IMG/VR virus record: IMGVR_UViG_3300028840_004790
Source of the DNA: a virus
Reading direction: 5' to 3' (one strand)
Length of the DNA: 47,121 bases
In this document: one piece after another, positions 1 to 47,121 of the stretch
Position numbering within the stretch: position 1 is the stretch's first letter
Layout of the letters: the number at the start of each line of letters is the position of its first letter
Position numbers and translations under genes: made by a program
The notes under the pieces: model-generated
Seen by the model: the letters and a program-made list of their open reading frames with translations, nothing else
What the model was told of the DNA's origin: nothing
Database searches by the model: none

Positions 1-144
1 CGGTGCCGGTGCCGACACGATGTCGCTCAAGACCATGGAAACGGGACTCACCGGACTTCACACACGGGTTGCGGGCCGCGGCGGGTCCACGGAAGTAGGG
101 AAATGGGCCTGGCGTTATGGGTTCCCAGACTATGTGGCAACCTA
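1..144. repeat. Terminal direct repeat, left copy; exact duplicate of 46978-47121 (circular-closure or terminal-redundancy overlap)
   Basis: Bases 1-144 (cggtgccggtgccgacacgatg...tatgtggcaaccta) match the last 144 bases of the window base for base, so unique length is 46,977 bp. Confidence 0.97.
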
Positions 145-292
145 CACGGGCATCGGTGTGACCAATGCTAACACCCAGTACTTCCCCGCACAGAACGCTA
201 CCCAAGGTGTCCGGAACCGAGGACTGGCATTGCGACAAACCGGCCCGATCATTCTATACTGGGCCTTTGGTGGAGCCATGGCAACGCAATGA
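1..292 (+). CDS. 3' portion of a wrap-around tail-module protein (same gene as 46544-47121; 241 aa once the repeat is collapsed)
   Basis: The frame opened by ATG 46544 has no stop before the window end. Through the repeat (46997 = 20) it continues in frame to TGA 290-292. ORF-track entry 20-292 is an internal Met. Confidence 0.75.
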   Translation, partial: GAGADTMSLKTMETGLTGLHTRVAGRGGSTEVGKWAWRYGFPDYVATYTGIGVTNANTQYFPAQNATQGVRNRGLALRQTGPIILYWAFGGAMATQ

Positions 293-1068
293 ATTTAACT
301 CCTGGCGTAACTATAGAACCTGGCGATACCGTCACGCGTCAGACCTTATGGGACCTGGTCGCCAACGCAATTGGTAGTACCGTCCAAGCCAGTGATCTGT
401 CTGCCACGACCTTGACCCTGGTGTCTGATACGTCCCCACCGGTCGCGGCCCCCGGCAAGATCTGGTACGACAAGAATGATAAAGTGGCCAAGGTGTTTGT
501 GGATGAACTGGACGGGACCGGAGTCTCTGTCTGGACCGCGATCGGGCCCGACCGGTTTGAAATTGCAGCGCTGACGACCGAACCGATTCCGTTCGGAGCG
601 TGCTTATGTTGGGCCGGTGAAGGCCGAAAGGTCAAGCTCTCGGTCGCCCCGGACGTGCTCAAGGACAAGCACTGGACCGACGGCATGTGGGAGCACTGGA
701 AGGTCGTGGGGTTCAATAACAACGGGCTCACGTCGAACCGCGCAACGGCCGAAAGTGGAACCTGGATTGCCATGGCGGTAGACGGTATTGTCTGGACCTG
801 GCATCCGTGCGATTTCGCTGGCCGAAACTCCCTCGGGAGCGGCACCGGGTTCGACTCATTGATCTCCGGCTATACTGGCATCACGTCCCCAACCTCGATA
901 ACTGATGTACGGGGCGGCCTCACCAAGGGCGCGTACTCTTCGGTGGCCACCATCGGAAATGTTGGTCTGACATTTGGTGTATACGACGCCAGTGCCTTTT
1001 ACAATGATTTAATTCATCAACCCTTCTGGGGCGCACGCAGGGGGCGTATCCAGAACGCAGTACAATAA
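289..1068 (+). CDS. Tail fibre/virion protein, function unknown
   Basis: 259-aa ORF with ATGA start/stop overlap to the upstream gene; N-terminus MNLTPG resembles MNITPG of the upstream gene; lies in the tail module. Confidence 0.7.
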   Translation: MNLTPGVTIEPGDTVTRQTLWDLVANAIGSTVQASDLSATTLTLVSDTSPPVAAPGKIWYDKNDKVAKVFVDELDGTGVSVWTAIGPDRFEIAALTTEPIPFGACLCWAGEGRKVKLSVAPDVLKDKHWTDGMWEHWKVVGFNNNGLTSNRATAESGTWIAMAVDGIVWTWHPCDFAGRNSLGSGTGFDSLISGYTGITSPTSITDVRGGLTKGAYSSVATIGNVGLTFGVYDASAFYNDLIHQPFWGARRGRIQNAVQ

Positions 1069-1078
1069 CGGAGGAGAA

Positions 1079-1933
1079 ATGGTGTTTGGACCTTTAACCG
1101 GCGGTGCCCTTGGCAGCGTAGTAGGGGGAATCGCGGGCCTGGTTGGGGGGTTTGCCCGAGACCGGGAAGCCCGTCGAATTCGTAACCAGGTCCGGGAAGG
1201 GATCGCGGCCGGCGAGCGCGACACCGGGCGGCAACTGGCACTGACCCTCTCCAGCCCCGAGTTTCGTGCCGGTACCAACTTCTTGCGGGGTTTCTACGGC
1301 GGGCCCGAGCTGTCCGGGCAGGAGATCCAACAGCAACTGGCGGGCGCGATCGGGCCGGTCGCTTTCCGACAGACCGGTGAAGGGGTGGAAGCGGTCGACC
1401 CGTACACACAGCGGTTCCTGGAGGAACGGTTGGACACCCCGGCCGGCGGGGATGCCATGGCGGCCTCGTCCTTCGACCCACTGACGCAGAACTTCGCTAA
1501 AAGCCTGCGACAGGCCCAGGCGTCCCGGGGACTGTTTCAGTCCCAGGTCGGATCGGCCGCCGAGGCATCGGGACTGGCCGCGTTCCGGACCCAGCTACAA
1601 ATGCAAATGCTACCGCAGCTGTTCGAGCTCGCGTCCGCGCCCGTGACATACGCGCAGAGATTCGAGCCGCACAACCTACAAAAGGGCGTGTTCCGGTCCA
1701 CCGGCGGAGCCGTGGCTTACGGTCAACCCACGCCCCTGGCAGTAGGCGGAAGTCCGTGGACCTCGGCCCTGGGCGGATTATTGTCCGGTGGTCTACAAGG
1801 CGCCGGACTTGGCATCCAGGCCCAGGCAAACCAGCCCCAAGCGGTACAGCCGATGGAAGACCCCATGTATAGGCCGCAATCACCGCCGCCTGGCTATGGT
1901 AGTGCTAACCTCATGAATGCGGGGTATTTCTAA
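1079..1933 (+). CDS. Putative internal virion protein, paralog A
   Basis: RBS GGAGGAG upstream; Gly-rich hydrophobic N-terminus GGALGSVVGGIAGLVGG; block 'SRGLFQSQVGSAAEASGLAAFRTQLQMQMLPQL' is shared with the next gene. Confidence 0.75.
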   Translation: MVFGPLTGGALGSVVGGIAGLVGGFARDREARRIRNQVREGIAAGERDTGRQLALTLSSPEFRAGTNFLRGFYGGPELSGQEIQQQLAGAIGPVAFRQTGEGVEAVDPYTQRFLEERLDTPAGGDAMAASSFDPLTQNFAKSLRQAQASRGLFQSQVGSAAEASGLAAFRTQLQMQMLPQLFELASAPVTYAQRFEPHNLQKGVFRSTGGAVAYGQPTPLAVGGSPWTSALGGLLSGGLQGAGLGIQAQANQPQAVQPMEDPMYRPQSPPPGYGSANLMNAGYF

Positions 1934-2667
1934 TGGTCATGCCCCGAAAACAGTTCTTTTCTCCGGGCCAATTGGCACAAGGTGTCATCGGAGATGTGGT
2001 GGGCCAAAGATTGGACGAACAAACCACGTTACGTTCCAGAAGTCTCATGGCCGGAAACCTTGGCCTACCACATTACTCGTCCTTTATCCGCGGCACGTTT
2101 GGAATTGGCCCCGCCACACCAGAAGAAATCGGACAAAAATATGCCGCCCGGTTCGGGATGCGGTACCAGCCCCAGTACGAACGGATCGCCCGTGGAAACC
2201 AACAGATCCAGAATCCATTAACCGGTACGTACCAGGCCGGCGAACGGCGCCTCAATGCGCTGGAAAAGGGGCAGGTTTTTGGACAACAAATGCTGCCCGG
2301 CCAGACCCGGATGGTCAGTGGAAAACTCACAGAGCAGTCCCGCAACAAACTACAGGAAATACAGCGCCTGGTCAGTGCCGGGGCCCAGGCATTTGAAGGC
2401 ATGGAGGGTCCGATCACGACCGCGATTCAACAGTATGGCCAAGACATACAAAAGGCCCAGGGTGGGCGCGGAATCTTCGGGCAGGCCTCCGCGGTTGCGG
2501 GGGCGGCCGGCCAGGCTGGTTTCCAAACGCAATTTCAGAACCAACTTCTCCCGTCACTCCGAGAGGCGGCAGGAAGTATCAATGCGTTCCAGCGACTTCA
2601 ACGAGCGCGGGCCAAAACCACCGGGCCCCGACGGGTTCAATTCGGGTTCGGACGCTTTGCAGGATAA
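1933..2667 (+). CDS. Putative internal virion protein, paralog B
   Basis: TAATG overlap with the upstream gene; block 'GRGIFGQASAVAGAAGQAGFQTQFQNQLLPSL' aligns with paralog A. Confidence 0.75.
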   Translation: MVMPRKQFFSPGQLAQGVIGDVVGQRLDEQTTLRSRSLMAGNLGLPHYSSFIRGTFGIGPATPEEIGQKYAARFGMRYQPQYERIARGNQQIQNPLTGTYQAGERRLNALEKGQVFGQQMLPGQTRMVSGKLTEQSRNKLQEIQRLVSAGAQAFEGMEGPITTAIQQYGQDIQKAQGGRGIFGQASAVAGAAGQAGFQTQFQNQLLPSLREAAGSINAFQRLQRARAKTTGPRRVQFGFGRFAG

Positions 2668-2670
2668 GAC

Positions 2671-3591
2671 ATGGCAGATATTTTTGGGAATCCAGACCTA
2701 GTTCAGATCCTGAGCCAGGGTGTGCAATTTCTCAGCCACACAATGGCCCAGGCCCAACAGGTACAGATGCAGAAGCAGAACATGCTCTTGCGTGAAAAAG
2801 AACAGGCCGATCTGATGAAGGCCCGGGAACAAAGGCTCAAAATGGAGGCCGAGTCTCTGAAGATCCGAGAGGAGCAGCTGGCGTTGTCGCAGCAGGCGGA
2901 ACAACGTCGGGCCGCCGAGGGCCAGGCTGAACAGGCCGTCCGGGAGCGGACCGTAGCCGTTGCGGAGAAGCGCGAGGAACGGTTGGCCAATGAGATCGGG
3001 ATGCCCACCAGTGCAGACATGTTCACGCCCCAGGAGCGGGCCAGTGCCAAGTTCCAGATCGACCGGATCGACCGCACGATTGCTCGGCAGCCGCTCCAGA
3101 CGGTTCAGGATCCGACCATGCAGGGCCTAACACGGAAACAAATCGAAGCCTCCATAAGCGAGACCAAGACGGCCCTGAGCCGGGCCACAACGGCCATGAC
3201 GTCGATGACCCCGGCGGGTCAGTCTTCGATCCAGCGGCTGAACCAGCAGCTCACGAACCTTCGCAGTGCCCGCACCGAGCGGAACCAGCAGTTCTGGCAA
3301 GCCGCTCAGTCGCTCGGCCCACGGATGCAGTCGGCCATCGGCGTGTCGGTCCCGAACCCAGAAGCCACAGTCGCGTCCCCAGACGTGGACCCGAACGAAC
3401 AGATCCAGGCCGCGGTCACCAGCCAGGACCCGAAACAAATGGAGTCCGCAAAGGAGCTCGCGGCCGAAACAGTCATCGGTATGCTCAATAATGGGGTGGC
3501 CCGTGCCAACATCGAAAACTTTCTCAACCAGTTAGGAGCAGAAGCCGCCGCGAGCGTCTGGGCCAAGGTCCAGGCTCGTCAACAGAAATAA
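2671..3591 (+). CDS. Coiled-coil virion protein (Q/E/A/R-rich)
   Basis: 306-aa ORF tightly packed between neighbours, with long heptad-like charged stretches (QKQNMLLREKEQADLMKAREQRLKMEAESLKIREEQL). Confidence 0.7.
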   Translation: MADIFGNPDLVQILSQGVQFLSHTMAQAQQVQMQKQNMLLREKEQADLMKAREQRLKMEAESLKIREEQLALSQQAEQRRAAEGQAEQAVRERTVAVAEKREERLANEIGMPTSADMFTPQERASAKFQIDRIDRTIARQPLQTVQDPTMQGLTRKQIEASISETKTALSRATTAMTSMTPAGQSSIQRLNQQLTNLRSARTERNQQFWQAAQSLGPRMQSAIGVSVPNPEATVASPDVDPNEQIQAAVTSQDPKQMESAKELAAETVIGMLNNGVARANIENFLNQLGAEAAASVWAKVQARQQK

Positions 3592-3597
3592 TGACAC

Positions 3598-6500
3598 ATG
3601 CCCGAAAACACCTTCCGAATCCCAGACCAGGAGTGGGACGCCCTCGTCCCGTCCTCCCCGATCGACAGTGGCCATTTCGTCATCCCGGACGCCGAGTGGA
3701 CCAACCTGACCAGTCCTCGGCTCGGCGGCGTCGAAGCCGAGGCTGAGGACCGGCTCAAAGCCCTACCCGTTGCTCCCCAAGACCTGACCATACCTGTCCA
3801 GCGCCTGGCCTCCGGTGCCATGGAAGGCGGCCACGAGGCTGTCGTGACCTACGCGAACCGGCTCGCGGCCGCGGGGTTCCCAGGTGCGCAGCGGCTCGCG
3901 GACTACCCCTACTCCGAGCAGATCCAGAAATCTGCGGTGAATGATTACTACGAATTCATGAACGGGATGGGGATCCTGGATGTGGACGGGCCCGGGGCGG
4001 CCGACGCCAAGCGGCGAATACGGAACTCATTCACCGCAATTACTACGGTAAAAAACCAGCCCCTGTTCGGCACGGACCGGGCCAAGATGGCCGGTGCGGT
4101 GGTCCGCAACCTCACCAAAGAGCGCGTGAGTCGGATCCTGGAAGAGGACGGCCCGATCGAGTCCAAGGAGCGGATCGCGGCCCTGGGCCAAATGGTCTCG
4201 CAGTGGTCCGACGACGAGCTCGACGACGTGTACAAGCTGGCCCGGTTCCTGGCGACCGAGACCCCGGTCAATGATTTCGACGCGGCGGTGTTCCGGCGCT
4301 TCACCGGCAACGAAACCCTCCCAGGCAAGACCGTCCTGGACGTGGGCATCAACATCGTCCAGCCCTACGTCACCGCAGCAACGACAAAGATCCCAACCGG
4401 ACAGAAGCTCGGAGTCCTGCAAGAGATCTTTGGCGACAACGCCCCGAGTGCAATCAACGCCGAGTTTGAGAAGCGAAAGGCCCGGTACGTTCTGGGCCAG
4501 CTCAATGTCGAGGTCCGGGAAGACGGCACCATGGGCGCCGGCCAGACCGCGGACGGGTACACGTTCATGCCGCTCGCGCCCAAGGGCGATCTCGATCTCC
4601 TCCTCAAGCTCAAGTCGGACCAGGAACCGATCAAGGAGATCCTGGACCGGTACCCTTCCCAACAGCCCACCTTTCTTGAAATCAAATCCCAGCACGGTGA
4701 GCCCGCGGCCCAGGACTACCTGCGCCAGGTCAACCAGCAAGGTCTCCAGTACATGGCCGAGCAGGTGGCCAAGGGTGTGGCGGTACCCGACGACGAGACC
4801 CTGGTACGGGGCATGACCCCGTTCGAGCGGAAAAAGGCCGGGGTCTGGGCCGATGTCGGGGCCGTCATGGAGCGTATGGGCGACATGTGGAACACAGCCG
4901 TCCGCGGCACCCACGAGCTCGACAAGCGGATTAGCGCGATCCCTCAGGTCCAGGAGCTGATCAAGCTCAATGCCTGGGGCGCCACCGGAAACAAGGACAT
5001 CGCCAACCAGACCAAGACCATCACGGACCTGTTCAAGCTCCTGCCGACCCTTTACATGGAAGGCAAGGGCCTCGGGGACACGTTCACTCCCGAAGCCGTT
5101 CGGAGCTATCAGGAGTTTCTCAACGCCTCCCCGGAAGAGATGAAGGCCCTGATGGACGTGTCGAACGACCCGCTCCGGTTCTACCGCGAGTACCACAGTG
5201 AGTCCTTCAAGCAACTGGACGAAAGTTCCAGGATAATGAATGATATGATCACTGGAAAGCAAGAATTTCGGCCCGGCAAGTTCATGTGGGAACTCGCCTA
5301 TACCGTTATGGGCCAGGTCTGGCACGGGGCCGCCGAGCCCTTTGCCATGATCGCTGACGACCCGGCCCAGCTCCCGGTCTTCCTCGGAACCGGCCTGGCC
5401 GGCGAAAAGATCGCGGCCCGGGGCCGGGCGGCCATGGTGCGTGGTATCGATCAGATCACGTACGGCACCCGGATAAAAAACTCCTTGAACCAGATCTGGA
5501 CCCATGCCCCGGAACAGGCCAAGATCTTCCGGGATGCGATCAAGAAGTCGGTCGCACGGAACCCGGACCTGAGCTCTGCCGCCGCGGTGGCGGAAGAGGT
5601 GGTCAAGCAGGTGAACCGGACCGGGCACATTAAAGACGCGAAGGGTTTCTCCCGGGTACTGCTGGATGCTTGGCCGGACATCAAGAACGAGCTGGGCGCG
5701 GTCGGGCAGGCCATTACCGAGAGTAAGTTCCCGAAAGGCATCACCGAGCGCCTCCGGTTTGCCTGGCAGGCTTTAGGTGGGTCTCCGAAGGGCATCGACA
5801 AGAACCTGGCCATTTCCATCACCCAACAACCGCTCGACGACGCGGCCAACGCGATCCGGTCCATACTCGGCACCGGCCCGGAGGCCGAGGTGATGACGAA
5901 CAAGTACCTGGACTTCGTGTCGAAGCACGAGCGCCGGCCCCGCACTGAAGAGTTGGTGGACATGATGCCGGAGCAGTACGCGACCTTTGCGGGACTGATG
6001 CTGGCCGCCGAACGGGTCCCGCTCCAGAACTCTGTCATATCCCGGGCTGCCGCGGCGGTGTTCGGGTGGCGGGACACCAAGATACTCCAATCCTTGGTGG
6101 ACAGCGCCGACAACGAACTGGCCCGTACAGCCCAGTTCGCGGTCGACGATGTCATGCTCCAGCGCCGGTGGGGCGTGAAACGGCTCCGGAGCCAGGTCCT
6201 TACCAATGTGGCTACCAACCGAAAACGGAACGCGCTGAGAAGTACCGAACTGGCCAAGGCCATTGACGAGGCACACGGACTACCCAAGGACCCAACGGTA
6301 GACACCCGCATCAAACAACAGAAGCTGGAGCTCCAGCGGCTTGAGGCAGAGCAGGACCGGCTCTCCCGGCATTCGTTCCGAGAGAGTTGGGAGGGCCCCT
6401 CTGCCATGGTCTGGGCTGAGCTGGATGACGCAGCCGTGGAACTGATCCTGGACACGCACCCAGAGCTGTTCAGTGGCTTCTCCAAGGAGATCCTCTACGA

Positions 6501-9500
6501 CTACAAAATCTCCAAGACGGGCAAGCCCACGATCGAGACGGCCAAACGTCGGGCCGAAGGGTTTCGGAAACGGATCTTTCAGCTCCAGGAGGAACTCAAC
6601 AATGTGCGAAAGGATCCGATCGGTAACGATCGGGTCGTAGCCGACCTGCATGAGAATCTCGCGGAGATGCAAAAGCAACAGGCTGCATACAAGGCCGCCG
6701 ATGGCCTGGAAGATCCGAAGCTGGCCTCCGACATTACCGTCATGCGCCAGTACCTGGCCAACCGGCTCCGGCACCTCCGGAACCGCGAGGTCCGGGCCAC
6801 CCGCGAGGACGTGATCATGGCCGAGCAGGACGCCGTGATTGCCGACCACCGTCGGGCCCAGGCCCGGTACACGGAACTGGCCAACGGGATCGCCCGGCCC
6901 ACGATCAGTGAAGAGGGCAAGAAGATGTTCCAGGACCTGATCCGACACCGTGGCGCCACCGACGCGATGCGGGACGACCTGACCTGGATGAAACAGCGGC
7001 TCGCCGCGATCGAGGGCGAGCGGTACGCCGGCAGTCGGGGGAACCCGTTCCACCTGAAGTGGCTCCCGGCATGGAAGCGAGGCCAGCATGTGGCGGACAC
7101 GGTCCGGTCGACGATGGCCCGTGAAATGGACGCTGGCGCCCGGATCGAGGAGCTCACGGCCATACTCCGGAAACTCCCGGACGAGCAGAAGCGCCTACTG
7201 TCCCTGGCTCAGCGCCGGCAGGTCTCACCCCGGGACCTGATGAAGCGCCCGATGATTGCCCGGGCATTCAAGCACCTAGCGAACGAGGACCTCGACACGC
7301 TCCAGTTGTTCTTCGAGGAGGAGCAGTTGGGATTCGATCAGCTCATGGACTTCCTCGAGAAGTCTGGGAAGCTGCCCCCGCACGTCTTGAAGTCGTGGCG
7401 GAAGATGGGCTACGATCCGCGACTTGACGTGGCGGACGAGCTCTCGGAACTGATCGTGGAAGAGACCGCCCGAAAGGCCATGGGGCGGGGGCGTGTCCAG
7501 TCTGTCCTACCCACCCAGCCGTTCCTGCACGCCAGGGGCCGGGCCTTCCAGTTCAAGCGACACCACCAGCTCTGGCGGGTACGTGTGAACGAGCCCGACC
7601 TGGTACTGGATGAGACGTTCCTGACCCGGCAGCAGGCCGAGAAGTTCCTGAAGGACCGGTACGGGGACGACATTATTGGGACCCTGGACAAGCACAAGGG
7701 TGGCCTGATCGGCAAGAACCCGTACGGGGACGAGGTCCGCCTGGCCCCGCCCCTCTCCGCAGCGGAGAAGGAGGCGCGTGGGTTCTTCGGCAGTGCCGGT
7801 GAGGAGAGCCTCCGCGGCGAATACGGAACCAAGCGGGCCAAGATGCACACGGCCGCCCGCCGATTGAAGAGGATGTCGGAGGTGTTGAAGGACGTGACGG
7901 CCTCGTCACTGATCGACACCTACAATATGCACGGTGGGTACGTGCTCGACAAGGCCCAGCACGCCCTGCTCCAGCAGAAGTACGGGAACTCGGTCACCTC
8001 CAGGTTCCACTTCGTACCGGAGAACAAGCGGGCGTTTGGGAACATGGCCGGCAAGTACGTCCATAAGCAGATCCTGGCCGAGCTCAACCGGGCGTCGAAA
8101 CTGTACGACAGCCTCAACAGTGTCGTGGCCGGTATGCGCGAGGCCTTCCAGGCCGACGTCCCGGACGCGATCAAGCCGTTCACGCCCGGGGCCGTATACA
8201 AAGCCTTCGACTGGGTCGCCGACGCGGCCCGGAGCTCGCTGATCACCCACTCCATTCGGTCCCACATTGTCAACCCCCTGTTCAACATTATCTCTGACTA
8301 CCTGGCCGGCACCCGGGTGTACTCGTCCGAGAACCTCGACAACCTGCTCTGGGCCGCCAAACAGGCGGGCCCGACCGGCAAGGGCCGGCTCACGCGGGAC
8401 CCGATCTTCCAGGAAGCCCGCCGGAACAACCTTGTCACCGGTCTGTTTGAGACCGAGGACGACGCGCTCCGGAACCTGTCCCTCGACGTGATGGGGATCA
8501 ATAAGCAGAATATCGCCCAGGTGCGGAACCTCATGGGTAAGACCAAGGTGCTGCACGAGAAGTACCGGCAGCTGCTCTTAAAGGGCGAGGACCCGCCCCT
8601 GCTCCTGACGGTGCAGAAGAAGCTCCAGGCCCTGGAGGCGGCACTGGCCGAGCTCGACCAGAGCCGGTTGAAGATCGGCTTCAAGAAATTCGTCGGGCTC
8701 TGGGTCCGTAACCGAGACGCCTTTGGGCGCCCCAGGAACAAGACCGCCCGGTTCATGCGCCGGTGGTACAACTTCTACGACGAGTTCTTCAAGCTGGCCC
8801 AGTACGCGAACCTTCGCCGGCAGGGACTCAGCGAGAACCAGGCCGTCAAGGTCGTGAAGACGTTCAGTCAGAACTACGCAGAGGTCCCGTACTGGCTCCG
8901 GGGGATCCACCCGGCCGTCCGTGGTATGGTCGTGAGCTTCCCTTACGAGCTTATGAGGATCACGGGTAACGCGGCGCGTTATCGGCCACACCGGCTGGTC
9001 GGGCTCTTGGCGACCCTGCCAATGTTCAATATGATGCAGCTGGCCCAGGCCGGCGTGAGCTGGGACCGATGGGACCAGATGCTGGAGGCCCGTGGAAAAC
9101 GGACCCCGACACAGGGCCTGCTCAGCATGATGTCCAGTATGTACCTGATCGACCCAAGGACCAAGAATATTACGTCAGAAGTTGACCTGAGCGGTCTCTT
9201 GCCGTTCGAGGACCTCGTAGCCAATGGGCACGGCATGATCGCTCAGGCCATGGACAACATGATGCCTCCCGAGAAGCGGGACGGGCTCCAGCACGCAGCG
9301 GCCGTCGGCGGGACCATCGCTTCCAACTTTCTTTTCAACCACCCGATCTACAACATCGGCCAGTTCTTCTTGTCCGGGACCGACCCGGTCACGGGCCGGC
9401 CCCTGCTCTCGCCGGGCGCTCCCCTGCTCCAGAAGGTCCAGGAGGGTGTGAAGATCGCCGGCAAGACCTTTATACCTCCGTGGATGCCTGGGGGTCGGGA

Positions 9501-10314
9501 CTTCACGGCATACGAGGAGGCCTGGCACGCCCCGCTCAACCCTCGGACCGGACGCCCGTTCCACTCACAGCAGCCGGCCACGGCCCTGATCCGGGCCGCC
9601 TCGGGTATCGGCCTGAAGGGTCAGGCGGCCGACGACGTTGGAAACCTGATCGGTGTTGGGCGTGGCCGGAAGTCGGTGCTGACCAAAGACGAGGACATTA
9701 TCCTTAACAACCTGTACAAGGTGAGCGGCCTGATGAACCCGGACCGTCCGGACTACCCTATCTACGGCCCCGACCGGGAGGTCCGCGAGCTTTACAACCG
9801 CGCCATCGACAGCTCCTTTTCGCCAGAGGAACGGGCCGAGGCCGAAAAACAACTCGACGAGAAATTGAAGGAGGAGATCACCGAGCGCCAGGGTCGCCTG
9901 GTAGTGAAGCGGACCCGGACCGAACGCGAGGTGGAGATGGAAAAACGCTCCATGGAAGAGAACGGGTGGCAGAACTTCATGGCCAAGCAACCGATCGTAC
10001 AACAGGTCCTGGCCTTCATCCTGAACGAGCAGGCCGGGGTCCACGACCGGCTCCTCCGCGAGCAGTCCAACATCATCAAGTTCACTGAACTGGGCAATGA
10101 CCGTGTCATCAACGACCCGGGCAAGGTCCAGGAAGCAATCGACCACCTCGAGAAGGCCATGGAGCGGCCCACTAACCAGCGGGTGCTGGAACTCCGCAAC
10201 TACCTTAAGGAGGTCGTACTTCCCATGTCCGAGGTGCGCCGCATGTTCGAGCCGTACCGACTTCAGTTACAAGACGCCCGGAAAGAAGCAATAAGGAGAA
10301 AGTTCGATGGTTGA
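3598..10314 (+). CDS. Giant 2,238-aa virion protein, putative internal/ejection protein
   Basis: Single uninterrupted ORF; mostly helical, charged sequence with no catalytic motif I can assign; follows three smaller putative internal proteins, as T7 gp14-16 do; antisense ORFs in this span look like GC-rich shadows. Confidence 0.7.
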   Translation: MPENTFRIPDQEWDALVPSSPIDSGHFVIPDAEWTNLTSPRLGGVEAEAEDRLKALPVAPQDLTIPVQRLASGAMEGGHEAVVTYANRLAAAGFPGAQRLADYPYSEQIQKSAVNDYYEFMNGMGILDVDGPGAADAKRRIRNSFTAITTVKNQPLFGTDRAKMAGAVVRNLTKERVSRILEEDGPIESKERIAALGQMVSQWSDDELDDVYKLARFLATETPVNDFDAAVFRRFTGNETLPGKTVLDVGINIVQPYVTAATTKIPTGQKLGVLQEIFGDNAPSAINAEFEKRKARYVLGQLNVEVREDGTMGAGQTADGYTFMPLAPKGDLDLLLKLKSDQEPIKEILDRYPSQQPTFLEIKSQHGEPAAQDYLRQVNQQGLQYMAEQVAKGVAVPDDETLVRGMTPFERKKAGVWADVGAVMERMGDMWNTAVRGTHELDKRISAIPQVQELIKLNAWGATGNKDIANQTKTITDLFKLLPTLYMEGKGLGDTFTPEAVRSYQEFLNASPEEMKALMDVSNDPLRFYREYHSESFKQLDESSRIMNDMITGKQEFRPGKFMWELAYTVMGQVWHGAAEPFAMIADDPAQLPVFLGTGLAGEKIAARGRAAMVRGIDQITYGTRIKNSLNQIWTHAPEQAKIFRDAIKKSVARNPDLSSAAAVAEEVVKQVNRTGHIKDAKGFSRVLLDAWPDIKNELGAVGQAITESKFPKGITERLRFAWQALGGSPKGIDKNLAISITQQPLDDAANAIRSILGTGPEAEVMTNKYLDFVSKHERRPRTEELVDMMPEQYATFAGLMLAAERVPLQNSVISRAAAAVFGWRDTKILQSLVDSADNELARTAQFAVDDVMLQRRWGVKRLRSQVLTNVATNRKRNALRSTELAKAIDEAHGLPKDPTVDTRIKQQKLELQRLEAEQDRLSRHSFRESWEGPSAMVWAELDDAAVELILDTHPELFSGFSKEILYDYKISKTGKPTIETAKRRAEGFRKRIFQLQEELNNVRKDPIGNDRVVADLHENLAEMQKQQAAYKAADGLEDPKLASDITVMRQYLANRLRHLRNREVRATREDVIMAEQDAVIADHRRAQARYTELANGIARPTISEEGKKMFQDLIRHRGATDAMRDDLTWMKQRLAAIEGERYAGSRGNPFHLKWLPAWKRGQHVADTVRSTMAREMDAGARIEELTAILRKLPDEQKRLLSLAQRRQVSPRDLMKRPMIARAFKHLANEDLDTLQLFFEEEQLGFDQLMDFLEKSGKLPPHVLKSWRKMGYDPRLDVADELSELIVEETARKAMGRGRVQSVLPTQPFLHARGRAFQFKRHHQLWRVRVNEPDLVLDETFLTRQQAEKFLKDRYGDDIIGTLDKHKGGLIGKNPYGDEVRLAPPLSAAEKEARGFFGSAGEESLRGEYGTKRAKMHTAARRLKRMSEVLKDVTASSLIDTYNMHGGYVLDKAQHALLQQKYGNSVTSRFHFVPENKRAFGNMAGKYVHKQILAELNRASKLYDSLNSVVAGMREAFQADVPDAIKPFTPGAVYKAFDWVADAARSSLITHSIRSHIVNPLFNIISDYLAGTRVYSSENLDNLLWAAKQAGPTGKGRLTRDPIFQEARRNNLVTGLFETEDDALRNLSLDVMGINKQNIAQVRNLMGKTKVLHEKYRQLLLKGEDPPLLLTVQKKLQALEAALAELDQSRLKIGFKKFVGLWVRNRDAFGRPRNKTARFMRRWYNFYDEFFKLAQYANLRRQGLSENQAVKVVKTFSQNYAEVPYWLRGIHPAVRGMVVSFPYELMRITGNAARYRPHRLVGLLATLPMFNMMQLAQAGVSWDRWDQMLEARGKRTPTQGLLSMMSSMYLIDPRTKNITSEVDLSGLLPFEDLVANGHGMIAQAMDNMMPPEKRDGLQHAAAVGGTIASNFLFNHPIYNIGQFFLSGTDPVTGRPLLSPGAPLLQKVQEGVKIAGKTFIPPWMPGGRDFTAYEEAWHAPLNPRTGRPFHSQQPATALIRAASGIGLKGQAADDVGNLIGVGRGRKSVLTKDEDIILNNLYKVSGLMNPDRPDYPIYGPDREVRELYNRAIDSSFSPEERAEAEKQLDEKLKEEITERQGRLVVKRTRTEREVEMEKRSMEENGWQNFMAKQPIVQQVLAFILNEQAGVHDRLLREQSNIIKFTELGNDRVINDPGKVQEAIDHLEKAMERPTNQRVLELRNYLKEVVLPMSEVRRMFEPYRLQLQDARKEAIRRKFDG

Positions 10315-10513
10315 GACCGCCGCAACGATCGGGGGGATCATATTCAGTGCCGGAGTTGTGATCGGAACCTTCAGGGCCCGCCTCAAGTCAATCGACACCA
10401 CTCTGAAATCGATCGACAACAAAATGGGCCGGCAAGACACTACCCTGGACGATCACAGCTGTAGGATTTCGGTCCTGGAAGCGGGGTGCCGTGAGCGTCA
10501 CAAAGAGGCCTAA
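10307..10513 (+). CDS. Small membrane protein (one N-terminal TM helix plus coiled coil); holin-like candidate
   Basis: ATG overlaps the stop of the giant gene; 'TAATIGGIIFSAGVVIGTF' hydrophobic helix followed by a charged tail. Confidence 0.5.
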   Translation: MVETAATIGGIIFSAGVVIGTFRARLKSIDTTLKSIDNKMGRQDTTLDDHSCRISVLEAGCRERHKEA

Positions 10514-10985
10514 GATCGCGGTTTACACCGGCGATGTAGGAGGTGGGTTACTGACCTGTATTAAACAGAAACCGGACGTGATCTACCTCAGCAGTGAGGG
10601 TGGGTGTTTGTACACTATGTGTGCCTGTATTGACGCCCTCCAGGAACATGACTGCTGCGTGATCGCCACCGGACAGTGCTTCTCGGCCGCGGTCCCGATC
10701 CTGGCCGTGGCCGCCAAGCGACTGGCCACACCCCGGACCAGGTTCATGGTCCACCCCTCCTCAGCAGAGATGACGGGCATTCACGGCAAAGGAGAGATCG
10801 ATGCCGAGCGAGATGAGCTCGATTGGCTTGAACAAGAATATCTGAATATTCTTTCCAAGTGCACCAACCACCGGAAGAATTGGTGGCGGAAGCGGATTGC
10901 GGCGACGACCTACTTCGGCTCAGAAGAGGCGCGTCGGCATGGGGTGATTGATCAAGTAGTATACCCTCACGTTCCCACCATGTAA
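10491..10985 (+). CDS. ClpP/S14-family serine protease-like protein
   Basis: 'IYLSSEGGCLYTMCACIDAL', 'GQCFSAAVPIL' (Ser position), 'RFMVHPS' (His position) and 'FGSEEARRHGVIDQVV' follow the ClpP layout InSPGG..G.AAS..miHQP..EA..yGliD. Confidence 0.7.
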   Translation: MSVTKRPKIAVYTGDVGGGLLTCIKQKPDVIYLSSEGGCLYTMCACIDALQEHDCCVIATGQCFSAAVPILAVAAKRLATPRTRFMVHPSSAEMTGIHGKGEIDAERDELDWLEQEYLNILSKCTNHRKNWWRKRIAATTYFGSEEARRHGVIDQVVYPHVPTM

Positions 10986-11039
10986 GTCTACACCATTCCT
11001 CCCAGATTAGTAAGCTCATTGCCTTCTACTTTACACAAA

Positions 11040-12059
11040 TCAGTTTGCGACTCGTCGACTTTCCACAGCCTCAATGGCCCGCCGGGTAAACTTGATAATC
11101 AGCTCGGCCTCCCGGATCCCCATGTCGGGCCGGCACGGGAGAGTCACGAGCGGCGCCGGCGGAAAATTCCACGCAGTCGGGACGCCCCATTTCGCCAACT
11201 CCGCACGAACTTCGGCCACATCCCGTACTTCCACTTGAAAGAGATACGGTACCAACGGCTGACACCGAAAAGGGACCTCCCAATTCTGTCCAGCACGCGC
11301 CAGCTTCTGCCACGAAAGCCGAATCCCAGCCATGTAACGATCCGACACCTCCAACGCCTCAAGATTGAGCGCGGCCGCCACGTCTGTGAGATGCGTTTCT
11401 CGGCCAGGTACGCTTGGTTCAGTGCCTCCAAGTCTTGTGGGGTTAAACGCTGGAGAAAGTCCAGAAGAACACCAAGATTCAATCTCCCGGGCGTGTTCTG
11501 GGTCTTTACAAACCACGACCCCGCCTTCAGCGCCCGGCACAGGTTTCGTTGGATAGCAAGAGAGGACCGCAAAGTCGGCGGCAGGATCAGGCAGCCAAGA
11601 GTGACACGCGTCGTGAATATACCATTTCGGATAAGGTAAGCGATTCGCCACAAAGTAGCGGGAAGACATATCTTCATCTTCAATTGCCAGCCTCCGTCCT
11701 CCAATATCAGTTTTGACCACAATATCAGGCCGAGACCGCCAGTCCCGGTCCCAGCCCGTACACATCCCAGCATGTGAGATCGCATGCCGAATCCCGACAA
11801 AGGTCGCGTGCGTACAATCAATTGTCGGATAGTCCTCCGGCTCCTCCCCCAGCGCGTCATGGTAGCAAATCATATCCAGCACCGCCTGGAACCCACTCGT
11901 AGCCCGGGCCGCGAGCGCGATCCGGTCGGGCCCCACCTTTAGCTTCTCTGCTACAGCCTCTCTGAACCTCTCGCACATGGGCCCCGCGGTCAACCACCGG
12001 GAGGCCAAGACTTTGTCGAGGTACTTTCCCGTAAGTCGCGGTGGTTTATACAATTCCAT
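11040..12059 (-). CDS. DegT/DnrJ/EryC1/StrS-family PLP-dependent sugar aminotransferase
   Basis: N-terminal 'WLTAGPMCERFREAVAEKL' and 'SCYPTKPVPGAEGGVVV' (PLP-lysine plus GEGG-type motif); 339 aa. Confidence 0.8.
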   Translation of the reverse strand: MELYKPPRLTGKYLDKVLASRWLTAGPMCERFREAVAEKLKVGPDRIALAARATSGFQAVLDMICYHDALGEEPEDYPTIDCTHATFVGIRHAISHAGMCTGWDRDWRSRPDIVVKTDIGGRRLAIEDEDMSSRYFVANRLPYPKWYIHDACHSWLPDPAADFAVLSCYPTKPVPGAEGGVVVCKDPEHAREIESWCSSGLSPAFNPTRLGGTEPSVPGRETHLTDVAAALNLEALEVSDRYMAGIRLSWQKLARAGQNWEVPFRCQPLVPYLFQVEVRDVAEVRAELAKWGVPTAWNFPPAPLVTLPCRPDMGIREAELIIKFTRRAIEAVESRRVAN

Positions 12060-12282
12060 TACATCCTGCCTTTTTCATTCGACGCTGGAACCCTCGCTTA
12101 TGAAGGAGAGTCCGGTTAGTTTTGATAAACTCCACCGCGTGGAGGGCTTGTGCAATGTCCCAGTACGAGTAACGACCGTATCCTGGAACAATCAGATCCT
12201 CTTGTGCCATAAACCCCGTCCAGGTGGCCCTCACCTCGGCGGGATCCGGCTGGGTAAATATAATTGTTTTAGAGCGTTCCAT
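12046..12282 (-). CDS. Hypothetical small protein between the SDR and aminotransferase genes
   Basis: ORF 12046-12300; internal ATG 12282 (MERSKTIIF...) gives a short overlap with the SDR stop. Confidence 0.5.
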   Translation of the reverse strand: MERSKTIIFTQPDPAEVRATWTGFMAQEDLIVPGYGRYSYWDIAQALHAVEFIKTNRTLLHKRGFQRRMKKAGCNGIV

Positions 12283-13180
12283 CCTCATTCTTTTCCACAA
12301 ATCCGTACAGGGCCTTGAACTGATCGGCGCCGTCGTACACTCCGACCGAATGGATCAGGGTACTGAGCTCCAGGTTAATCTCCATCGGCTCGAACTCGCC
12401 CCACCCGTAGTCCCGGTTGTCAAGGTCCGGCGCGTTGTCGGGGACCACGATCTCAACAGGACTGTCTGGCTTCTTCATGGCGACCTTGAGCTGGACGAGC
12501 TGGGCAAACTCCTGAAGTGTGCCACATGTGTCGTAGTGGTTCGAAATGGTGCCGCGGGGGCCCTCCGAGAAAATGTCCCGCTCCAGGGCGTGGACGGCCT
12601 TACGCAGAGCCAGGACTGGTCGCCTTTTAGTTGGATGCGTAACGGTAATCTTTCCTTTGGTGACCGCGTCGATGGACATCCGATTGAGCAGGAGGTGTGC
12701 GCGAAAAGACTCTGCGTCGCCGGGATTCGGGACGCCGAACACTGTCCCGAACCGAAGAAGGGATCCACGGGCACCAAAGTCCCCGGCCGCGACAAGAGCT
12801 TGCTCGAGATATCGTTTAGACTCTGGGTATGCACCTTCAGCGAAGACGGAGAGTGACGAGACAGCGGTGTAAGGACAGCCTGTCCCGGAGAGAGCCACGG
12901 CGACCCTTCGAGCATTATTCCGAATAGCGATGGTGGTATTGATGCGCCCGGACGGGTCGTGTGCGTAGGCGCCGAGCCAGACGATATGGTCCGGGACGAT
13001 TTTGTCAATATACCGGACGACGTCTTTGGTTTTGAAAATTTTCTGGACTGCGGGTGTAGCAGGCGGCTGACCGTAAACACAAGGATCAACACGGAACAGC
13101 TCAATATCATCCCGGAAAGTAAACCGGCGGCATAAGGCGCGTCCAATGTAGCCCTCACTTCCCACTATCAGTAGTTTCAT
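12269..13180 (-). CDS. NAD-dependent epimerase/dehydratase (extended SDR) acting on nucleotide sugars
   Basis: Rossmann motif 'KLLIVGSEGYIGRAL' (GxxGxxG) and catalytic 'YPESK' (YxxxK); 303 aa. Confidence 0.8.
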   Translation of the reverse strand: MKLLIVGSEGYIGRALCRRFTFRDDIELFRVDPCVYGQPPATPAVQKIFKTKDVVRYIDKIVPDHIVWLGAYAHDPSGRINTTIAIRNNARRVAVALSGTGCPYTAVSSLSVFAEGAYPESKRYLEQALVAAGDFGARGSLLRFGTVFGVPNPGDAESFRAHLLLNRMSIDAVTKGKITVTHPTKRRPVLALRKAVHALERDIFSEGPRGTISNHYDTCGTLQEFAQLVQLKVAMKKPDSPVEIVVPDNAPDLDNRDYGWGEFEPMEINLELSTLIHSVGVYDGADQFKALYGFVEKNEDGTL

Positions 13181-13589
13181 TTTTCAATTCTCCACAGTAG
13201 CACTGCGCCGGCTTGTCCATCCCTAAATAGTCATGTTTCACTGTCGTTCCGCATATATGACAGTAATTTGAGGGAACCATCCCGTTAAAGTTAGGCCGGT
13301 CGTCCAGGTCCGGCCGGTTGTGAAACATCCGGTTCAGCATCATGAGACAGCACCCGGCGTGCCACAGGTGGGGCTTGCCACTCTCCGGGTCCATGTCCTC
13401 CCCATCCCAAAACGCCCACATGTGCCGCATGAGGGCCCCGAACAACCGGCTCGCCTCGATCCCCTCCATCCAATTGTACTTGGCGTACTTCTTGGCGCCG
13501 AAGGTCATGATCTCGCCAACTCCCATCAAGAAGGCCGGGTCCAGGAGCTCGAGCTGGATCTTATCTTGATCGTTCTTCTGACCGCTCAT
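13155..13589 (-). CDS. DUF5664-like (dATP/dGTP diphosphohydrolase N-terminal-like) domain protein with C-terminal Cys-rich tail
   Basis: 'NDQDKIQLELLDPAFLMGVGEIMTFGAKKYAKYNWMEG...ALMRHMWAFWDGEDMDPESGKPHLWHAGCCLMML' matches the D.gK..LLp..l..va.vl.fGa.KY...NW..G....A..RH......D.eSG..H family pattern as I remember it; tail 'YCHICG...CYCG'. Confidence 0.6.
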   Translation of the reverse strand: MSGQKNDQDKIQLELLDPAFLMGVGEIMTFGAKKYAKYNWMEGIEASRLFGALMRHMWAFWDGEDMDPESGKPHLWHAGCCLMMLNRMFHNRPDLDDRPNFNGMVPSNYCHICGTTVKHDYLGMDKPAQCYCGELKNETTDSGK

Positions 13590-13990
13590 CTATACTCCAA
13601 CTTCTCATAAAAATCTGGGTCGAACACCATACCAATAGCAGTCCGGAGACGGTTCCCGATCGTGCACTTGGTCCACTCCGACATCTGAGCGGGTCCGGGC
13701 TTCCATACCCGGAATGGGAGCTTGAAATGGCGCCGGGCCCACTCTAATTCTGCACACACCCCGTACGACAGGTAAGCGGTAGGAGTCCACACCGCCACCA
13801 GCCCGTCACAGCTGCCCATTTCCAAAAAGTCAATTTCCTGCTCCGCTAGAAGCGAGTGCTCCCCGACCTTGAGCGCCGGATCAAAATAATGAAATCCGCG
13901 CTCGGCCAGCTCATGGCGCATCTGCTGAACTATGGCTTTCTCGGACGGCCGGGCTCTGGTCATCGGAAATGATAGGTATATTTTGTACAT
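13586..13990 (-). CDS. Nucleoside 2-deoxyribosyltransferase-like / nucleotide N-glycosidase-like protein
   Basis: 'KIYLSFPM' (compare YLAGP.F) and 'DGLVAVWTPTAYLSYGVCAELEWA' (compare D.vva.ld....D.Gt.fElG.A). Confidence 0.5.
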   Translation of the reverse strand: MYKIYLSFPMTRARPSEKAIVQQMRHELAERGFHYFDPALKVGEHSLLAEQEIDFLEMGSCDGLVAVWTPTAYLSYGVCAELEWARRHFKLPFRVWKPGPAQMSEWTKCTIGNRLRTAIGMVFDPDFYEKLEYR

Positions 13991-14019
13991 GAGGGCAATT
14001 TACTCGCACAGTAAATAGC

Positions 14020-14050
14020 CCAGGCCGGGAAAGGAGCAGGCCCGGCCTGG
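14020..14050 (-). terminator. GC-rich hairpin between two minus-strand genes (terminator/attenuator candidate)
   Basis: CCAGGCCGGG (14020-14029) and CCCGGCCTGG (14041-14050) are perfect 10-bp complements with an 11-nt loop; only a weak T-tract (GCTATTTACTG) follows on the minus strand. Confidence 0.5.
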
Positions 14051-14062
14051 ACAGTGGGGCTT

Positions 14063-14389
14063 CTACTTCACGGGGCGGACACCGAGCCCGCCGACCACCT
14101 GGCCCCCGAACCGGACGGTCGGGTCGAAAAACGCCTCGAACTGCTTCCCGACCCAGTCGTCGGTGTTCTGCGACTGGAAGATCGAGGCCAGCACGCTGGC
14201 GTTCGTCTTGTTGAGGGGGAACCCCCGTTCCTCTTCCTCAAGGTGCAGGATGATCTTCCGATCTACCCCGCCCTTCTTCTTGTTCTCGAACTCCTGGATC
14301 TCGGAGCCCGTGATCGTGTAGACCTTGGGGGACTCCTGAAGGTCTTCCTTCTTGATCAGGGAACTGTAGGTATCGTTGATGTTCGGCAT
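14063..14389 (-). CDS. Hypothetical protein (108 aa)
   Basis: ATG preceded by GGAGG RBS; coherent sequence MPNINDTYSSLIKKEDL... Confidence 0.7.
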   Translation of the reverse strand: MPNINDTYSSLIKKEDLQESPKVYTITGSEIQEFENKKKGGVDRKIILHLEEEERGFPLNKTNASVLASIFQSQNTDDWVGKQFEAFFDPTVRFGGQVVGGLGVRPVK

Positions 14390-14666
14390 CTGGGCCTCCT
14401 TCTGAACTGGTTTGTTCGACTATGCGTTTTGCAAAGCCGACGGAACTGTTGATAAGCTGCCAGGCGACAGGCTCTGGTAGATTCCTTAACAGGTAGATCA
14501 TCATGTTCTGTAACATGAGGACCAGGACGGTTTTGAAACGCTCGGCCTTCTCCGGGCTTATATTCTCGGCGCCGTCCTGCACGCCTTCGACTTCGGCAAC
14601 GTACTTGACCGCCTCAGCAACCGCCACTGCGGCGAGGGTGTTGAGCTCTGGGAGACAGTCTTTCAT
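14238..14666 (-). CDS. Hypothetical protein; the 3' 152 nt run out of frame through the next gene
   Basis: The N-terminal ~90 aa look protein-like (MKDCLPELNTLAAVAVAEAVKYVAEVEG...). There is no stop codon until 14238, well inside 14063-14389. Confidence 0.5.
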   Translation of the reverse strand: MKDCLPELNTLAAVAVAEAVKYVAEVEGVQDGAENISPEKAERFKTVLVLMLQNMMIYLLRNLPEPVAWQLINSSVGFAKRIVEQTSSEGGPDAEHQRYLQFPDQEGRPSGVPQGLHDHGLRDPGVREQEEGRGRSEDHPAP

Positions 14667-14734
14667 CTGTCCCCCAACAACATCGAGGCGATGAATAAAA
14701 CAGCAATGACTAAGAAAACCTCATCACTCATCAT
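14663..14734 (-). CDS. Micro-ORF, 23-aa hydrophobic peptide MMSDEVFLVIAVLFIASMLLGDR
   Basis: Fills the nuclease/next-gene gap exactly; both its start and its stop sit in ATGA overlaps (translational-coupling geometry). Confidence 0.35.
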   Translation of the reverse strand: MMSDEVFLVIAVLFIASMLLGDR

Positions 14735-15432
14735 CCTTCACCTCCCGGGCACCGCTTCCAGTACGGGCACCACCGCGGGGAACAGAGCCCGTGGTTTACA
14801 CTGGCGAGACGGTAAGCTGCCTCGTCGGTCCCCCGAGAGTCCATGGCCGCAAACTGGGCGTCGAGCCACCGCTTCCACCGCTTCAGGTAATAGTCCGGGT
14901 AGTGTGTCACGAATGTCCGGATCGGCCACACAGGGTTGTCCGGGATCTCGACGTAAGCAGCACTGTGAGCGCCCGTCTCGATCGCATACAAGGCCAGCTG
15001 GATCGACTCGTCGGCTTTCTTCTGGGACCATTTCGGCTTCTTAAACACTATCTTCCAGTCGACAACACACCGCCCAGGACGGTTCGACACGATCTCGTTC
15101 AGCTCGTTGGTGACCGGGGTAACCTTGGAAATGAGATCAATCTTGCCGCAATAGTACTTCTTGGCCCATTCCTCAATAGCCTCGGGATCGAGCCACGGGA
15201 AGACTTTCTCTTTAAGCCGTTCAATATTTGCTTCGAGGTTGGGTATGGCCTGGAGTGGAGGGCATATTTTCTTACCCAGTACGGTAGCAAGGGCGTCGTG
15301 GTAGATGTTGCCTTTCTCGAGGTACTCACTGGACGGCTCGGGGAGCTTGAGCACTCTCTTGTAATAGAACTGTCGCTCGCAGACGTCGAGGAACTGTTGG
15401 AGAGCTGTGGGGCTGTGTCTAACGGCGCCCAT
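14731..15432 (-). CDS. PD-(D/E)XK nuclease, Cas4/RecB-like exonuclease with Fe-S cysteines
   Basis: N-terminal Cys in 'LDVCERQFYY'; 'VVDWKIVFKK' (D..K core); 'QLALYA' (QxxxY); C-terminal 'CSPRWCPYWKRC' (CX3CX5C-type cluster). Confidence 0.8.
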   Translation of the reverse strand: MGAVRHSPTALQQFLDVCERQFYYKRVLKLPEPSSEYLEKGNIYHDALATVLGKKICPPLQAIPNLEANIERLKEKVFPWLDPEAIEEWAKKYYCGKIDLISKVTPVTNELNEIVSNRPGRCVVDWKIVFKKPKWSQKKADESIQLALYAIETGAHSAAYVEIPDNPVWPIRTFVTHYPDYYLKRWKRWLDAQFAAMDSRGTDEAAYRLASVNHGLCSPRWCPYWKRCPGGEG

Positions 15433-15659
15433 AGGTCACTTCGAAGTCCTTTTTCGGCGCGGAGACGCTTTGTTTCCAGCGCCCGGAAGTACATCTGAAG
15501 CTGGAATTGCTTTTCCATATACCGAATCGGGGCGTCGGACTTGTACTTGATCGCGTTGCTGATCACCACGAACGGGCCGGTCACCAGAATCACCGCCACG
15601 GACAGTGCTGCCACGATCACCAAGCAAAGCAAAAAGGTCTCGAAGATCCTTTTGAACAT
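15099..15659 (-). CDS. Small membrane protein; only the first ~75 codons look coding, and the ORF then runs on through the nuclease gene
   Basis: GGAGGT RBS 9 nt upstream of the ATG; TM helix 'FLLCLVIVAALSVAVILVTGPFVVI'; third-position GC is high to ~15440, then the sequence becomes S/T/P/R-rich. Confidence 0.45.
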   Translation of the reverse strand: MFKRIFETFLLCLVIVAALSVAVILVTGPFVVISNAIKYKSDAPIRYMEKQFQLQMYFRALETKRLRAEKGLRSDLWAPLDTAPQLSNSSSTSASDSSITRECSSSPSRPVSTSRKATSTTTPLLPYWVRKYALHSRPYPTSKQILNGLKRKSSRGSIPRLLRNGPRSTIAARLISFPRLPRSPTS

Positions 15660-15768
15660 CGAGGAGTACCTCCAGGTTCAGCGCCAGAAGGGTTGCGATC
15701 TGCTTCTCGATCGGCGAAGCACCAGGCGCGTTGGTGAGGCCGATCAACTCAGGACTGACGTTCTTCAT
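15436..15768 (-). CDS. Short, possibly leaderless ORF; coding character only for ~36 codons before the next start
   Basis: ATG 15768 lies 5 nt downstream of a TATACT -10 box; MKNVSPELIGLTNAPGASPIEKQIATLLALNLEVLL, then an R/G/D-rich tail with low third-position GC. Confidence 0.35.
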   Translation of the reverse strand: MKNVSPELIGLTNAPGASPIEKQIATLLALNLEVLLDVQKDLRDLFALLGDRGSTVRGGDSGDRPVRGDQQRDQVQVRRPDSVYGKAIPASDVLPGAGNKASPRRKRTSK

Positions 15769-15773
15769 ACTAC

Positions 15774-15802
15774 AGTATACCACCCTTTCTATATAATGTC
15801 AA
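15774..15802 (-). promoter_or_regulatory. Sigma70-type promoter TTGACA-17-TATACT
   Basis: The minus strand reads TTGACAttatatagaaagggtggTATACTgtagtATG; perfect -35, 17-nt spacer and near-consensus -10, directly after the polymerase stop. Confidence 0.65.
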
Positions 15803-17936
15803 GCGGTTTCCCGTCCAGGTCCGTCGCCTTCCCCCAACAGTCGAGCGGGCCCTCGATCTCGACGCCCGCGTGGGGGCCGAGTTCGGGGCAGACGTCGGAG
15901 AATGCGGTAAGCATACACTTGGCCAGAACTTGTTTGGTCCCTTCATAATAGCCTGGATCGTTATAGGTCTCCACTACAATCTCGTCGTGAACGACCAGGA
16001 CAGTCCGCAGCCCGGCCTTTTGGCACCGCCACAGCGCCTCCTTCAGCACCGCCGCAGCGAGCCCCTGGAAGCCGGTGTTGGCCACCTCAGTGAACCGGGC
16101 CTTCGAGCGCCGCAACCCGGTCGGGAGCTCGATCGACGGGAGCCGCTCGGCCGCGATCCCGACCGCCGCCACGTCCGGGTCGGGGTGATTCACCATGGCC
16201 CGGAGGACGTTCCAGTCGGTGATCCCGAGCTGCTGGGCCCACTCTCGCTTGCCCTTCCCGGACACCTGCCGAAGCGCGTAGTCCATGCCCTTCCGGAAGA
16301 AGTTCAGGTACGCCTGGATGTCCCAAAACTTGTCAAGAAACGCCGCACGCTTCTTTTTAGCTTCCTCCACCGTCCACGAGACACCATAGGTTGTATGAGC
16401 GTAATCTGCCAGTTTAGTCGGGCCGAGTCCGCCAGGCACGCCGAAATGTAGGACTTTTTGTCCCTGGCGCTCCTCCCCAGTAACATCTTCTGGTTGCTTG
16501 CCAAGCACGAGCGCAGCGCCTTCGCGGTGGATGTCGGCGTCGGTTTTCGTGAGGATGTCGTAGAGCGGGCCTCGGACATCACGATGAGCGAGGACTTCAG
16601 CCAGAGTGTACATTTCCATGGCTGAGTAATCTGCCCGAATAAACCGCTTACCAGGCCTCGGTACAAATAACGCACGGATACCAGCTCGTCTTTTAGGGAT
16701 GTTCTGGAGATTAGGGCGCCCGGCAGCCATTCGTCCACTCCGCGCACCAATAGTAAACCAGCGTGGAAAGACTTCATCACAACGACTGTACAGATCGAGA
16801 TAGGTGTTGATGACTTTTTGCAACTTTCCATATTTCAACCACTCCTGTAGGCGCTCCTCGGACTTCGGGAGCTTTTCGTGCCAGTAATCGTACTCTAAAG
16901 CGAGGGAGCCGTCCTTCCGCGTAGGGGTGTCTGTGTCGGCGAAGGGGGCGAGCAGGGCTTGGATGGCTTTCGTTTTGGTGTGGAAGGACGGCTCCGCTTT
17001 TTCCACAAACTTTCCTTTACGGGTCACCTTAAACCGCTGAAGCATATTGTCCTGATAAGTCCACGTTGTAGACTTCCGATCCAGTGACAGGGCAGGGCTT
17101 CGCGTTGTAGTATTTGGCTTGGCCTTCCACTGCCCCAGCCCGATCTCCACCATCCTGTGTTGGAGAGGGAGCATCTCCTTTTTGAACTCGTCAAGGAGCT
17201 TGCCAGCGAGGGGCCGGTTCACGGCAACCCCCCGCTTGTCCATCTCGTGGATCGCCAGGGCCGCCTTCACCTGGAGGTTCTCAGACAGGAGGTGTTTGGC
17301 ACCGAGCTCCTCGTAGAGCTCCATGAGCTTGACGAAGATGTCATAGGTGGCCTCCGCGTCCTGCTTGGCGTAGTCAATGAACTCCCGCGGGAGGGCCGCG
17401 ATCGGTTGGCCCAGGAACTGGCCGTACCCCAACCGGATATGTGGGTTCTTATCCAACTCCCGCCCGAGGTACCGTTGGGCCAGGGCGTCGAGGGAGCTCC
17501 CGGGCCGGGACCTGGAGTGCAGGGGGTAGGGCGCCCACTTCTTGGTGGTTGGGTTGTAGTGTGGCTCATCGAACTGGCCGGTGGCGATCCTGTACAGGAG
17601 GTCCAAGTACATGGTGTCGTGCAGGCGGCCCTCTTCGACGGCTCGCTCGACCAGGGACCAGTCCAGGCCGGCGGCCCGGAGGACGTCGAGGTCGAAGGCC
17701 AGGTTGTGAGCGACCAGGTGCATGTCCGGATTTGATAGGAGATCCTTGATCCAGCGCACGTACTCGTAGGTCGGCGCCACATCGGCACCTTTACCGTCCG
17801 CCACTGAACCAAGCACCAACTTCGGCGTCTCGTACGGCGACGTGTTCACCGCCCGCCCGGACTTCGAGGTGATCGAGGTCCGGTCAGGGATCAGGGTTGT
17901 CTCGGTGTCGAAGGCGACGACGTTACTAAAGTCCAT
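15789..17936 (-). CDS. Family A DNA polymerase with 3'-5' exonuclease domain
   Basis: Exo motifs 'AFDTETT', 'HNLAFDLDVL', 'YAKQDAEATYDIF'; pol motif A 'RADYSAMEMYTLA', motif B 'RQGQKVLHFGVPGGLG', motif C 'LVVHDEIVVE'. Confidence 0.95.
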   Translation of the reverse strand: MDFSNVVAFDTETTLIPDRTSITSKSGRAVNTSPYETPKLVLGSVADGKGADVAPTYEYVRWIKDLLSNPDMHLVAHNLAFDLDVLRAAGLDWSLVERAVEEGRLHDTMYLDLLYRIATGQFDEPHYNPTTKKWAPYPLHSRSRPGSSLDALAQRYLGRELDKNPHIRLGYGQFLGQPIAALPREFIDYAKQDAEATYDIFVKLMELYEELGAKHLLSENLQVKAALAIHEMDKRGVAVNRPLAGKLLDEFKKEMLPLQHRMVEIGLGQWKAKPNTTTRSPALSLDRKSTTWTYQDNMLQRFKVTRKGKFVEKAEPSFHTKTKAIQALLAPFADTDTPTRKDGSLALEYDYWHEKLPKSEERLQEWLKYGKLQKVINTYLDLYSRCDEVFPRWFTIGARSGRMAAGRPNLQNIPKRRAGIRALFVPRPGKRFIRADYSAMEMYTLAEVLAHRDVRGPLYDILTKTDADIHREGAALVLGKQPEDVTGEERQGQKVLHFGVPGGLGPTKLADYAHTTYGVSWTVEEAKKKRAAFLDKFWDIQAYLNFFRKGMDYALRQVSGKGKREWAQQLGITDWNVLRAMVNHPDPDVAAVGIAAERLPSIELPTGLRRSKARFTEVANTGFQGLAAAVLKEALWRCQKAGLRTVLVVHDEIVVETYNDPGYYEGTKQVLAKCMLTAFSDVCPELGPHAGVEIEGPLDCWGKATDLDGKPLDII

Positions 17937-18120
17937 TGTCTACGACCCTTTCGGTGCGGACGGTGATCTCATACGTCTTGTTAGGATCAGGTTTTTCTCC
18001 GCCCATGAGCTTCTGAAGTAGCCAGCCCGGCACCCGGCCCTCACGGCTTCCGTCTACCGTACACAACCAGCGAGAGCCCTTCGTTGCGTACTGCGTCCAT
18101 GCTGTAATTGTGACTTCCAT
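17926..18120 (-). CDS. Hypothetical protein (64 aa)
   Basis: ORF overlapping the polymerase start by 11 nt; non-repetitive sequence. Confidence 0.55.
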   Translation of the reverse strand: MEVTITAWTQYATKGSRWLCTVDGSREGRVPGWLLQKLMGGEKPDPNKTYEITVRTERVVDNGL

Positions 18121-18473
18121 TACTTCCCCCTATGAATCAACGCATGCCCAACGATCGACCGCCAGGACAGCCGCAACTGGTCCTGCTCACCCTTCCGACG
18201 AATCGTCATCCCGTTGATGCTGAACCCCAGCACCCACGTCGCGTCCTCGATCGCCGGGTCGCTCGACTTGATCGTCACCTCCCGGTAGATCGTCTTGTCC
18301 TTTGGAAATTCCATCTCCTGCTCCTTTCGGTTTCCATTCGGCCCCGCACCGGCAACACCGCCATACTTTATGATCGGTGGTTCCCCAATAACCACACCCG
18401 GCGTGTAGGGTCGGTGGACGCCCTTTGTTAAAAATTCTGTCGTAGTCCTCTTCGGACATTGATACGCCGACAC
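18120..18473 (-). CDS. Hypothetical protein; start uncertain (GTG 18473 or ATG 18314 with AAGGAG RBS)
   Basis: The C-terminal 64 aa (MEFPKDKTIYREVTIKSSDPAIEDATWVLGFSINGM...) are clearly protein-like; the alternative overlapping ORF 18187-18498 has a junk-like C-terminus. Confidence 0.6.
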   Translation of the reverse strand: MSAYQCPKRTTTEFLTKGVHRPYTPGVVIGEPPIIKYGGVAGAGPNGNRKEQEMEFPKDKTIYREVTIKSSDPAIEDATWVLGFSINGMTIRRKGEQDQLRLSWRSIVGHALIHRGK

Positions 18474-18506
18474 TGAATGATTTGTTAAGGTATTTCATAG
18501 TTTAAA

Positions 18507-18636
18507 GGTCGCGGCGCAGGGAATCGAACCCTGATCTCCGGCTCTAACTGCCGGTGCTTTTATAGAGCCGACCAGCGGGCTTCCGTACTGGCCTCCATAT
18601 TTGACTCCGTTGCCCTTCCATTAAGCTACCACCGCG
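18507..18636 (-). ncRNA. tRNA-like RNA (~128 nt) with canonical acceptor, D and T arms but a ~55-nt insertion; candidate anticodon arm displays UUA
   Basis: Minus strand: CGCGGUG/CGCCGCG acceptor (one G.U); D arm UAGCUUAAUGGAAGGGCA; CCGGC-AGUUAGA-GCCGG; 4-nt variable; T arm CAGGG-UUCGAUU-CCCUG; then A-CC. Confidence 0.45.
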
Positions 18637-18693
18637 ATAAAGGGGCCGCTCCAAGGTTCCAGCCTGCGCTGTCCCAATTCGCGGCCAACGAGA

Positions 18694-18766
18694 CTCTGCC
18701 AGAGGGACTTGAACCCCCATTCCGCCCGTGTACACGCGACGGTCTTGCCTGTTAGATGATGGCAGA
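18694..18766 (-). tRNA. tRNA-like gene of canonical length (73 nt); anticodon position reads GUA (Tyr) but the anticodon stem is defective
   Basis: Acceptor UCUGCCA/UGGCAGA is perfect; D loop has A14, G18G19 and A21; T arm GGGGG-UUCAAGU-CCCUC; the stem at positions 27-31/39-43 has only 3 pairs. Confidence 0.55.
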
Positions 18767-18769
18767 GGT

Positions 18770-20227
18770 TCATTTCACACCTAAAGTATACCCTTTTTCT
18801 TCCGACTTGTCAAGCACGAACTCAAACGACCGCCCCTCACTGAACAGCTTCCGGCCGGTGAGCTTCTCGACGAACCGCCGCAACGCCTCGGTCCGGGACC
18901 GGTCCGTGGGCGTGGGCCCGATCGAGAGCGCCGCGGCCAACTCCTGAAGCGACTGGTTAAAGAACACCATGTTGGCGACTTTCGAGAGCGCCACTGGCTG
19001 GCCCCCGGCGTCCTGCACCATGTCCTCGACCAGGACTCGGAGCTCCTGGACCGTGCTGTCGGTCGAGTCGGCCACGTCCGGGTCGTAGTCCGGCTCGAGC
19101 CCGATCGTCTTGGCCGCGGCCCGGGCAATCCACTCGAACTGGCCGAACCTGGACTTGGCATAACTCGTGTCCATCTCGGCAGTTGTGAGTGCGTGGATGA
19201 TCTCTTGGAGCAGCTCCTCTCGGTGCGCTTTGACGTACTCGAGCGGGTGCGGCTTAAAGTACCGGCCGCTCTCGCCGGCCAGGACCACCCGGACCACGCG
19301 ATCGTGCAGGTCGTGCTCGACCGCGGCCCCGTTCATGGTGAAGATCAGGATGGGGTAGTCGAGGACTTCGGGTCGCTTTCCGTAGACTGGTCGGACTGAC
19401 ACAGTTGGGGAGGTAGCTGCTTGAGCCAGTAGTTGTGATCGAATTGCGCGGGTCTGGCCGCGAAGCGGTCGCACATTGTCAACATATATAACATTAGGGC
19501 CAGCGTTTCCACAACTCCCTGCAATTCTTTTCTCGAGCTCTTGTTCACCTCCGGAGAGTGTGAAAGGTGCTTTAATTTGTCCCGTAAGGAGATAGCAAAG
19601 GCTATCAACGAGAGAAGATTTCCCGACCTTTCGGGAGACGCCGTCCACCACGAGGAAAGGGAAGTACGGACAGCTGGCTCTTGCAAAACTTGATAGAATG
19701 TAACCATAGAGGTTGTCCCTATAAATTGGCTCCGCGTACTCGAGCGCGGACAGCCACGCCTTCAGGTGCGGCCCCGGCTTCGGGGTGGTCATCTTACCGG
19801 TGAAGAGGAGTTCGTGGTGGTACCCGGCGTGGGCCTGCACCAGGCGCCCCTCATCGAGGACCGCCGCCGGGAGGTTGTAGAGCCCCCGGGCGAGCGGGAA
19901 CAGTGACAGGAGCTCGCCCTCCAATAGGTTCCCGAGCCACTTGATGTACGGACCTTGTTGAAAGTAGGGCAGGGGTGTGACGGTGCCGTGTTGATTGGCC
20001 CGCCCGAAACAAATCACTCCCATGTCCCGGACCGCCGGGCCGATGCCCCGACGCGGAGCGATCCGGTGGGCGAAGGGGAGCCCGTCCTTGGTGCCGAGGT
20101 GGAGGAAGTTCCCCGCTTCGTCCCGGTAGAACGAACCGTTCTGGTACTCGCGGAGCGCTCGCTCCACCTCGGCCGCCGCGGAGGGGTTCCCGGCGTCAAT
20201 GAGGGAAGTGTCAAGGAAATGGGTCAT
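18770..20227 (-). CDS. P-loop NTPase, primase/helicase-like replication protein (SF3/VirE-D5-like)
   Basis: Walker A 'VSRKVGKSSL', Walker B-like 'NVIYVDNV'; ~190-aa N-terminal domain of unknown type; ATGA overlap with the upstream gene fixes the start at 20227. Confidence 0.65.
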   Translation of the reverse strand: MTHFLDTSLIDAGNPSAAAEVERALREYQNGSFYRDEAGNFLHLGTKDGLPFAHRIAPRRGIGPAVRDMGVICFGRANQHGTVTPLPYFQQGPYIKWLGNLLEGELLSLFPLARGLYNLPAAVLDEGRLVQAHAGYHHELLFTGKMTTPKPGPHLKAWLSALEYAEPIYRDNLYGYILSSFARASCPYFPFLVVDGVSRKVGKSSLVDSLCYLLTGQIKAPFTLSGGEQELEKRIAGSCGNAGPNVIYVDNVRPLRGQTRAIRSQLLAQAATSPTVSVRPVYGKRPEVLDYPILIFTMNGAAVEHDLHDRVVRVVLAGESGRYFKPHPLEYVKAHREELLQEIIHALTTAEMDTSYAKSRFGQFEWIARAAAKTIGLEPDYDPDVADSTDSTVQELRVLVEDMVQDAGGQPVALSKVANMVFFNQSLQELAAALSIGPTPTDRSRTEALRRFVEKLTGRKLFSEGRSFEFVLDKSEEKGYTLGVK

Positions 20228-20553
20228 CGCCGGTTCCCACACCGGGTACAGAGACGCTCCGTCTTCGGATCCAGGTTGGGTTCCGTGTGCTCCCGGACGT
20301 ATTCGGGCTTGACCTCGACCTTCTTCTCCACGAGTCGGTACGTGTTGACCCCCGTCGAGAGTGAGCCGATCTCGAAGATCTCGTCCGTGTCCGGCGACCG
20401 TCCGAGGGCCAGACCAGCCAGTACCACTTCCGCCGCGGCATTGTTCCAGACCACGTCTTCAGCGATCAGACCTGGGCCATACGTGCGGCGCCTCGGTTCC
20501 TGCTCCGAAATCCCAAGTTGGTTGTCCAGCCCGTCTCTGAAAATATACAGCAT
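20224..20553 (-). CDS. Hypothetical protein (109 aa)
   Basis: ATG 20553 preceded by GGAGGT RBS; MLYIFRDGLDNQLGISEQEP...; C-terminal CTRCG. Confidence 0.65.
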   Translation of the reverse strand: MLYIFRDGLDNQLGISEQEPRRRTYGPGLIAEDVVWNNAAAEVVLAGLALGRSPDTDEIFEIGSLSTGVNTYRLVEKKVEVKPEYVREHTEPNLDPKTERLCTRCGNRR

Positions 20554-20623
20554 ATTTACCTCCTGTGTGCTGCCCACACCAAGAAGATCGGGTGGGCGAC
20601 CAGAAAAACCACGATACATAAGA

Positions 20624-20860
20624 TTAACATATTCTGTCCGAAAAGCAAGCGAAAAATTCCTCCAGGGTCAGGTGCGTCCACCACTCCCAGTCCCCCTGGA
20701 GGAACATGACGGCCACCGTGAACGGCTTGGGCCGACACACCACCTCGTCCCCCTCGCACCAGGCAATGGCGTGGCGCCGGATCGCGTCCCGCATCGCCAG
20801 GACATGGAACGTGTTGTGTTGGACCCCGGGCACGCTCGTCGCTGAGGGTGTAGAAGCCAA
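20624..20860 (-). CDS. Hypothetical protein; 5' end unresolved (frame switch with GTG 20876)
   Basis: The C-terminal ~60 aa are coherent (FHVLAMRDAIRRHAIAWCEGDEVVCRPKPFTVAVMFLQGDWEWW...); upstream, the coding signal sits in another frame. Confidence 0.45.
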   Translation of the reverse strand: MASTPSATSVPGVQHNTFHVLAMRDAIRRHAIAWCEGDEVVCRPKPFTVAVMFLQGDWEWWTHLTLEEFFACFSDRIC

Positions 20861-20872
20861 TGTCTTCGAGCT

Positions 20873-21016
20873 TCACTCCGGTTCCTCCGACCAGGTCACC
20901 TCGAACTTGTCGCCAGGCAGGGCGTACAGGTCCTTAATCTTGAGCCGCCGGCCGCCGATCCTGGCCCGGGCGTAGTACAGCTCCTTGGCGAGCTCTTGTG
21001 CGGTGCGGACGTTCAT
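20873..21016 (-). CDS. Hypothetical small protein (47 aa) MNVRTAQELAKELYYARARIGGRRLKIKDLYALPGDKFEVTWSEEPE
   Basis: Not in the ORF track (<60 aa); ATGA overlap with the upstream stop, and its stop forms a GTGA overlap with the next start. Confidence 0.5.
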   Translation of the reverse strand: MNVRTAQELAKELYYARARIGGRRLKIKDLYALPGDKFEVTWSEEPE

Positions 21017-21318
21017 GGCTTTACCTCCCTGTAGGGCATCTCGGGCGCCTTGTCAGGCTCCAGGAAATAGGCGCCTTTTTGTAGTTTGGACTGCCTGGTC
21101 AGTCGATAGTGGAAGTCGGCCCCCAGCACCGCACGGAGGCACTGACGGAACGCTTCCGCGTGCGGGACGCCCCAGGCCCGGGCCAAGTAGTCCAGGGCCT
21201 GGCGCTCCACGTCGCTGAGCTTCAGGTTCCGGGGGCGCCCGCGCCGGTGCGGTGGCCGGCGCTGGGCCCCGGGGTGTCGGCGGTGCTGGTCGGCGATGAA
21301 GTCGGACAGGACGCTCAC
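21013..21318 (-). CDS. Hypothetical protein, possible ribbon-helix-helix-like DNA binder
   Basis: GTG 21318 forms a GTGA overlap with the upstream stop; 'RNLKLSDVERQALDYLARAWGVPHAEAFRQCLRAVL'; the longer ORF-track N-terminus looks out of frame. Confidence 0.5.
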   Translation of the reverse strand: MSVLSDFIADQHRRHPGAQRRPPHRRGRPRNLKLSDVERQALDYLARAWGVPHAEAFRQCLRAVLGADFHYRLTRQSKLQKGAYFLEPDKAPEMPYREVKP

Positions 21319-21560
21319 GGCCGGGCACCCAAAAAATCCTCGGCCAGGTGCTTGGATGCGACCAGCCCGGCGCCGGTCAGGGTCCGGATCAGTTTGATTG
21401 CAGAGATTTTCCGGCCCGCCTTGAGCTCGACGGCGATCTCTTCGAGCGCGGCGATCGGGCATTGGGCCCGAGAAAGGAGCATGAGCTCCAAAGCAGTCTC
21501 TCGTATTGCGGTCGGGCAATCGTTACAGCCGGTCAGGATGAAACGGCACACCTCGTCCAT
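21315..21560 (-). CDS. Small protein with ribosomal protein bL12 (L7/L12) C-terminal-domain-like segment
   Basis: 'KAGRKISAIKLIRTLTGAGLVASKHLAEDF' aligns with E. coli bL12 '[30 protein letters not shown]'; ATG 21560 preceded by GAGGAG. Confidence 0.6.
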   Translation of the reverse strand: MDEVCRFILTGCNDCPTAIRETALELMLLSRAQCPIAALEEIAVELKAGRKISAIKLIRTLTGAGLVASKHLAEDFLGARP

Positions 21561-21562
21561 AT

Positions 21563-22171
21563 TTACCACTCCTCGGCTTCTTGCTTGGTCATGAAAAAGT
21601 GGATCCCCGGTGCACACTCGACACGGGGATCGTCGGAAAAATCGTGGGCCTTCACAATTTGGCCCTTTATGTAAGTTAGTTTCCTTGAGTGGGTAGGGGA
21701 AATCCCGGCACCCTCCAGGACTTTAACAAAAGAGGCCCGGCACTTACGCCCTACCAACGACGAGCACCTCTTAGCGCGTTTTGGGATCCGGATCTTGATC
21801 ACGGCCTTCCCACCCCGGTGGTGGACTGCCTTCCAGGCGTCAAAGGCGCCGGTTTCGGGACAGATTTTGTAGTGGGGGAGTTTGGCCCCATACAGGTTGG
21901 CCTCGCGCAGGCTGGCCTCGTGCAGGTTGGCTCTGCGCAGGTTGGCGCCGCTCAGGTCGGCCTCGTACAGGATGGCTCCGTACAGGTCGGCCTCGTACAG
22001 GTTGGCTCCGCACAGGCTGGCTTCGTACAGGTCGGCCTCGCGCAGGTCGGCTCCGCTCAGGTTGGCTCCGCGCAGGTCGGCTCCGCTCAGGTTGGCTCCG
22101 CGCAGGTCGGCTCCGCGCAGGTCGGCTCCGCTCAGGTTGGCCCCCGGTTCGATTTTGTACCCGTTTTTCAT
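21563..22171 (-). CDS. Pentapeptide-repeat protein with a conserved C-terminal domain
   Basis: ~17 consecutive A(D/N)LxG/E pentapeptides ([20 protein letters not shown]...), then '[11 protein letters not shown]...[14 protein letters not shown]'. Confidence 0.85.
21878..22141. repeat. 15-bp periodic tandem repeat (coding, = pentapeptide repeats), including an exact 30-bp duplication
   Basis: Unit caggt[ct]ggc[ct]ccg[cn]g; 22041-22070 and 22071-22100 are identical (cgcaggtcggctccgctcaggttggctccg). Confidence 0.9.
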
Positions 22172-22188
22172 AAGTCACCTCCAGTAAG

Positions 22189-22217
22189 AGTATACAACAT
22201 TTTAGACTGGTGGTCAA
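22189..22217 (-). promoter_or_regulatory. Sigma70-type promoter TTGACC-17-TATACT for the pentapeptide-repeat gene
   Basis: The minus strand reads TTGACCaccagtctaaaatgttgTATACTcttactGGAGGTgacttATG. Confidence 0.6.
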
Positions 22218-22491
22218 TCGAAAAATAACGATTTACAGTGCGGCGGGGATTTTCCTATATTATATATTCCCTGTCTTTAATTAAACGGGGGAAGGGGGGA
22301 GAGTATCCTACTCCCCGCCGCACCATAAGTCGTTTGTTTCCGTGGTCAGTCACTCAAAACCTACCAATATGGGTAGTATACCAAATCTTGACACCGTGTA
22401 ATTTTTACCTGGTTAAGAGACCGTGGGAGGATTCGAACCTCCATAGGTCCATAGCTCCCGGGGCCGGGCCCCCAACCCACGCTCCCCGGGC

Positions 22492-23187
22492 TTAGTTCAG
22501 CTGGTATTCGGGGACAATTCCGGCGGCCAGCTCCTGGTAGTGGTCCGTCACGAGCTCCCCCACGGCCCGCTCGAGCGTGGGCGAGTGGGTGTCGGTGAAG
22601 GCCTGTAGCACCGCCCAGGGGCCGGGGATCCACCTGTTCTCGAGGGAGTACCGGGAGAACCGGGGCAGGACCTTACCCAAGAGCTTCGGGTACCCGCCGA
22701 GCAGGCAGTGGATCCAGCGGCGGCCCAGGTTGTTACTTATGACGGGCCGGAGGGCCTCGATACGGTTCGCCATTTCCACGGCCGGGGCCAGCAGATCCTC
22801 CAGGAACTCCCAGGGCCTCTCATTGAACCGCTTGATGTCCGCCCCGCAGTGGTGGAGCCGGATCTGGTTCGCACTCGTGAACTGGTTGTAGCATGCCATC
22901 CTCAAGGCGCCCGGTGCGATCCGGACCGAGCGCTTACCCGCGTGATCAAAGGCAATCTTGGCGGTTGCCCTGTAGTCCCCGAGGTTGCCCCCAGGGAGCC
23001 GCGCCTCCAGGAAGGCCTGGCGGCCCCTGATCTGCCGGGAAACCCCATAGCCGCGCCCCTCGAGCTTCTTAGCTATGTCCTCGGGGCAGCAAGCGGTGTA
23101 GTTCTTGTGGGCAAGTTTTTCCTCAGCTTCGAGGAGGCCCAGTGAGTTCCGAACGAGACGGTTCTGGTGGGATACGACATAAAGCAT
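22492..23187 (-). CDS. Hypothetical protein (231 aa), possibly DUF932-like
   Basis: ATG 23187 with GGAG RBS; 'RIAPGALRMACYNQFTS' is reminiscent of DUF932 phage/plasmid proteins (weak recall only). Confidence 0.4.
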   Translation of the reverse strand: MLYVVSHQNRLVRNSLGLLEAEEKLAHKNYTACCPEDIAKKLEGRGYGVSRQIRGRQAFLEARLPGGNLGDYRATAKIAFDHAGKRSVRIAPGALRMACYNQFTSANQIRLHHCGADIKRFNERPWEFLEDLLAPAVEMANRIEALRPVISNNLGRRWIHCLLGGYPKLLGKVLPRFSRYSLENRWIPGPWAVLQAFTDTHSPTLERAVGELVTDHYQELAAGIVPEYQLN

Positions 23188-23208
23188 GTTTTTGCTCCTT
23201 TCACTACC

Positions 23209-23237
23209 AGTGTAACACATAACCGTAAAATTGTCCA
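23209..23237 (-). promoter_or_regulatory. Candidate promoter TGGACA-17-TACACT
   Basis: The minus strand reads cTGGACAattttacggttatgtgtTACACTggtagtgaaaGGAGc upstream of ATG 23187. Confidence 0.4.
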
Positions 23238-23267
23238 GAAATATCCAAAGCCCCGCCCACGTTCCGG

Positions 23268-23420
23268 TTACGCCTCCTCGTAGGCTTTCATGTCCGGTCT
23301 GACTACGTCGCGGCCCGTGTCCTTCACAAGGTCGCGGATCCGTTCCAGGGCGTCAAGGACTTCCTGGTCCTGGTCGTTAATGACGTCTTGAATCAGGTCG
23401 AGTGCAACATGATCGTCCAT
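23268..23420 (-). CDS. Hypothetical acidic small protein (50 aa) MDDHVALDLIQDVINDQDQEVLDALERIRDLV...
   Basis: Not in the ORF track; ATG preceded by AAAGGAG; clean acidic helical sequence. Confidence 0.45.
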   Translation of the reverse strand: MDDHVALDLIQDVINDQDQEVLDALERIRDLVKDTGRDVVRPDMKAYEEA

Positions 23421-23491
23421 TGCTATACTCCTTTGCGTATAATGGTTAACGATACGGACTTGCGTATAAATCTGTTACGCCCCCAAGCCCA

Positions 23492-23692
23492 CTACGTGTG
23501 CGCTTTCAGGATCTCTAAAACTTCCCAGAGAAGATCGGTACCTTCCTCGTCCGAGTTTTCCCAGTCTCTTGGAGGCACTCTTGGTTTGGACAAATCCTCC
23601 TCACGGCGACAAAGTGAACTGCGGTAAGCTGCCCAATCTTTCATGCGGGCAACCAGTTCTTTCCTGATCGGTATCAACATGTGGTCGCTCAT
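23492..23692 (-). CDS. Hypothetical protein (66 aa)
   Basis: ORF starting 3 nt after the GP88-like stop. Confidence 0.55.
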   Translation of the reverse strand: MSDHMLIPIRKELVARMKDWAAYRSSLCRREEDLSKPRVPPRDWENSDEEGTDLLWEVLEILKAHT

Positions 23693-23694
23693 AG

Positions 23695-24390
23695 TTACCT
23701 CACAAATTGTACCGAACTCTTGACCGCGGCGCCCTTTGCCTTCAGGCCCACGATCACGCCCTTGGGATCCAGCCAGCGGGCGTCATGGGTGTCTCCGTCG
23801 ATCACGGGCACATGTCCGTGTTCCATTTCGAGTCCGGGTGGTACGTCGTGGAATACCATGGCGACGGTTCCTCCCCACCGTAGTATAGCGCTCAAATGCC
23901 TTGAACTACTTGGACTGGCAGAAAAGGTCAAATGATAGTTCTTTGGGAAAACAGAAGTTCTGCGCCATTCTTGGTATCTCACTAACCCTTTGGTGTAATC
24001 GTAAAACTGTACGTCAGGGTGTTCGGTGAACAGATCCGGAGCGATACGTTCCCACCTCAGATCCGACAGGCCGTTCAGGCGTACCGCAACGGGTTTGCCC
24101 AGTCGCTTTCCCTTGCGTTCCAGGACCGTGATATCCTTGTGCAGCTGGGCAACGAACCCGGCCCTGTCGTTCTTGAACCATTCCGTACGACGCACCCTTG
24201 CGGCCCTGGCACTGTCGAACTTGAGGCGCCCGGACGTATTCAGGCATGTTGCCTCACACCCATCCGCATACGGACAGGTATTCATGCACCCTGACTCCTT
24301 GTGCGGCGCCAGGAACAGTACCGCAGTAAGGTAGCCTGTGCCCTTGTTGGTCTTGGCGATCTTCGCGCTGGATTCACTTAGTAGCTTCAT
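23695..24390 (-). CDS. GP88-family (mycobacteriophage gene 88-like) protein, function unknown
   Basis: 'KLLSESSAKIAKTNKGTGYLTAVLFLAPHKESGCMNTCPYADGCEATCLNTSGRLKF...ARVRRTEWF' follows the family N-terminal pattern as I recall it; start at the second Met behind GGGAGGT. Confidence 0.6.
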   Translation of the reverse strand: MKLLSESSAKIAKTNKGTGYLTAVLFLAPHKESGCMNTCPYADGCEATCLNTSGRLKFDSARAARVRRTEWFKNDRAGFVAQLHKDITVLERKGKRLGKPVAVRLNGLSDLRWERIAPDLFTEHPDVQFYDYTKGLVRYQEWRRTSVFPKNYHLTFSASPSSSRHLSAILRWGGTVAMVFHDVPPGLEMEHGHVPVIDGDTHDARWLDPKGVIVGLKAKGAAVKSSVQFVR

Positions 24391-24515
24391 AGTACCTCCC
24401 ATATTGAGTCATAGCCATAGAACACACGCCGCGCAGCCATGATAGCCATGCGGTGCGACAGGCCGTCCTGGCGCAGGGCCCAGTACACGAGACAGGCAGC
24501 CATGGTATGCTTCAT
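24387..24515 (-). CDS. Hypothetical small protein (42 aa) MKHTMAACLVYWALRQDGLSHRMAIMAARRVFYGYDSIWEVL
   Basis: GGAGCAAACT-ATG RBS; its stop forms an ATGA overlap with the next gene; first gene after the promoter. Confidence 0.5.
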   Translation of the reverse strand: MKHTMAACLVYWALRQDGLSHRMAIMAARRVFYGYDSIWEVL

Positions 24516-24554
24516 AGTTTGCTCCTTTCGTTTTTTGTTTTTTCGAGTCAAGCA

Positions 24555-24583
24555 AATTTACCATGAAAGCAAGGTTTTGTCAA
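24555..24583 (-). promoter_or_regulatory. Sigma70-type promoter TTGACA-17-TAAATT with an A/T-rich upstream element
   Basis: The minus strand reads cttaaaaaattttTTGACAaaaccttgctttcatggTAAATTtgc, 39 nt upstream of ATG 24515. Confidence 0.55.
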
Positions 24584-24595
24584 AAAATTTTTTAA

Positions 24596-24628
24596 GAACA
24601 AAAAAGAAAAGGATTTAGGGCGGCGCCC
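24596..24628 (-). terminator. Short GC hairpin plus T-rich tract (terminator candidate) just upstream of the promoter
   Basis: The minus strand reads GGGCgccGCCC followed by taaatccttttcttttttg. Confidence 0.4.
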
Positions 24629-24750
24629 AACAAATTAAAATTTATTTAATAGAATGCAAGAATTAGGCCAAGAATTAAATCTGTTCCGTAACAGGGCCAG
24701 ATACTGTAGTGTGGTGTGGTAGGTTGGTCCCGGTGTGGTATGGTGCTGGT

Positions 24751-24805
24751 GCTGGTGCAGGGCTGGTGTAGGGCTGGTGCAGGGCTGGTGCAGGGCTGGT
24801 GCAGT
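24751..24805. repeat. Five tandem 11-bp repeats (iteron-like)
   Basis: gctggtgcagg / gctggtgtagg / gctggtgcagg / gctggtgcagg / gctggtgcagt, preceded by a degenerate ggtgctggt. Confidence 0.9.
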
Positions 24806-24952
24806 GCTTGTACAGATACAGAGCCTGTATGTACCAGAATTTGACAGATTCACCAGTGTATGGAAATCATACAGGCCTCCGGCCCAGCGCCCTGTTCCTA
24901 CTGCCTAAGTCCTGTCCTGGCCTGCACCTGGCGCTGTGCACACAGCAGTGCC

Positions 24953-24976
24953 GGGGTGGGGGTGGGGCCCGGGGGG
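24953..24976 (+). other. G-quadruplex-capable tract
   Basis: GGGGtGGGGGtGGGGcccGGGGGG: four G-runs of at least 4 with loops of 1, 1 and 3 nt, in non-coding DNA. Confidence 0.6.
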
Positions 24977-25047
24977 TTTCCGCGCATATATGTACTTAGT
25001 ATGTGGTTATGTAAATAAGTCACTACTGGGTCCTTTGTGGGCCCCAA

Positions 25048-25161
25048 TCACTTTCCTCGGACCGCAAGGAGTTTCAGGAGCTGGTCCTGTTGGTTGACCA
25101 TCCTTTCAACGATTGTCAGCATTCGGCTCAGCTGGTCATTGTACGTATTGAGCCGATCCAT
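25048..25161 (-). CDS. Possible small coiled-coil ORF (37 aa from the ATG; frame open a further 26 codons upstream)
   Basis: MDRLNTYNDQLSRMLTIVERMVNQQDQLLKLLAVRGK; moderately high third-position GC; no clear RBS. Confidence 0.25.
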   Translation of the reverse strand: MDRLNTYNDQLSRMLTIVERMVNQQDQLLKLLAVRGK

Positions 25162-25190
25162 ACCGACATTGATCTGTGCCAGAATCTGCT

Positions 25191-25538
25191 CTAAGGCATA
25201 TTTCTTCTCTTGCTCTGTCCTGGTCTTTTCCTTTCCGAGTCATGTAACTCTCTATGACAGTTCGCGCAAACGACCAGGCACTTACTCACCTCGTCCCTGA
25301 GCCGGTCCATGCCCATGTTACTAAACTGCTCTGACCTGTCTCTGCCCTGTACATGGTGGAACTCGAGGGCCGCGGCGCAGCACCGGTACCGACAGAAGCA
25401 GCAGCCGCAGCTTAGTTTCAGTTCCGCGATGAACCGGCGGTGGGCCGCCATCCATCGGCGCTTGTACTGGCGGCGGTTCAGCTGATCTATTCGTTGATAC
25501 ACTTCATCGACCCAGGCGCCAATACTCATACGGGCCAC
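25191..25538 (-). CDS. HNH endonuclease
   Basis: 'CGCCFCRYRCCAAALEFHHVQGRD' and 'CLVVCANCHRELH'. Confidence 0.85.
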   Translation of the reverse strand: MARMSIGAWVDEVYQRIDQLNRRQYKRRWMAAHRRFIAELKLSCGCCFCRYRCCAAALEFHHVQGRDRSEQFSNMGMDRLRDEVSKCLVVCANCHRELHDSERKRPGQSKRRNMP

Positions 25539-25879
25539 CGCGCTTCGTCCTCCTTGATCAGGCGGCGCACCAGGTCCTGCTGGTGCCCCATGTCACGCAG
25601 CGACCGACACGCGAGCCGGTACTCGCCGGCCAGGGCCCGCAACTTCTCGTCGTCTGAAAAGAGCAGGACCGCCTTCTCGACGTTGATCGGGCCCTTGATC
25701 CGGAGTGAGCTCAGGCTGTGCTGGATCACGCCCCGCAGCCCGTACGTGTCGATCAGGAGTTTTTTCAGTCGCGGGGCCCACCCCGGGACCGTGTAGATCT
25801 CCACTCGGGCCCCGGGGTAGTCCTTCCGGAGGCGCCAGCACCAGTTGGTGAAGTCATGGGGTTCGTAGGTGGTAGCCAT
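25526..25879 (-). CDS. Hypothetical protein (117 aa)
   Basis: ATG 25879 behind AAGGA; MATTYEPHDFTNWCWRLRKDYPG... Confidence 0.6.
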   Translation of the reverse strand: MATTYEPHDFTNWCWRLRKDYPGARVEIYTVPGWAPRLKKLLIDTYGLRGVIQHSLSSLRIKGPINVEKAVLLFSDDEKLRALAGEYRLACRSLRDMGHQQDLVRRLIKEDEARWPV

Positions 25880-26096
25880 CGTGGGGGTCCTTTTTGAACT
25901 TGGCGCCGCAGGCCAGGCACACAAACGGGTGCGACTGGCCCGCGGTCACGGCCATGGTGGTGTGGTGGCATACGACACCGTCTTCGGTGATTTTGGTGCT
26001 TTGCCGGATCTGTTCCTGCCACCACCGAGCGGCGCGGCCAGTGTCGTCGTTCTGGGCCGCGGCCTGTTTCAGGATCTCGTTCATATCTTCAGACAT
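25854..26096 (-). CDS. Hypothetical protein with a Cys/His cluster (80 aa)
   Basis: ATG 26096 behind GGAGGAAG; 'VVCHHTTMAVTAGQSHPFVCLACGAKF'. Confidence 0.6.
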   Translation of the reverse strand: MSEDMNEILKQAAAQNDDTGRAARWWQEQIRQSTKITEDGVVCHHTTMAVTAGQSHPFVCLACGAKFKKDPHDGYHLRTP

Positions 26097-26674
26097 CTCA
26101 CTTCCTCCACAGGCGTGTCCCAGCCTTTCGAGCACTGAGAAAACCAACGCCTGAATTCTTTCATAGTGTGGGGTTTGTCATGGACCGCTAGGATCCTGTT
26201 ACTTAACGGGACGCCCCGTTCAATGTGGACCCAAGACTTTCGGAACCGCATAAAGGCGTACTCCCACAAATCTTTCCAGGTGGTTCGTAAGGTCTCGTCT
26301 TCCAGGACCTTGGGTTTGTACTGGTGCCAACCGGCCGCGTACAGGCGCCCGTTGTCGATCGTGTTGGTCATTTCGTGGATCATGAAGCCCGGGGCCCGGT
26401 CCTCTAGCCAACAGAAGAAGTTCGGGAAGACGCCCCGGTTCTGGGGGTTCCCGAGGTGGATGTTGATCGGGGGGCGCCGGACCGCCCCGAGCATGTCGGG
26501 GGGTATGATCCACCGGTACCCGTCGCTAATTATCAGATCCCACTGAGGAGCCTCAGGAGCCCACAGGCGGGGTTTGCGGGTTTCGACCTTCAACGAGCCC
26601 TGGACGGCCAAAAAGTCGCACAGCGGCGAAGTACGGGGCCGTGAGGGGGATGTGAGCAGGAGTATGTTCACCAT
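26081..26674 (-). CDS. Formyltransferase-fold protein (Formyl_trans_N-like)
   Basis: 'DLIISDGYRWIIPPDML...PPINIHLGNPQNRG...GFMIHEMTNTIDNGRLYA' follows the layout DlivvagY..ilp...iNiHpSlLP.yRG...G.tvh.....D.G.i (Asn-His...Asp). Confidence 0.65.
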   Translation of the reverse strand: MVNILLLTSPSRPRTSPLCDFLAVQGSLKVETRKPRLWAPEAPQWDLIISDGYRWIIPPDMLGAVRRPPINIHLGNPQNRGVFPNFFCWLEDRAPGFMIHEMTNTIDNGRLYAAGWHQYKPKVLEDETLRTTWKDLWEYAFMRFRKSWVHIERGVPLSNRILAVHDKPHTMKEFRRWFSQCSKGWDTPVEEVRCLKI

Positions 26675-26928
26675 TTCCTCCGGATCTTGTCTGGGCTGAA
26701 GTCGGCCAGGCCCGCGGTCCGCTCCTGGGGCGGCCGGTCCTTCCGGTGCATCCGGGCCTGGATTGTCCTAAGTACAGACCGGAGCCGTCGTTCCCGGCAC
26801 GGTGGCGGGACCCGGTTCACCTTTTTCAGGATCATTTCCCGCTCCAGCCATATCTGACCTAACTCCTCGTCATACCCCCACTTACCTGCAAGCTCTATAA
26901 CACGTTCCAGTTTCATTACTTCCGTCAA
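26668..26928 (-). CDS. Hypothetical protein, first gene of the leftward arm
   Basis: 86-aa ORF starting 17 bp from the divergent + strand gene. Confidence 0.6.
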   Translation of the reverse strand: MTEVMKLERVIELAGKWGYDEELGQIWLEREMILKKVNRVPPPCRERRLRSVLRTIQARMHRKDRPPQERTAGLADFSPDKIRRKW

Positions 26929-26945
26929 AACTCCATAAGGGTGAG

Positions 26946-27344
26946 ATGACTGTTACAGACATGGTCAATGCCACCCTCGGCCAGACGGCACGGTCAGAGT
27001 ACCAGAGGGGCGCTGTGGTTGACAACATCGCCGGCGTTTACCTGCTGTATCAGAAGGACAAGTTGCTTTACGTCGGACAAACGTACAATGTGAATCAGCG
27101 ACTGATCCAGCACCAGGAGAAACCATTTACTCATGCTATAGTATACCACATCAACGAGCTGGTGTCAAGGCTTCGAGTAGAGGGGATCCTGATTTTATGG
27201 CTCCTACCTGAGCTCAACCGCGGAATGAACCTCGGTCTCTGTAAAGGCAAGGTCTGGGAAGTTAAATGGCGAAGAAGCGGGTCGGGACCCGCCAAAAGAA
27301 AAAGAACGAGCCCCAGCGTCGCACGGCGCTCTCGCCCGCAGTAG
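26946..27344 (+). CDS. GIY-YIG domain protein
   Basis: 'AGVYLLYQKDKLLYVGQTYNVNQRLIQH'; the last ~25 codons run out of frame over the next gene. Confidence 0.7.
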   Translation: MTVTDMVNATLGQTARSEYQRGAVVDNIAGVYLLYQKDKLLYVGQTYNVNQRLIQHQEKPFTHAIVYHINELVSRLRVEGILILWLLPELNRGMNLGLCKGKVWEVKWRRSGSGPAKRKRTSPSVARRSRPQ

Positions 27345-27913
27345 CGAAGGCCTGGGAAGCCGCCCTCAATGTGGACGATCAGGAGCTCGCCCGGTTCGTA
27401 CCTACGGAACCGGTGCTCCGGATGGGGGAGGCCCTCCTTGCCGGGAGTACGACGCTCGTAGCGATCGCCGATTACTCCGGGATGACAGAGCCGGAGGTCC
27501 GGGACACGATAGCTGATCCACTGGCCATGGCCTGGGTCAGTCGCCAGATTCATCAAATTTTCCGGCACCGGGCCGGGCTGGTCGATGCCGCCCTGTTCCA
27601 GGCCGCCATGCGCGGTGACGTGCCGGCGATCAAACTGTTCTACGAACGCATGGGCCAGCTCAGTCGCGTCGTTGAACACAAGCACTCATACTCCGGAGGG
27701 GTGAAGCTGGACACCTGCTCTGACGAGGACCTACGCCGGATTATTCGTGAAAACGCAGCCCGACTCCCCGCCGAGTTTAGAATTATCGACCAGACAGAGG
27801 CTGGAACAGACGTACAAGGCGCAGATGATCCTGGACCGGAGGATCAAAGCGGCGCCCCTACTGTACTACCGGAACCTGATCAAGAACCACAGGAAACAGA
27901 CACAGTTTCATGA
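27266..27913 (+). CDS. Terminase small subunit candidate
   Basis: Directly upstream of terL; basic N-terminus; helical 'AMRGDVPAIKLFYERMGQ'; third-position GC drops after ~27790 although the frame stays open to 27913. Confidence 0.55.
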   Translation: MAKKRVGTRQKKKNEPQRRTALSPAVAKAWEAALNVDDQELARFVPTEPVLRMGEALLAGSTTLVAIADYSGMTEPEVRDTIADPLAMAWVSRQIHQIFRHRAGLVDAALFQAAMRGDVPAIKLFYERMGQLSRVVEHKHSYSGGVKLDTCSDEDLRRIIRENAARLPAEFRIIDQTEAGTDVQGADDPGPEDQSGAPTVLPEPDQEPQETDTVS

Positions 27914-29381
27914 AGCTGGTAAAACGTATCGTCGCCGGTTTTTCTTCGGTGCTAACCAGAGTGGCAAGACTACTGCCGGGGGTCACGAAGCGCTCGGACA
28001 TAGTTACGGGTACCGTTTCTGGGAAATTCCAGATCTCCGACTCACCCCGGATGGTGACCTTCCTCCTCGAGATCACATCGATCCAGCCTTCTGGATCCGA
28101 CGTCCGGACGGGATCCCCATCAAAGTCCCGAATCTTGGAGTCATTACCACCGGACTTTCTCGTGGAAGGGGAATTGGTGAGAACCTGTGGCCGTTCCTTG
28201 AAGGGATTCTACCTCAGGCTTTGCGACGCCGAAAGTCCGGACTCCACGTAGTCCGGGGCCAGGGTGGGATCCCGGAGAAGTTCACGCTCCCGAACGGGAG
28301 CCGGGTAATTTTCAGTTCCGAGGAGCAGGACGATTTCCAGTTTGAGGGGTTTGTGGCGGACTGGTGGTGGTGCGACGAACCAGTCCGGCAAAAGATCTAC
28401 AACGCCATGCAGGCCCGGCTCGCAGCGAACCTGGGGCCGATGTGGTTCACCCTAACGCCGCTCGGGGCCCGGTCCGCCTGGATGATGCCATTCTACCGGG
28501 AGCCGCCCGACGACGTGTACATCGTCCAGGTGGTGCAGCGGGACAACCCGGCCATGACCGCCGACAAGCGGAAGGCGTTCGAGGAGGCCGGCGAGTGGCC
28601 GGAACGGGAGAAGGCCGCCCGGCTCCGGGGCGAGTTCGAGGTAATGGGCGACCGGGTCTATGAAGAGTACGATCCCGATGTGCACCTGGTCGACGACTTT
28701 GCCATCCCCAGGGACTGGGTCCGTGGCTTGACGGTTGACCCGCACCACAAGCGGCCGGCGTTCATGCTCTGGTGGGCATATGATCCCAACACACAAACTT
28801 ACTATTTTTACCGAGAGTGGCCCAATTACGATTTCTTCAAAGCGCGGTCGGGTGGTCTTACACCTGTCGAGTACGCAACAATCATTAGAAATGCCGAGGG
28901 CCGTTTTCCAGCAAGCCGTCGCATCTGCGATCCACGATTTGGTAAAGCAGAGCATCAACGGCACGGGTACAAAGAAACGTGCTGGGTCGACCAAATGGCC
29001 GACGTCGGGCTCGACTTCGACGCACACGTCCCGAACACCGGGAACCTCGAGTACCGACACCAAGTAATTTCCAAGATGCTCCGGTGGGACAAACGGTTCG
29101 AGATCGGGCCGTCGAACCAGCCCCAGATCATGGTGTTCCGGAGCCTGACGAACTTAGACAAGGCCTTTCGCCACTACGGGTACCTCGACGTGGACAACCC
29201 CGTCAAGGGCCTGTTCAAGAAGGTCAGTGAAGAATTCAAGGACCCCATGGACACTGTCGCGTACACTGTCCTGTGTCCACCGCCGCTAACCGCCGCCGAG
29301 GTAAAGGCGCTCCAACGCTGGACGCCCGAAGATTTGGAAAAGGAAAACACAGCTGACGATCTATGGAGTGATTATGGGTAA
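27747..29381 (+). CDS. terL: Terminase large subunit
   Basis: Walker A 'GANQSGKTTAG', Walker B 'ADWWWCDEP', C-terminal nuclease-size domain; GTG 27747 (alternative ATG 27825). Confidence 0.9.
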   Translation: MKTQPDSPPSLELSTRQRLEQTYKAQMILDRRIKAAPLLYYRNLIKNHRKQTQFHEAGKTYRRRFFFGANQSGKTTAGGHEALGHSYGYRFWEIPDLRLTPDGDLPPRDHIDPAFWIRRPDGIPIKVPNLGVITTGLSRGRGIGENLWPFLEGILPQALRRRKSGLHVVRGQGGIPEKFTLPNGSRVIFSSEEQDDFQFEGFVADWWWCDEPVRQKIYNAMQARLAANLGPMWFTLTPLGARSAWMMPFYREPPDDVYIVQVVQRDNPAMTADKRKAFEEAGEWPEREKAARLRGEFEVMGDRVYEEYDPDVHLVDDFAIPRDWVRGLTVDPHHKRPAFMLWWAYDPNTQTYYFYREWPNYDFFKARSGGLTPVEYATIIRNAEGRFPASRRICDPRFGKAEHQRHGYKETCWVDQMADVGLDFDAHVPNTGNLEYRHQVISKMLRWDKRFEIGPSNQPQIMVFRSLTNLDKAFRHYGYLDVDNPVKGLFKKVSEEFKDPMDTVAYTVLCPPPLTAAEVKALQRWTPEDLEKENTADDLWSDYG

Positions 29382-29574
29382 GAAACGCAGACCACAAGGA
29401 TTTGGGCGTGACAACAAGTACACCGTAGAGGGAATTAAAAAACAGCTCGGTTCAGAGTACAAAGACAGTGCCCTTCAAAGGGCCCTTGATAAAGAGATGC
29501 GCCGCCGGCACGGTGACGTAACAGGTGCCGCAAACCGGGCGGCAACAAAGGCCCGACGGAGAAAAGGAAAATGA
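29368..29574 (+). CDS. Small basic protein (68 aa; alternative ATG 29374)
   Basis: K/R-rich; overlaps the terL stop. Confidence 0.55.
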   Translation: MIMGKKRRPQGFGRDNKYTVEGIKKQLGSEYKDSALQRALDKEMRRRHGDVTGAANRAATKARRRKGK

Positions 29575-29813
29575 AGAAGCTCTACGCAGCGATTTTTGTG
29601 TTTATGGTTACGTTCCTGTACGGGTGCGGGACCATTGACGGGGTGGTTGGGTACGATCCCACAACTGGCGTGGTGGCCCCGGACGCGCCTATCAATACTG
29701 TGATCGATACCGCTGAGGGTTTCGGTCCCTGGGGCGCCATTGTGGCCGGGGCGCTCGGTCTGTTGGCGGGCGGGTACGTTCTGGTGCGTAAGATCCAGAA
29801 AAAGTTGAAGTAA
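29571..29813 (+). CDS. Lipoprotein with C-terminal TM helix (unimolecular-spanin-like topology)
   Basis: Signal peptide plus lipobox 'FVFMVTFLYGC'; C-terminal 'WGAIVAGALGLLAGGYVLV' followed by RKIQKKLK. Confidence 0.6.
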   Translation: MKKLYAAIFVFMVTFLYGCGTIDGVVGYDPTTGVVAPDAPINTVIDTAEGFGPWGAIVAGALGLLAGGYVLVRKIQKKLK

Positions 29814-29849
29814 TGTTGATTCTGGATCCATTATTTGGAGGCGACGACG

Positions 29850-29984
29850 ATGCCTAAGAAATTGGAACGCGAACTGAAACAAAAAGCAAAAAAGAAGTTC
29901 GGTTCCACTACTTCGGAGAGGGCGCGTCGGTACATTTATGGCACGTTGCGGGAGACCGGGTGGAAGCCGAAACGGGGGCGATGA
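29850..29984 (+). CDS. Small basic protein (44 aa) MPKKLERELKQKAKKKFGSTTSERARRYIYGTLRETGWKPKRGR
   Basis: Not in the ORF track; GGAGG RBS; its stop forms an ATGA overlap with the next gene. Confidence 0.5.
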   Translation: MPKKLERELKQKAKKKFGSTTSERARRYIYGTLRETGWKPKRGR

Positions 29985-30262
29985 GCTCGCCGCGCAAAGT
30001 TGCACTCCTTGATCTGGATGGGGTCGTGTTCCCAAACGGCTCCGATGAGATGCTGCCCAATGCCAAGGAAGGCATTCTCAAGCTCGCGGAGGACGGTTAC
30101 GATATCTATCTGTTCTCGTGCGGGGCTAACAAGTGCCGGGTCGCCCAGCTCACGTCATTTGTCCGGATCCACGGAGCAATCGCCAAACCCTTGGCGGACG
30201 AGTATCTGATCGTAGACGACAAGATCAATCTCCTGGACAGTACCACAGGGTTCCCGGAATGA
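29981..30262 (+). CDS. Minimal HAD-superfamily phosphatase-like protein
   Basis: Motif I 'LLDLDGVV'; candidates for motifs II 'LFSCG', III 'AKPL' and IV 'IVDDK' within 93 aa. Confidence 0.55.
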   Translation: MSSPRKVALLDLDGVVFPNGSDEMLPNAKEGILKLAEDGYDIYLFSCGANKCRVAQLTSFVRIHGAIAKPLADEYLIVDDKINLLDSTTGFPE

Positions 30263-30876
30263 TCACGTTCCATCTAATCAAGTGCTTTGAGGGCCCGCGT
30301 CACGATAGGCTCAGGGCCATCTGGAACAAGCTCGCGTACCAACACCGGGACCGCATGGGGCTGGTCTGGTGGGAAAATCCTGGCGCCCAGTTACAACATC
30401 AACACTGCCTGGCTCTGATCTGGGAAGGGATCCAAGAACTCCCGGGCCGGTACCACGTTATCACGGAACACGACTTTCTACCCGGCCCCGGCGGGCTCGA
30501 CCCGCCGCGGGCCCCGATCGAGGCCGCAGAGTATGTCACAAGAACCCCAGACGGAAAACAAACCGCCCACGGCTACCCCGGCGCCTGGTGGCTCGGGTTC
30601 GACCTCGAAGCGATACATCGTGATCGCCTCCCAGTCAATCTCGCTGCCGGTGGCCCGTGCAATGACCCAGCAAATCTCCTCGAAGGGGCGACGCTCTTGG
30701 CTAATCGGGACCCTTGGCCTGATAGCTACGGTACGGTGGTCGGTGACAAAGGGGAGCACCTCTTCTGGTCACGACACTATAACGATCCGGTATGGGCTCG
30801 TCCAGCCGGTTTTAACCTCGGGGATATCCTTGAAAAGGTAGACAGTAGGATCGCCGCGTATGAAGCTACTTTCTAA
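30259..30876 (+). CDS. Hypothetical protein (205 aa)
   Basis: ATGA overlap defines the start; W-rich globular sequence; no motif assigned. Confidence 0.6.
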   Translation: MITFHLIKCFEGPRHDRLRAIWNKLAYQHRDRMGLVWWENPGAQLQHQHCLALIWEGIQELPGRYHVITEHDFLPGPGGLDPPRAPIEAAEYVTRTPDGKQTAHGYPGAWWLGFDLEAIHRDRLPVNLAAGGPCNDPANLLEGATLLANRDPWPDSYGTVVGDKGEHLFWSRHYNDPVWARPAGFNLGDILEKVDSRIAAYEATF

Positions 30877-31111
30877 ATTGTGGCGGAGGCTCTACGGCCC
30901 ACCGCCGGAACCTGGCCAATTCAAACCGTCGGCTTGGGCTCGTGGGGACGGTGCTTGTCTTGGCTGGACCAATGTAACGGTTTGCCAAGACTGCGGCGCT
31001 ACTGGTTATTATTGGTCCTACCATCCGGCCAGCCCCTGTCACCTGTGCGGAGGAATCCGTCGGGAAGGCACCGGCATTTGGCGGGGTACCCGCTGGGAAC
31101 GGAAGCCGTGA
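30860..31111 (+). CDS. Zinc-ribbon protein (83 aa)
   Basis: 'CQDCG...CHLCG' paired CxxC motifs. Confidence 0.55.
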   Translation: MKLLSKLWRRLYGPPPEPGQFKPSAWARGDGACLGWTNVTVCQDCGATGYYWSYHPASPCHLCGGIRREGTGIWRGTRWERKP

Positions 31112-31722
31112 GGAAGGTTTCAGTTGACGAGTTCATAAAATCTTTTGGGTGCTCGTTCGAGCCACAGGACCATCACTTTACGGGACCCCCTCAGTTCCAC
31201 CAGCCTGAAGGGCACGGTTCGGTGTTTCACGACGAGGGCAAGGTCCTGGCCAATCTGGCTTTCATGCAGGGCTCGGCTGTAGAGATCGGCACTGATCAGG
31301 CCGTCTCCACACGGTATATTGCCGAAGGGCTCCGGCGCGGAAACGACATCGACGGCGCCACCTTGGCCAGCACGGTCTACACAATTGACTGTCTCCAGCG
31401 TTGGAAAGACCACCCGGAATGGCCTGAGATCTGGGCCCTTTCGGCCAAGGCCGAGGACATGCCGATCGGGCACTGGAAGTGCAACTGGGCCTTCATTGAC
31501 GGTGACCATAGCTACGAGGGGGCCGCGAAGGACATCAAACAGATCCGGGACGAGACCCGGATCGATATCATGTTGTTCCACGACTGCGGCAAGGCCGTCC
31601 AAGGCCAGGAGTTCGACCCGGGTCAGTTCATAGACGTGCGCCGGGCAGTACTAAACCACTTGGGAGACTGGAAGCTGACCGAGATCGACACGAAGCTGGG
31701 GATGATTTATGCAGAACGTTGA
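31108..31722 (+). CDS. Class I SAM-dependent methyltransferase (Methyltransf_24-like)
   Basis: GTGA overlap start; motif I 'AVEIGTDQAVST' and 'FIDGDHSYEGAAKDI'. Confidence 0.65.
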   Translation: MRKVSVDEFIKSFGCSFEPQDHHFTGPPQFHQPEGHGSVFHDEGKVLANLAFMQGSAVEIGTDQAVSTRYIAEGLRRGNDIDGATLASTVYTIDCLQRWKDHPEWPEIWALSAKAEDMPIGHWKCNWAFIDGDHSYEGAAKDIKQIRDETRIDIMLFHDCGKAVQGQEFDPGQFIDVRRAVLNHLGDWKLTEIDTKLGMIYAER

Positions 31723-32422
31723 CCTCGGCGTGATGATCCTGGTCCACAAGCGCCCGTGGCCGCTCCGGCTGATCGTGGAACAGATCAGTGAGGCCTGGCC
31801 CAATAGCATTATTCAGCTGACAGAGGACCGGTGCGAGTTGGACATCGCCTCGATCTTGGATGGTACTGAGGGCGCTGTTAGTCAAAGGGCTCCGTTTCCC
31901 GTCGTCGACGAGAACGGCGAGCACTTTATGGTCATGCGCCAGTGGCAGCTCGAACAGATCCGTAAGTACAATCCCAAGTACATTGGCTTCTGGGACGACG
32001 ACCACCTCCTGGAGGACCCGGACGAAGTGAAGCAGTACATGACCATGGGCGCCGACATCATCGACATGAAGAAGGCGTTCTTTTGGGACGACTTGGAACA
32101 CACAAACGAAAGGATCCCACCGCATGTCTCGCCTGTCTTTTTTAAGGACCGCCCTGGTACGTCCTTCCCGGACACCGAAAGTCGGATCATACACTGCCCA
32201 GTGGGAATCCATGACGACCCTGCCTCCGTGCGCGTGGTCACAAATAGCCGGCTCCTCGACGTCGGATACCTCGACGCCGCCGAGCGGGCCCGAGTCTGGG
32301 CAGCCTACAAAGAAGCAGGAAAAATAGACGCCGCGACCATGGCGCTGGTGGAGGACCCCCAGCTGGTGAAATTTGAGTCGGAGATGCCGGCCTACAAGCA
32401 GTTACTGAACGGTAAAAAATGA
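31709..32422 (+). CDS. GT-A fold (family 2-like) glycosyltransferase candidate
   Basis: 'LGVMILVHKRPWPLRLIVEQI' N-terminal strand-helix and 'IGFWDDDH' DxD-type motif. Confidence 0.5.
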   Translation: MQNVDLGVMILVHKRPWPLRLIVEQISEAWPNSIIQLTEDRCELDIASILDGTEGAVSQRAPFPVVDENGEHFMVMRQWQLEQIRKYNPKYIGFWDDDHLLEDPDEVKQYMTMGADIIDMKKAFFWDDLEHTNERIPPHVSPVFFKDRPGTSFPDTESRIIHCPVGIHDDPASVRVVTNSRLLDVGYLDAAERARVWAAYKEAGKIDAATMALVEDPQLVKFESEMPAYKQLLNGKK

Positions 32423-34521
32423 GTCTTTCAAGACAGAATCCGCTCGATTTGAGCACGCTCGGGAACATGGGCGGTGAGTCCATTTTGATCCAGGTCAAGG
32501 ACCTGGACCGGCGCATCAAGCAGGCCGCCTCGGCCCGACACACCTGGATGCATAAGCAGGAGAAGCTGTTCCGTCAAAGACTCGGGATCCGGCGCAAGAA
32601 AGTGTTCCCCTGGCCAGGGGCCAACAACCACAACTGGCCCCTGGTCGATAAAGTGATCCGCCGGTGGAAACCGTCCATGGCCGCGCTCATTACCCAGTCC
32701 GATCCGGTGGCCCACTTTTTCCCACTCAACACCGCGGGGGTCCGGGCCAAGGACGACGTCGAGGCGTACTATCACTACAAGTTCAATTCGATCGAGAACG
32801 TCGAGGACACCGTTATGGAGCTCCTCGAGTACGTGGCCCAGCACGGCAAGGGCTATACGATCCAGGGCTGGAACTATCAGACCGAGCGCCAATGCCGGAT
32901 CATTTTCGCTCGGTCCCTGTTCCCGCAAGGTGTCGAGGCCGCGGTGGAGCAGTTTAACGCCCGGGTTGAGCAGGCCCGCACTGAAGCCCAGCAGGCCATT
33001 GACGCGGGACAGGCGCCCGCGAACGCGTTGGACCAGATCCCGGCACCGACAACCCCCGAACAATTCGTCATGGACACGCTCCAGGACGAATATAACCTTC
33101 GACAAGACAACCCTTTAGAGTACGACCAGATCGTCCAAGTCACCGAGAAGATCCTGGCCGGGGCCGAGAAAGTCAAGATCTACTACCGGATCGTGCGGCA
33201 CGACAAGCTGTCCTGGGTTGCTGTCAGCCCCCTGGACGCGATCGAGCCGCCCCGGAATCAGAAAGTGGACGACGCCGAGTACATTGCCTTCCGTCACCGG
33301 TTCAGCGCCGATGACCTGATGAAAATGGCCGTCGACGGGCACTTCATCCCACAAGCGGTCGCCGGCGTGGTAGAGAAGATGAAGTCCCGGGCCATGAGCG
33401 ACCCGGAACGGAACAACAACTTCGAGGGCCTGAGCGTTGGGAATCGGCTCAATATCACCACGGTCCTGGACCGATCGGACGGAATCGATAACGGTCGGGT
33501 CGAGGAGCCGAACCAGGACGACTTTCTCGAAGTGTACTGTAAGATCGATATCAACGGGGACGGTATCAAGGAACGGTGCCGGCTCTGGTACCATCCCGAT
33601 CTCCGCACCGAGCCGAGAGAGGGCTCCGATACAGGACCGTTCGGGGGGACTATTCTGGCTCTGTATGCGTTGCCGTTCTCGTTTTCCGAGTGGCCGGTGG
33701 TACGCCACGAGTTCGAGCACCGATCGAACCGCCCCTATGGTTCCCGCGGAATTGCAGAGCACCTTTCGGTCCACCAGGCGACAAAGAACAAGCTCCATAA
33801 TGCTCGGCTCGACGCCGGTCAGATCATGCTCTCACCGATGATGGCGATGCGCGTGACGGGCAACGAGATGAAGCGGAACATCAAGTACATGCCGGGCTCG
33901 ATCATCCCAGTTTCACAACCCGGCGATATCGCCCCGCTCACATTCGACACGTCCAATCTCTTGGCCTCGATCAACGAAGAAAACATCACGTCCCGAGACG
34001 CGGAGGAGTACATCGGGGTCTTCGACCCGGGTGTCCTGGCGGAAGGCACGGCCGAGCGCCGGACCGCCACCGAGGTCGACGCGATCATGCAGCAGACCCA
34101 GTCCATATTCGGCCAGGACGCGAGGCTGCTCCAGGCCAACATGAAAAAGGTCCACAAACAGCTGTGGCACCTCCTGCTTGATTTCGGCCCGGACGAGGAG
34201 TACTTCCGAGTGATCGGCGAAGACATGCCCCGGCTCATGAAGAAGCACGAGATTGCCCACGACTATGACATCGTCCCGGCGGGCACCCCGGCGAATACGT
34301 CCCGACAGCTGGCCATGGCCCGCGCCCGAGAGGCTCTGGGGGCGTTCCTGAACGACACATCGGGGCTGGTGAACAAACACGAACTCATCAAGTGGTACTT
34401 CAATACCCTTGACCGCAACATGGCCAAGCTCGTGGTGCGTACGCCGGAACAGGCCGCACTGATTCAACAAATGTTCCAGACTGTTGCCCAGTCCGGGCAG
34501 CAGCCTGCAAACCCTCCGTAG
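32419..34521 (+). CDS. Portal protein
   Basis: 700 aa; first large gene upstream of the scaffold/capsid pair; ATGA overlap with the upstream gene. Confidence 0.75.
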   Translation: MSLSRQNPLDLSTLGNMGGESILIQVKDLDRRIKQAASARHTWMHKQEKLFRQRLGIRRKKVFPWPGANNHNWPLVDKVIRRWKPSMAALITQSDPVAHFFPLNTAGVRAKDDVEAYYHYKFNSIENVEDTVMELLEYVAQHGKGYTIQGWNYQTERQCRIIFARSLFPQGVEAAVEQFNARVEQARTEAQQAIDAGQAPANALDQIPAPTTPEQFVMDTLQDEYNLRQDNPLEYDQIVQVTEKILAGAEKVKIYYRIVRHDKLSWVAVSPLDAIEPPRNQKVDDAEYIAFRHRFSADDLMKMAVDGHFIPQAVAGVVEKMKSRAMSDPERNNNFEGLSVGNRLNITTVLDRSDGIDNGRVEEPNQDDFLEVYCKIDINGDGIKERCRLWYHPDLRTEPREGSDTGPFGGTILALYALPFSFSEWPVVRHEFEHRSNRPYGSRGIAEHLSVHQATKNKLHNARLDAGQIMLSPMMAMRVTGNEMKRNIKYMPGSIIPVSQPGDIAPLTFDTSNLLASINEENITSRDAEEYIGVFDPGVLAEGTAERRTATEVDAIMQQTQSIFGQDARLLQANMKKVHKQLWHLLLDFGPDEEYFRVIGEDMPRLMKKHEIAHDYDIVPAGTPANTSRQLAMARAREALGAFLNDTSGLVNKHELIKWYFNTLDRNMAKLVVRTPEQAALIQQMFQTVAQSGQQPANPP

Positions 34522-34529
34522 GAGAAGAA

Positions 34530-34811
34530 ATGGCAAACATCAACAGTGTTGTTACCTGGGATGCCGTGGGCGGCGCCATCAACTATGAAGTCGAGCTCTC
34601 GGACACCAGCGGGAATGTTCTGGCTGTGAAAACAGTGGCCGGGACCTCGATCCCAATCGGCAGTGTGATCGACGGCGCGGCTGTGGTGGTCGGGTCGGTC
34701 TATAAGGTCCGGGTCCGGGCCATCGGCCCCCTCGGCCCCGGCGTCTGGTCCATCAAGGTTCAGTTCACACTCGAGGGCCTGTCGGCCCCGATCAACGTGG
34801 AGATCGTGTAA
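34530..34811 (+). CDS. FN3/Ig-like domain protein (decoration candidate)
   Basis: 'VTWDAVGGAINYEVEL...YKVRVRAIG' FN3-like pattern; GGAGAAG RBS. Confidence 0.55.
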   Translation: MANINSVVTWDAVGGAINYEVELSDTSGNVLAVKTVAGTSIPIGSVIDGAAVVVGSVYKVRVRAIGPLGPGVWSIKVQFTLEGLSAPINVEIV

Positions 34812-34814
34812 CCA

Positions 34815-35177
34815 ATGATGCGCTACCGCCGCCTGCCCCTCGAGGATGAGCTCGAACGGGTAGAACAAGAAGACAAAGAAGCGTTCTTTAAAGCTCGATC
34901 CGCCTACTTGGTAGAAACGCTCAAAACTCGCGGATTCCAGCTCATTACTGGTCTCCTGCGGAATCAAGAGAAGTTCGCCCTGGACATGCTTCGTGTCCGT
35001 CGAGATGACCCGCAGTACTTCCTCGGCTGGCTTCACTGTATTAGCGAAATCCGTCGTCTGATTACTTCGCAACTACCCGAGAGTGCTCAGACGACTCTCG
35101 ATTGGTCCAATGAAGAAGAGGAAGCGTTCCTCATTATGGACGAGTCGCAACCATCGGGTGAAGGGGAAGAAGAATAA
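34815..35177 (+). CDS. Hypothetical acidic protein (120 aa)
   Basis: ORF between the portal and the scaffold. Confidence 0.6.
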   Translation: MMRYRRLPLEDELERVEQEDKEAFFKARSAYLVETLKTRGFQLITGLLRNQEKFALDMLRVRRDDPQYFLGWLHCISEIRRLITSQLPESAQTTLDWSNEEEEAFLIMDESQPSGEGEEE

Positions 35178-36079
35178 TGCCGGACGACGTACTTCCAGAC
35201 GCATTGCCCATACCGGAAGAGACCGTTCTTGAAAAGGGAGCGGACATTACAGGAGTGAAATTACCCAGCCTATCGGACCCGGAAGAGGTCCCGGCGTCGC
35301 CTGTGAAGGAAGGCGCTGTGGCCCCGGAAGTGGACGCCGATGCTGGTGTCATCCAACCGAAACCAAAACGGGATTTTCAGTCCCGGATCAACAGCCTGAC
35401 TCGCAAGCGTAGGGAGGCAGAGGAACAGAACTCGGTTCTGTCCCAGCAGCTCAACTTTGTGACTCAGCAGCTGGAAGACCTGCGCCGGCAGGCACGTCAG
35501 CCAGTGGTTCAGCAGCCGCCTCTTGCGCCTGCTGGTACGCCTATAGACGCTTTCGGCGGTGGCGAGGGTCAGCCCCCCGCGCCCCCGGCCGCGCCATCGG
35601 CTGAGGAAATTGCGGCTATTGTGTTACAACAGCTCAACGGCTATGCACAGCAGCAGCAGCAGGCGCAGCAAAAGGCCGACACGCTCCGACTCCAGCAGGA
35701 AGAGTCTTTCGGGGAAGCCCTGGAAGATATTCCGGACCTGGCAGACGGACGCACCCAGGCCGGAAAGCTGTTCAACCAGCTGTGGGCCCAATCGCCCCTG
35801 CGGAATGACCCGAACGGGCCGTTCCACGTTGCCATGACTGTCAGAGGCCTGTTGGCTGACGGCGCTGGAAATGGCCAACCGTCTCGAGCAACGGAAACGC
35901 AGAAACTCCAGGCCGCGACCTTTGCTCCAAAACCTTCAACAACGGATGTCCCGGAGATCGGACGCCAGCAGCTTGAGCAGGCTTATGCCAAGGCTATGCA
36001 GGCCTACAGCCAGGGCGACAAGGCTGCTTATGCAGCTGCGCGGAAGATCAGAGGGGAGATCAACAAACTCAACAGGTAA
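35177..36079 (+). CDS. Scaffolding protein
   Basis: Immediately upstream of the capsid gene; Q/A/E-rich coiled-coil segments (YAQQQQQAQQKADTLRLQQEE); Pro/Ala linker. Confidence 0.7.
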   Translation: MPDDVLPDALPIPEETVLEKGADITGVKLPSLSDPEEVPASPVKEGAVAPEVDADAGVIQPKPKRDFQSRINSLTRKRREAEEQNSVLSQQLNFVTQQLEDLRRQARQPVVQQPPLAPAGTPIDAFGGGEGQPPAPPAAPSAEEIAAIVLQQLNGYAQQQQQAQQKADTLRLQQEESFGEALEDIPDLADGRTQAGKLFNQLWAQSPLRNDPNGPFHVAMTVRGLLADGAGNGQPSRATETQKLQAATFAPKPSTTDVPEIGRQQLEQAYAKAMQAYSQGDKAAYAAARKIRGEINKLNR

Positions 36080-36082
36080 CCT

Positions 36083-37018
36083 ATGGCTCTTTTGACTTGG
36101 CAGGAGTTTACTGCCGCGGCCCGCCCGCAGGGTGGGTCGATCCCTGAGGACCTGCGTGACTTCGTGGAGAATGTCAGCCCGGTCGACCGGCCGGCGCTTG
36201 GCCTTTTCCGGAAGTCCCGGGTCAACACAACCTTCATCGAGTGGATGGAGGATTCCCTTCCTTCCAGGGCGCACAACGCCTACATCGAAGGTGTCCAGGC
36301 GACCGACCAGGCGCAAACGACTCCTTCCCGTACGTTCACGCACGTCCAGCAGTTCGCTCGCTGGGGGTACGTGTCCGACACCCAGAGGTCGGTGGAGCAC
36401 AAGGGCTTCAACGATATGTACCTCTACCAGGAGCAGAAGGCTGTCGAATCGACACTGAATGACATCGAGCACGCCCTCCACCGCGGATCGGCGGCCACCG
36501 GTGCCACCAGTGCAGCCCGGCAGTTCGGCGGGCTCCTGAACGTCCTCTCCACGAACTTCACGGACAGTTCCGGAACGACCCTCACCGAGGAAGTCTTCGG
36601 CGATCTGATCCAGCTGTACGTGGACAACAACGTTGACATCCGGCCCAACACGGCGTTTGTCAACGCTCTCATCAAGCGGACGATTTCGCTCTACTCCACG
36701 AAGCTGCGCTACAACATCCCCGCGATGGCGAAGACGCAGATGCTTGTGGTCGACAAGTACGAGAGCGACTTCGGCAACGTCGACATCTACTTCAGCCGCG
36801 ACCAGCTGAAAAGTGCCTCGAAGACGACCTACGGAAACTCCGTGGTCCTGCTCGACCCGAGCTACTTCGAGGTTGGGTTCCTCACCCCGCTGAGAACCGA
36901 GACGCTCGCCAGGGACGGTCTCCGGACCAGGTTCCAGGTCAGCGCCGAGGCGACCATGATCTACCGGACCGAGAAGGCCGGTGGAGGCGGGACGGGGTTC
37001 GTGCCCTACATCGCTTAA
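36083..37018 (+). CDS. Major capsid protein (HK97-fold type, SU10/DUF5309-like by recall)
   Basis: 311 aa after the scaffold; 'TTFIEWMEDSL' N-terminal motif; very high third-position GC; followed by a strong terminator. Confidence 0.8.
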   Translation: MALLTWQEFTAAARPQGGSIPEDLRDFVENVSPVDRPALGLFRKSRVNTTFIEWMEDSLPSRAHNAYIEGVQATDQAQTTPSRTFTHVQQFARWGYVSDTQRSVEHKGFNDMYLYQEQKAVESTLNDIEHALHRGSAATGATSAARQFGGLLNVLSTNFTDSSGTTLTEEVFGDLIQLYVDNNVDIRPNTAFVNALIKRTISLYSTKLRYNIPAMAKTQMLVVDKYESDFGNVDIYFSRDQLKSASKTTYGNSVVLLDPSYFEVGFLTPLRTETLARDGLRTRFQVSAEATMIYRTEKAGGGGTGFVPYIA

Positions 37019-37048
37019 CCCTTTGCTTGGGCCGGCCGTATGCTGACG

Positions 37049-37076
37049 GGCCTTCAGGCCGGTCCAGGCCTTTTTT
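37049..37076 (+). terminator. Intrinsic terminator after the capsid gene
   Basis: GGCCT...AGGCC stem with inner GG/CC pairs, followed by TTTTTT (37071-37076). Confidence 0.7.
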
Positions 37077-37085
37077 GTAAAGAAA

Positions 37086-37745
37086 ATGTCAAGCCGCAAG
37101 AAAGATTATCGTCAAGAGCTCGGCCGGTTCGACATCCACATGAAGACCGGCAAGGAACAGTTCCTCCAGGAGTTAGGAACTTGGTGGCACAAAATGTACC
37201 CCGCCAAGGCCGACTTCTTTCGGACCTGCCTGAAACGTATGAAAGAGGTCACGGTCGAACACGGCCGGGTGGACCTCGGCAAGGGCCGGGAAATGTATCT
37301 CCGGTACCGGGTACCGACAGAGCTCATGATGTTCATCCAACGTTGGATCCCAGACTTCGGCCGTGACGACAAGGATCTGGATCTGTTGGCTCGGGTTTGG
37401 TGCGACCTGATCCATCCAACCAAGGACTACCGCCGCCGCACCAGGCTGTACGTTACAGGAGACATTCGCCGTGTCGCGCAAAACAAAGGCAAAAAGAAAG
37501 GCTCGAAGAAAAGCCAATCGCGGACCGACTCAGAAGAAGGAGCGGACCACCGCACCCGTCAGGACAATTCGGATCGGCCCTTCAACTCAGATCGGGCAGT
37601 CTTCAATCCCGGTCTCAGTAACGATCATCGCCAAGAATGCCGAGACGACGCTTCCGGAGACGATCAAGAGCCTGAAAGCGAACTTTTTGCACGCCTGCGA
37701 CGAGCTTTTAGTTCTCGACACAGGAAGCACGGACAAGACAGCTAA
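37086..37745 (+). CDS. Hypothetical protein; coding character for ~130 codons, then the frame runs on over the GT gene
   Basis: MSSRKKDYRQELGRFDIHMKTGKEQFLQELGTWWHKMYP... is coherent; after ~37500 third-position GC favours the GT frame. Confidence 0.5.
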   Translation: MSSRKKDYRQELGRFDIHMKTGKEQFLQELGTWWHKMYPAKADFFRTCLKRMKEVTVEHGRVDLGKGREMYLRYRVPTELMMFIQRWIPDFGRDDKDLDLLARVWCDLIHPTKDYRRRTRLYVTGDIRRVAQNKGKKKGSKKSQSRTDSEEGADHRTRQDNSDRPFNSDRAVFNPGLSNDHRQECRDDASGDDQEPESELFARLRRAFSSRHRKHGQDS

Positions 37746-40050
37746 AGTTGCCAGGAAGCTCGGGGCCACGGTCCTGGAGCGTCCGGATCTGTCCCACGAT
37801 TTCAAACCCTACGTCGAGAAGTGGCTCCCCGATTGGGTTGAGCACTACGGGAAAACGAAGCTGACCGAAGGCTGTGTCCTGGACTTTGCGGAAGCGCGGC
37901 AGATCCTAATGGACGCCGCCAAACACGACATCCAGTTCTGGATCGATGCCGATGACATTTTCATCGAGGAACATCCTGGCACTTTCCGGGCCATGATCAA
38001 CCGTGACGTGGGCCGGTATGATGCCATTTTCCTCCCGTACCAATACAGCTTTGACAAGCATGATGGGTCGCTTTCCTCGATCCTGAAGCGGGAACGGGTC
38101 ATCGACCGGCGCGTGTACCGCTGGGTGGGCCGGTGTCATGAAACGGCCATCCCCCGGGAGGGCGCCCAAATGAAAGGCGCCGCCTTCTACCAGGACCTGA
38201 AGGCCGGGATCAAGCACCTCAGGGACCATTCCGAGGACCGGGCGTCCGACATCCGGAACTATGTCATCATCCGCCGAGAGCTCGAGGAGGCCGGAAACAA
38301 CCCAGATCCGCGCTCGATCTTCTACCTCGGCAATGCGTGCCGGGGCCTGGACCTGGATGGCGACGCGATCAACTACTACAAGGAGCTGATCAAACTGTCC
38401 GGGAGCCGGGACGACCGGTTCGCGGCGGCCCTGTACATTGCCATCATCTACCAGACCGAGAAGACGAAGCGACACCTGGACGCGATCGATTGGCTTCAGA
38501 AATGTCAGGTCATCAAACCGGAAGATCCCCGTGCCTACTTCGAGATGGCACGGGCGTACTACCACTTAGGCCGGTTTCAGGAGGCGATCCACTGGTTCAA
38601 TGTTGGGAAAATGCTACCGGAGCCGTCCGGTAGCCTGCACAACTACAACCCGCTCCAGATCCATTTCTTACCGTACCAGATCGCTGCGCTGGCATACAAG
38701 GAACTGAACCAGCCCGAACTCGCCCTCCAGATGATCAATTACCTGAAGGAACGGTATCCGAACCATCCCGACACCGCCAACATCGAACAGGTGATCAATT
38801 CCTGGGTGGCCGAGACGGATCTCATCAAGTCCGTTCAGCGTGTTGTCGTGAACGCCCGGCCCAAGGGCGGGGAGGAGGCGCAGCGGATCGGGCGAGCGAT
38901 CGTGTCTCACTTGGACGCGGTCCCAGACACGCTCGAGAAGCTGCACCTGGCCAAGACCGAGCCGACTGATGGCCGCGATGGTCCGAAGGTGACCATTTAC
39001 TGCGGCGACACCCCTACTGCCTGGGGTCCGAGGTCAGGCGAGATCGGGATCGGGGGCTCGGAAAAAATGGTTATCGAGATCGCAAAACGCTTACAGGCGC
39101 GAGACCTCTGCATTACCGTTTACGCCAACGTTCCCCGGAACCAGCGTGGAATTGATAGCAAGACCGGGGCTAACTGGCAGCACTTCGGCGCATTTGACAA
39201 GGCCGTGCCCCGGGATACGATCGTGTACTGGCGGGCCCCGGAAATGCTCGAGATGCCGTACAAGACCAAGAAACGGATCCTGTGGTGTCACGACGTCCAG
39301 TCGCCCCAGCGATGGACCAAGGCCCGGGTAGCCCTGGCCGACCAGGTATGGGTCCAGTCCGAGTACCATAAATCGACGCTCGGGCCGGTCCTGAATATGT
39401 TGGGCGACAAAGTGAAGGTGACCCGGAACGGGATCGACGCAGATCTGTTCAAGCGCTACTTCGGGATCCCCCGGAACCCCCGCAAGGTGGTATACGCCTC
39501 CTCACCGGACCGTGGTATCCTCTCCGCGATCCAGATCTTTCAGGCCGCCAACGTACCGGATAGTGAACTTCATCTGTTCTATGGCTTCAACAAGCTGTAC
39601 CTCACGAATGCCCAAAAGTACGAGTATTGTCACATACCGGATATAGCCCGGGAGGCAAACATGTACGAGTACATGCAGGCCGTCGCGGCGGCGTGCGACG
39701 CCGACGACCGGATCGTGTGGCACGGGAACGTCGGCTGGGAGGAGCTCGCCAAGGAGTTCTGCTCGGCTGGTGTGTGGCTGTATCCGACACGGTTCCCGGA
39801 GATCAGCTGCATGGCAGCCATGGAGGCACAGGCCGCGGGGCTGGTTGTACTCTGCTCCGATAAGGCCGCCCTTAAAGAGACATGCCGAGGTGCGATGGTT
39901 ATCGACCCTAATAACCCGTCGGACGCCGCGAATGTTCTGGCGAATGCCCTGGAAGGCACGCACACCCGAACTCCTATACACCTGGATGCGTGTGCACGAT
40001 TCAATTTTGAAGACCTCGCCGATCAGATGAAAACATTGATCACAACTTAG
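37471..40050 (+). CDS. Bifunctional glycosyltransferase: N-terminal GT2, central TPR, C-terminal GT4 (GT-B)
   Basis: 'VSVTIIAKNAETTLPETIKSLK...DELLVLDTGSTDKT', 'FWIDADD'; TPR-like 'AYFEMARAYYHLGRFQEAIHWF'; 'GGSEKMVIEIAKRL' and 'EISCMAAMEAQAAGLVVLCSD' (EX7E). Confidence 0.85.
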   Translation: MSRKTKAKRKARRKANRGPTQKKERTTAPVRTIRIGPSTQIGQSSIPVSVTIIAKNAETTLPETIKSLKANFLHACDELLVLDTGSTDKTAKVARKLGATVLERPDLSHDFKPYVEKWLPDWVEHYGKTKLTEGCVLDFAEARQILMDAAKHDIQFWIDADDIFIEEHPGTFRAMINRDVGRYDAIFLPYQYSFDKHDGSLSSILKRERVIDRRVYRWVGRCHETAIPREGAQMKGAAFYQDLKAGIKHLRDHSEDRASDIRNYVIIRRELEEAGNNPDPRSIFYLGNACRGLDLDGDAINYYKELIKLSGSRDDRFAAALYIAIIYQTEKTKRHLDAIDWLQKCQVIKPEDPRAYFEMARAYYHLGRFQEAIHWFNVGKMLPEPSGSLHNYNPLQIHFLPYQIAALAYKELNQPELALQMINYLKERYPNHPDTANIEQVINSWVAETDLIKSVQRVVVNARPKGGEEAQRIGRAIVSHLDAVPDTLEKLHLAKTEPTDGRDGPKVTIYCGDTPTAWGPRSGEIGIGGSEKMVIEIAKRLQARDLCITVYANVPRNQRGIDSKTGANWQHFGAFDKAVPRDTIVYWRAPEMLEMPYKTKKRILWCHDVQSPQRWTKARVALADQVWVQSEYHKSTLGPVLNMLGDKVKVTRNGIDADLFKRYFGIPRNPRKVVYASSPDRGILSAIQIFQAANVPDSELHLFYGFNKLYLTNAQKYEYCHIPDIAREANMYEYMQAVAAACDADDRIVWHGNVGWEELAKEFCSAGVWLYPTRFPEISCMAAMEAQAAGLVVLCSDKAALKETCRGAMVIDPNNPSDAANVLANALEGTHTRTPIHLDACARFNFEDLADQMKTLITT

Positions 40051-40057
40051 ACCCTAT

Positions 40058-40107
40058 GACGGACGAGGGCAGTGGGTAGCGGCGGCCCCTGCCCCGCCCG
40101 TCTTTTT
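40058..40107 (+). terminator. Intrinsic terminator after the glycosyltransferase gene
   Basis: Imperfect ~14-bp stem GACGGaCGaGGGCAG...CTGCCCcGcCCGTC (perfect GGGCAG/CTGCCC core) followed by TTTTT. Confidence 0.7.
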
Positions 40108-40801
40108 GGATAAACTAATGGAAAACAGAGACATTCACGCACACATCTGGGACGCCACGGCACAGAAGTGGATCCCGGATACGGGAAGCGGCGGTGGCGG
40201 TGGCGGTACGGCGAGTCTGACCAAGGCCGTGCTTTCAGATGTGCAGGAAGTCACGACGGTTTCAGGTGGATTGGTACTTGCCAGCGATGAACTGGACGTG
40301 ACCAATTACAAAGATGTCCTGCTTTCGATCCTACACGCACCATTGAATACCGCTACCCCGACATTCGGAACTGAGTACCGAATTGAGGTAAACAGCACGG
40401 AGTCAGCTAACGCTTGGCGTACCCTCCATTCTTTCCGCACCTTTGTTGCCGCGGCTGCCACGGCTATCACACAGGCCGAGAATCCGGCGCAGACCCTGAT
40501 CGAGTTTAATCCGACGCCGTCTTACACCACAACCGATATTGTGGCCTTTCAGAACATTATTGACATTACCAAAAGTGAGTGGCATCGGCTCGCAGACATT
40601 GACGCCAATGTGCATCTCGAGTTGGTGGACGGGCTCCAAAACACCCAGGAGAGCTCGTCGGTGTACAACAAATGTGAGGAGTTCGTATCGCACATCGACT
40701 GCTCCGCTATTAAACGACTCCGTGCGGTGTGTCATAATAATATTGGATCCAGTGGCCTGGTCATGTGGAAAGCCGAGGCATTAGCGAGCTATGAGGGTTG
40801 A
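40106..40801 (+). CDS. Hypothetical virion-module protein (231 aa; alternative ATG 40118)
   Basis: ORF with a poly-Gly linker (GSGGGGGGT); lower GC than its flanks. Confidence 0.6.
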   Translation: MDKLMENRDIHAHIWDATAQKWIPDTGSGGGGGGTASLTKAVLSDVQEVTTVSGGLVLASDELDVTNYKDVLLSILHAPLNTATPTFGTEYRIEVNSTESANAWRTLHSFRTFVAAAATAITQAENPAQTLIEFNPTPSYTTTDIVAFQNIIDITKSEWHRLADIDANVHLELVDGLQNTQESSSVYNKCEEFVSHIDCSAIKRLRAVCHNNIGSSGLVMWKAEALASYEG

Positions 40802-41507
40802 TAGGCCTCCGGAAGGGCGCCGCGTTGATTTCACACACCCACTAGCGCGGGGACTCCAAGTGTGTACGATCTGTAGGAGTGATAATTATGCGTACGACAT
40901 TACCGGGGGCGGGCTCCAGATGGCAAAGATGGACGCCGGGGGTGTAAAGCTGAAAGAAACAATCCGTGAAGGCCCGGCCATGAGTGGGTACAATACGATC
41001 TGGCGGAATGAGTCGAGCTTTAAGGAATCGGGGCCGGCCTACAAAGACGCAACCGTTTTGATGTTGTTCAAGCCGACCTTAGATGGATCCACACGCTATT
41101 ACTTGCAAGCCTACAGTCAGGATTATCAGGGGAGCACCCGTGCGAGCCTGCAAATTCTGTCAGCCGCTACGCCGGATGTTCGCGTACGTATGTGGCCCGG
41201 TTACGGGAGCTGCCCCACATTTACGAAAGTCGCCAATGGTGATACCATTTTAGTCGTCGGGGCCTTCCGCTATAAGGACCAGCAAATTGGGATGATGAAA
41301 AATCTCACAACCGGTGCCGTGGAAGAAAGTGTGGTGCGAAACACAGCCACGCCATTATCCGCCACGTACTCCTCACTCAAATTTACTGCTCCGGGCATAG
41401 AAATGGCGACCCGCTCACATATTTTGTACTTCTGTTTATGGGATCATTTTCTTGCGCCGAACCATTTACGAAAACTTTTGGAGGAGCCTTACTGCTTTAT
41501 TCAATAA
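40791..41507 (+). CDS. LamG/concanavalin-like jelly-roll domain protein
   Basis: 'VDFTHPLARGLQV...YDITGGG' N-terminal pattern and C-terminal 'LWDHFLAPNHLRKLLEEPY' resemble phage LamG-type proteins. Confidence 0.5.
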   Translation: MRVDRPPEGRRVDFTHPLARGLQVCTICRSDNYAYDITGGGLQMAKMDAGGVKLKETIREGPAMSGYNTIWRNESSFKESGPAYKDATVLMLFKPTLDGSTRYYLQAYSQDYQGSTRASLQILSAATPDVRVRMWPGYGSCPTFTKVANGDTILVVGAFRYKDQQIGMMKNLTTGAVEESVVRNTATPLSATYSSLKFTAPGIEMATRSHILYFCLWDHFLAPNHLRKLLEEPYCFIQ

Positions 41508-41689
41508 TGTTAGACAAAGGAACCCAAATCTACATCGTGCGGGAAACTGGCCAGCCAGATCGGGTCTTCAACACCAAAGACGAGGCCTTACGCGCCTACG
41601 CCGAGCCGCTCATTGGTGCCGAAAAGGTGGGCATCTTGGCAACAGTACAACGGGTAAAGGTGCAGGTGATCACGGAACAGGAGCAGTAA
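41507..41689 (+). CDS. Small protein, tandem paralog 1 (60 aa)
   Basis: MLDKGTQIYIVRETGQPDRVFNTKDEALRAY...VQRVKVQVITEQEQ; TAATG overlap. Confidence 0.55.
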   Translation: MLDKGTQIYIVRETGQPDRVFNTKDEALRAYAEPLIGAEKVGILATVQRVKVQVITEQEQ

Positions 41690-41883
41690 TGGCGCTCATA
41701 CCAGATAAAAATGAAGTCTTCTATGTCGTTCGGGAAACAAACCAGGACGATCAAGAATTTACTCTCCAGTCCGCCGCCGAAGACGAATTCGACACCGCAA
41801 ATCTGGATCGGCACAAAATGTTGATACAGTGCACGGTGAAATTCAAACGAATCAAGGTCATTACGGACCAGGAGGTAACATGA
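41689..41883 (+). CDS. Small protein, tandem paralog 2 (64 aa)
   Basis: MALIPDKNEVFYVVRETNQDDQEFTLQSAAEDEF...KFKRIKVITDQEVT aligns with paralog 1. Confidence 0.55.
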   Translation: MALIPDKNEVFYVVRETNQDDQEFTLQSAAEDEFDTANLDRHKMLIQCTVKFKRIKVITDQEVT

Positions 41884-42041
41884 GCTGGCTAGGCAAAATC
41901 CTGCGTCGGAAACCTCCTCCGAACCGGTGTCCGCACGAGTGGGTTTCCTGGCGTGATCCGGCTCGTTGTCAATATGTACGAGCGTGTAAAATTTGTCAAA
42001 TACGGCAGTATTCGGCTATTTCCTTTGAAAGACTACAATGA
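41880..42041 (+). CDS. Small Cys-rich protein (53 aa)
   Basis: ATGA overlaps at both ends; 'CPHEW...CQYVRACKIC'. Confidence 0.5.
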   Translation: MSWLGKILRRKPPPNRCPHEWVSWRDPARCQYVRACKICQIRQYSAISFERLQ

Positions 42042-43003
42042 ATTTTGGAACCCTGGTGACCGAAGCTCAGCGCCTGGCGGGGCGCGTTGACTCGGACTGG
42101 AACAGTCGGACGAAACGCTTCCTGAATGAAGCCGTCAAACAGTGGGCCATAGAACTCCCTTGGCCAACCCTGAAAAAGATCGAGTCGTTCTACTCCGACG
42201 GAAGCAAGACGCTGGTTCTGCCACAGCGCGTACTGACCATTGACTGGGTCGGCGACAAGACCAACAAGAACCCTCTCGATGCCGGCGGCGCCTGGGACCG
42301 AGAGCTCCCCGCCACTTACTTTGGTGAGGTTTCCGGCCAAGCCCTGTTCTGGAAGGACCGGGGCATCTTTGCCACCCAAAGGGACCCGGCGGCGATAGCC
42401 CCGGTCCAGCTCACCACCACCGTGTCTGAGGTCTTCTCCGCGTACGTGTCTGGCTTGTCCTATGACAGCAACGCCTCCGGCACCGCGGACGCCTACTACC
42501 CGGTCGAGGAAGAGGTCAGTATCACGGCCGATGGGACGTACACGACCACAAACTCGTACTACCAGATCACGTCCATCGGCAAGAACGCAAACACCACCGG
42601 TGATGTGACGGTAGCGGATAGCAGCGGGAACCGGTTGGCTCGGATCTCGAAACACAACTACGAGGCCCGGTACCGGAAGATCGACTTCCTGATGAAGCCG
42701 CCGGCCAACACTGAGATCCAGATCAGCTATTACCAGCGCCCCCCGGCCCTGGTCGAGAACTATCAGGTCCCGCCCGCAACCGTCGACACCGAGTACATGA
42801 TCTGGTACGCGGCCTCTTTGATAGATCTGGCACAAGGAAAAGACCAAAACAGTCAACTCAAACGCGCCCATGCCGAAGCGATCCTCGAACGGCGGGCATC
42901 CAAGGAAAGGGGACACGGGGACCAAGACATCCGTTCATATCCGGAGCCAACCTACTGGGGCAATGAAGACGAGTATACGGTACCGTACAACGGAAACATC
43001 TGA
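42038..43003 (+). CDS. Virion structural protein (adaptor / tail-tube A-like position)
   Basis: 321-aa ORF, translationally coupled, upstream of a larger tail protein. Confidence 0.55.
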   Translation: MNFGTLVTEAQRLAGRVDSDWNSRTKRFLNEAVKQWAIELPWPTLKKIESFYSDGSKTLVLPQRVLTIDWVGDKTNKNPLDAGGAWDRELPATYFGEVSGQALFWKDRGIFATQRDPAAIAPVQLTTTVSEVFSAYVSGLSYDSNASGTADAYYPVEEEVSITADGTYTTTNSYYQITSIGKNANTTGDVTVADSSGNRLARISKHNYEARYRKIDFLMKPPANTEIQISYYQRPPALVENYQVPPATVDTEYMIWYAASLIDLAQGKDQNSQLKRAHAEAILERRASKERGHGDQDIRSYPEPTYWGNEDEYTVPYNGNI

Positions 43004-44649
43004 TGCCTGAAAAGATCACGGTACATTCAGCAACGGTCCGCGGTGGGATGGTCGACAAGGTCGAACCGTTCTACCTCGACCAGCAGCAGACGGTCCTGCT
43101 TCAGAACTCCGACCCTACGCAGCCGTTTTCGCGGAAGCGCCGGGGCGGGGTCGCGGACCAGGGCGGGGCAAATGCGTTCCCCCAAGGGCTCTGGCGAGCA
43201 CAGGACACGACCCTGAACCAACAGGCATTGTTTGCGGCCTATGGTGGGAAGGTCTATATTGTACCGGGCGCAGGTGTGGTCGCTCAGCGGGCCTCCGGTG
43301 TGTCCTTGACCTCTCATTCACTCCACATGGCGATAGAAGGGTACTGGGAGAATCGACGGTCCCAGTACGTGTGTATGGCCCAGACGCACGACACGGCCTT
43401 GTCTCTGGCAACGCACCTGTTTGTCATTACCGATGACAATCAGTACTCACAGACCGCCAGCATGGCTCCAACCTGTGCCGCCTGGTTCCAGTACCGTCTG
43501 TGGTGCGCCAACAATCTGTACGCTGAAAATCGGGAAACCGTCTGGTTCTCCGAACTGAATGACGGGCTGTCATACAGCCTCAGCAACTCGCTCCAGATCG
43601 AACCGGGAATTGGTGGGGACATCATGGCCCTGGTGCCCCTCCGCGAGGATGTGCCCAAGCTCCTGGTACTGAAGCGGGAGGCCCTGGCAGTCCTGGAGCC
43701 GCGATGGGGCTCGGAAGGATACATTCCTCAGGCCGGGGACGCGCTCGACACCACCAACTCCCGGGTCCGGATACTGTCCCAGAACGTAGGCTGTGTAGCC
43801 ACTCGGTCGGTTCAGTACGTGCCAGGATCCCAGGCCGGGGACATTATATTCCTGGGACGGGACGGGTTTCGGTCGATCCAGCGCGACGCCACAGATGTAG
43901 TGGCTGGTGCCTCCCCACCCCTGTCCGACAATATACACGACACGATTCGGCGGATCAATTACTCGTACGTGCACAAGGCTGTCAGCTGCGTCCACGAGAA
44001 CTTCTACCACTGCGCCGTTCCCTTAGACGGAGCCGAAGAGAATAACTACATTCTGACGCTGGATCTGGAAACTGGCAGCTGGTATCTAAACACCTGGAGC
44101 ACGAAAGATCTGGTCGTGGCTCAACGGGGTCTGGAACGGAACTGGATGTGGAGCCAGTACAGCGAACTGTCCACGGACTGTAGCGTCACAGGAGCGTTTG
44201 AGGGGTACCATGTCTTCCAGTGTGATACGGGGGTGTTGGATCCCAGCGGTGCCCCAATCCAGTTCCAGGAAGACACCCGGGCGTTCCTACTTACGGGCGA
44301 CATCCAACAGAAGTGCGTGTGGGATTCGTTCCGGATCTCTGTCAAGAACGCCGCGTCAGCGACCGCCGCATTCACCATGCTCTACAATGTGGACCAGGAG
44401 GGCTGGGTCACAGCCGCCAGTATGACCACGATCGGGCAGGCGACCCCCATTATCCTGGGGGAGGACCCGTTACCGTGGGCGTCCCGTGAAGCCACGATTA
44501 CGACACAGAAATTTGCCTTGAATGACGCACCCCCAGGCTACTCGATCCAGATCCGGTACCTGAACGCGGACCTTTCCATTCCAACCGTAGTCGACGTGGC
44601 CGTCAAGGGCGAGCCAATTGAAGACGAGTACGATAACGCAATCACATGA
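43003..44649 (+). CDS. Virion structural protein (tail-tube B / nozzle-like position)
   Basis: 548-aa ORF rich in predicted beta sequence; TGATG overlap. Confidence 0.55.
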   Translation: MPEKITVHSATVRGGMVDKVEPFYLDQQQTVLLQNSDPTQPFSRKRRGGVADQGGANAFPQGLWRAQDTTLNQQALFAAYGGKVYIVPGAGVVAQRASGVSLTSHSLHMAIEGYWENRRSQYVCMAQTHDTALSLATHLFVITDDNQYSQTASMAPTCAAWFQYRLWCANNLYAENRETVWFSELNDGLSYSLSNSLQIEPGIGGDIMALVPLREDVPKLLVLKREALAVLEPRWGSEGYIPQAGDALDTTNSRVRILSQNVGCVATRSVQYVPGSQAGDIIFLGRDGFRSIQRDATDVVAGASPPLSDNIHDTIRRINYSYVHKAVSCVHENFYHCAVPLDGAEENNYILTLDLETGSWYLNTWSTKDLVVAQRGLERNWMWSQYSELSTDCSVTGAFEGYHVFQCDTGVLDPSGAPIQFQEDTRAFLLTGDIQQKCVWDSFRISVKNAASATAAFTMLYNVDQEGWVTAASMTTIGQATPIILGEDPLPWASREATITTQKFALNDAPPGYSIQIRYLNADLSIPTVVDVAVKGEPIEDEYDNAIT

Positions 44650-46547
44650 TAATTAACCAAGGACCTCTACCCAGTGACGGCCAGACCGTGGACCCGGCTA
44701 CATTCCTGGAAGCCTGGATTGCCGGCACCGAAATTTACGATCTGGGAGCGGCACAGTTCTCTGGTGGGACCCTCCAGTTTGTGTACAGCCAAACCGAACC
44801 ACCGGCGGCCGCGGACCGGTTCAACGGAATGATGTGGTTCGCCCGGGGCGAGGGCCGACTGTACATGTGGGATCAGCCGGACCTGCCCTCGGCACTGACA
44901 TTTTCGGATCAGAACTGGATCGCGCTCAGCGACCGTAAAGAGATTTGGTGTTGGGCCACCCATGAAATCCCGAAGGGTGCACCTGTATCCTTTGTGAGTA
45001 CGACCAACTCGGAAGCGGTCGACCTCATTACAAATGACACACAAGTGTTCGGTGACATGCCATTCGCTCGCCCTCTCTGGCGCGTATCGACCCAGTCTAA
45101 TGGCAGTGGTGTTACGAACACGATCTCAGATATCATCTGGGTCGCAATGGAAACCGCCAACAGTGGGTCGCTGTTCCGGGCCTGTGATATTGGGATCTGT
45201 GATGTTTTAATGCCCACTACGGTCACGGATTCGTACACCAGGTACCAGAAGGTCACCGATACCGTATCGGGAAATGCCGGTGCCGTATTCGGTAAAGAAG
45301 TAGGAGTGGACGGTAATTATGCCTTAATCGGCGCCGCCAAGGCCAATACCGCCGATTCGGAAGCCGGCGCAGCCTTTATCTACGAGCGAACTGGGGTCGG
45401 TTGGGCCCTGGAGGCAACCCTTACGGCGTCGGACGCGGCACAGGATGATAGATTCGGCCAAGGCCTGTCTATTTCCGGCCAGCGGGTGGCGGTCGGGGCA
45501 CCAAAACGTAACAGTTCCACCGGGGCCGTGTATATCTTTGATCGTACGGACCGGGACAAAGTCTGGTCTGAAACGGACATTCTCACTGCCAGCGACGCGG
45601 CGACCGGTGACAAATTTGGCGAAGAGTCTTGTGTTTGTTTGGCCGGCGACGTATTGGTCGTGGGCGCTCCGGTAAATGACGCGGCCTACGTGTTCGAGTA
45701 CAGTGGCGGGAGCTGGTCGCAAGTGGCCAAGCTCGAGGGTGATGACGTCACCGCCGGTGACTACTTCGGCTGGGGCGTGCATACCGATGGCACCACAATT
45801 GTCGTTGGCGCCTGGCTCCAAAACACCTTTACCGGCGCGGTCTACGTCTTCACAAAAGTGGGCGGCACCTGGACCCAACAGGCAAAGCTCACTGCCTCGG
45901 ACGCGGCAACCATTGACCAGTTCGGTGCGTTCTGTCGCGTACAGGGCAACACCATTGCGGTTTCGGCCATCGGGAAAGAAGCGGTATACATCTTTACCGG
46001 TTCCGGCGCGACCTGGTCCCAATCTCAAAAAATTGCGGACGGTACGGCCGGGAACAAATTTGGTGCGGGTTTGGGCCTGGACCAAGACCGCCTGGTAATT
46101 GGTGAGTGGCGAGACGATGACTCAGGATCGAATGCCGGTGCGGCTCATGTGTATCGGCTCGAAAACGGTACCTACTACGCCATCGACAAGCTACTGCCCC
46201 CGGCCAGTTCGGACGACGACTACATGGGGTATGGCCTGGCTATTTCCAACCGCGGTCGCGTTCACATCGTATGTGGGGCTTACGAGGACGATGACGAAGC
46301 AGCTGACGCGGGCGCTGCCTATTTCTTTGAAACTGTCCGAGATGGATCTGCCGGGGCTGCTTCCGTTGATGAACGACTCCCCGGCTATGTCACCCGGATC
46401 GAGGAAACCTGTGGTTCTCAGTGCCCGCACATCATGGTATTTCACACACTCACGTCGAACCCTACTGGGTATACGACCGGAGCTGAATGGCTCCAACCGG
46501 CATACGTACGTATTACGGCCATGACAGCAGGAGCATCCCAAGTATGA
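44646..46547 (+). CDS. Tail fibre/spike with a seven-repeat FG-GAP (integrin-alpha-like) beta-propeller
   Basis: Seven ~50-aa repeats, e.g. 'FGQGLSISGQRVAVGAPKRNSSTGAVYIFD', 'FGWGVHTDGTTIVVGAWLQNTFTGAVYVFT', spanning nt 45288-46332. Confidence 0.75.
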   Translation: MIINQGPLPSDGQTVDPATFLEAWIAGTEIYDLGAAQFSGGTLQFVYSQTEPPAAADRFNGMMWFARGEGRLYMWDQPDLPSALTFSDQNWIALSDRKEIWCWATHEIPKGAPVSFVSTTNSEAVDLITNDTQVFGDMPFARPLWRVSTQSNGSGVTNTISDIIWVAMETANSGSLFRACDIGICDVLMPTTVTDSYTRYQKVTDTVSGNAGAVFGKEVGVDGNYALIGAAKANTADSEAGAAFIYERTGVGWALEATLTASDAAQDDRFGQGLSISGQRVAVGAPKRNSSTGAVYIFDRTDRDKVWSETDILTASDAATGDKFGEESCVCLAGDVLVVGAPVNDAAYVFEYSGGSWSQVAKLEGDDVTAGDYFGWGVHTDGTTIVVGAWLQNTFTGAVYVFTKVGGTWTQQAKLTASDAATIDQFGAFCRVQGNTIAVSAIGKEAVYIFTGSGATWSQSQKIADGTAGNKFGAGLGLDQDRLVIGEWRDDDSGSNAGAAHVYRLENGTYYAIDKLLPPASSDDDYMGYGLAISNRGRVHIVCGAYEDDDEAADAGAAYFFETVRDGSAGAASVDERLPGYVTRIEETCGSQCPHIMVFHTLTSNPTGYTTGAEWLQPAYVRITAMTAGASQV

Positions 46548-47121
46548 ATATTACACCGGGCTACAACTTTGGCGCGACGGAGGTTCCCAAAAATGCCACC
46601 CTCGCCCTGTCAGTCGCGGGGATGTCCCTGACCGGCATTGACATCAGCCAGATCGCCACCACAATTCTTGGGATCAAACACGGGAACACGGACACCTCGC
46701 TTCCGGACGTGGGCTGGATGCAGCGCGATGACGCGAACGGGATCTGGATCAAAACCGAGGCAGAAATCACCGCCTCTCCGGGAGGCGAGTTCGACTACGG
46801 CCGGGTCCGCTTGTTCCGGGCCAACTGGGGCGGATGGGAGTCAAACCGGTACAAGATGGAAAACGAGCGGGACACCTTCACCTACTCGGCCATTGACATT
46901 TCCCGGTTCCGTGGTATTCTCCAGCCGGTTCCGAACAACGACACGAACCCGTCCAACGTTTTCATCCGTGGTAAAAACGGTGCCGGTGCCGACACGATGT
47001 CGCTCAAGACCATGGAAACGGGACTCACCGGACTTCACACACGGGTTGCGGGCCGCGGCGGGTCCACGGAAGTAGGGAAATGGGCCTGGCGTTATGGGTT
47101 CCCAGACTATGTGGCAACCTA
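46544..47121 (+). CDS. 5' portion of the wrap-around tail-module protein (continues at 1-292)
   Basis: ATGA overlap with the fibre gene stop; MNITPGYNFGATEVPKNATLALSVAGMSLTG...; no stop before the window end. Confidence 0.75.
   Translation, partial: MNITPGYNFGATEVPKNATLALSVAGMSLTGIDISQIATTILGIKHGNTDTSLPDVGWMQRDDANGIWIKTEAEITASPGGEFDYGRVRLFRANWGGWESNRYKMENERDTFTYSAIDISRFRGILQPVPNNDTNPSNVFIRGKNGAGADTMSLKTMETGLTGLHTRVAGRGGSTEVGKWAWRYGFPDYVAT
46978..47121. repeat. Terminal direct repeat, right copy (identical to 1-144)
   Basis: Same 144-nt string as window start. Confidence 0.97.

Follow-up and report, generated by a model that had tools for sequence, protein, structure and literature searches.

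Among the described systems closest to this locus, Cj1427 of Campylobacter jejuni (PDB 6VO6/6VO8) yields a 4-keto product that is passed in that organism to epimerases and reductases, without an aminotransferase step (PMC10680097). Aminotransferases of the ArnB/PseC type, which belong to the DegT/DnrJ/EryC1/StrS family (PF01041), are 375–395 aa long and carry the PLP-lysine motif S-x-x-x-K-x-x-x-G-E-G-G and an (E/H)DA(A/C)H motif. On the nucleotide side, the stand-alone DUF5664 protein of Arthrobacter phage Wayne converts dATP, dGTP and dUTP to dNMPs; it lies with the NDT-like protein DmtZ within one nucleotide-metabolism gene cluster, and both have been characterized biochemically (PMC12884076). 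The glycosylation of virions has been described in mycobacteriophages (Freeman et al. 2023, as cited in PMC12619734).

We analyzed an uncultured tailed-phage stretch of 47,121 nt (47 kb; IMGVR_UViG_3300028840_004790), the whole of which is called the window. Five ORFs occupy positions 11040–13990 of its minus strand, with overlaps of 4, 26, 14–32 and 14 nt at successive junctions from the NDT-like gene to the DegT gene (Table 1). The ORF coordinates and overlaps agree with the five consecutive, overlapping leftward genes described in the earlier note, and four of its five domain calls survived comparison with Pfam profiles, motifs and AF2/Foldseek structures. The sugar genes are located in the replication/nucleotide operon and not beside the glycosyltransferases (GTs). 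Upstream of the block, an 86-nt hairpin region folds at −29.9 kcal/mol (z = −2.4 against shuffles; RNA fold); the hairpin has no U tract after it, was not called by the terminator scan, and may set the distal block apart as an attenuator or by affecting RNA stability. Taken as a whole, an explanation that divides the observations (protein folds and catalytic residues, the order of the genes, and their co-variation among the relatives) between an amino-sugar module and a nucleotide-pool module has, in our judgment, slightly better than an even chance of being correct.

Table 1. Positions of the features discussed, numbered along the window.
Feature	Position	Strand	Description
NDT-superfamily protein	13586-13990	-	134 aa; first gene of the nucleotide-pool pair
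Stand-alone DUF5664 protein	13155-13589	-	144 aa
Short extended SDR	12269-13180	-	303 aa
Orphan ORF in the SDR-DegT gap	12046-12300	-	84 aa from TTG, 78-80 aa from ATGs
Short DegT-family PLP aminotransferase	11040-12059	-	339 aa; last gene of the leftward operon
GC-rich 12-bp hairpin	14018-14052	-	inside the 72-nt gap upstream of the NDT-like gene
PseJ-like sugar N-formyltransferase	26081-26674	-	197 aa; proximal end of the same leftward arm, 13 kb upstream of SDR-DegT
237-aa protein	31709-32422	+	just upstream of the portal gene
GT2-TPR-GT1 glycosyltransferase	37471-40050	+	859 aa, directly behind the major capsid gene

The SDR matched the Pfam Epimerase family (PF01370) at 35.4 bits against a cut-off of 20.9, and its motifs GSEGYIG and Y118-x3-K122 were present and invariant in 22 homologues, as were the individual residues G7, G10, G13, D32, S109, Y118 and K122. 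When the family profile was compared with the PDB, the best match was 6vo6 (Cj1427), aligned at full length (2–272) with an E-value of 9e-17, followed by a dehydratase/epimerase at 4e-8; the structure model (pLDDT 93.5) also had Cj1427 as its top Foldseek match. Cj1427 and the phage SDR share GxxGYIG, YxxxK, RFxTxFG...R..L.N and DxRDY, and both are without the dehydratase Asp/Glu. They differ in that their identity is only ~18–20%, that the phage protein has S-L-S where Cj1427 has T-N-S, and that the phage loop between the catalytic Ser and Tyr is ~12 residues shorter; in view of this shorter loop, the specificity and even the reaction type of the phage SDR could differ, for example as a 4-epimerase or a 4-ketoreductase.

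The pairing of SDR with DegT had been read in the earlier note as the classic route to NDP-4-amino-4,6-dideoxy or 3-amino sugars. In an explanation along these lines, the SDR would be a 4,6-dehydratase (or would work with a host-supplied 3,4-ketoisomerase partner) and the phage GTs would receive an NDP-4-amino-4,6-dideoxy or 3-amino-3,6-dideoxy sugar of the Qui4NFo, viosamine or perosamine type. The layout of SDR, DegT and formyltransferase is the usual one for such pathways, RmlB-type dehydratases appear among the Foldseek matches of the SDR with similar E-values, and the fold level did not tell Cj1427, TunA and RmlB apart. The substrate of PseJ is itself a 4-amino-4,6-dideoxy sugar, and the second tier of PDB matches of the phage formyltransferase consists of dTDP-4-amino-4,6-dideoxyglucose formyltransferases and VioF. 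In addition, one related locus (L012) has the DegT gene without the SDR, and a 4-keto-6-deoxy sugar of host origin can evidently be used there. However, the catalytic Ser motif is S109-L110-S111 in place of T-D-E, with S111 at least 90% conserved, and none of the 22 sequences in the alignment has an acidic residue at position 110 or 111; the sequence profile favors Cj1427 by nine orders of magnitude over any dehydratase, and Polysacc_synt_2 (PseB/PglF type) reached only E 0.012, under its cut-off. The dehydratase route is, on these grounds, unlikely for this SDR, which from its sequence is likely to be a non-dehydrating, NAD-dependent nucleotide-sugar C4 dehydrogenase. Since it has none of the acid/base residues of 4,6-dehydratases and Cj1427 is its best solved relative, the likely product of the module is an NDP-4-formamido-4-deoxy sugar and not a 4,6-dideoxy sugar.

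The DegT protein scored 51.3 bits against PF01041 (cut-off 19.8), and its PLP lysine K172, within SCYPTKPVPGAEGG, was invariant in 29 homologues together with D150, H153 and E178-G-G. Its family profile found ArnB as the best PDB match (5e-21), then 6ewj and then PseC, with perosamine synthase among the best solved relatives and the Mimivirus L136 aminotransferase (PDB 7MFO) among the matches. The phage proteins keep both motifs of the ArnB/PseC type, but they are shorter (300–340 aa) and the segment from SSATA to HDACHS is shortened; against the NCBIfam equivalogs PseC, ArnB and DesI, DegT scored 23–37 bits, where the cut-offs are 423–650. Members of the family turned up on uncultured phage-like contigs only, and GTDB species genomes gave no match. 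These data point to a predicted NDP-4-keto-sugar 4-aminotransferase.

The third enzyme of the sugar module, the formyltransferase, matched PseJ best (6ci2, 5e-17 by phmmer against the PDB), with residues 45–191 aligned and the Asn, His and Asp of the INIH and IDNG motifs in place; its Pfam score for Formyl_trans_N was 25.5 against a cut-off of 26.1. As no PseB, PseG, PseI or PseF accompanies it, the module is not a pseudaminic-acid pathway. The gene lies apart from its partners in the window, whereas in L001 a homologue is placed inside the sugar cluster, directly between the DUF5664 and SDR genes.

Of 11 related loci from metagenomic phages (numbered here with the prefix L), 10 keep SDR and DegT as an unbroken pair, and the two genes are adjoining or overlapping in the window, L001–L008 and L011; all of these relatives belong to one phage lineage, and the conserved order is partly inheritance and not independent evidence. 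One amine-tailoring enzyme always joins the pair, but its kind varies: besides the formyltransferase of the window and L001, there are SAM methyltransferases, all from a single family, in L002, L005, L006, L007 and L008, a GNAT in L012, and a sulfotransferase near SDR-DegT in L003. Such a swappable third enzyme (formyl-, methyl- or acetyltransferase, with the nearby sulfotransferase) is the pattern expected for the N-tailoring of an amino sugar. The proposal that SDR and DegT form an amino-sugar pair feeding the phage GTs was thereby strengthened by the N-formyltransferase in the same operon, by the alternative N-tailoring enzymes of the relatives, and by the presence of the 859-aa GT in two relatives.

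The small ORF between SDR and DegT, listed as a 78-aa unknown in the earlier note, does not appear to belong to the pathway. It had no family match in Pfam, PHROGs, NCBIfam or PADLOC and no BLAST match in any relative, and the closest relative, L011, does not have it; SDR and DegT overlap directly there. Its GC content (0.49) and GC3 (0.52) are below those of its neighbors (0.55–0.58 and 0.60–0.75, respectively). In L002 the same slot is filled by an ORF with an HNH motif and in L007 by one that is LAGLIDADG-like, both homing-endonuclease-like, and an HNH-like ORF is found just upstream of DegT in L012. The small ORF is a lineage-specific insertion, in the proposed explanation a recent one, and probably stands outside both modules.

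In the nucleotide-pool pair, the NDT-like protein fell below the Pfam threshold (PF05014, 18.1 bits against 28.8); its fold was confirmed by the AF2 model (pLDDT 94.6), for which the top 25 Foldseek PDB matches were all nucleoside 2-deoxyribosyltransferases (TM 0.6–0.75). Matches in BFVD included many phage NDT-like proteins and a Gordonia phage Ghobes protein. The Tyr/Asp/Glu triad is intact, with Y5, D54 and E81 in alignment positions of Y7, D62 and E88 in the Chroococcidiopsis NDT; across 25 homologues, E81 is invariant and D54 is at least 90% conserved. The family is tiny, with 25 representatives, and tblastn gave no match in 50,697 phage records. The protein is predicted to be a nucleotide/nucleoside N-glycosidase or transferase. 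Its neighbor matched PF18909 at 108.8 bits (cut-off 27; profile 4–99 of 99) and phrog_801 at 4e-39, with the DUF5664/dGTP_diPhyd_N domain at residues 3–98 and no MazG/DUF550 domain. A C-terminal CxxC...CxC tail (residues ~109–133, about 13191–13265) is kept in L011. This stand-alone DUF5664 protein is predicted to be a dNTP pyrophosphohydrolase.

The pair resembles DmtZ and DUF5664-1 of PurZ0 phages such as Ghobes and Wayne (NAR 2026, PMC12884076), in which an NDT-superfamily protein whose triad is Tyr/Asp(Asn)/Glu is likewise encoded beside or close to a stand-alone DUF5664 protein; the same steps are predicted for both, namely dNTP to dNMP and then dNMP to base and deoxyribose-5-phosphate. 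Unlike those systems, the window is without a PurZ, DutZ and DpoZ context, its NDT-like protein forms a very small family separate from DmtZ, and its DUF5664 partner has the extra Cys4 tail. In the proposed mechanism, the DUF5664 protein would hydrolyze dNTPs to dNMPs, and the NDT-fold protein would then cleave the resulting nucleotide or exchange its base.

As for the relation between the two gene sets, the functional coupling of the nucleotide-type genes to the sugar genes that the operon had suggested found no support in their distribution. SDR-DegT occurs without the nucleotide-type genes in L003, L006 and L008 and without the NDT-like gene in L002 and L005, in L013 the NDT-like gene is present but DUF5664 is missing, and DUF5664 is a generic accessory gene that was found in 1150 phage records, including many unrelated types with ordinary DNA. 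The sugar and nucleotide-pool sets are most likely, judging from the compared loci, neighboring and separable modules. The NDT-like gene may still have a functional link to the sugar genes, given its tiny family and the DegT gene in every retrieved context.

A single pathway would follow the logic of hexopyranosyl-nucleoside antibiotics such as blasticidin, gougerotin and mildiomycin, whose pathways combine an NDT-like hydrolase with C4' oxidation and transamination. Here the NDT-like protein would free a base, and a GT would join it to an NDP-sugar. SDR and DegT would then act on C4' of this sugar nucleoside by oxidation and amination, followed by N-tailoring of the amine. Beside the constant company of DegT, this explanation could draw on the order NDT, DUF5664, tailoring enzyme, SDR and DegT common to the window, L001 and L007, and on the CMP N-glycosidases MilB and BlsM among the PDB matches of the NDT profile. 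These matches are nevertheless marginal (E 0.02–0.1), SDR-DegT pairs without NDT exist, the NDP-sugar-binding architecture of the SDR is complete, no benefit to the phage is evident, and the contexts all come from one lineage. We regard a single pathway as extremely improbable and retain two modules; the window, L001, L007 and L012 all have NDT followed by DUF5664.

The modification of nucleotides or DNA with the sugar had also been raised. In this explanation, the DUF5664 and NDT-like pair would clear the pool of a canonical dNTP, while one of the GTs would attach the amino sugar to phage DNA. The module is located in the DNA replication operon, a DUF5664 protein and an NDT-like enzyme serve the base-replacement system of Z-genome phages (PMC12884076), and the hypermodification of DNA with a variety of glycans is a known activity of phage GTs (Pyle et al. 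2024, as cited in PMC12619734). However, the leftward-arm ORFs gave no PurZ/PurA, dNMP hydroxymethylase, TET/JBP, DpdA or dNMP kinase, and no DNA-GT signature was found; many phages with ordinary DNA carry DUF5664, and the GT sits in the capsid operon. Six 6-bp palindromes (TCGCGA, CTGCAG, CACGTG, CGCGCG, GCGCGC and AAGCTT) are wholly absent, where 6–11 copies of each are expected, and such restriction-site avoidance would be needless on blanket-modified DNA, which argues against blanket hypermodification. Nothing found points to sugar-modified DNA, and this explanation is very unlikely.

The presumed user of the amino sugar is the 859-aa GT, in which Pfam identifies Glycos_transf_2, TPR and Glycos_transf_1 domains, and which has orthologues of 49–52% identity at L009:138-2732 and L010:1-2066, that is, on both relatives' contigs that could be walked. 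The 237-aa protein may be a further putative transferase of the glycan system. By BLASTP it matched L002:7361-8074 (33% identity over 228 aa, E 2e-37) and L006:12795-13550 (31%), and the L002 homologue directly adjoins MTase-SDR-DegT; its DDD motif is invariant, it has no Pfam match, and its best PDB profile matches are non-significant GT-A enzymes (SunS, E 0.23).

The amino sugar might instead be destined for the host LPS, capsule, S-layer or flagellin, where it would mask receptors or exclude superinfecting phages while the host is infected or lysogenic. By gene order, the sugar genes go with the early/middle replication operon and not with the late operon; an integrase lies a few genes downstream of the module in L002, L003, L008 and L013, and ArnB, the best PDB relative of DegT, is an enzyme of a lipid A-modifying pathway. 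On the other hand, the 859-aa GT is placed in the structural operon behind the capsid gene, in the relatives as well, the window showed no gene for a membrane-embedded transferase, a flippase or a GtrABC-type system, and no integrase was present among the window ORFs scanned. A host target is unlikely, and a virion protein is the most probable acceptor in the mechanism that we propose.

Virus-coded GTs in the structural region, sometimes with the virus's own nucleotide-sugar tailoring enzymes, are also a feature of mycobacteriophages and of giant viruses with amino-sugar pathways (Mimivirus L136). No phage nucleotidyltransferase was found here, and the NDP-sugar must accordingly be supplied by the host. 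To our knowledge, mycobacteriophages rely on host sugar nucleotides; unlike them, the window phage adds a predicted oxidase, transaminase and formyltransferase of its own, and its virion may be glycosylated. As proposed, the SDR would oxidize C4 of the host-made NDP-sugar to a 4-keto sugar without 4,6-dehydration, in a Cj1427-like manner, and DegT would transaminate the ketone with glutamate and PLP to an NDP-4-amino-4-deoxy sugar. The alpha-ketoglutarate from the transaminase may re-oxidize the SDR-bound NADH, as in Cj1427, and the PseJ-like enzyme would N-formylate the amino sugar. The product would then be passed to the phage GTs, chiefly the 859-aa GT2-TPR-GT1 enzyme, for transfer most probably to a virion protein.

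Five minus-strand ORFs lie exactly where the earlier note had placed them, with overlaps of 4, 26, 14–32, and 14 nt, and this analysis resolves them into two adjoining modules plus one inserted ORF. The observation itself is confirmed, and its interpretation is partly supported. The DUF5664, SDR, and DegT assignments held in profile searches, where all three proteins scored above the Pfam cut-offs (PF18909, 108.8 bits against 27, over profile positions 4–99 of 99; PF01370, 35.4 against 20.9; PF01041, 51.3 against a gathering score of 19.8). The sugar module, consisting of the SDR, the DegT protein, and a more distant formyltransferase, represents a familiar kind of pathway in a divergent form restricted to phages; its tailoring enzyme is exchangeable, and its first step is unusual and probably non-dehydrating. 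The DUF5664 and NDT-like proteins make up the second, nucleotide-pool module.

The window behaves as the complete genome of an uncultured SU10-like podophage. Among 50,697 phage records, none matched it at the DNA level, and no deposited phage has a capsid protein more than 37.5% identical to its own. When the five-gene block, DegT, and the NDT-like protein were searched as DNA and protein against the same collection, matches were remote or absent. Scans of IMG/VR with DegT and DUF5664 and of GTDB genomes with the DegT alignment gave no matches, the latter therefore offering neither a prophage nor a clue to the host; of 101 pattern matches to the NDT alignment in metagenomes, none was confirmed, and PADLOC matched none of the proteins. 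Eleven related metagenomic phage loci were retrieved, ten of them distinct, as L004 duplicates L003. A tyrosine integrase gene follows the distal block by a few genes in four of these loci, and the scanned ORFs of the window gave none. Temperate and apparently non-temperate members thus seem to occur together in this lineage.

Features of the window and of related loci (coordinates in related loci carry the locus name)
Feature	Coordinates	Strand	Remarks
Leftward arm	~26.9 kb to 11.0 kb		contains formyltransferase-fold gene, GP88, pentapeptide-repeat protein, 490-aa ORF
DegT aminotransferase	11040-12059	-	block
Small ORF	12046-12300	-	block
SDR	12269-13180	-	block
DUF5664 protein	13155-13589	-	block
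NDT-like protein	13586-13990	-	block
Second hairpin	~13998-14016		7-bp; after the 12-bp hairpin
Hairpin	14018-14052	-	perfect, 12-bp, GC-rich; no U tract
108-aa protein	14063-14389	-	phrog_21613, phrog_11517
PD-(D/E)XK nuclease	14731-15432		leftward arm
DNA polymerase A	15789-17936		leftward arm
GP88	23695-24402	-	Cys-rich, 235 aa; PF17338 146 bits, phrog_1617 216 bits
PseJ-like formyltransferase	26081-26674	-	197 aa; window's counterpart of the varying third enzyme
237-aa protein	31709-32422	+	before portal gene; homologues L002:7361-8074, L006:12795-13550
SU10-type portal	32419-34521	+	
SU10-type major capsid protein	36083-37018	+	
GT2-TPR-GT1 glycosyltransferase	37471-40050	+	859 aa; directly behind capsid gene
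Adaptor, large terminase, 2,238-aa virion protein		+	
HNH-motif ORF	L002:9721-10029		slot before DegT
LAGLIDADG-like ORF	L007:~9670-10000		slot before DegT
HNH-like ORF	L012:~1810-2170		precedes DegT
Tyrosine integrase	L002:11047-11883; L003:7875-8723; L008:15296-16141; L013:4316-5125		few genes downstream of distal block
RF-1-domain (peptidyl-tRNA hydrolase / ArfB-like) gene	L012:3901-4284		127 aa; two genes past DegT-GNAT

Within the DegT superfamily, aminotransferases are recognised by a Schiff-base lysine, in place of which the dehydratases ColD and E1 carry His. The phage protein has the lysine (K172, in SCYPTK), which, together with the PLP-pyridinium Asp D150 and with H153 (HDACHS) and the GAEGG loop, is invariant in all 29 aligned homologues; the K172, D150, and H153 motifs align with those of ArnB. 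Against the PDB, the family profile placed sugar 4-aminotransferases first, namely ArnB (5e-21), then 6ewj and PseC. The protein scored far below the NCBIfam equivalog cut-offs for PseC (36.9 against 423.5), ArnB (23.5 against 631), and DesI (21.2 against 650), so it is not an orthologue of any of the three. It is also 40–60 residues shorter than ArnB- or PseC-type enzymes. A search of 5.8 billion proteins returned 58 relatives, all metagenomic and 230–375 aa long (most ~300–340), many of them on 40–49-kb contigs.

The same search with the SDR gave 20 relatives, likewise metagenomic. Among the 22 family members, G7, G10, G13, S109, Y118, and K122 are invariant, giving the GxxGxxG motif and the Ser-Tyr-Lys triad, and a conserved Asp suggests from the sequence that NAD rather than NADP is used. 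The earlier note had taken SDR plus DegT for the classic route to 4-amino-4,6-dideoxy or 3-amino sugars. In dehydratases of the RmlB/Gmd type, the catalytic Thr is followed at once by an acid/base pair (T-D-E or T-x-E), whereas the phage enzyme reads S109-L110-S111, with Asp or Glu at these positions in none of the 22 members. Further, the family profile matched 6vo6, the Campylobacter jejuni C4 dehydrogenase Cj1427, at 9e-17 over nearly its full length; the next solved protein reached 4e-8, and dehydratases scored 4e-8 or worse. These data speak against 4,6-dehydratase-type chemistry. In Foldseek, the SDR model (pLDDT 93.5) also ranked the Cj1427 structures 6vo6 and 6vo8 on top, all top matches being NDP-sugar SDRs and others following closely at the fold level.

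According to PMC10680097, the oxidation of C4 of GDP-glycero-manno-heptose by Cj1427 involves no dehydration, and the tightly bound NADH of the enzyme is recycled by alpha-ketoglutarate. The likeness of the phage SDR to Cj1427 is one of sequence and fold; shared chemistry would follow by analogy, and the shorter loop between Ser and Tyr in the phage enzyme warns that specificity may differ. Because this best relative is non-dehydrating, the SDR would convert an NDP-sugar to a 4-keto sugar without dehydration, and the DegT enzyme would convert this to a 4-amino-4-deoxy sugar keeping the 6-OH, while the alpha-ketoglutarate freed by the transaminase could feed the dehydrogenase. In this scheme, we infer which carbon is aminated, which sugar and which nucleotide carrier are used, and the coupling through alpha-ketoglutarate.

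The SDR and DegT genes are adjacent or overlapping in the window, in L001–L008, and in L011; L012, which lacks the SDR, is the exception, and L013 was too fragmentary to be judged. The third enzyme varies among loci: L001 has a formyltransferase, L002, L005, L006, L007, and L008 share a SAM methyltransferase of a single family, and L012 carries a GNAT acetyltransferase, while in L003 a sulfotransferase lies a few genes from the pair. Adding a formyl, methyl, or acetyl group to an amine is a classic way of tailoring nucleotide-linked amino sugars. The window's counterpart of this third enzyme scored just under the Pfam cut-off for Formyl_trans_N (25.5 against 26.1). Its best solved relative is PseJ, a stand-alone sugar N-formyltransferase (5e-17), followed by dTDP-4-amino-4,6-dideoxyglucose formyltransferases and VioF; all nine PDB matches are sugar N-formyltransferases or their uncharacterised homologues, not Fmt or PurN, and its Asn-His-Asp catalytic motifs (INIH and IDNG) align with PseJ, as in a sugar N-formyltransferase of the PseJ/VioF kind.

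Two known pathways were considered for these enzymes and rejected. The gene order formyltransferase, SDR, DegT in L001 recalls ArnA-N, ArnA-C, and ArnB of the UDP-Ara4FN pathway, and ArnB is the best DegT match; however, UXS/ArnA-type decarboxylases match the SDR nine orders of magnitude less well than Cj1427 does, and the formyltransferase resembles PseJ, not ArnA. A complete pseudaminic-acid pathway was set aside since PseB, PseG, PseI, and PseF are all missing.

Concerning possible users of such a sugar, the 859-aa glycosyltransferase has an orthologue of 49–52% identity in both of the relatives' contigs that were walked. The 237-aa protein belongs to a family with an invariant DDD motif, and its best PDB matches were GT-A enzymes at non-significant scores. 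Members of this family precede the portal gene in the window and in L006, and sit immediately beside the methyltransferase, SDR, and DegT genes in L002; this shuffling ties structural-arm genes to the sugar genes. These data agree, indirectly, with a probable role of the glycosyltransferase in glycosylating virion proteins. Virion glycosylation is established for mycobacteriophages in work cited in PMC12619734.

The small ORF between the SDR and DegT genes matched no family in any library searched. In the closest relative, L011 (62–64% identity), the SDR and DegT genes overlap directly with no insert, and in L002, L007, and L012 the slot before DegT holds ORFs resembling HNH or LAGLIDADG proteins, with marginal Pfam scores (20.7 and 21.1 bits). 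The GC and GC3 values of the window ORF (0.49 and 0.52) deviate from those of its neighbours (0.55–0.58 and 0.60–0.75). This 78/84-aa ORF was therefore rejected as a conserved pathway subunit, being absent from the relatives, skipped in L011, and deviant in GC; it is one of the small ORFs inserted at a hot spot in front of DegT.

For the first gene of the block, the earlier assignment to the nucleoside 2-deoxyribosyltransferases (NDTs) failed at the profile level and stood at the level of fold and active site. The protein scored 18.1 bits against PF05014 (gathering score 28.8), its family profile reached at best E 0.016 against NDTs in the PDB, and the family counts only 25 representatives among 1.8 billion clusters. 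As the Pfam score was below threshold, the call was tested by structure. An AlphaFold model built on the family alignment (pLDDT 94.6) had NDTs as all 25 of its top PDB matches (TM 0.6–0.75), and Y5, D54, and E81, the last invariant in the family, align with Y7, D62, and E88, the catalytic residues of the Chroococcidiopsis enzyme; in this superfamily the Glu is the nucleophile. Therefore, the fold and active site are real despite the Pfam score.

The two-domain dATP/dGTP diphosphohydrolase of phage SH-Ab 15497 combines DUF5664 with DUF550/MazZ, whereas the window protein has PF18909 only, its 45-aa tail being a Cys4 motif and not DUF550. The stand-alone DUF5664 protein of Arthrobacter phage Wayne is a Mn-dependent pyrophosphohydrolase acting on dATP, dGTP, and dUTP, and DmtZ, the NDT-like protein of PurZ0 phages, acts as a dAMP N-glycosidase and deoxyribose-5-phosphate transferase, the two genes sharing one nucleotide-metabolism cluster (PMC12884076, 2026). 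By comparison, the pair in the window fits such a two-step scheme. NDT precedes DUF5664 in the window and likewise in L001, L007, and L012; in L013 the NDT-like gene occurs without DUF5664.

The earlier note had also linked this pair to the amino-sugar enzymes, and the loci compared gave no evidence for its membership in the sugar pathway. SDR-DegT occurs without an NDT-like gene in L003, L006, and L008, and the gene is also missing from L002 and L005. DUF5664 is found in 1,150 phage records, among them those of phages of Cutibacterium, Mycobacterium, Arthrobacter, and Klebsiella. As a caveat, the NDT-like family is tiny, and all its retrieved contexts include DegT and belong to one lineage. 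Upstream, the 72-nt gap between the NDT-like gene and the 108-aa gene contains the 12-bp hairpin. The 108-aa protein is conserved at 26–43% identity in the nine loci covering this region (L001–L005, L007, L008, L012, and L013), in most of which its gene has the PD-(D/E)XK nuclease on one side and the distal genes on the other.

Hypermodified phage DNA, the more speculative proposal of the earlier note, appears very improbable. Neither PurZ/PurA-like proteins nor a dNMP hydroxymethylase, TET, or DpdA was matched in the leftward arm by Pfam or PHROG, and a PurZ/Z-genome system was rejected since PurZ was not found. PDB searches gave no relevant match for the 490-aa ORF and no relative for GP88, on which no literature was found either. 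Six 6-bp palindromes (TCGCGA, CTGCAG, CACGTG, CGCGCG, GCGCGC, and AAGCTT) are absent from the window where 6–11 of each were expected; this indicates restriction-site avoidance, which would be needless under blanket hypermodification, although the argument is an indirect one. CTAG is also strongly depleted (7 against 42 expected), and GATC is over-represented (388 against 268 expected in a maximal-order Markov model, z ~11.5).

All of the pieces might instead serve one purpose, namely phage DNA that carries sugars or is non-canonical in some other way: the role of DUF5664 and the NDT-like protein would be to purge a canonical deoxynucleotide, the SDR, DegT, and formyltransferase would build a formamido sugar, and a phage glycosyltransferase would put it on DNA or a nucleotide precursor. 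We find this very improbable. If true, it would be a hypermodification route without a hydroxymethylase, and to our knowledge none of this kind has been described so far.

The reading as two modules does not overturn current knowledge. If it is true, the NDT-like and DUF5664 pair would take a nucleotide-pool system that was first characterised in 2026 outside the Z-genome phages. On the sugar side, two unusually small 4-amino-sugar enzyme families of ~300 aa each would be added, the Cj1427-type non-dehydrating C4 dehydrogenases would gain their first viral relative in the SDR, and its pairing with the transaminase would make redox-neutral conversion of OH to NH2 testable. This SU10-like podophage lineage would then go beyond borrowing host sugar nucleotides, using a compact plug-and-play cassette of an oxidase, a transaminase, and a single N-tailoring enzyme that can be exchanged (formyl, methyl, acetyl, or sulfo) to diversify the sugar used by its capsid-linked glycosyltransferase, which would be a clear case of phage glycan diversification.

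Follow-up and report, generated by a model that had tools for sequence, protein, structure and literature searches.

tl1 and tl2, two tRNA-like genes in the leader of a phage replication operon: tRNA ancestry, a hairpin insert and a tentative role as non-decoding mimics

Structure and ancestry of tl2

The window analyzed here is the whole 47,121-nucleotide stretch of IMG/VR virus record IMGVR_UViG_3300028840_004790, from a soil phage. Its minus strand carries two tRNA-like genes, designated tl1 (tRNA-like gene 1) and tl2 (tRNA-like gene 2), which lie in the region between a promoter and the first of a series of replication genes (Table 1).

Table 1. Coordinates of the features in the tl1-tl2 leader region, in the order of transcription
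Feature	Coordinates	Strand	Basis and remarks
Sigma-70-type promoter, TTGACA-N17-TATACT	18785..18813	minus	11/12 consensus positions; ahead of tl1, tl2 and the replication genes
tl1, tRNA-like, without anticodon loop	18694..18767	minus	Rfam tRNA, 25.9 bits, below the gathering score of 29
tl1-tl2 spacer, 57 nt, with its own hairpin GGCCGC...GCGGCC	18637..18693	minus	Whole-leader fold
tl2, complete cloverleaf with a ~55-nt hairpin insert, most likely in the D loop	18507..18636	minus	Rfam RF00005, 34.6 bits, E = 0.0013
tl2 acceptor, 5' strand CGCGGUG	18630..18636	minus	7/7 pairs with 18510-18516; then extra G (18629), U8 and A9
tl2 D-stem 5' strand GCUU and 5' D loop AAUGG (G18G19)	18618..18626	minus	cmscan alignment
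tl2 insert, long imperfect hairpin, most likely in the D loop	18560..18617	minus	Constrained folds
tl2 D-stem 3' strand AAGC	18556..18559	minus	cmscan alignment; A26 next, at 18555
tl2 anticodon arm CCGGC-AGUUAGA-GCCGG	18538..18554	minus	Sequence and cmscan; UUA at 18545-18547
tl2 variable loop AGAU, 4 nt	18534-18537	minus	Sequence and cmscan
tl2 T arm CAGGG-UUCGAUU-CCCUG	18517..18533	minus	Sequence and cmscan
tl2 acceptor, 3' strand CGCCGCG, then A73 and CC	18507..18516	minus	Sequence; complete CCA not encoded
First real downstream gene, frame of a 117-aa ORF	18120..18473	minus	GC3 0.71; homologues by tblastn

tl2 matches the Rfam tRNA model over its full length (model positions 1-71), with a score above the gathering score of 29. 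The E-value of this match covers the whole window, all Rfam families and both strands, and the match exceeds chance. The original prediction, which was made from the sequence alone, had proposed checks with Rfam and ARAGORN: the tRNA model matches, while ARAGORN makes no call for tl2 at its default settings and matches to tmRNA and Y RNA were not obtained (see below). Every sequence element that had been quoted for the minus strand is present where it had been placed, and the description of a tRNA-like element that carries an insertion of about 55 nt and is not a standard tRNA agrees with the model match, with G33 and with the connector between the acceptor and the D arm. As had been noticed, this connector is 3 nt in length (G-U-A) rather than the canonical 2 nt (positions 8 and 9); in an alternative reading, the acceptor has 6 bp and position 66 is missing. 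The acceptor strands (18636-18630 with 18516-18510) are followed by A73 and CC at 18509-18507 and then by U. The elements that form the tRNA elbow are present, specifically the T-loop consensus UUCGAUU and G18G19 in AAUGG.

Removal of the insert leaves a sequence that shares 82% identity with a phage tRNA-His across 60 nt. The closest sequence match is the Gordonia phage Trax tRNA-His(GUG): its D arm (GCUUAAUGG..AAAGC) and its anticodon stem (CCGGC/GCCGG) are the same as in tl2, and it too has a 4-nt variable loop. An AAAGC-N-stem arrangement is common to tl2, the Trax tRNA-His and an element of another phage contig (L046, described below). tl2 differs from the Trax gene in its D-loop hairpin of about 55 nt, its 3-nt connector, the lack of a full CCA and its anticodon loop, which reads AGUUAGA (G33, G37) as opposed to UUGUGGU. 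tl2 is thus clearly a tRNA-derived gene, but it is not a canonical tRNA.

tl1 and the operon leader

The promoter in Table 1 is one of four TTGAC-N17-19-TATACT sites in the window, all of which are on the minus strand (0.01 expected by chance). Neither this promoter nor tl1 had been noticed in the original prediction. The acceptor of tl1, which lies 57 nt upstream of tl2, has 8 bp (CUCUGCCA/UGGCAGAG, 8/8 pairs) and is accompanied by a T arm (GGGGG-UUCAAGU-CCCUC) and a weak D arm. Its anticodon arm is replaced, in the predicted fold, by a bulged 8-bp hairpin with a GUAC tetraloop. The gene was also recovered by a T-arm/acceptor finder. When the whole 305-nt leader was folded, tl1 and tl2 persisted as independent domains; compared with shuffled sequences, the folding energies show no advantage (z = -1.0 to -1.7).

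The 117-aa ORF gene starts approximately 33 nt past tl2, and tblastn identified its homologues directly upstream of PolA in four relatives (L001, L003, L004 and L007). An ATG ORF that abuts tl2 (18187-18498) is probably non-coding, as its GC3 is 0.47 compared to 0.71 for the 117-aa frame. Based on this arrangement, tl1 and tl2 are expected to be co-transcribed with the 117-aa ORF gene at the head of an operon that ends in the DNA polymerase A gene.

Location and fold of the insert

The two strands of the tl2 D stem are separated by approximately 63 nt (with a cmscan insertion of 58 nt), compared to the 7-11 nt or so of a canonical D loop. Because the covariance model pairs GCUU with an AAGC located 58 nt downstream (18559-18556), beside A26 and the anticodon stem, the insert is placed inside the D loop: the roughly 55 extra nt most likely lie directly 3' of G18G19, and the final 1-3 nt of the insert region are probably the native positions 20-21. 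The original prediction had located the insert downstream of the D arm and ahead of the anticodon arm, following a "textbook D arm" of GCUU-AAUGGAA-GGGC. This sequence is indeed present, but its stem requires two G-U pairs. Thermodynamics does not separate the two D-arm folds (-46.8 vs -48.5 kcal/mol); the covariance model, homology and the analogous genes described below favour placement in the D loop.

Constrained folds of the insert produce the hairpin UAUGGAG-GCCAG-(UA)-CGG-AAGC-CCG-CUGGU-(CGG)-CUCUAUA, and a GGGC/GCCC pseudoknot is also possible. The GGCCAG/CUGGUC pairing that had been proposed forms in the minimum-energy fold, and the competing helix GGCUCUA/UAGAGCC exists as well, at a cost of approximately 2 kcal/mol when it is forced (-46.6 vs -48.5 kcal/mol). 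Some other identities for the insert were considered and set aside. A mobile repeat was rejected as the window contains just one copy of the insert sequence. A 12-codon AUG...UAA frame inside the insert, considered as a tmRNA-like tag, is accompanied by neither an alanine identity pair nor detector support. In intron mode, ARAGORN calls a tRNA-Phe(aaa) with a 41-nt intron, but this call ignores the well-formed CCGGC/GCCGG arm.

Relatives and analogous genes in other phages

No DNA match to the tl2 region was found in 50,697 phage records, and no exact or near relative was found in IMG/VR. The corresponding loci of related phages, with PolA proteins 23-48% identical to that of the window, contain no tl1 or tl2 homologue detectable with nhmmer and a relaxed T-arm/acceptor scan, and the tl2 element is absent even from the nearest of these (PolA approximately 48% identical). 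Consequently, covariation and conservation are not available for tl2 itself. One related phage (L002) carries a different tRNA-like gene, whose anticodon arm is enlarged and aberrant, and one relative has an RF-1-domain gene in the syntenic slot. Wider scans for genes with D-loop inserts used fixed D-arm patterns. Among genome contigs, such a scan recovered the L046 element again, att-type duplications and archaeal intron-bearing tRNAs, and nothing else. An AAGC..AGTTA..T-loop pattern mainly matched class II tRNAs or unusual tRNA-like genes that are unrelated.

Other phages repeatedly carry tRNA or tRNA-like genes in which a hairpin is inserted at the D-loop site used in tl2. One of these is the L046 element, from a 455-kb phage contig. 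Others form a family in jumbo phages of the Dolichocephalovirinae, with members in Caulobacter phages CcrPW and CcrColossus and in seven Brevundimonas jumbo phages (Kabachok, Kikimora and others), and also in L074. Across this family, 97.6% of cells are paired in the cloverleaf that spans the insert and nine pairs show compensatory change, values reached in 0/500 shuffles; the fold is supported by this covariation. The family was not found in record annotations, Rfam or the literature searched, and in the literature we found no description of phage tRNA D-loop inserts or of the Caulobacter phage element. Its anticodon loop reads U-N-G-Y-U-A-A; A, C and G all occur at position 33 but U does not, and the YUA triplet occupies positions 35-37, not 34-36.

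tl2 resembles the family in the position of its insert, which follows G18G19, precedes the 3' strand of the D stem and is closed by that stem. Both the family and L046 share with tl2 a 4-nt AGNN variable loop, a CCGG-type anticodon stem and a non-U position 33. The sequence AGUUA is found in the anticodon loops of tl2, CcrPW and L046 (in tl2 it is shifted by 1 nt with respect to the stem), and L046 additionally shares UA-GCUU-AAUGG...AAGC and the acceptor GCGG.UG with tl2. With a family covariance model (R1) built without the window sequence, tl2 scores 37.7 bits (E = 4e-9), within the 30-60 bits that ordinary tRNAs score. There are also differences. The family inserts consist of two short hairpins with mutually complementary, covarying tetraloops (GCGC/GCGC, GGCC/GGCC and ACGC/GCGU), whereas that of tl2 is a single long hairpin with an AAGC loop, and where the family has U-N-G-Y-U-A-A and U73-CCA, tl2 has AGUUAGA and A73-CC-U. 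Within the Dolichocephalovirinae, the family gene always precedes a metallophosphoesterase gene, of which the window contains no homologue by tblastn; L046 is also without this linkage.

D-loop inserts are found with more than one type of anticodon arm. In L082, the insert is combined with an anticodon arm closed by UUCG. In contrast, the genes L079 (Gly CCC; a 107-nt Rfam match at 52 bits), L092 (Phe GAA) and L106 (UAU) have canonical anticodon loops and encode CCA, so that an insert alone is not a sign of lost decoding. Other phage tRNA-like genes have insertions at various sites.

Comparison with known tRNA-like RNAs

The species 1 and species 2 RNAs of phage T4 (rnaC and rnaD) are stable RNAs encoded beside phage tRNA genes and, like tl1 and tl2, they are small. 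rnaC has a tRNA-type T arm and acceptor helix at its end and an aberrant interior. To our knowledge, these RNAs have no established function. They show no sequence kinship to tl1 or tl2, and rnaC, which has a 5' extension and no recognizable D-loop insert, scores only 17.5 bits, with the tRNA-Sec model. The tRNA-like domain of tmRNA, YrlA and mascRNA provide further comparisons, as each mimics an acceptor and T arm for tRNA enzymes without anticodon decoding. tl2 is not a recognizable member of any of these groups. As a tmRNA, it has no ARAGORN call, no G3:U70 pair and a best Rfam score of 10.5 bits (permuted model) vs 47. As a bacterial Y RNA of the YrlA type, it has no Rfam match at E ≤ 10, and the tRNA-like module of YrlA is internal. 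With the mascRNA model it scores 15.6 bits, compared to a threshold of 42.5.

Proposed function of tl1 and tl2

We tentatively interpret tl1 and tl2 as stable, non-decoding tRNA mimics that act as decoys of a tRNA-binding host factor, with a probability of approximately 0.42. Both genes keep the features that are read by tRNA enzymes (an acceptor of 7-8 bp stacked on a 5-bp T stem, and the consensus T loop), and tl2 additionally keeps the G18G19 of the elbow. A usable anticodon loop is absent from both, as tl2 has A32-G33-UUA-G37-A38 and tl1 has a closed GUAC hairpin. It is this combination of retained enzyme-recognition features and a lost anticodon loop that suggests mimicry without decoding. 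According to this model, tl1 and tl2 would be transcribed together from the early sigma-70-type phage promoter and would mature in a tRNA-like manner, with RNase P acting at the 5' end followed by 3' trimming and CCA completion, and the insert of tl2 would be retained. The mature RNAs may then occupy or divert the host factor, most plausibly a defence nuclease directed at tRNA or an enzyme that modifies tRNA. No tRNA nuclease, RNA-repair enzyme or other candidate target is encoded next to tl2. A tRNA mimic or decoy was one of the options in the original prediction, and it is the one that we favour, though as a conjecture.

A less likely explanation is that tl2 is a functionless, decaying tRNA pseudogene (possibly His- or Asn-like) that is transcribed merely because it lies behind the operon promoter, and that a palindromic or hairpin insertion at the one loop site that tolerates it was followed by mutations in the anticodon loop and connector. 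The absence of tl2 from all relatives and its several independent departures from the canon are consistent with decay, as are scores only 5.6 bits over the Rfam threshold for tl2 and below it for tl1; the insertions at various sites in other phage genes likewise suggest tolerance rather than design. We nevertheless consider a pseudogene unlikely for three reasons. First, the acceptors (7/7 and 8/8 pairs), T stems, T loops and G18G19 are unblemished while the anticodon loops are changed, and changes confined to anticodon loops are not the pattern expected of neutral decay. Second, there are two such genes in tandem. Third, analogous genes are conserved with compensatory changes across the Caulobacter and Brevundimonas phages. 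tl2 itself could still be decaying.

The UUA of the tl2 anticodon loop (18547-18545) falls at the canonical positions 34-36, in register with the 5-bp stem of a 7-nt loop, and position 33 is G, both as originally predicted. tl2 might accordingly be a weak ochre (UAA) suppressor, with its hairpin tolerated or removed, that produces low-efficiency read-through. The triplet that follows G34 in the jumbo-phage family is UUA or CUA, complementary to UAR stops, a relative has the RF-1-domain gene in its syntenic slot, and three plus-strand gene junctions of the form TAA-NNN-ATG/GTG are in frame; all of these would fit such a role. However, nearly all tRNAs have U33, on which the U-turn depends, and when A36 ends the anticodon, position 37 is normally a modified A. 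The G33 and G37 of tl2 and its 3-nt connector argue against a suppressor, as does the register of the family triplet, which is 35-37 rather than 34-36. Stop codon usage points in the same direction. In a greedy ORF set (n = 57, covering 96% of the window), stops are TGA in 28 cases, TAA in 19 and TAG in 10, which agrees with the earlier statement that all three stop codons are used and that genome-wide recoding is not the explanation. Since TAA is an ordinary stop in this genome, closing about one third of the ORFs (the terminase and major head genes among them), a suppressor role is poorly supported. Read-through of the major head gene TAA into ORF 37040-37366 was considered and rejected, as this ORF is non-coding (GC3 0.38) and lies over a terminator. 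Neither reassignment of TAA nor dedicated read-through sites were found in the genome based on stop usage and gene junctions. The suppressor-like tRNA of the original prediction is therefore improbable.

Alternatively, tl2 could be a functional tRNA with a novel intervening D-loop hairpin that a host double-strand RNase or a novel phage enzyme excises or merely nicks, a nick leaving two pieces that the acceptor and D stems keep joined. The D loop of archaeal pre-tRNAs can be interrupted by some tens of nt (PMC3241643), and tl2 is similar to these non-canonical introns in that respect. It differs from them in that its genome uses promoters of the bacterial sigma-70 type and has phage genes of bacterial type, and no bulge-helix-bulge was seen by inspection at the insert boundaries. 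We know of no splicing endonuclease of the bulge-helix-bulge type in bacteria. The recurrence of D-loop inserts in tRNA genes that have canonical loops and encode CCA (L079, L092 and L106) and the strong self-pairing of the inserts favour an intervening sequence. Against this, an Rfam search of 18400-18900 returned no group I or group II intron and no self-splicing or self-cleaving family at E ≤ 10, the insert of 55 nt is far below the size of group I/II introns, no RNA ligase or endonuclease gene is located nearby, and removing the insert would leave tl2 with its G33 and 3-nt connector. The classical intron-bearing tRNA among the earlier proposals is not upheld by the Rfam result and the bacterial-type promoters, and we regard excision or nicking of the insert as quite improbable. 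It is very unlikely that tl1 and tl2 serve only as processing signals ("tRNA punctuation") that recruit RNase P and 3' enzymes to the early transcript, with cuts that determine where the downstream replication mRNA begins and how stable it is. In favour of this, both genes are part of the operon's 5' leader, with the promoter ahead of them and the first gene some 33 nt past tl2, and perfection is kept only in the acceptor and T half. Against it, the same operon is expressed in relatives that have no such element, and a processing signal would need neither a structured 55-nt D-loop arm nor an anticodon-like arm.

Implications for phage tRNA-like genes

Phage tRNAs have come to be seen as weapons in a conflict that revolves around tRNA-targeting host nucleases, and tRNA-shaped RNAs without known function have been on record in phage T4 for decades. 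It is conceivable, though somewhat doubtful, that tl2, L046, the jumbo-phage family and other IMG/VR genes with D-loop inserts represent one class of phage tRNA-shaped RNAs. No description of such a class was found in Rfam, record annotations or the literature searched. Its members could have in common a structured module, sometimes consisting of kissing hairpins, that is grafted onto the tRNA elbow. This module could label phage tRNAs or decoys so that a dedicated partner recognizes them, or it could protect them from tRNA-targeting host nucleases, and some members, including tl2, could have given up decoding altogether.

A set of phage tRNA-derived genes with large structured insertions escapes standard tRNA finders. 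The analysis of tl2 brought to light a family in cultured jumbo phages of Caulobacter and Brevundimonas that is conserved and supported by covariation, and in these phage-host systems direct tests of processing, aminoacylation and phenotype are feasible. If the inserts are retained, they would represent a new mode of tRNA-elbow decoration, while if they are removed, this would indicate an RNA-processing route that is new to bacteria.

Structure of tl2

The tRNA-like gene tl2 is of tRNA ancestry. It matches the Rfam tRNA model from end to end with 34.6 bits (gathering score 29; E = 0.0013 for the 47-kb window, both strands and 4227 families). All of the helices and loops quoted in the original prediction were found in the sequence, and that observation is therefore confirmed. 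No intron, ribozyme, tmRNA, Y-RNA or other non-tRNA Rfam family matched the tl2 region at E ≤ 10, which argues against the self-splicing form of the intron-bearing tRNA proposed earlier. ARAGORN made no call anywhere in the window at default settings, and its intron-mode call for tl2 ("tRNA-Phe(aaa) with a 41-nt intron") was judged implausible. The insert sequence occurs only once in the window.

The approximately 55 extra nt reported previously are present, but they are better placed in the D loop after G18G19 than between the D arm and the anticodon arm. At that time GCUU-AAUGGAA-GGGC was suggested as the D arm, a fold that requires two G-U pairs; in the covariance-model alignment GCUU is paired with AAGC (18559-18556), a strand that only A26 separates from the anticodon stem, and 58 nt thus fall inside the D loop, 3' of G18G19. 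Constrained folding energies do not discriminate among the alternatives: -46.8 kcal/mol for the D-loop reading, -48.5 kcal/mol for the earlier fold and -46.6 kcal/mol with the competing helix GGCUCUA/UAGAGCC, which can form as predicted. Two independent lines favour the D-loop site, namely same-site inserts in other phages and colinearity with a tRNA gene of Gordonia phage Trax. With the insert removed, the top match to tl2 among 50,697 phage records was the Trax tRNA-His(GUG) (82% over 60 nt). Its D arm (GCUUAAUGGUAAAGC), the anticodon stem CCGGC/GCCGG that follows and a 4-nt variable loop are all colinear with tl2, and the ancestral 3' strand of the D stem is therefore the AAGC downstream of the insert. 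In this arrangement the insert is predicted to fold as a single long imperfect hairpin (7 + 5 + 3 bp, AAGC loop), and a 4-bp GGGC/GCCC pseudoknot between the insert and its 5' flank is a possible candidate pairing.

tl2 departs from canonical tRNAs at three further sites. The 5' acceptor strand is offset by 1 nt, so that the acceptor has either 7 bp, followed by a 3-nt connector, or 6 bp. The anticodon loop reads A32-G33-U34-U35-A36-G37-A38, with G at both 33 and 37; in tRNAs the U-turn depends on U33, which is near-universal for that reason, and a modified A37 normally comes after an anticodon whose last base is A36. At the 3' end, only A73-CC is encoded.

Coordinates of tRNA-like genes and promoters in the window and in other phage sequences
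Feature	Source	Position	Strand	Layout or remark
tl2	window	18507-18636	-	CGCGGUG-G-UA-GCUU-AAUGG-[58 nt]-AAGC-A-CCGGC-AGUUAGA-GCCGG-AGAU-CAGGG-UUCGAUU-CCCUG-CGCCGCG-A-CC
tl1	window	18767-18694	-	starts 18 nt past the -10 hexamer
Promoter TTGACA-N17-TATACT	window	18813-18785	-	upstream of tl1 and tl2
Promoter family TTGAC-N17-19-(G)GTATACT	window	15774-15802, 18785-18813, 22189-22217, 27140-27168	- (all)	
L046 element	L046	3459-3573		GCGGAUG-UA-GCUU-AAUGG-[42 nt, two hairpins]-AAGC-G-GCAGG-UAGUUAA-CCUGG-AGAA-T arm-CAUCCGA-G-CCA
CcrPW element	L062	1417-1541		NC_048046.1, about 72600-72724
CcrPW-type elements, further loci	L065; L066-L068; L076-L078; L074			
D-loop-insert tRNA gene	L079	5811-5917		
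D-loop-insert tRNA gene	L092	about 6501-6620		
D-loop-insert tRNA gene	L106	about 5829-5960		
D-loop-insert tRNA genes	L102; L082; L083; L090			
Over-long tRNA-like gene	L052	6054-6233		
Over-long tRNA-like gene	L047	300-456		identical in L054
Over-long tRNA-like gene	L046	697-798		
Over-long tRNA-like gene	L082	3719-3840		

Genome context

The window is the genome of an uncultured phage taken from a metagenome, and related contigs suggest that it came from soil. It encodes DNA polymerase A (PolA), a PD-(D/E)XK nuclease, a Clp protease, terminase, portal and major head proteins and a 2238-aa protein (3598-10314, +) that has no Pfam match and has a 2319-aa counterpart in the relative L002. As stated in the original prediction, all three stop codons are in use (TGA 28, TAA 19 and TAG 10 in a greedy ORF set covering 96% of the window), and the standard genetic code fits this phage. 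TAA-NNN-ATG/GTG junctions with the downstream gene in frame occur at 2665-2673, 30874-30882 and 36077-36085 (+), one of them between the major head gene and the gene upstream of it; of six small positive gaps that follow a TAA, five have a length divisible by three, though with such small numbers this could be due to chance. A cluster of nucleotide/sugar modification genes (11040-13990 and 26081-26674, -) includes a dATP/dGTP diphosphohydrolase N-terminal domain (PF18909), an epimerase, a DegT aminotransferase, a formyltransferase and a weak nucleoside deoxyribosyltransferase-like match, and suggests DNA hypermodification or sugar decoration.

Four TTGAC-N17-19-TATACT sites were found in the window, all on the minus strand, versus 0.01 expected by chance; these promoters divide the leftward early/replication region into operons. 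Between one of them and tl2 is a second tRNA-like gene, tl1. Its acceptor stem of 8 bp is perfect, its T arm (GGGGG-UUCAAGU-CCCUC) is good and its D arm is weak; an 8-bp bulged hairpin, GUAC-closed and with a palindromic CGUGUACACG core, stands in place of the anticodon arm. The score of tl1 with the Rfam tRNA model (25.9 bits) is under the threshold. The 57-nt spacer between tl1 and tl2 is hairpin-forming, and the two modules stay separate domains in the fold of the entire 305-nt leader. The ORF adjoining tl2 (18187-18498, -) is probably non-coding (GC3 0.47 versus 0.6-0.84 in real genes). The true downstream gene is in the frame 18120-18473 (GC3 0.71), and its homologues lie immediately upstream of PolA in four relatives. 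With the promoter before them and this gene after them, tl1 and tl2 are thus the leader of the polymerase-containing operon. Elsewhere, an isolated tRNA 3' half (22418-22470, -), consisting of the T arm GGAGG-UUCGAAU-CCUCC and CACGGUC, comes after a terminator hairpin in an intergenic gap where the relatives L001 and L003 have an integrase gene; it could represent an attP core or what is left of one.

The nearest PolA proteins among 5.8 billion sequences searched are 48% identical to that of the window. No homologues of tl1 or tl2 were found in the contigs of the closest PolA relatives or in the other related loci examined. A tRNA-like gene unlike tl1 and tl2 is found at a different location in L002 (9918-10009), whose PolA is 47% identical. 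Its acceptor, D arm and T arm are standard and its anticodon arm is enlarged by 19 nt (CCGG-CAGAUCAA-CCGG); depending on the mode, ARAGORN calls this gene Arg CCG or Val CAC with an intron. In L001, the slot held by tl1 and tl2 in the window, between a 490-aa gene and PolA, is occupied by a gene for a 115-aa RF-1/peptidyl-tRNA-hydrolase-domain protein (5057-5404).

Similar elements in other phages

IMG/VR was scanned with a pattern consisting only of the tl2 D-arm sequence, a 40-70-nt gap and the T loop. The one match, in L046, lies within the tRNA array of a 455-kb phage contig and agrees with tl2 outside the pattern in the acceptor (GCGG.UG), an AGUUA loop with a non-U 33 and a 4-nt AGNN variable loop. 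A BLAST search with the L046 element identified an unannotated element in the cultured Caulobacter phage CcrPW, and the CcrPW element led in turn to its counterparts in CcrColossus, in an IMG/VR contig and in seven Brevundimonas jumbo phages, whose copies comprise two distinct sequences. It is immediately upstream of a metallophosphoesterase gene in every Dolichocephalovirinae phage found. The form of this jumbo-phage family is NCGGRUG-AA-GCUC-UAGGG-[two hairpins, about 48 nt]-GAGY-G-CCGGG-U-N-G-Y-U-A-A-CCCGG-AGGC-T arm-acceptor-U-CCA, and U is never found at position 33 of its anticodon loop.

Covariation among the six distinct sequences was compared with shuffles and slid controls. For the cloverleaf whose D stem spans the insert, the paired fraction of cells is 97.6%, and nine pairs have both sides changed; none of 500 shuffles matched the observed values, and slid controls were only 39-54% paired. 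That cloverleaf is thus well supported. The inserted hairpins vary in sequence among phages while keeping their structure, and the two tetraloops stay complementary to each other and vary together (GCGC/GCGC, GGCC/GGCC, ACGC/GCGU), suggesting a kissing-loop contact. The element has no Rfam family, no description was found in the literature searched, and the phiCbK/Colossus genome paper gives tRNAs as the only RNA elements (PMC3556154).

A covariance model built from these six sequences, with the window excluded, gave tl2 37.7 bits, a score within the 30-60 bits that ordinary tRNAs receive from it (the best being a tRNA-Asn from L046, 59.7 bits). tl2 has one hairpin in place of the two predicted to kiss, its AGUUA motif is offset by one position, it lacks the encoded U73-CCA, and there is no metallophosphoesterase gene in the window. 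We therefore regard the jumbo-phage family as the nearest apparent analogue of tl2 and do not treat it as tl2's own family. The L046 element is intermediate, with a tl2-like 5' half and a loop and acceptor similar to those of the Caulobacter phage elements.

A generic pattern, based on the commonest bacterial D arm and allowing a gap of 35-65 nt after GG, had 35 matches in IMG/VR. Most of these are att-type duplications, but about eight are true tRNA genes (seven if L110, a second copy of L096, is left out). In each, the acceptor forms 7/7 or 6/7 pairs and 35-60 nt are inserted after G18G19; the insert is self-paired in most. For example, L079 (Gly CCC) has a canonical anticodon loop and scores 52 bits on the Rfam tRNA model over 107 nt. 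Canonical loops are also found in L092 (Phe GAA) and L106 (UAU), and several genes with such loops encode CCA. Loops are aberrant in L082 (UUCG-closed) and in L083 and L090 (6 nt). ARAGORN called none of L079, L092, L102, L106, L082, L083 and L090. Some phage tRNA-like genes carry an insert elsewhere, as in L002 and in genes of 100-180 nt from unrelated phage contigs, most within tRNA arrays, with the insert in the anticodon or variable region. Both scan patterns covered the D-loop site only, so the D loop need not be the only or the preferred site.

Possible function

tl2 is a phage RNA derived from a tRNA, has a D loop expanded by a hairpin and is probably non-decoding. Its acceptor/T half and elbow nucleotides are intact and its D-loop module is structured, while the anticodon loop is defective; tl1 has no anticodon loop whatever, and both genes are behind a strong early promoter. 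We propose, with a probability of about 0.4, that the two RNAs would be synthesized early, undergo tRNA-type processing, be unable to decode and act as tRNA mimics engaging some tRNA-binding factor. As tl2 is a singleton without conservation, confidence in its function is limited.

Neutral decay of accessory tRNA genes is unlikely, as everything but the anticodon region appears to have been selectively preserved. Less likely still is that tl2 is a weak ochre suppressor: the UUA at positions 34-36 and the UUA/CUA alternation in the analogous jumbo-phage family are in keeping with suppression, but G33 and G37 are not, TAA is in ordinary use as a stop, and the sole attractive read-through candidate fell through. 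An ORF following the major head gene (37040-37366, +) is probably non-coding (GC3 0.38 versus 0.6-0.84) and lies over a terminator. Excision or nicking of the insert is about as doubtful as suppression, and a role for tl1 and tl2 purely as a processing signal is improbable.

The nearest precedents in kind for tRNA mimics of the type proposed include the T4 species 1 and 2 RNAs, tRNA-like stable RNAs encoded beside the T4 tRNA genes and, to our knowledge, without an established function. The others are the acceptor/T-half mimics, namely the tRNA-like domain of tmRNA, YrlA and mascRNA; tl2 matches none of these three. The main value of tl2 is that it exposes a broader set of insert-bearing phage tRNA-like genes, missed by the finders and annotations checked, which takes in one covariation-supported family in cultured phages.

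Follow-up and report, generated by a model that had tools for sequence, protein, structure and literature searches.

Why are the genes for the large terminase subunit (TerL) and the portal protein separated by some 3 kb of small genes in an SU10-like uncultured podovirus, and what might the products of these genes do? In the stretch of viral DNA that we analysed (47,121 nt, IMG/VR record IMGVR_UViG_3300028840_004790; hereafter the window), eight co-directional ORFs, g1 to g8, occupy the gap (Table 1). The original prediction spoke of a nine-gene cassette, although its own list also sums to eight, and one of these, g6, is doubtful. We propose, with a probability of about 0.5, that the cassette belongs to a late glycan-building set that would decorate virion proteins with a short methylated glycan.

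Table 1. Positions of the cassette genes, their borders and the other sugar-related genes of the window
Feature	Position	Strand	Basis
TerL, large terminase subunit, upstream border	27747..29381	+	Terminase_6N 33.4 bits (GA 22), phrog_2 E 4.9e-16
g1, 68-aa basic protein, pI 11.2	29368..29574	+	14-nt overlap with TerL stop
g2, 80-aa membrane protein	29571..29813	+	N-terminal lipoprotein signal LYGC, C-terminal transmembrane helix
g3, 49-aa basic protein, pI 10.8	29835..29984	+	weak coding signal
g4, minimal HAD-like protein, 93 aa	29981..30262	+	sub-threshold profile matches
g5, 205-aa minimal GT-A-fold glycosyltransferase, unnamed family	30259..30876	+	model fold, motif conservation
g6, 83-aa ORF, possible zinc ribbon	30860..31111	+	two CxxC pairs
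g7, 204-aa class I SAM methyltransferase, Methyltransf_24	31108..31722	+	33.0 bits vs GA 26.3
g8, 237-aa GT-A-fold glycosyltransferase, second unnamed family	31709..32422	+	model fold, invariant residues
SU10-type portal protein, downstream border	32419..34521	+	SU10_portal 58.6 bits (GA 30), phrog_1216
GT2-TPR-GT4(GT1) protein, after capsid gene	37471..40050	+	Glycos_transf_2, TPR, Glycos_transf_1 matches
Early-arm nucleotide-sugar genes, whole module	11040..13180	-	Pfam matches
DegT aminotransferase	11040-12059	-	DegT_DnrJ_EryC1 51.3 bits
SDR epimerase/dehydratase	12269-13180	-	Epimerase 35.4 bits

The predicted translational coupling is borne out by overlaps at all junctions but one. In order from TerL/g1 to g8/portal the junctions measure -14, -4, +21, -4, -4, -17, -4, -14 and -4 nt, with the +21 nt as the sole gap and the final overlap running into the portal gene, whose start overlaps the g8 stop (ATGA). 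No terminator-like site was found on the + strand from 26500 to 37048, which lies past the capsid gene, and a promoter scan within the cassette gave nothing above chance; the TerL-portal block forms one transcription unit with the flanking head genes. This position suggests that the cassette is expressed late. The coding signal (codon score) is clear in g2, g4, g7 and g8 and weaker in g1, g3 and g5, yet the status of g5 as a gene is confirmed because homologues exist.

The ORF first described only as a 205-aa unknown, g5, turned out to have a GT-A fold and to be conserved more strongly than any other gene of the cassette. Its AF2 model (pLDDT 97) has PBCV-1 A64R as its best Foldseek match in the PDB (2p6w, 3.1e-4), the higher ranks being GT-A glycosyltransferases, and its matches in a viral structure library are phage and giant-virus GT-A proteins, with a weak fold match to gp87 of phage Ardmore (1.1e-3). 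GT-A enzymes carry a DxD motif at the end of a beta strand. On the g5 model, E70-x-D72 lies at the end of beta strand 65-70 (DSSP), and conservation across the family (n=157) reaches 100% for D72, 97% for E70 and 99% for H167; D136 is also conserved. Homologues comprise 151 representatives among 1.84 billion proteins, none of which has a match in a Pfam search. On its model, g5 is a second minimal GT-A protein unrelated to g8.

For g8, the GT-A-like assignment is upheld. The best PDB matches of its AF2 model (pLDDT 87.7) are COLGALT1 (4.6e-7), SunS, WrtF and SpsA, and the top matches are mostly GT-A glycosyltransferases with a few nucleotidyltransferases among them. D96-D97-D98, H13, R15 and H139 are invariant in 16 homologues (24-67% identity), and the acidic triplet, within the FWDDDH quoted previously, ends beta strand 91-96 (DSSP on the model). 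A weak sequence match to GT25 (E 0.015-0.09) spans the DDD motif. The GT25 collagen galactosyltransferase COLGALT1 (GLT25D1), a protein-glycosylating GT-A enzyme, is thus the best match in both structure and sequence, with WDDDH of g8 aligned to VDADN across the acidic motif; the sequence score is far under any family threshold, and the matching COLGALT1 segment lies in its N-terminal half, whereas g8 is a single domain. Neither g5 nor g8 reaches any family in Pfam, NCBIfam or PHROG, and the fold matches of both have modest TM-scores (0.35-0.53).

The methyltransferase call for g7 was likewise confirmed: it passes the Pfam gathering score, is not of the DNA methyltransferase type, and contains the expected VEIGTDQAVST and FIDGDHSYE, the latter with a metal-type D-G-D-H motif (D131, H134). 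Its GTG start at 31108 is supported because the homologue in the closest relative (L001) begins MRKVSVDEF. The best solved relative, 6g7d (weak, E 2.5e-3), which we take to be Mycobacterium hassiacum MeT1, aligns over FIDG(D/G)H. Methyltransf_24 (PF13578) and 6g7d share with g7 the EIGT...ST SAM-binding and FIDG(D/G)H metal motifs, and the g7 family has in addition a conserved N-terminal segment, DHHFTGP...GSVFHEEG. MeT1 is a sugar 1-O-methyltransferase (PMC9883506). By family likeness, g7 is a putative sugar-type methyltransferase.

The claim of a minimal HAD-like phosphatase in g4 stands in part. All four candidate HAD motifs are visible (I, D11-x-D13-G-V; II, S46; III, K69-P; IV, D78-D79), including the DLDGV and VDDK of the original prediction, but the assignment is weak because the scores are sub-threshold (Hydrolase_6, E 2.6e-3, 18.2 bits, GA 27; HAD-SF-IIIA, E 1.2e-3, 18.9 bits, cut-off 44.6; phrog_1238, E 1.2e-4) and the protein has only 93 residues. 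A sequence search found no solved relative. In three relatives (L012/L016/L017) a homologue with 38% identity overlaps the 3' end of the GT2-TPR-GT4 gene, with motifs I-III kept and motif IV as DN rather than DD.

Of the remaining ORFs, g2 is a clade core gene, conserved by position: its counterpart in the closest relative is 61% identical, and a protein of the same build directly follows TerL in at least 13 relatives. A conserved membrane lipoprotein in the same block could indicate an envelope target. Basic ORFs of similar size occupy the g1 position in L001 and L003, with no detectable sequence similarity to g1, and a homologue search with g3 gave nothing significant. The zinc ribbon proposed for g6 retains its two CxxC pairs and little else: the codon score falls below zero in each of the three frames (GC3 0.59, GC2 0.64), Pfam, NCBIfam and PHROG give no match, and no relative, the closest included, has a homologue, which makes its status as a gene doubtful.

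Comparison with about 25 related loci, down to ~30% portal identity and with TerL identities of 32-65%, places the cassette in its clade. TerL and portal genes were expected to be usually adjacent; they are so in none of these loci, and the expectation holds for a more distant GenBank relative, which is without g5, g8 and g7. That the cassette is an insertion splitting an adjacent TerL-portal pair was considered and rejected, the lipoprotein and g5 (with g8) being clade core genes. The order TerL, lipoprotein, g5, usually g8, portal is kept; all relatives carry g5 and most carry g8, with the catalytic motifs of both retained at 24-75% identity. The absence of g8 from some relatives (L005/6, L008/9) indicates that it is not essential.

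The methyltransferase adjoins g5/g8 in five independent loci (the window, L001, L003, L007 and L027), and in L015 it is flanked by the capsid gene and the big GT gene. A g8 homologue in L004 stands beside a methyltransferase of a different family and an SDR sugar enzyme, a module equivalent to the early-arm sugar genes. Methyltransferase and HAD-like genes thus move between the TerL-portal site and the capsid/GT2-TPR-GT4 site, and their occurrence at either links the two. The true start of the GT2-TPR-GT4 gene in the window is probably later than 37471, and every relative long enough to check has a homologue near the capsid gene. A formyltransferase-like gene is also present in the window. These observations agree with the suggestion that the cassette complements the GT2-TPR-GT4 protein: the two sets co-occur in all sufficiently long relatives, the cassette was not found conserved in phages that have no other sugar genes, and its methyltransferase and GT-like ORFs revealed neither unrelated folds nor a DNA methyltransferase.

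Two of the closest known systems concern virion proteins. [quoted passage not shown] 2023). Like the window, Corndog and the related Cluster F (Che8-type) phages have soluble glycosyltransferases and an O-methyltransferase inside a head-morphogenesis operon. The Corndog set, however, lies between portal and protease rather than between TerL and portal, the virus types (the window being from an SU10-like podovirus) and the hosts differ, and the weak fold match of g5 to Ardmore gp87 is the sole link between the sets; the putative window system is split over two sites and includes the GT2-TPR-GT4 fusion. In chlorovirus PBCV-1, the glycan of the major capsid protein is extended and capped by A064R, which has two glycosyltransferase activities plus a sugar O-methyltransferase (PMC7826918), an enzyme set equal to g5, g8 and g7. 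Its N-terminal GT-A domain (A64R; PDB 2p6w/2p72/2p73) is similarly minimal to g5 (about 200 aa). In A064R, however, the three domains make up a single protein encoded by a giant eukaryotic virus, as opposed to three separate phage genes, and g5 resembles A64R at only ~13% identity and a TM-score of ~0.38, with ExD where A64R has DxD.

Alternatively, the enzymes may modify a host envelope glycan (LPS/O-antigen, capsule, S-layer or lipoprotein) and not the virion, which could block adsorption of progeny or competing phages to infected cells and debris, with g2 acting at the membrane. The lipoprotein with its C-terminal transmembrane helix is found in the block of nearly all relatives, GT-A plus methyltransferase sets are typical of surface-polysaccharide loci, and the fold relatives include the LPS/teichoic-acid enzymes WrtF, TarP and SpsA. 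We nevertheless consider this unlikely: no membrane segments are predicted in g5, g7 or g8, their genes form part of the late head operon in a podovirus that appears to be lytic and are translationally coupled to the portal gene, and they co-occur with a TPR-bearing glycosyltransferase adjoining the capsid gene. Known receptor-modifying glycosyltransferases, moreover, typically belong to temperate phages, which express them as prophages.

It is quite unlikely that g5 and/or g8 are instead sugar-1-phosphate nucleotidyltransferases, or nucleotide-binding GT-A-like proteins, feeding the GT2-TPR-GT4 protein. Sugar nucleotidyltransferases share the GT-A fold, and GMPPA/B, HddC and RmlA appear in the Foldseek lists of both models; a G-P-R-H loop following strand 1 of g5 also bears a loose resemblance to the GxGxR loop. 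However, the G-G-x-G-x-R signature is absent, glycosyltransferases rank first with higher probability (for g5, 0.99-1.0 against 0.57-0.84 for RmlA-type proteins, with some nucleotidyltransferases lower in the list), and an invariant strand-end acidic triplet with a downstream His is the pattern of a GT-A metal site. Of similarly low probability is a hot spot of unrelated accessory genes in which the glycosyltransferases, methyltransferase and HAD-like gene are independent. The content between TerL and g5 does vary among relatives (HNH-like and other small ORFs), and the closest relative is without g4 and g6; against this stand the universal g5, the widespread g8, their retained catalytic motifs, and the recurrence of a methyltransferase next to g5/g8, with another beside g8 in L004.

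Hypermodification of the phage DNA by base glycosylation and/or methylation, before or during packaging, would account for a cassette between terminase and portal, adjoining the packaging genes, and could draw on a strong dGTP_diPhyd_N-domain gene and a nucleoside deoxyribosyltransferase-like gene in the genome, on the L004 g8 homologue directly 3' of a dGTP_diPhyd_N gene and on a weak PHROG 'DNA methyltransferase' match of g7 (E 0.045), but it is very improbable given that no hydroxymethylase or thymidylate-synthase-like gene occurs among the main early ORFs, that g7 belongs to Methyltransf_24 and aligns with 6g7d on a metal-binding motif typical of small-molecule/sugar O-methyltransferases, that the other-side neighbours in L004 are a methyltransferase and an SDR sugar enzyme, and that the partner glycosyltransferase carries TPR repeats, a protein-binding module.

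Returning to a late glycan-building set, we infer the enzymatic activities, donor sugars and order of steps as follows, and above all the acceptor. The cassette would be translated from a late message common to terminase, portal, scaffold and capsid. As soluble metal-dependent GT-A enzymes, g5 and g8 would each draw on a nucleotide-sugar donor to add a sugar, g7 would O-methylate a sugar of the product and g4 may strip phosphate from a sugar intermediate. The early-arm DegT, SDR and formyltransferase-like genes would provide an unusual amino sugar, and the GT2-TPR-GT4 protein would act as a partner whose TPR part selects the protein substrate. Virion proteins of the capsid, decoration or portal-proximal kind would most likely be the acceptors, by analogy with PBCV-1 and the Cluster O/F mycobacteriophages.

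The window is genome-sized at 47.1 kb and comes from a tailed, uncultured phage. The interval between the large terminase (TerL) and portal genes holds eight co-directional ORFs (g1–g8), not the nine of the original prediction, whose own gene list also sums to eight. The predicted translational coupling is seen throughout, with overlaps of 14, 4, 4, 4, 17, 4, 14 and 4 nt in order from TerL to portal and a single 21-nt gap, before g3. The + strand shows no terminator-like site in 26500–37048, and within the g1–g8 block no promoter-like site rises above chance. Taken together, the overlaps and the lack of an internal terminator or promoter indicate that the block reads as one unit with the terminase, portal, scaffold and capsid genes. 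Codon statistics are strong for g2, g4, g7 and g8 and weak for g1, g3 and g5, of which g5 is confirmed through its homologues.

Features of the TerL–portal region, neighbouring genes and related loci
Feature	Locus and coordinates	Strand	Assignment
DegT/SDR module	window 11040-13990		early-arm sugar module
dGTP_diPhyd_N gene	window 13155-13589	-	dATP/dGTP diphosphohydrolase N-terminal domain match, E 1.4e-31
ORF beside dGTP_diPhyd_N gene	window 13586-13990		weakly nucleoside 2-deoxyribosyltransferase-like
GP88 gene	window 23695-24402	-	Pfam GP88 ('Gene product 88') match, E 2.1e-42
TerL	window 27747-29381	+	Terminase_6N, phrog_2
g2	window 29571-29813	+	small membrane protein; lipobox and C-terminal transmembrane helix
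g4	window 29981-30262	+	93 aa; sub-threshold HAD-type scores
g5	window 30259-30876	+	GT-A fold (predicted); 205 aa
g7	window 31108-31722	+	Methyltransf_24 (PF13578) class I SAM methyltransferase
g8	window 31709-32422	+	GT-A fold (predicted)
Portal	window 32419-34521	+	SU10-type, family match
ORF directly after portal	window 34530-34811		93 aa, beta-rich; no Pfam match
Capsid protein	window 36083-37018		SU10_MCP match
p219	window 37086-37745		219 aa, between capsid and GT2-TPR-GT4 genes; no family match
g2-type proteins after TerL	L001 413-661; L003 2057-2338; L008 4164-4544; L011 713-1036; L014 8938-9249; L019 1451-1732; L021 4451-4705; L023 9450-9728; L025 3736-3990; others		lipobox and C-terminal transmembrane helix
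MPAxFDRAVR-type basic proteins	L005 8585-8728; L007 1400-1549; L008 4832-5005; L019 1735-1884; L024 4878-5027		47-49 aa; weak DUF4295 match, E 1.5e-3
HNH-endonuclease-like ORFs in TerL–portal gap	L010 3103-3468 and 6302-6499; L024 3856-4110		CxxC...HH motifs
Early-arm module with g8-type gene	L004 2541-5166		

The ORF immediately upstream of the portal gene, g8, had been called GT-A-like, and structural comparison upholds this. Its AF2 model (pLDDT 87.7, pTM 0.85) is a single Rossmann-like alpha/beta/alpha domain of GT-A topology, for which 83 Foldseek matches in the PDB reach E ≤ 1e-3, with COLGALT1 as the best (4.6e-7, TM 0.5); the top matches listed are mostly GT-A glycosyltransferases, with SunS, WrtF and SpsA following COLGALT1. 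The acidic motif D96-D97-D98 lies directly after strand 91–96 of the model and is invariant, along with H13, R15 and H139, in 16 homologues of 24–67% identity. Compared by sequence with the PDB, g8 finds only GT25-type matches (E 0.015–0.09), and the COLGALT1 alignments cross its WDDDH motif. No Pfam, NCBIfam or PHROG family matches g8, which has seven close homologues in a collection of 5.8 billion proteins and further ones at the same position in IMG/VR loci. These observations are consistent with g8 being a GT-A-fold glycosyltransferase with predicted transfer activity.

The 205-residue product of g5, previously listed as an unknown, is by its model the second GT-A-fold protein of the cassette. 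The AF2 prediction is of high confidence (pLDDT 97, pTM 0.92), and its best structural match in the PDB is the PBCV-1 capsid glycosyltransferase A64R (2p6w, 3.1e-4), followed by BoGT6a, LH3, SpsA, B4GalT7, STIV A197 and mimivirus R699, all of them GT-A glycosyltransferases. In a viral structure library it likewise matches phage and giant-virus GT-A proteins (best 2.6e-5); TM-scores for the fold matches in both collections are just 0.35–0.53. The motif E70-H-D72 closes beta strand 65–70 of the model at the position taken by DxD in GT-A enzymes, here as ExD rather than DxD, and across 157 family members D72 is conserved in 100%, H167 in 99%, D136 in 98% and E70 in 97%. With 151 representatives in a set of 1.84 billion proteins, the family is a small one; g5 matches no Pfam, NCBIfam or PHROG family, ten distant family members likewise give no family match, and a g5 profile against PDB sequences gives nothing meaningful beyond sulfatase noise. 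We take g5 to be a putative GT-A-fold glycosyltransferase, its transfer activity again predicted from the model, and at 205 aa it is unusually small, among the smallest GT-A proteins. That g5 and g8 might be paralogues was considered and rejected (hhalign probability 0.3).

The g7 protein is a class I SAM methyltransferase. It scores 33.0 bits against Methyltransf_24 (gathering threshold 26.3) over profile positions 1–105 of 105, its homologues in L002, L003 and L015 match the same family, and the Methyltransf_24-like enzyme of the original prediction is thus confirmed. A DNA methyltransferase was rejected on the basis of this family membership, the PHROG DNA-methyltransferase match being weak (E 0.045). 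The gene starts with GTG, and the homologue in L001 opens with the same residues, MRKVSVDEF. Both the SAM motif I (VEIGTDQAVST) and the metal motif (FIDGDHSYE) are present, and D131, H134 and H158-D159 are invariant in nine sequences. A profile of the nine family members finds its best solved relative in PDB 6g7d (E 2.5e-3), which we take to be the mycobacterial sugar 1-O-methyltransferase MeT1; the alignment spans the SAM and metal motifs, which read EIGTYCGKST and FIDGGH in 6g7d. MeT1 is a sugar 1-O-methyltransferase of mycobacteria (PMC9883506). The neighbouring genes and the weak match to 6g7d suggest that g7 may catalyse sugar O-methylation.

Assignments for the remaining ORFs are less firm. 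A minimal HAD-like phosphatase had been proposed for g4, and candidate HAD motifs can indeed be picked out by eye (D11-L-D13-G-V, S46, K69-P and D78-D79); however, the protein is shorter than the usual HAD core, its scores fall below the family thresholds (Hydrolase_6, 18.2 bits against a gathering threshold of 27; HAD-SF-IIIA, 18.9 bits against a cut-off of 44.6) and no PDB sequence matches it at E ≤ 10. Its homologue in L012 keeps motifs I–III, with DN as motif IV. The HAD assignment of g4, read from sequence motifs, is thus a weak one. For g6, the supposed zinc ribbon, a CxxC-containing ORF exists, but codon statistics give no coding support and no homologue was found anywhere, including in the closest relative (L001), so that g6 is a doubtful gene. 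The two small basic proteins correspond to g1 and g3, which have no assignable role, and the lipoprotein to g2 with its lipobox. A different basic protein (MPAxFDRAVRxGGKVRTKxLPxGKYxH...) occupies the TerL–portal gap in several relatives and is absent from the window. Proteins of the g2 type have the build of a unimolecular spanin, but their periplasmic part is short, at ~35–60 aa; T7-like phages carry spanin genes beside their terminase genes.

A DNA search found no close relatives among GenBank phages, nor did the portal or the methyltransferase protein, each used singly as a query against IMG/VR, identify any. Relatives were recovered only via protein-cluster look-ups and a g5-family profile of IMG/VR, giving about 25 related loci. 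In these, TerS and TerL are followed by small ORFs, g5, usually g8, the portal, scaffold and SU10 capsid genes, p219 and GT2-TPR-GT4, an arrangement that persists down to ~30% portal identity. The premise that TerL and portal genes are usually adjacent does not hold in this group, in which TerL adjoins the portal gene in none of the about 25 loci; the gap is a feature of the clade and not a recent insertion. Within it, g5 is present in all loci that cover the region and g8 in most, being missing from L005/6 and L008/9. The presence of inserted HNH-like ORFs in some relatives indicates that the gap is also an insertion hot spot. Further downstream, the first ~110–145 aa of p219 are conserved in relatives (33–50% identity), and because p219 overlaps the long frame given to the GT2-TPR-GT4 gene, the true start of the latter is probably downstream of 37471.

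The proposed link to the GT2-TPR-GT4 protein is supported by the relatives: this gene is found in every one long enough to show it, including L023, so that both sets occur together in all such loci. The methyltransferase gene is mobile within the clade. Its place is next to g5/g8 in the window and in L001, L003, L007 and L027; L015 has it between the capsid and GT2-TPR-GT4 genes, and L002 far upstream. In L012/16/17 the HAD-like gene and the 3' end of the GT2-TPR-GT4 gene overlap. A g8 homologue lies in the early arm of L004, after a dGTP_diPhyd_N gene and before a Methyltransf_31/25-like methyltransferase, a family different from that of g7, and an SDR epimerase; this module is the counterpart of the DegT/SDR module in the window. 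Methyltransferase and HAD-like genes thus shuttle between both glycosyltransferase sites and the early sugar module. Two short contigs in Gemmatimonadota MAGs, L026 (JBDHHA010000175.1) and L027 (JBDHFY010000462.1), also carry g5 homologues, with methyltransferase, g5 and g8 consecutive in L027. They are the sole and weak hint of a host, and may reflect a binning artefact.

Comparison with a relative in which TerL and portal are adjacent is provided by the nearest GenBank phage, the Manatee Spring podovirus MW202718 (MW202718.1 15036-30811), whose portal is 26% identical. Here only 6 nt separate the two genes, and the phage lacks g5, g7 and g8; its capsid gene is followed by a 761-aa homologue of the GT2-TPR-GT4 protein and by two genes bearing the annotations 'gtA' and 'yqgM-like'. 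For the product of 'gtA' there is no Pfam match. The enzymes of the block do not fall into unrelated folds, nor is the block conserved in phages without other sugar genes, so that both findings which would have counted against the proposed glycan-tailoring set are absent.

Our results place two GT-A-fold proteins with conserved metal and nucleotide-sugar motifs, together with a Methyltransf_24 enzyme, in the head-gene unit, and across a deep clade these are accompanied by a TPR-bearing glycosyltransferase of two domains, encoded near the capsid gene. We consider it likely (probability about 0.75) that g5, g7, g8 and their partners are glycan-building enzymes that act together. They would assemble a short methylated glycan, for which the DegT, SDR and formyltransferase-like genes would supply donor sugars, while the TPR-bearing glycosyltransferase would select a protein acceptor and prime it. 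Most plausibly this acceptor would be a virion protein, by analogy with Corndog gp35–38 and PBCV-1 A064R, although we regard the chance that virion proteins are the target as about even. The ORF directly after the portal gene, a homologue of which (34% identical) sits after the capsid gene in L012/L016/L017, may encode a decoration protein and candidate glycan acceptor.

Alternatively, the enzymes could modify the host envelope. Conservation of the lipoprotein g2, with counterparts after TerL in nearly all relatives, would fit such a role, but the late position in the head operon and the predicted solubility of the enzymes make it unlikely. It is less probable still that g5 and g8 are nucleotidyltransferases. 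The fold is common to both enzyme types, and nucleotidyltransferases do appear lower down the PDB list of g5, with a few interleaved among the top matches listed for g8; however, such matches rank lower and the signature loop is missing in g5 and g8. A similarly small chance attaches to the genes being unrelated accessory cargo, as might be suggested by the remainder of the gap, which varies among relatives, HNH-like ORFs included; this is countered by the conservation of the block and the recurrent adjacency of glycosyltransferase and methyltransferase genes. DNA hypermodification is the least probable, since, although packaging genes adjoin and a dGTP_diPhyd_N gene is present, no hydroxymethylase-type gene is seen among the main early ORFs and the methyltransferase is of the wrong type. 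Of the window's larger early ORFs, none was PurZ-like.

To our knowledge, experiments have demonstrated glycosylated virions for only a few mycobacteriophages. Glycan building by g5, g7, g8 and their partners would resemble Corndog/Che8-type systems in that glycosyltransferase and O-methyltransferase-type genes again lie within a virion structural operon. [quoted passage not shown] For the capsid glycan of PBCV-1, two glycosyltransferase domains and a methyltransferase are united in one protein, A064R (PMC7826918). Phage glycosyltransferase/methyltransferase sets in structural operons are thus a known kind of system; what sets this one apart is that two orphan GT-A families are encoded by core genes translated together with the portal, and that the system is divided over two sites.

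A more far-reaching proposal, which we put forward only tentatively, is that head assembly throughout this clade of uncultured SU10-like podoviruses includes virion glycosylation as an integral step and not as an accessory trait. The two orphan GT-A families, whose translation is coupled to that of the portal, and the capsid-linked GT2-TPR-GT4 protein would attach to capsid or portal-proximal proteins a glycan that is methylated and may contain amino sugars. The value of the finding lies in breadth and in new enzyme families and not in a new principle. If correct, each of g5 and g8 would represent a new glycosyltransferase family unnamed in databases, and g5 is small enough to be easily expressed and assayed. 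Using four glycosyltransferase domains, a methyltransferase and an amino-sugar supply of its own, an environmental podovirus lineage would then build its own glycan coat, and it would be the first among tailed phages other than actinobacteriophages with a glycosylation machinery that is core and clade-defining.
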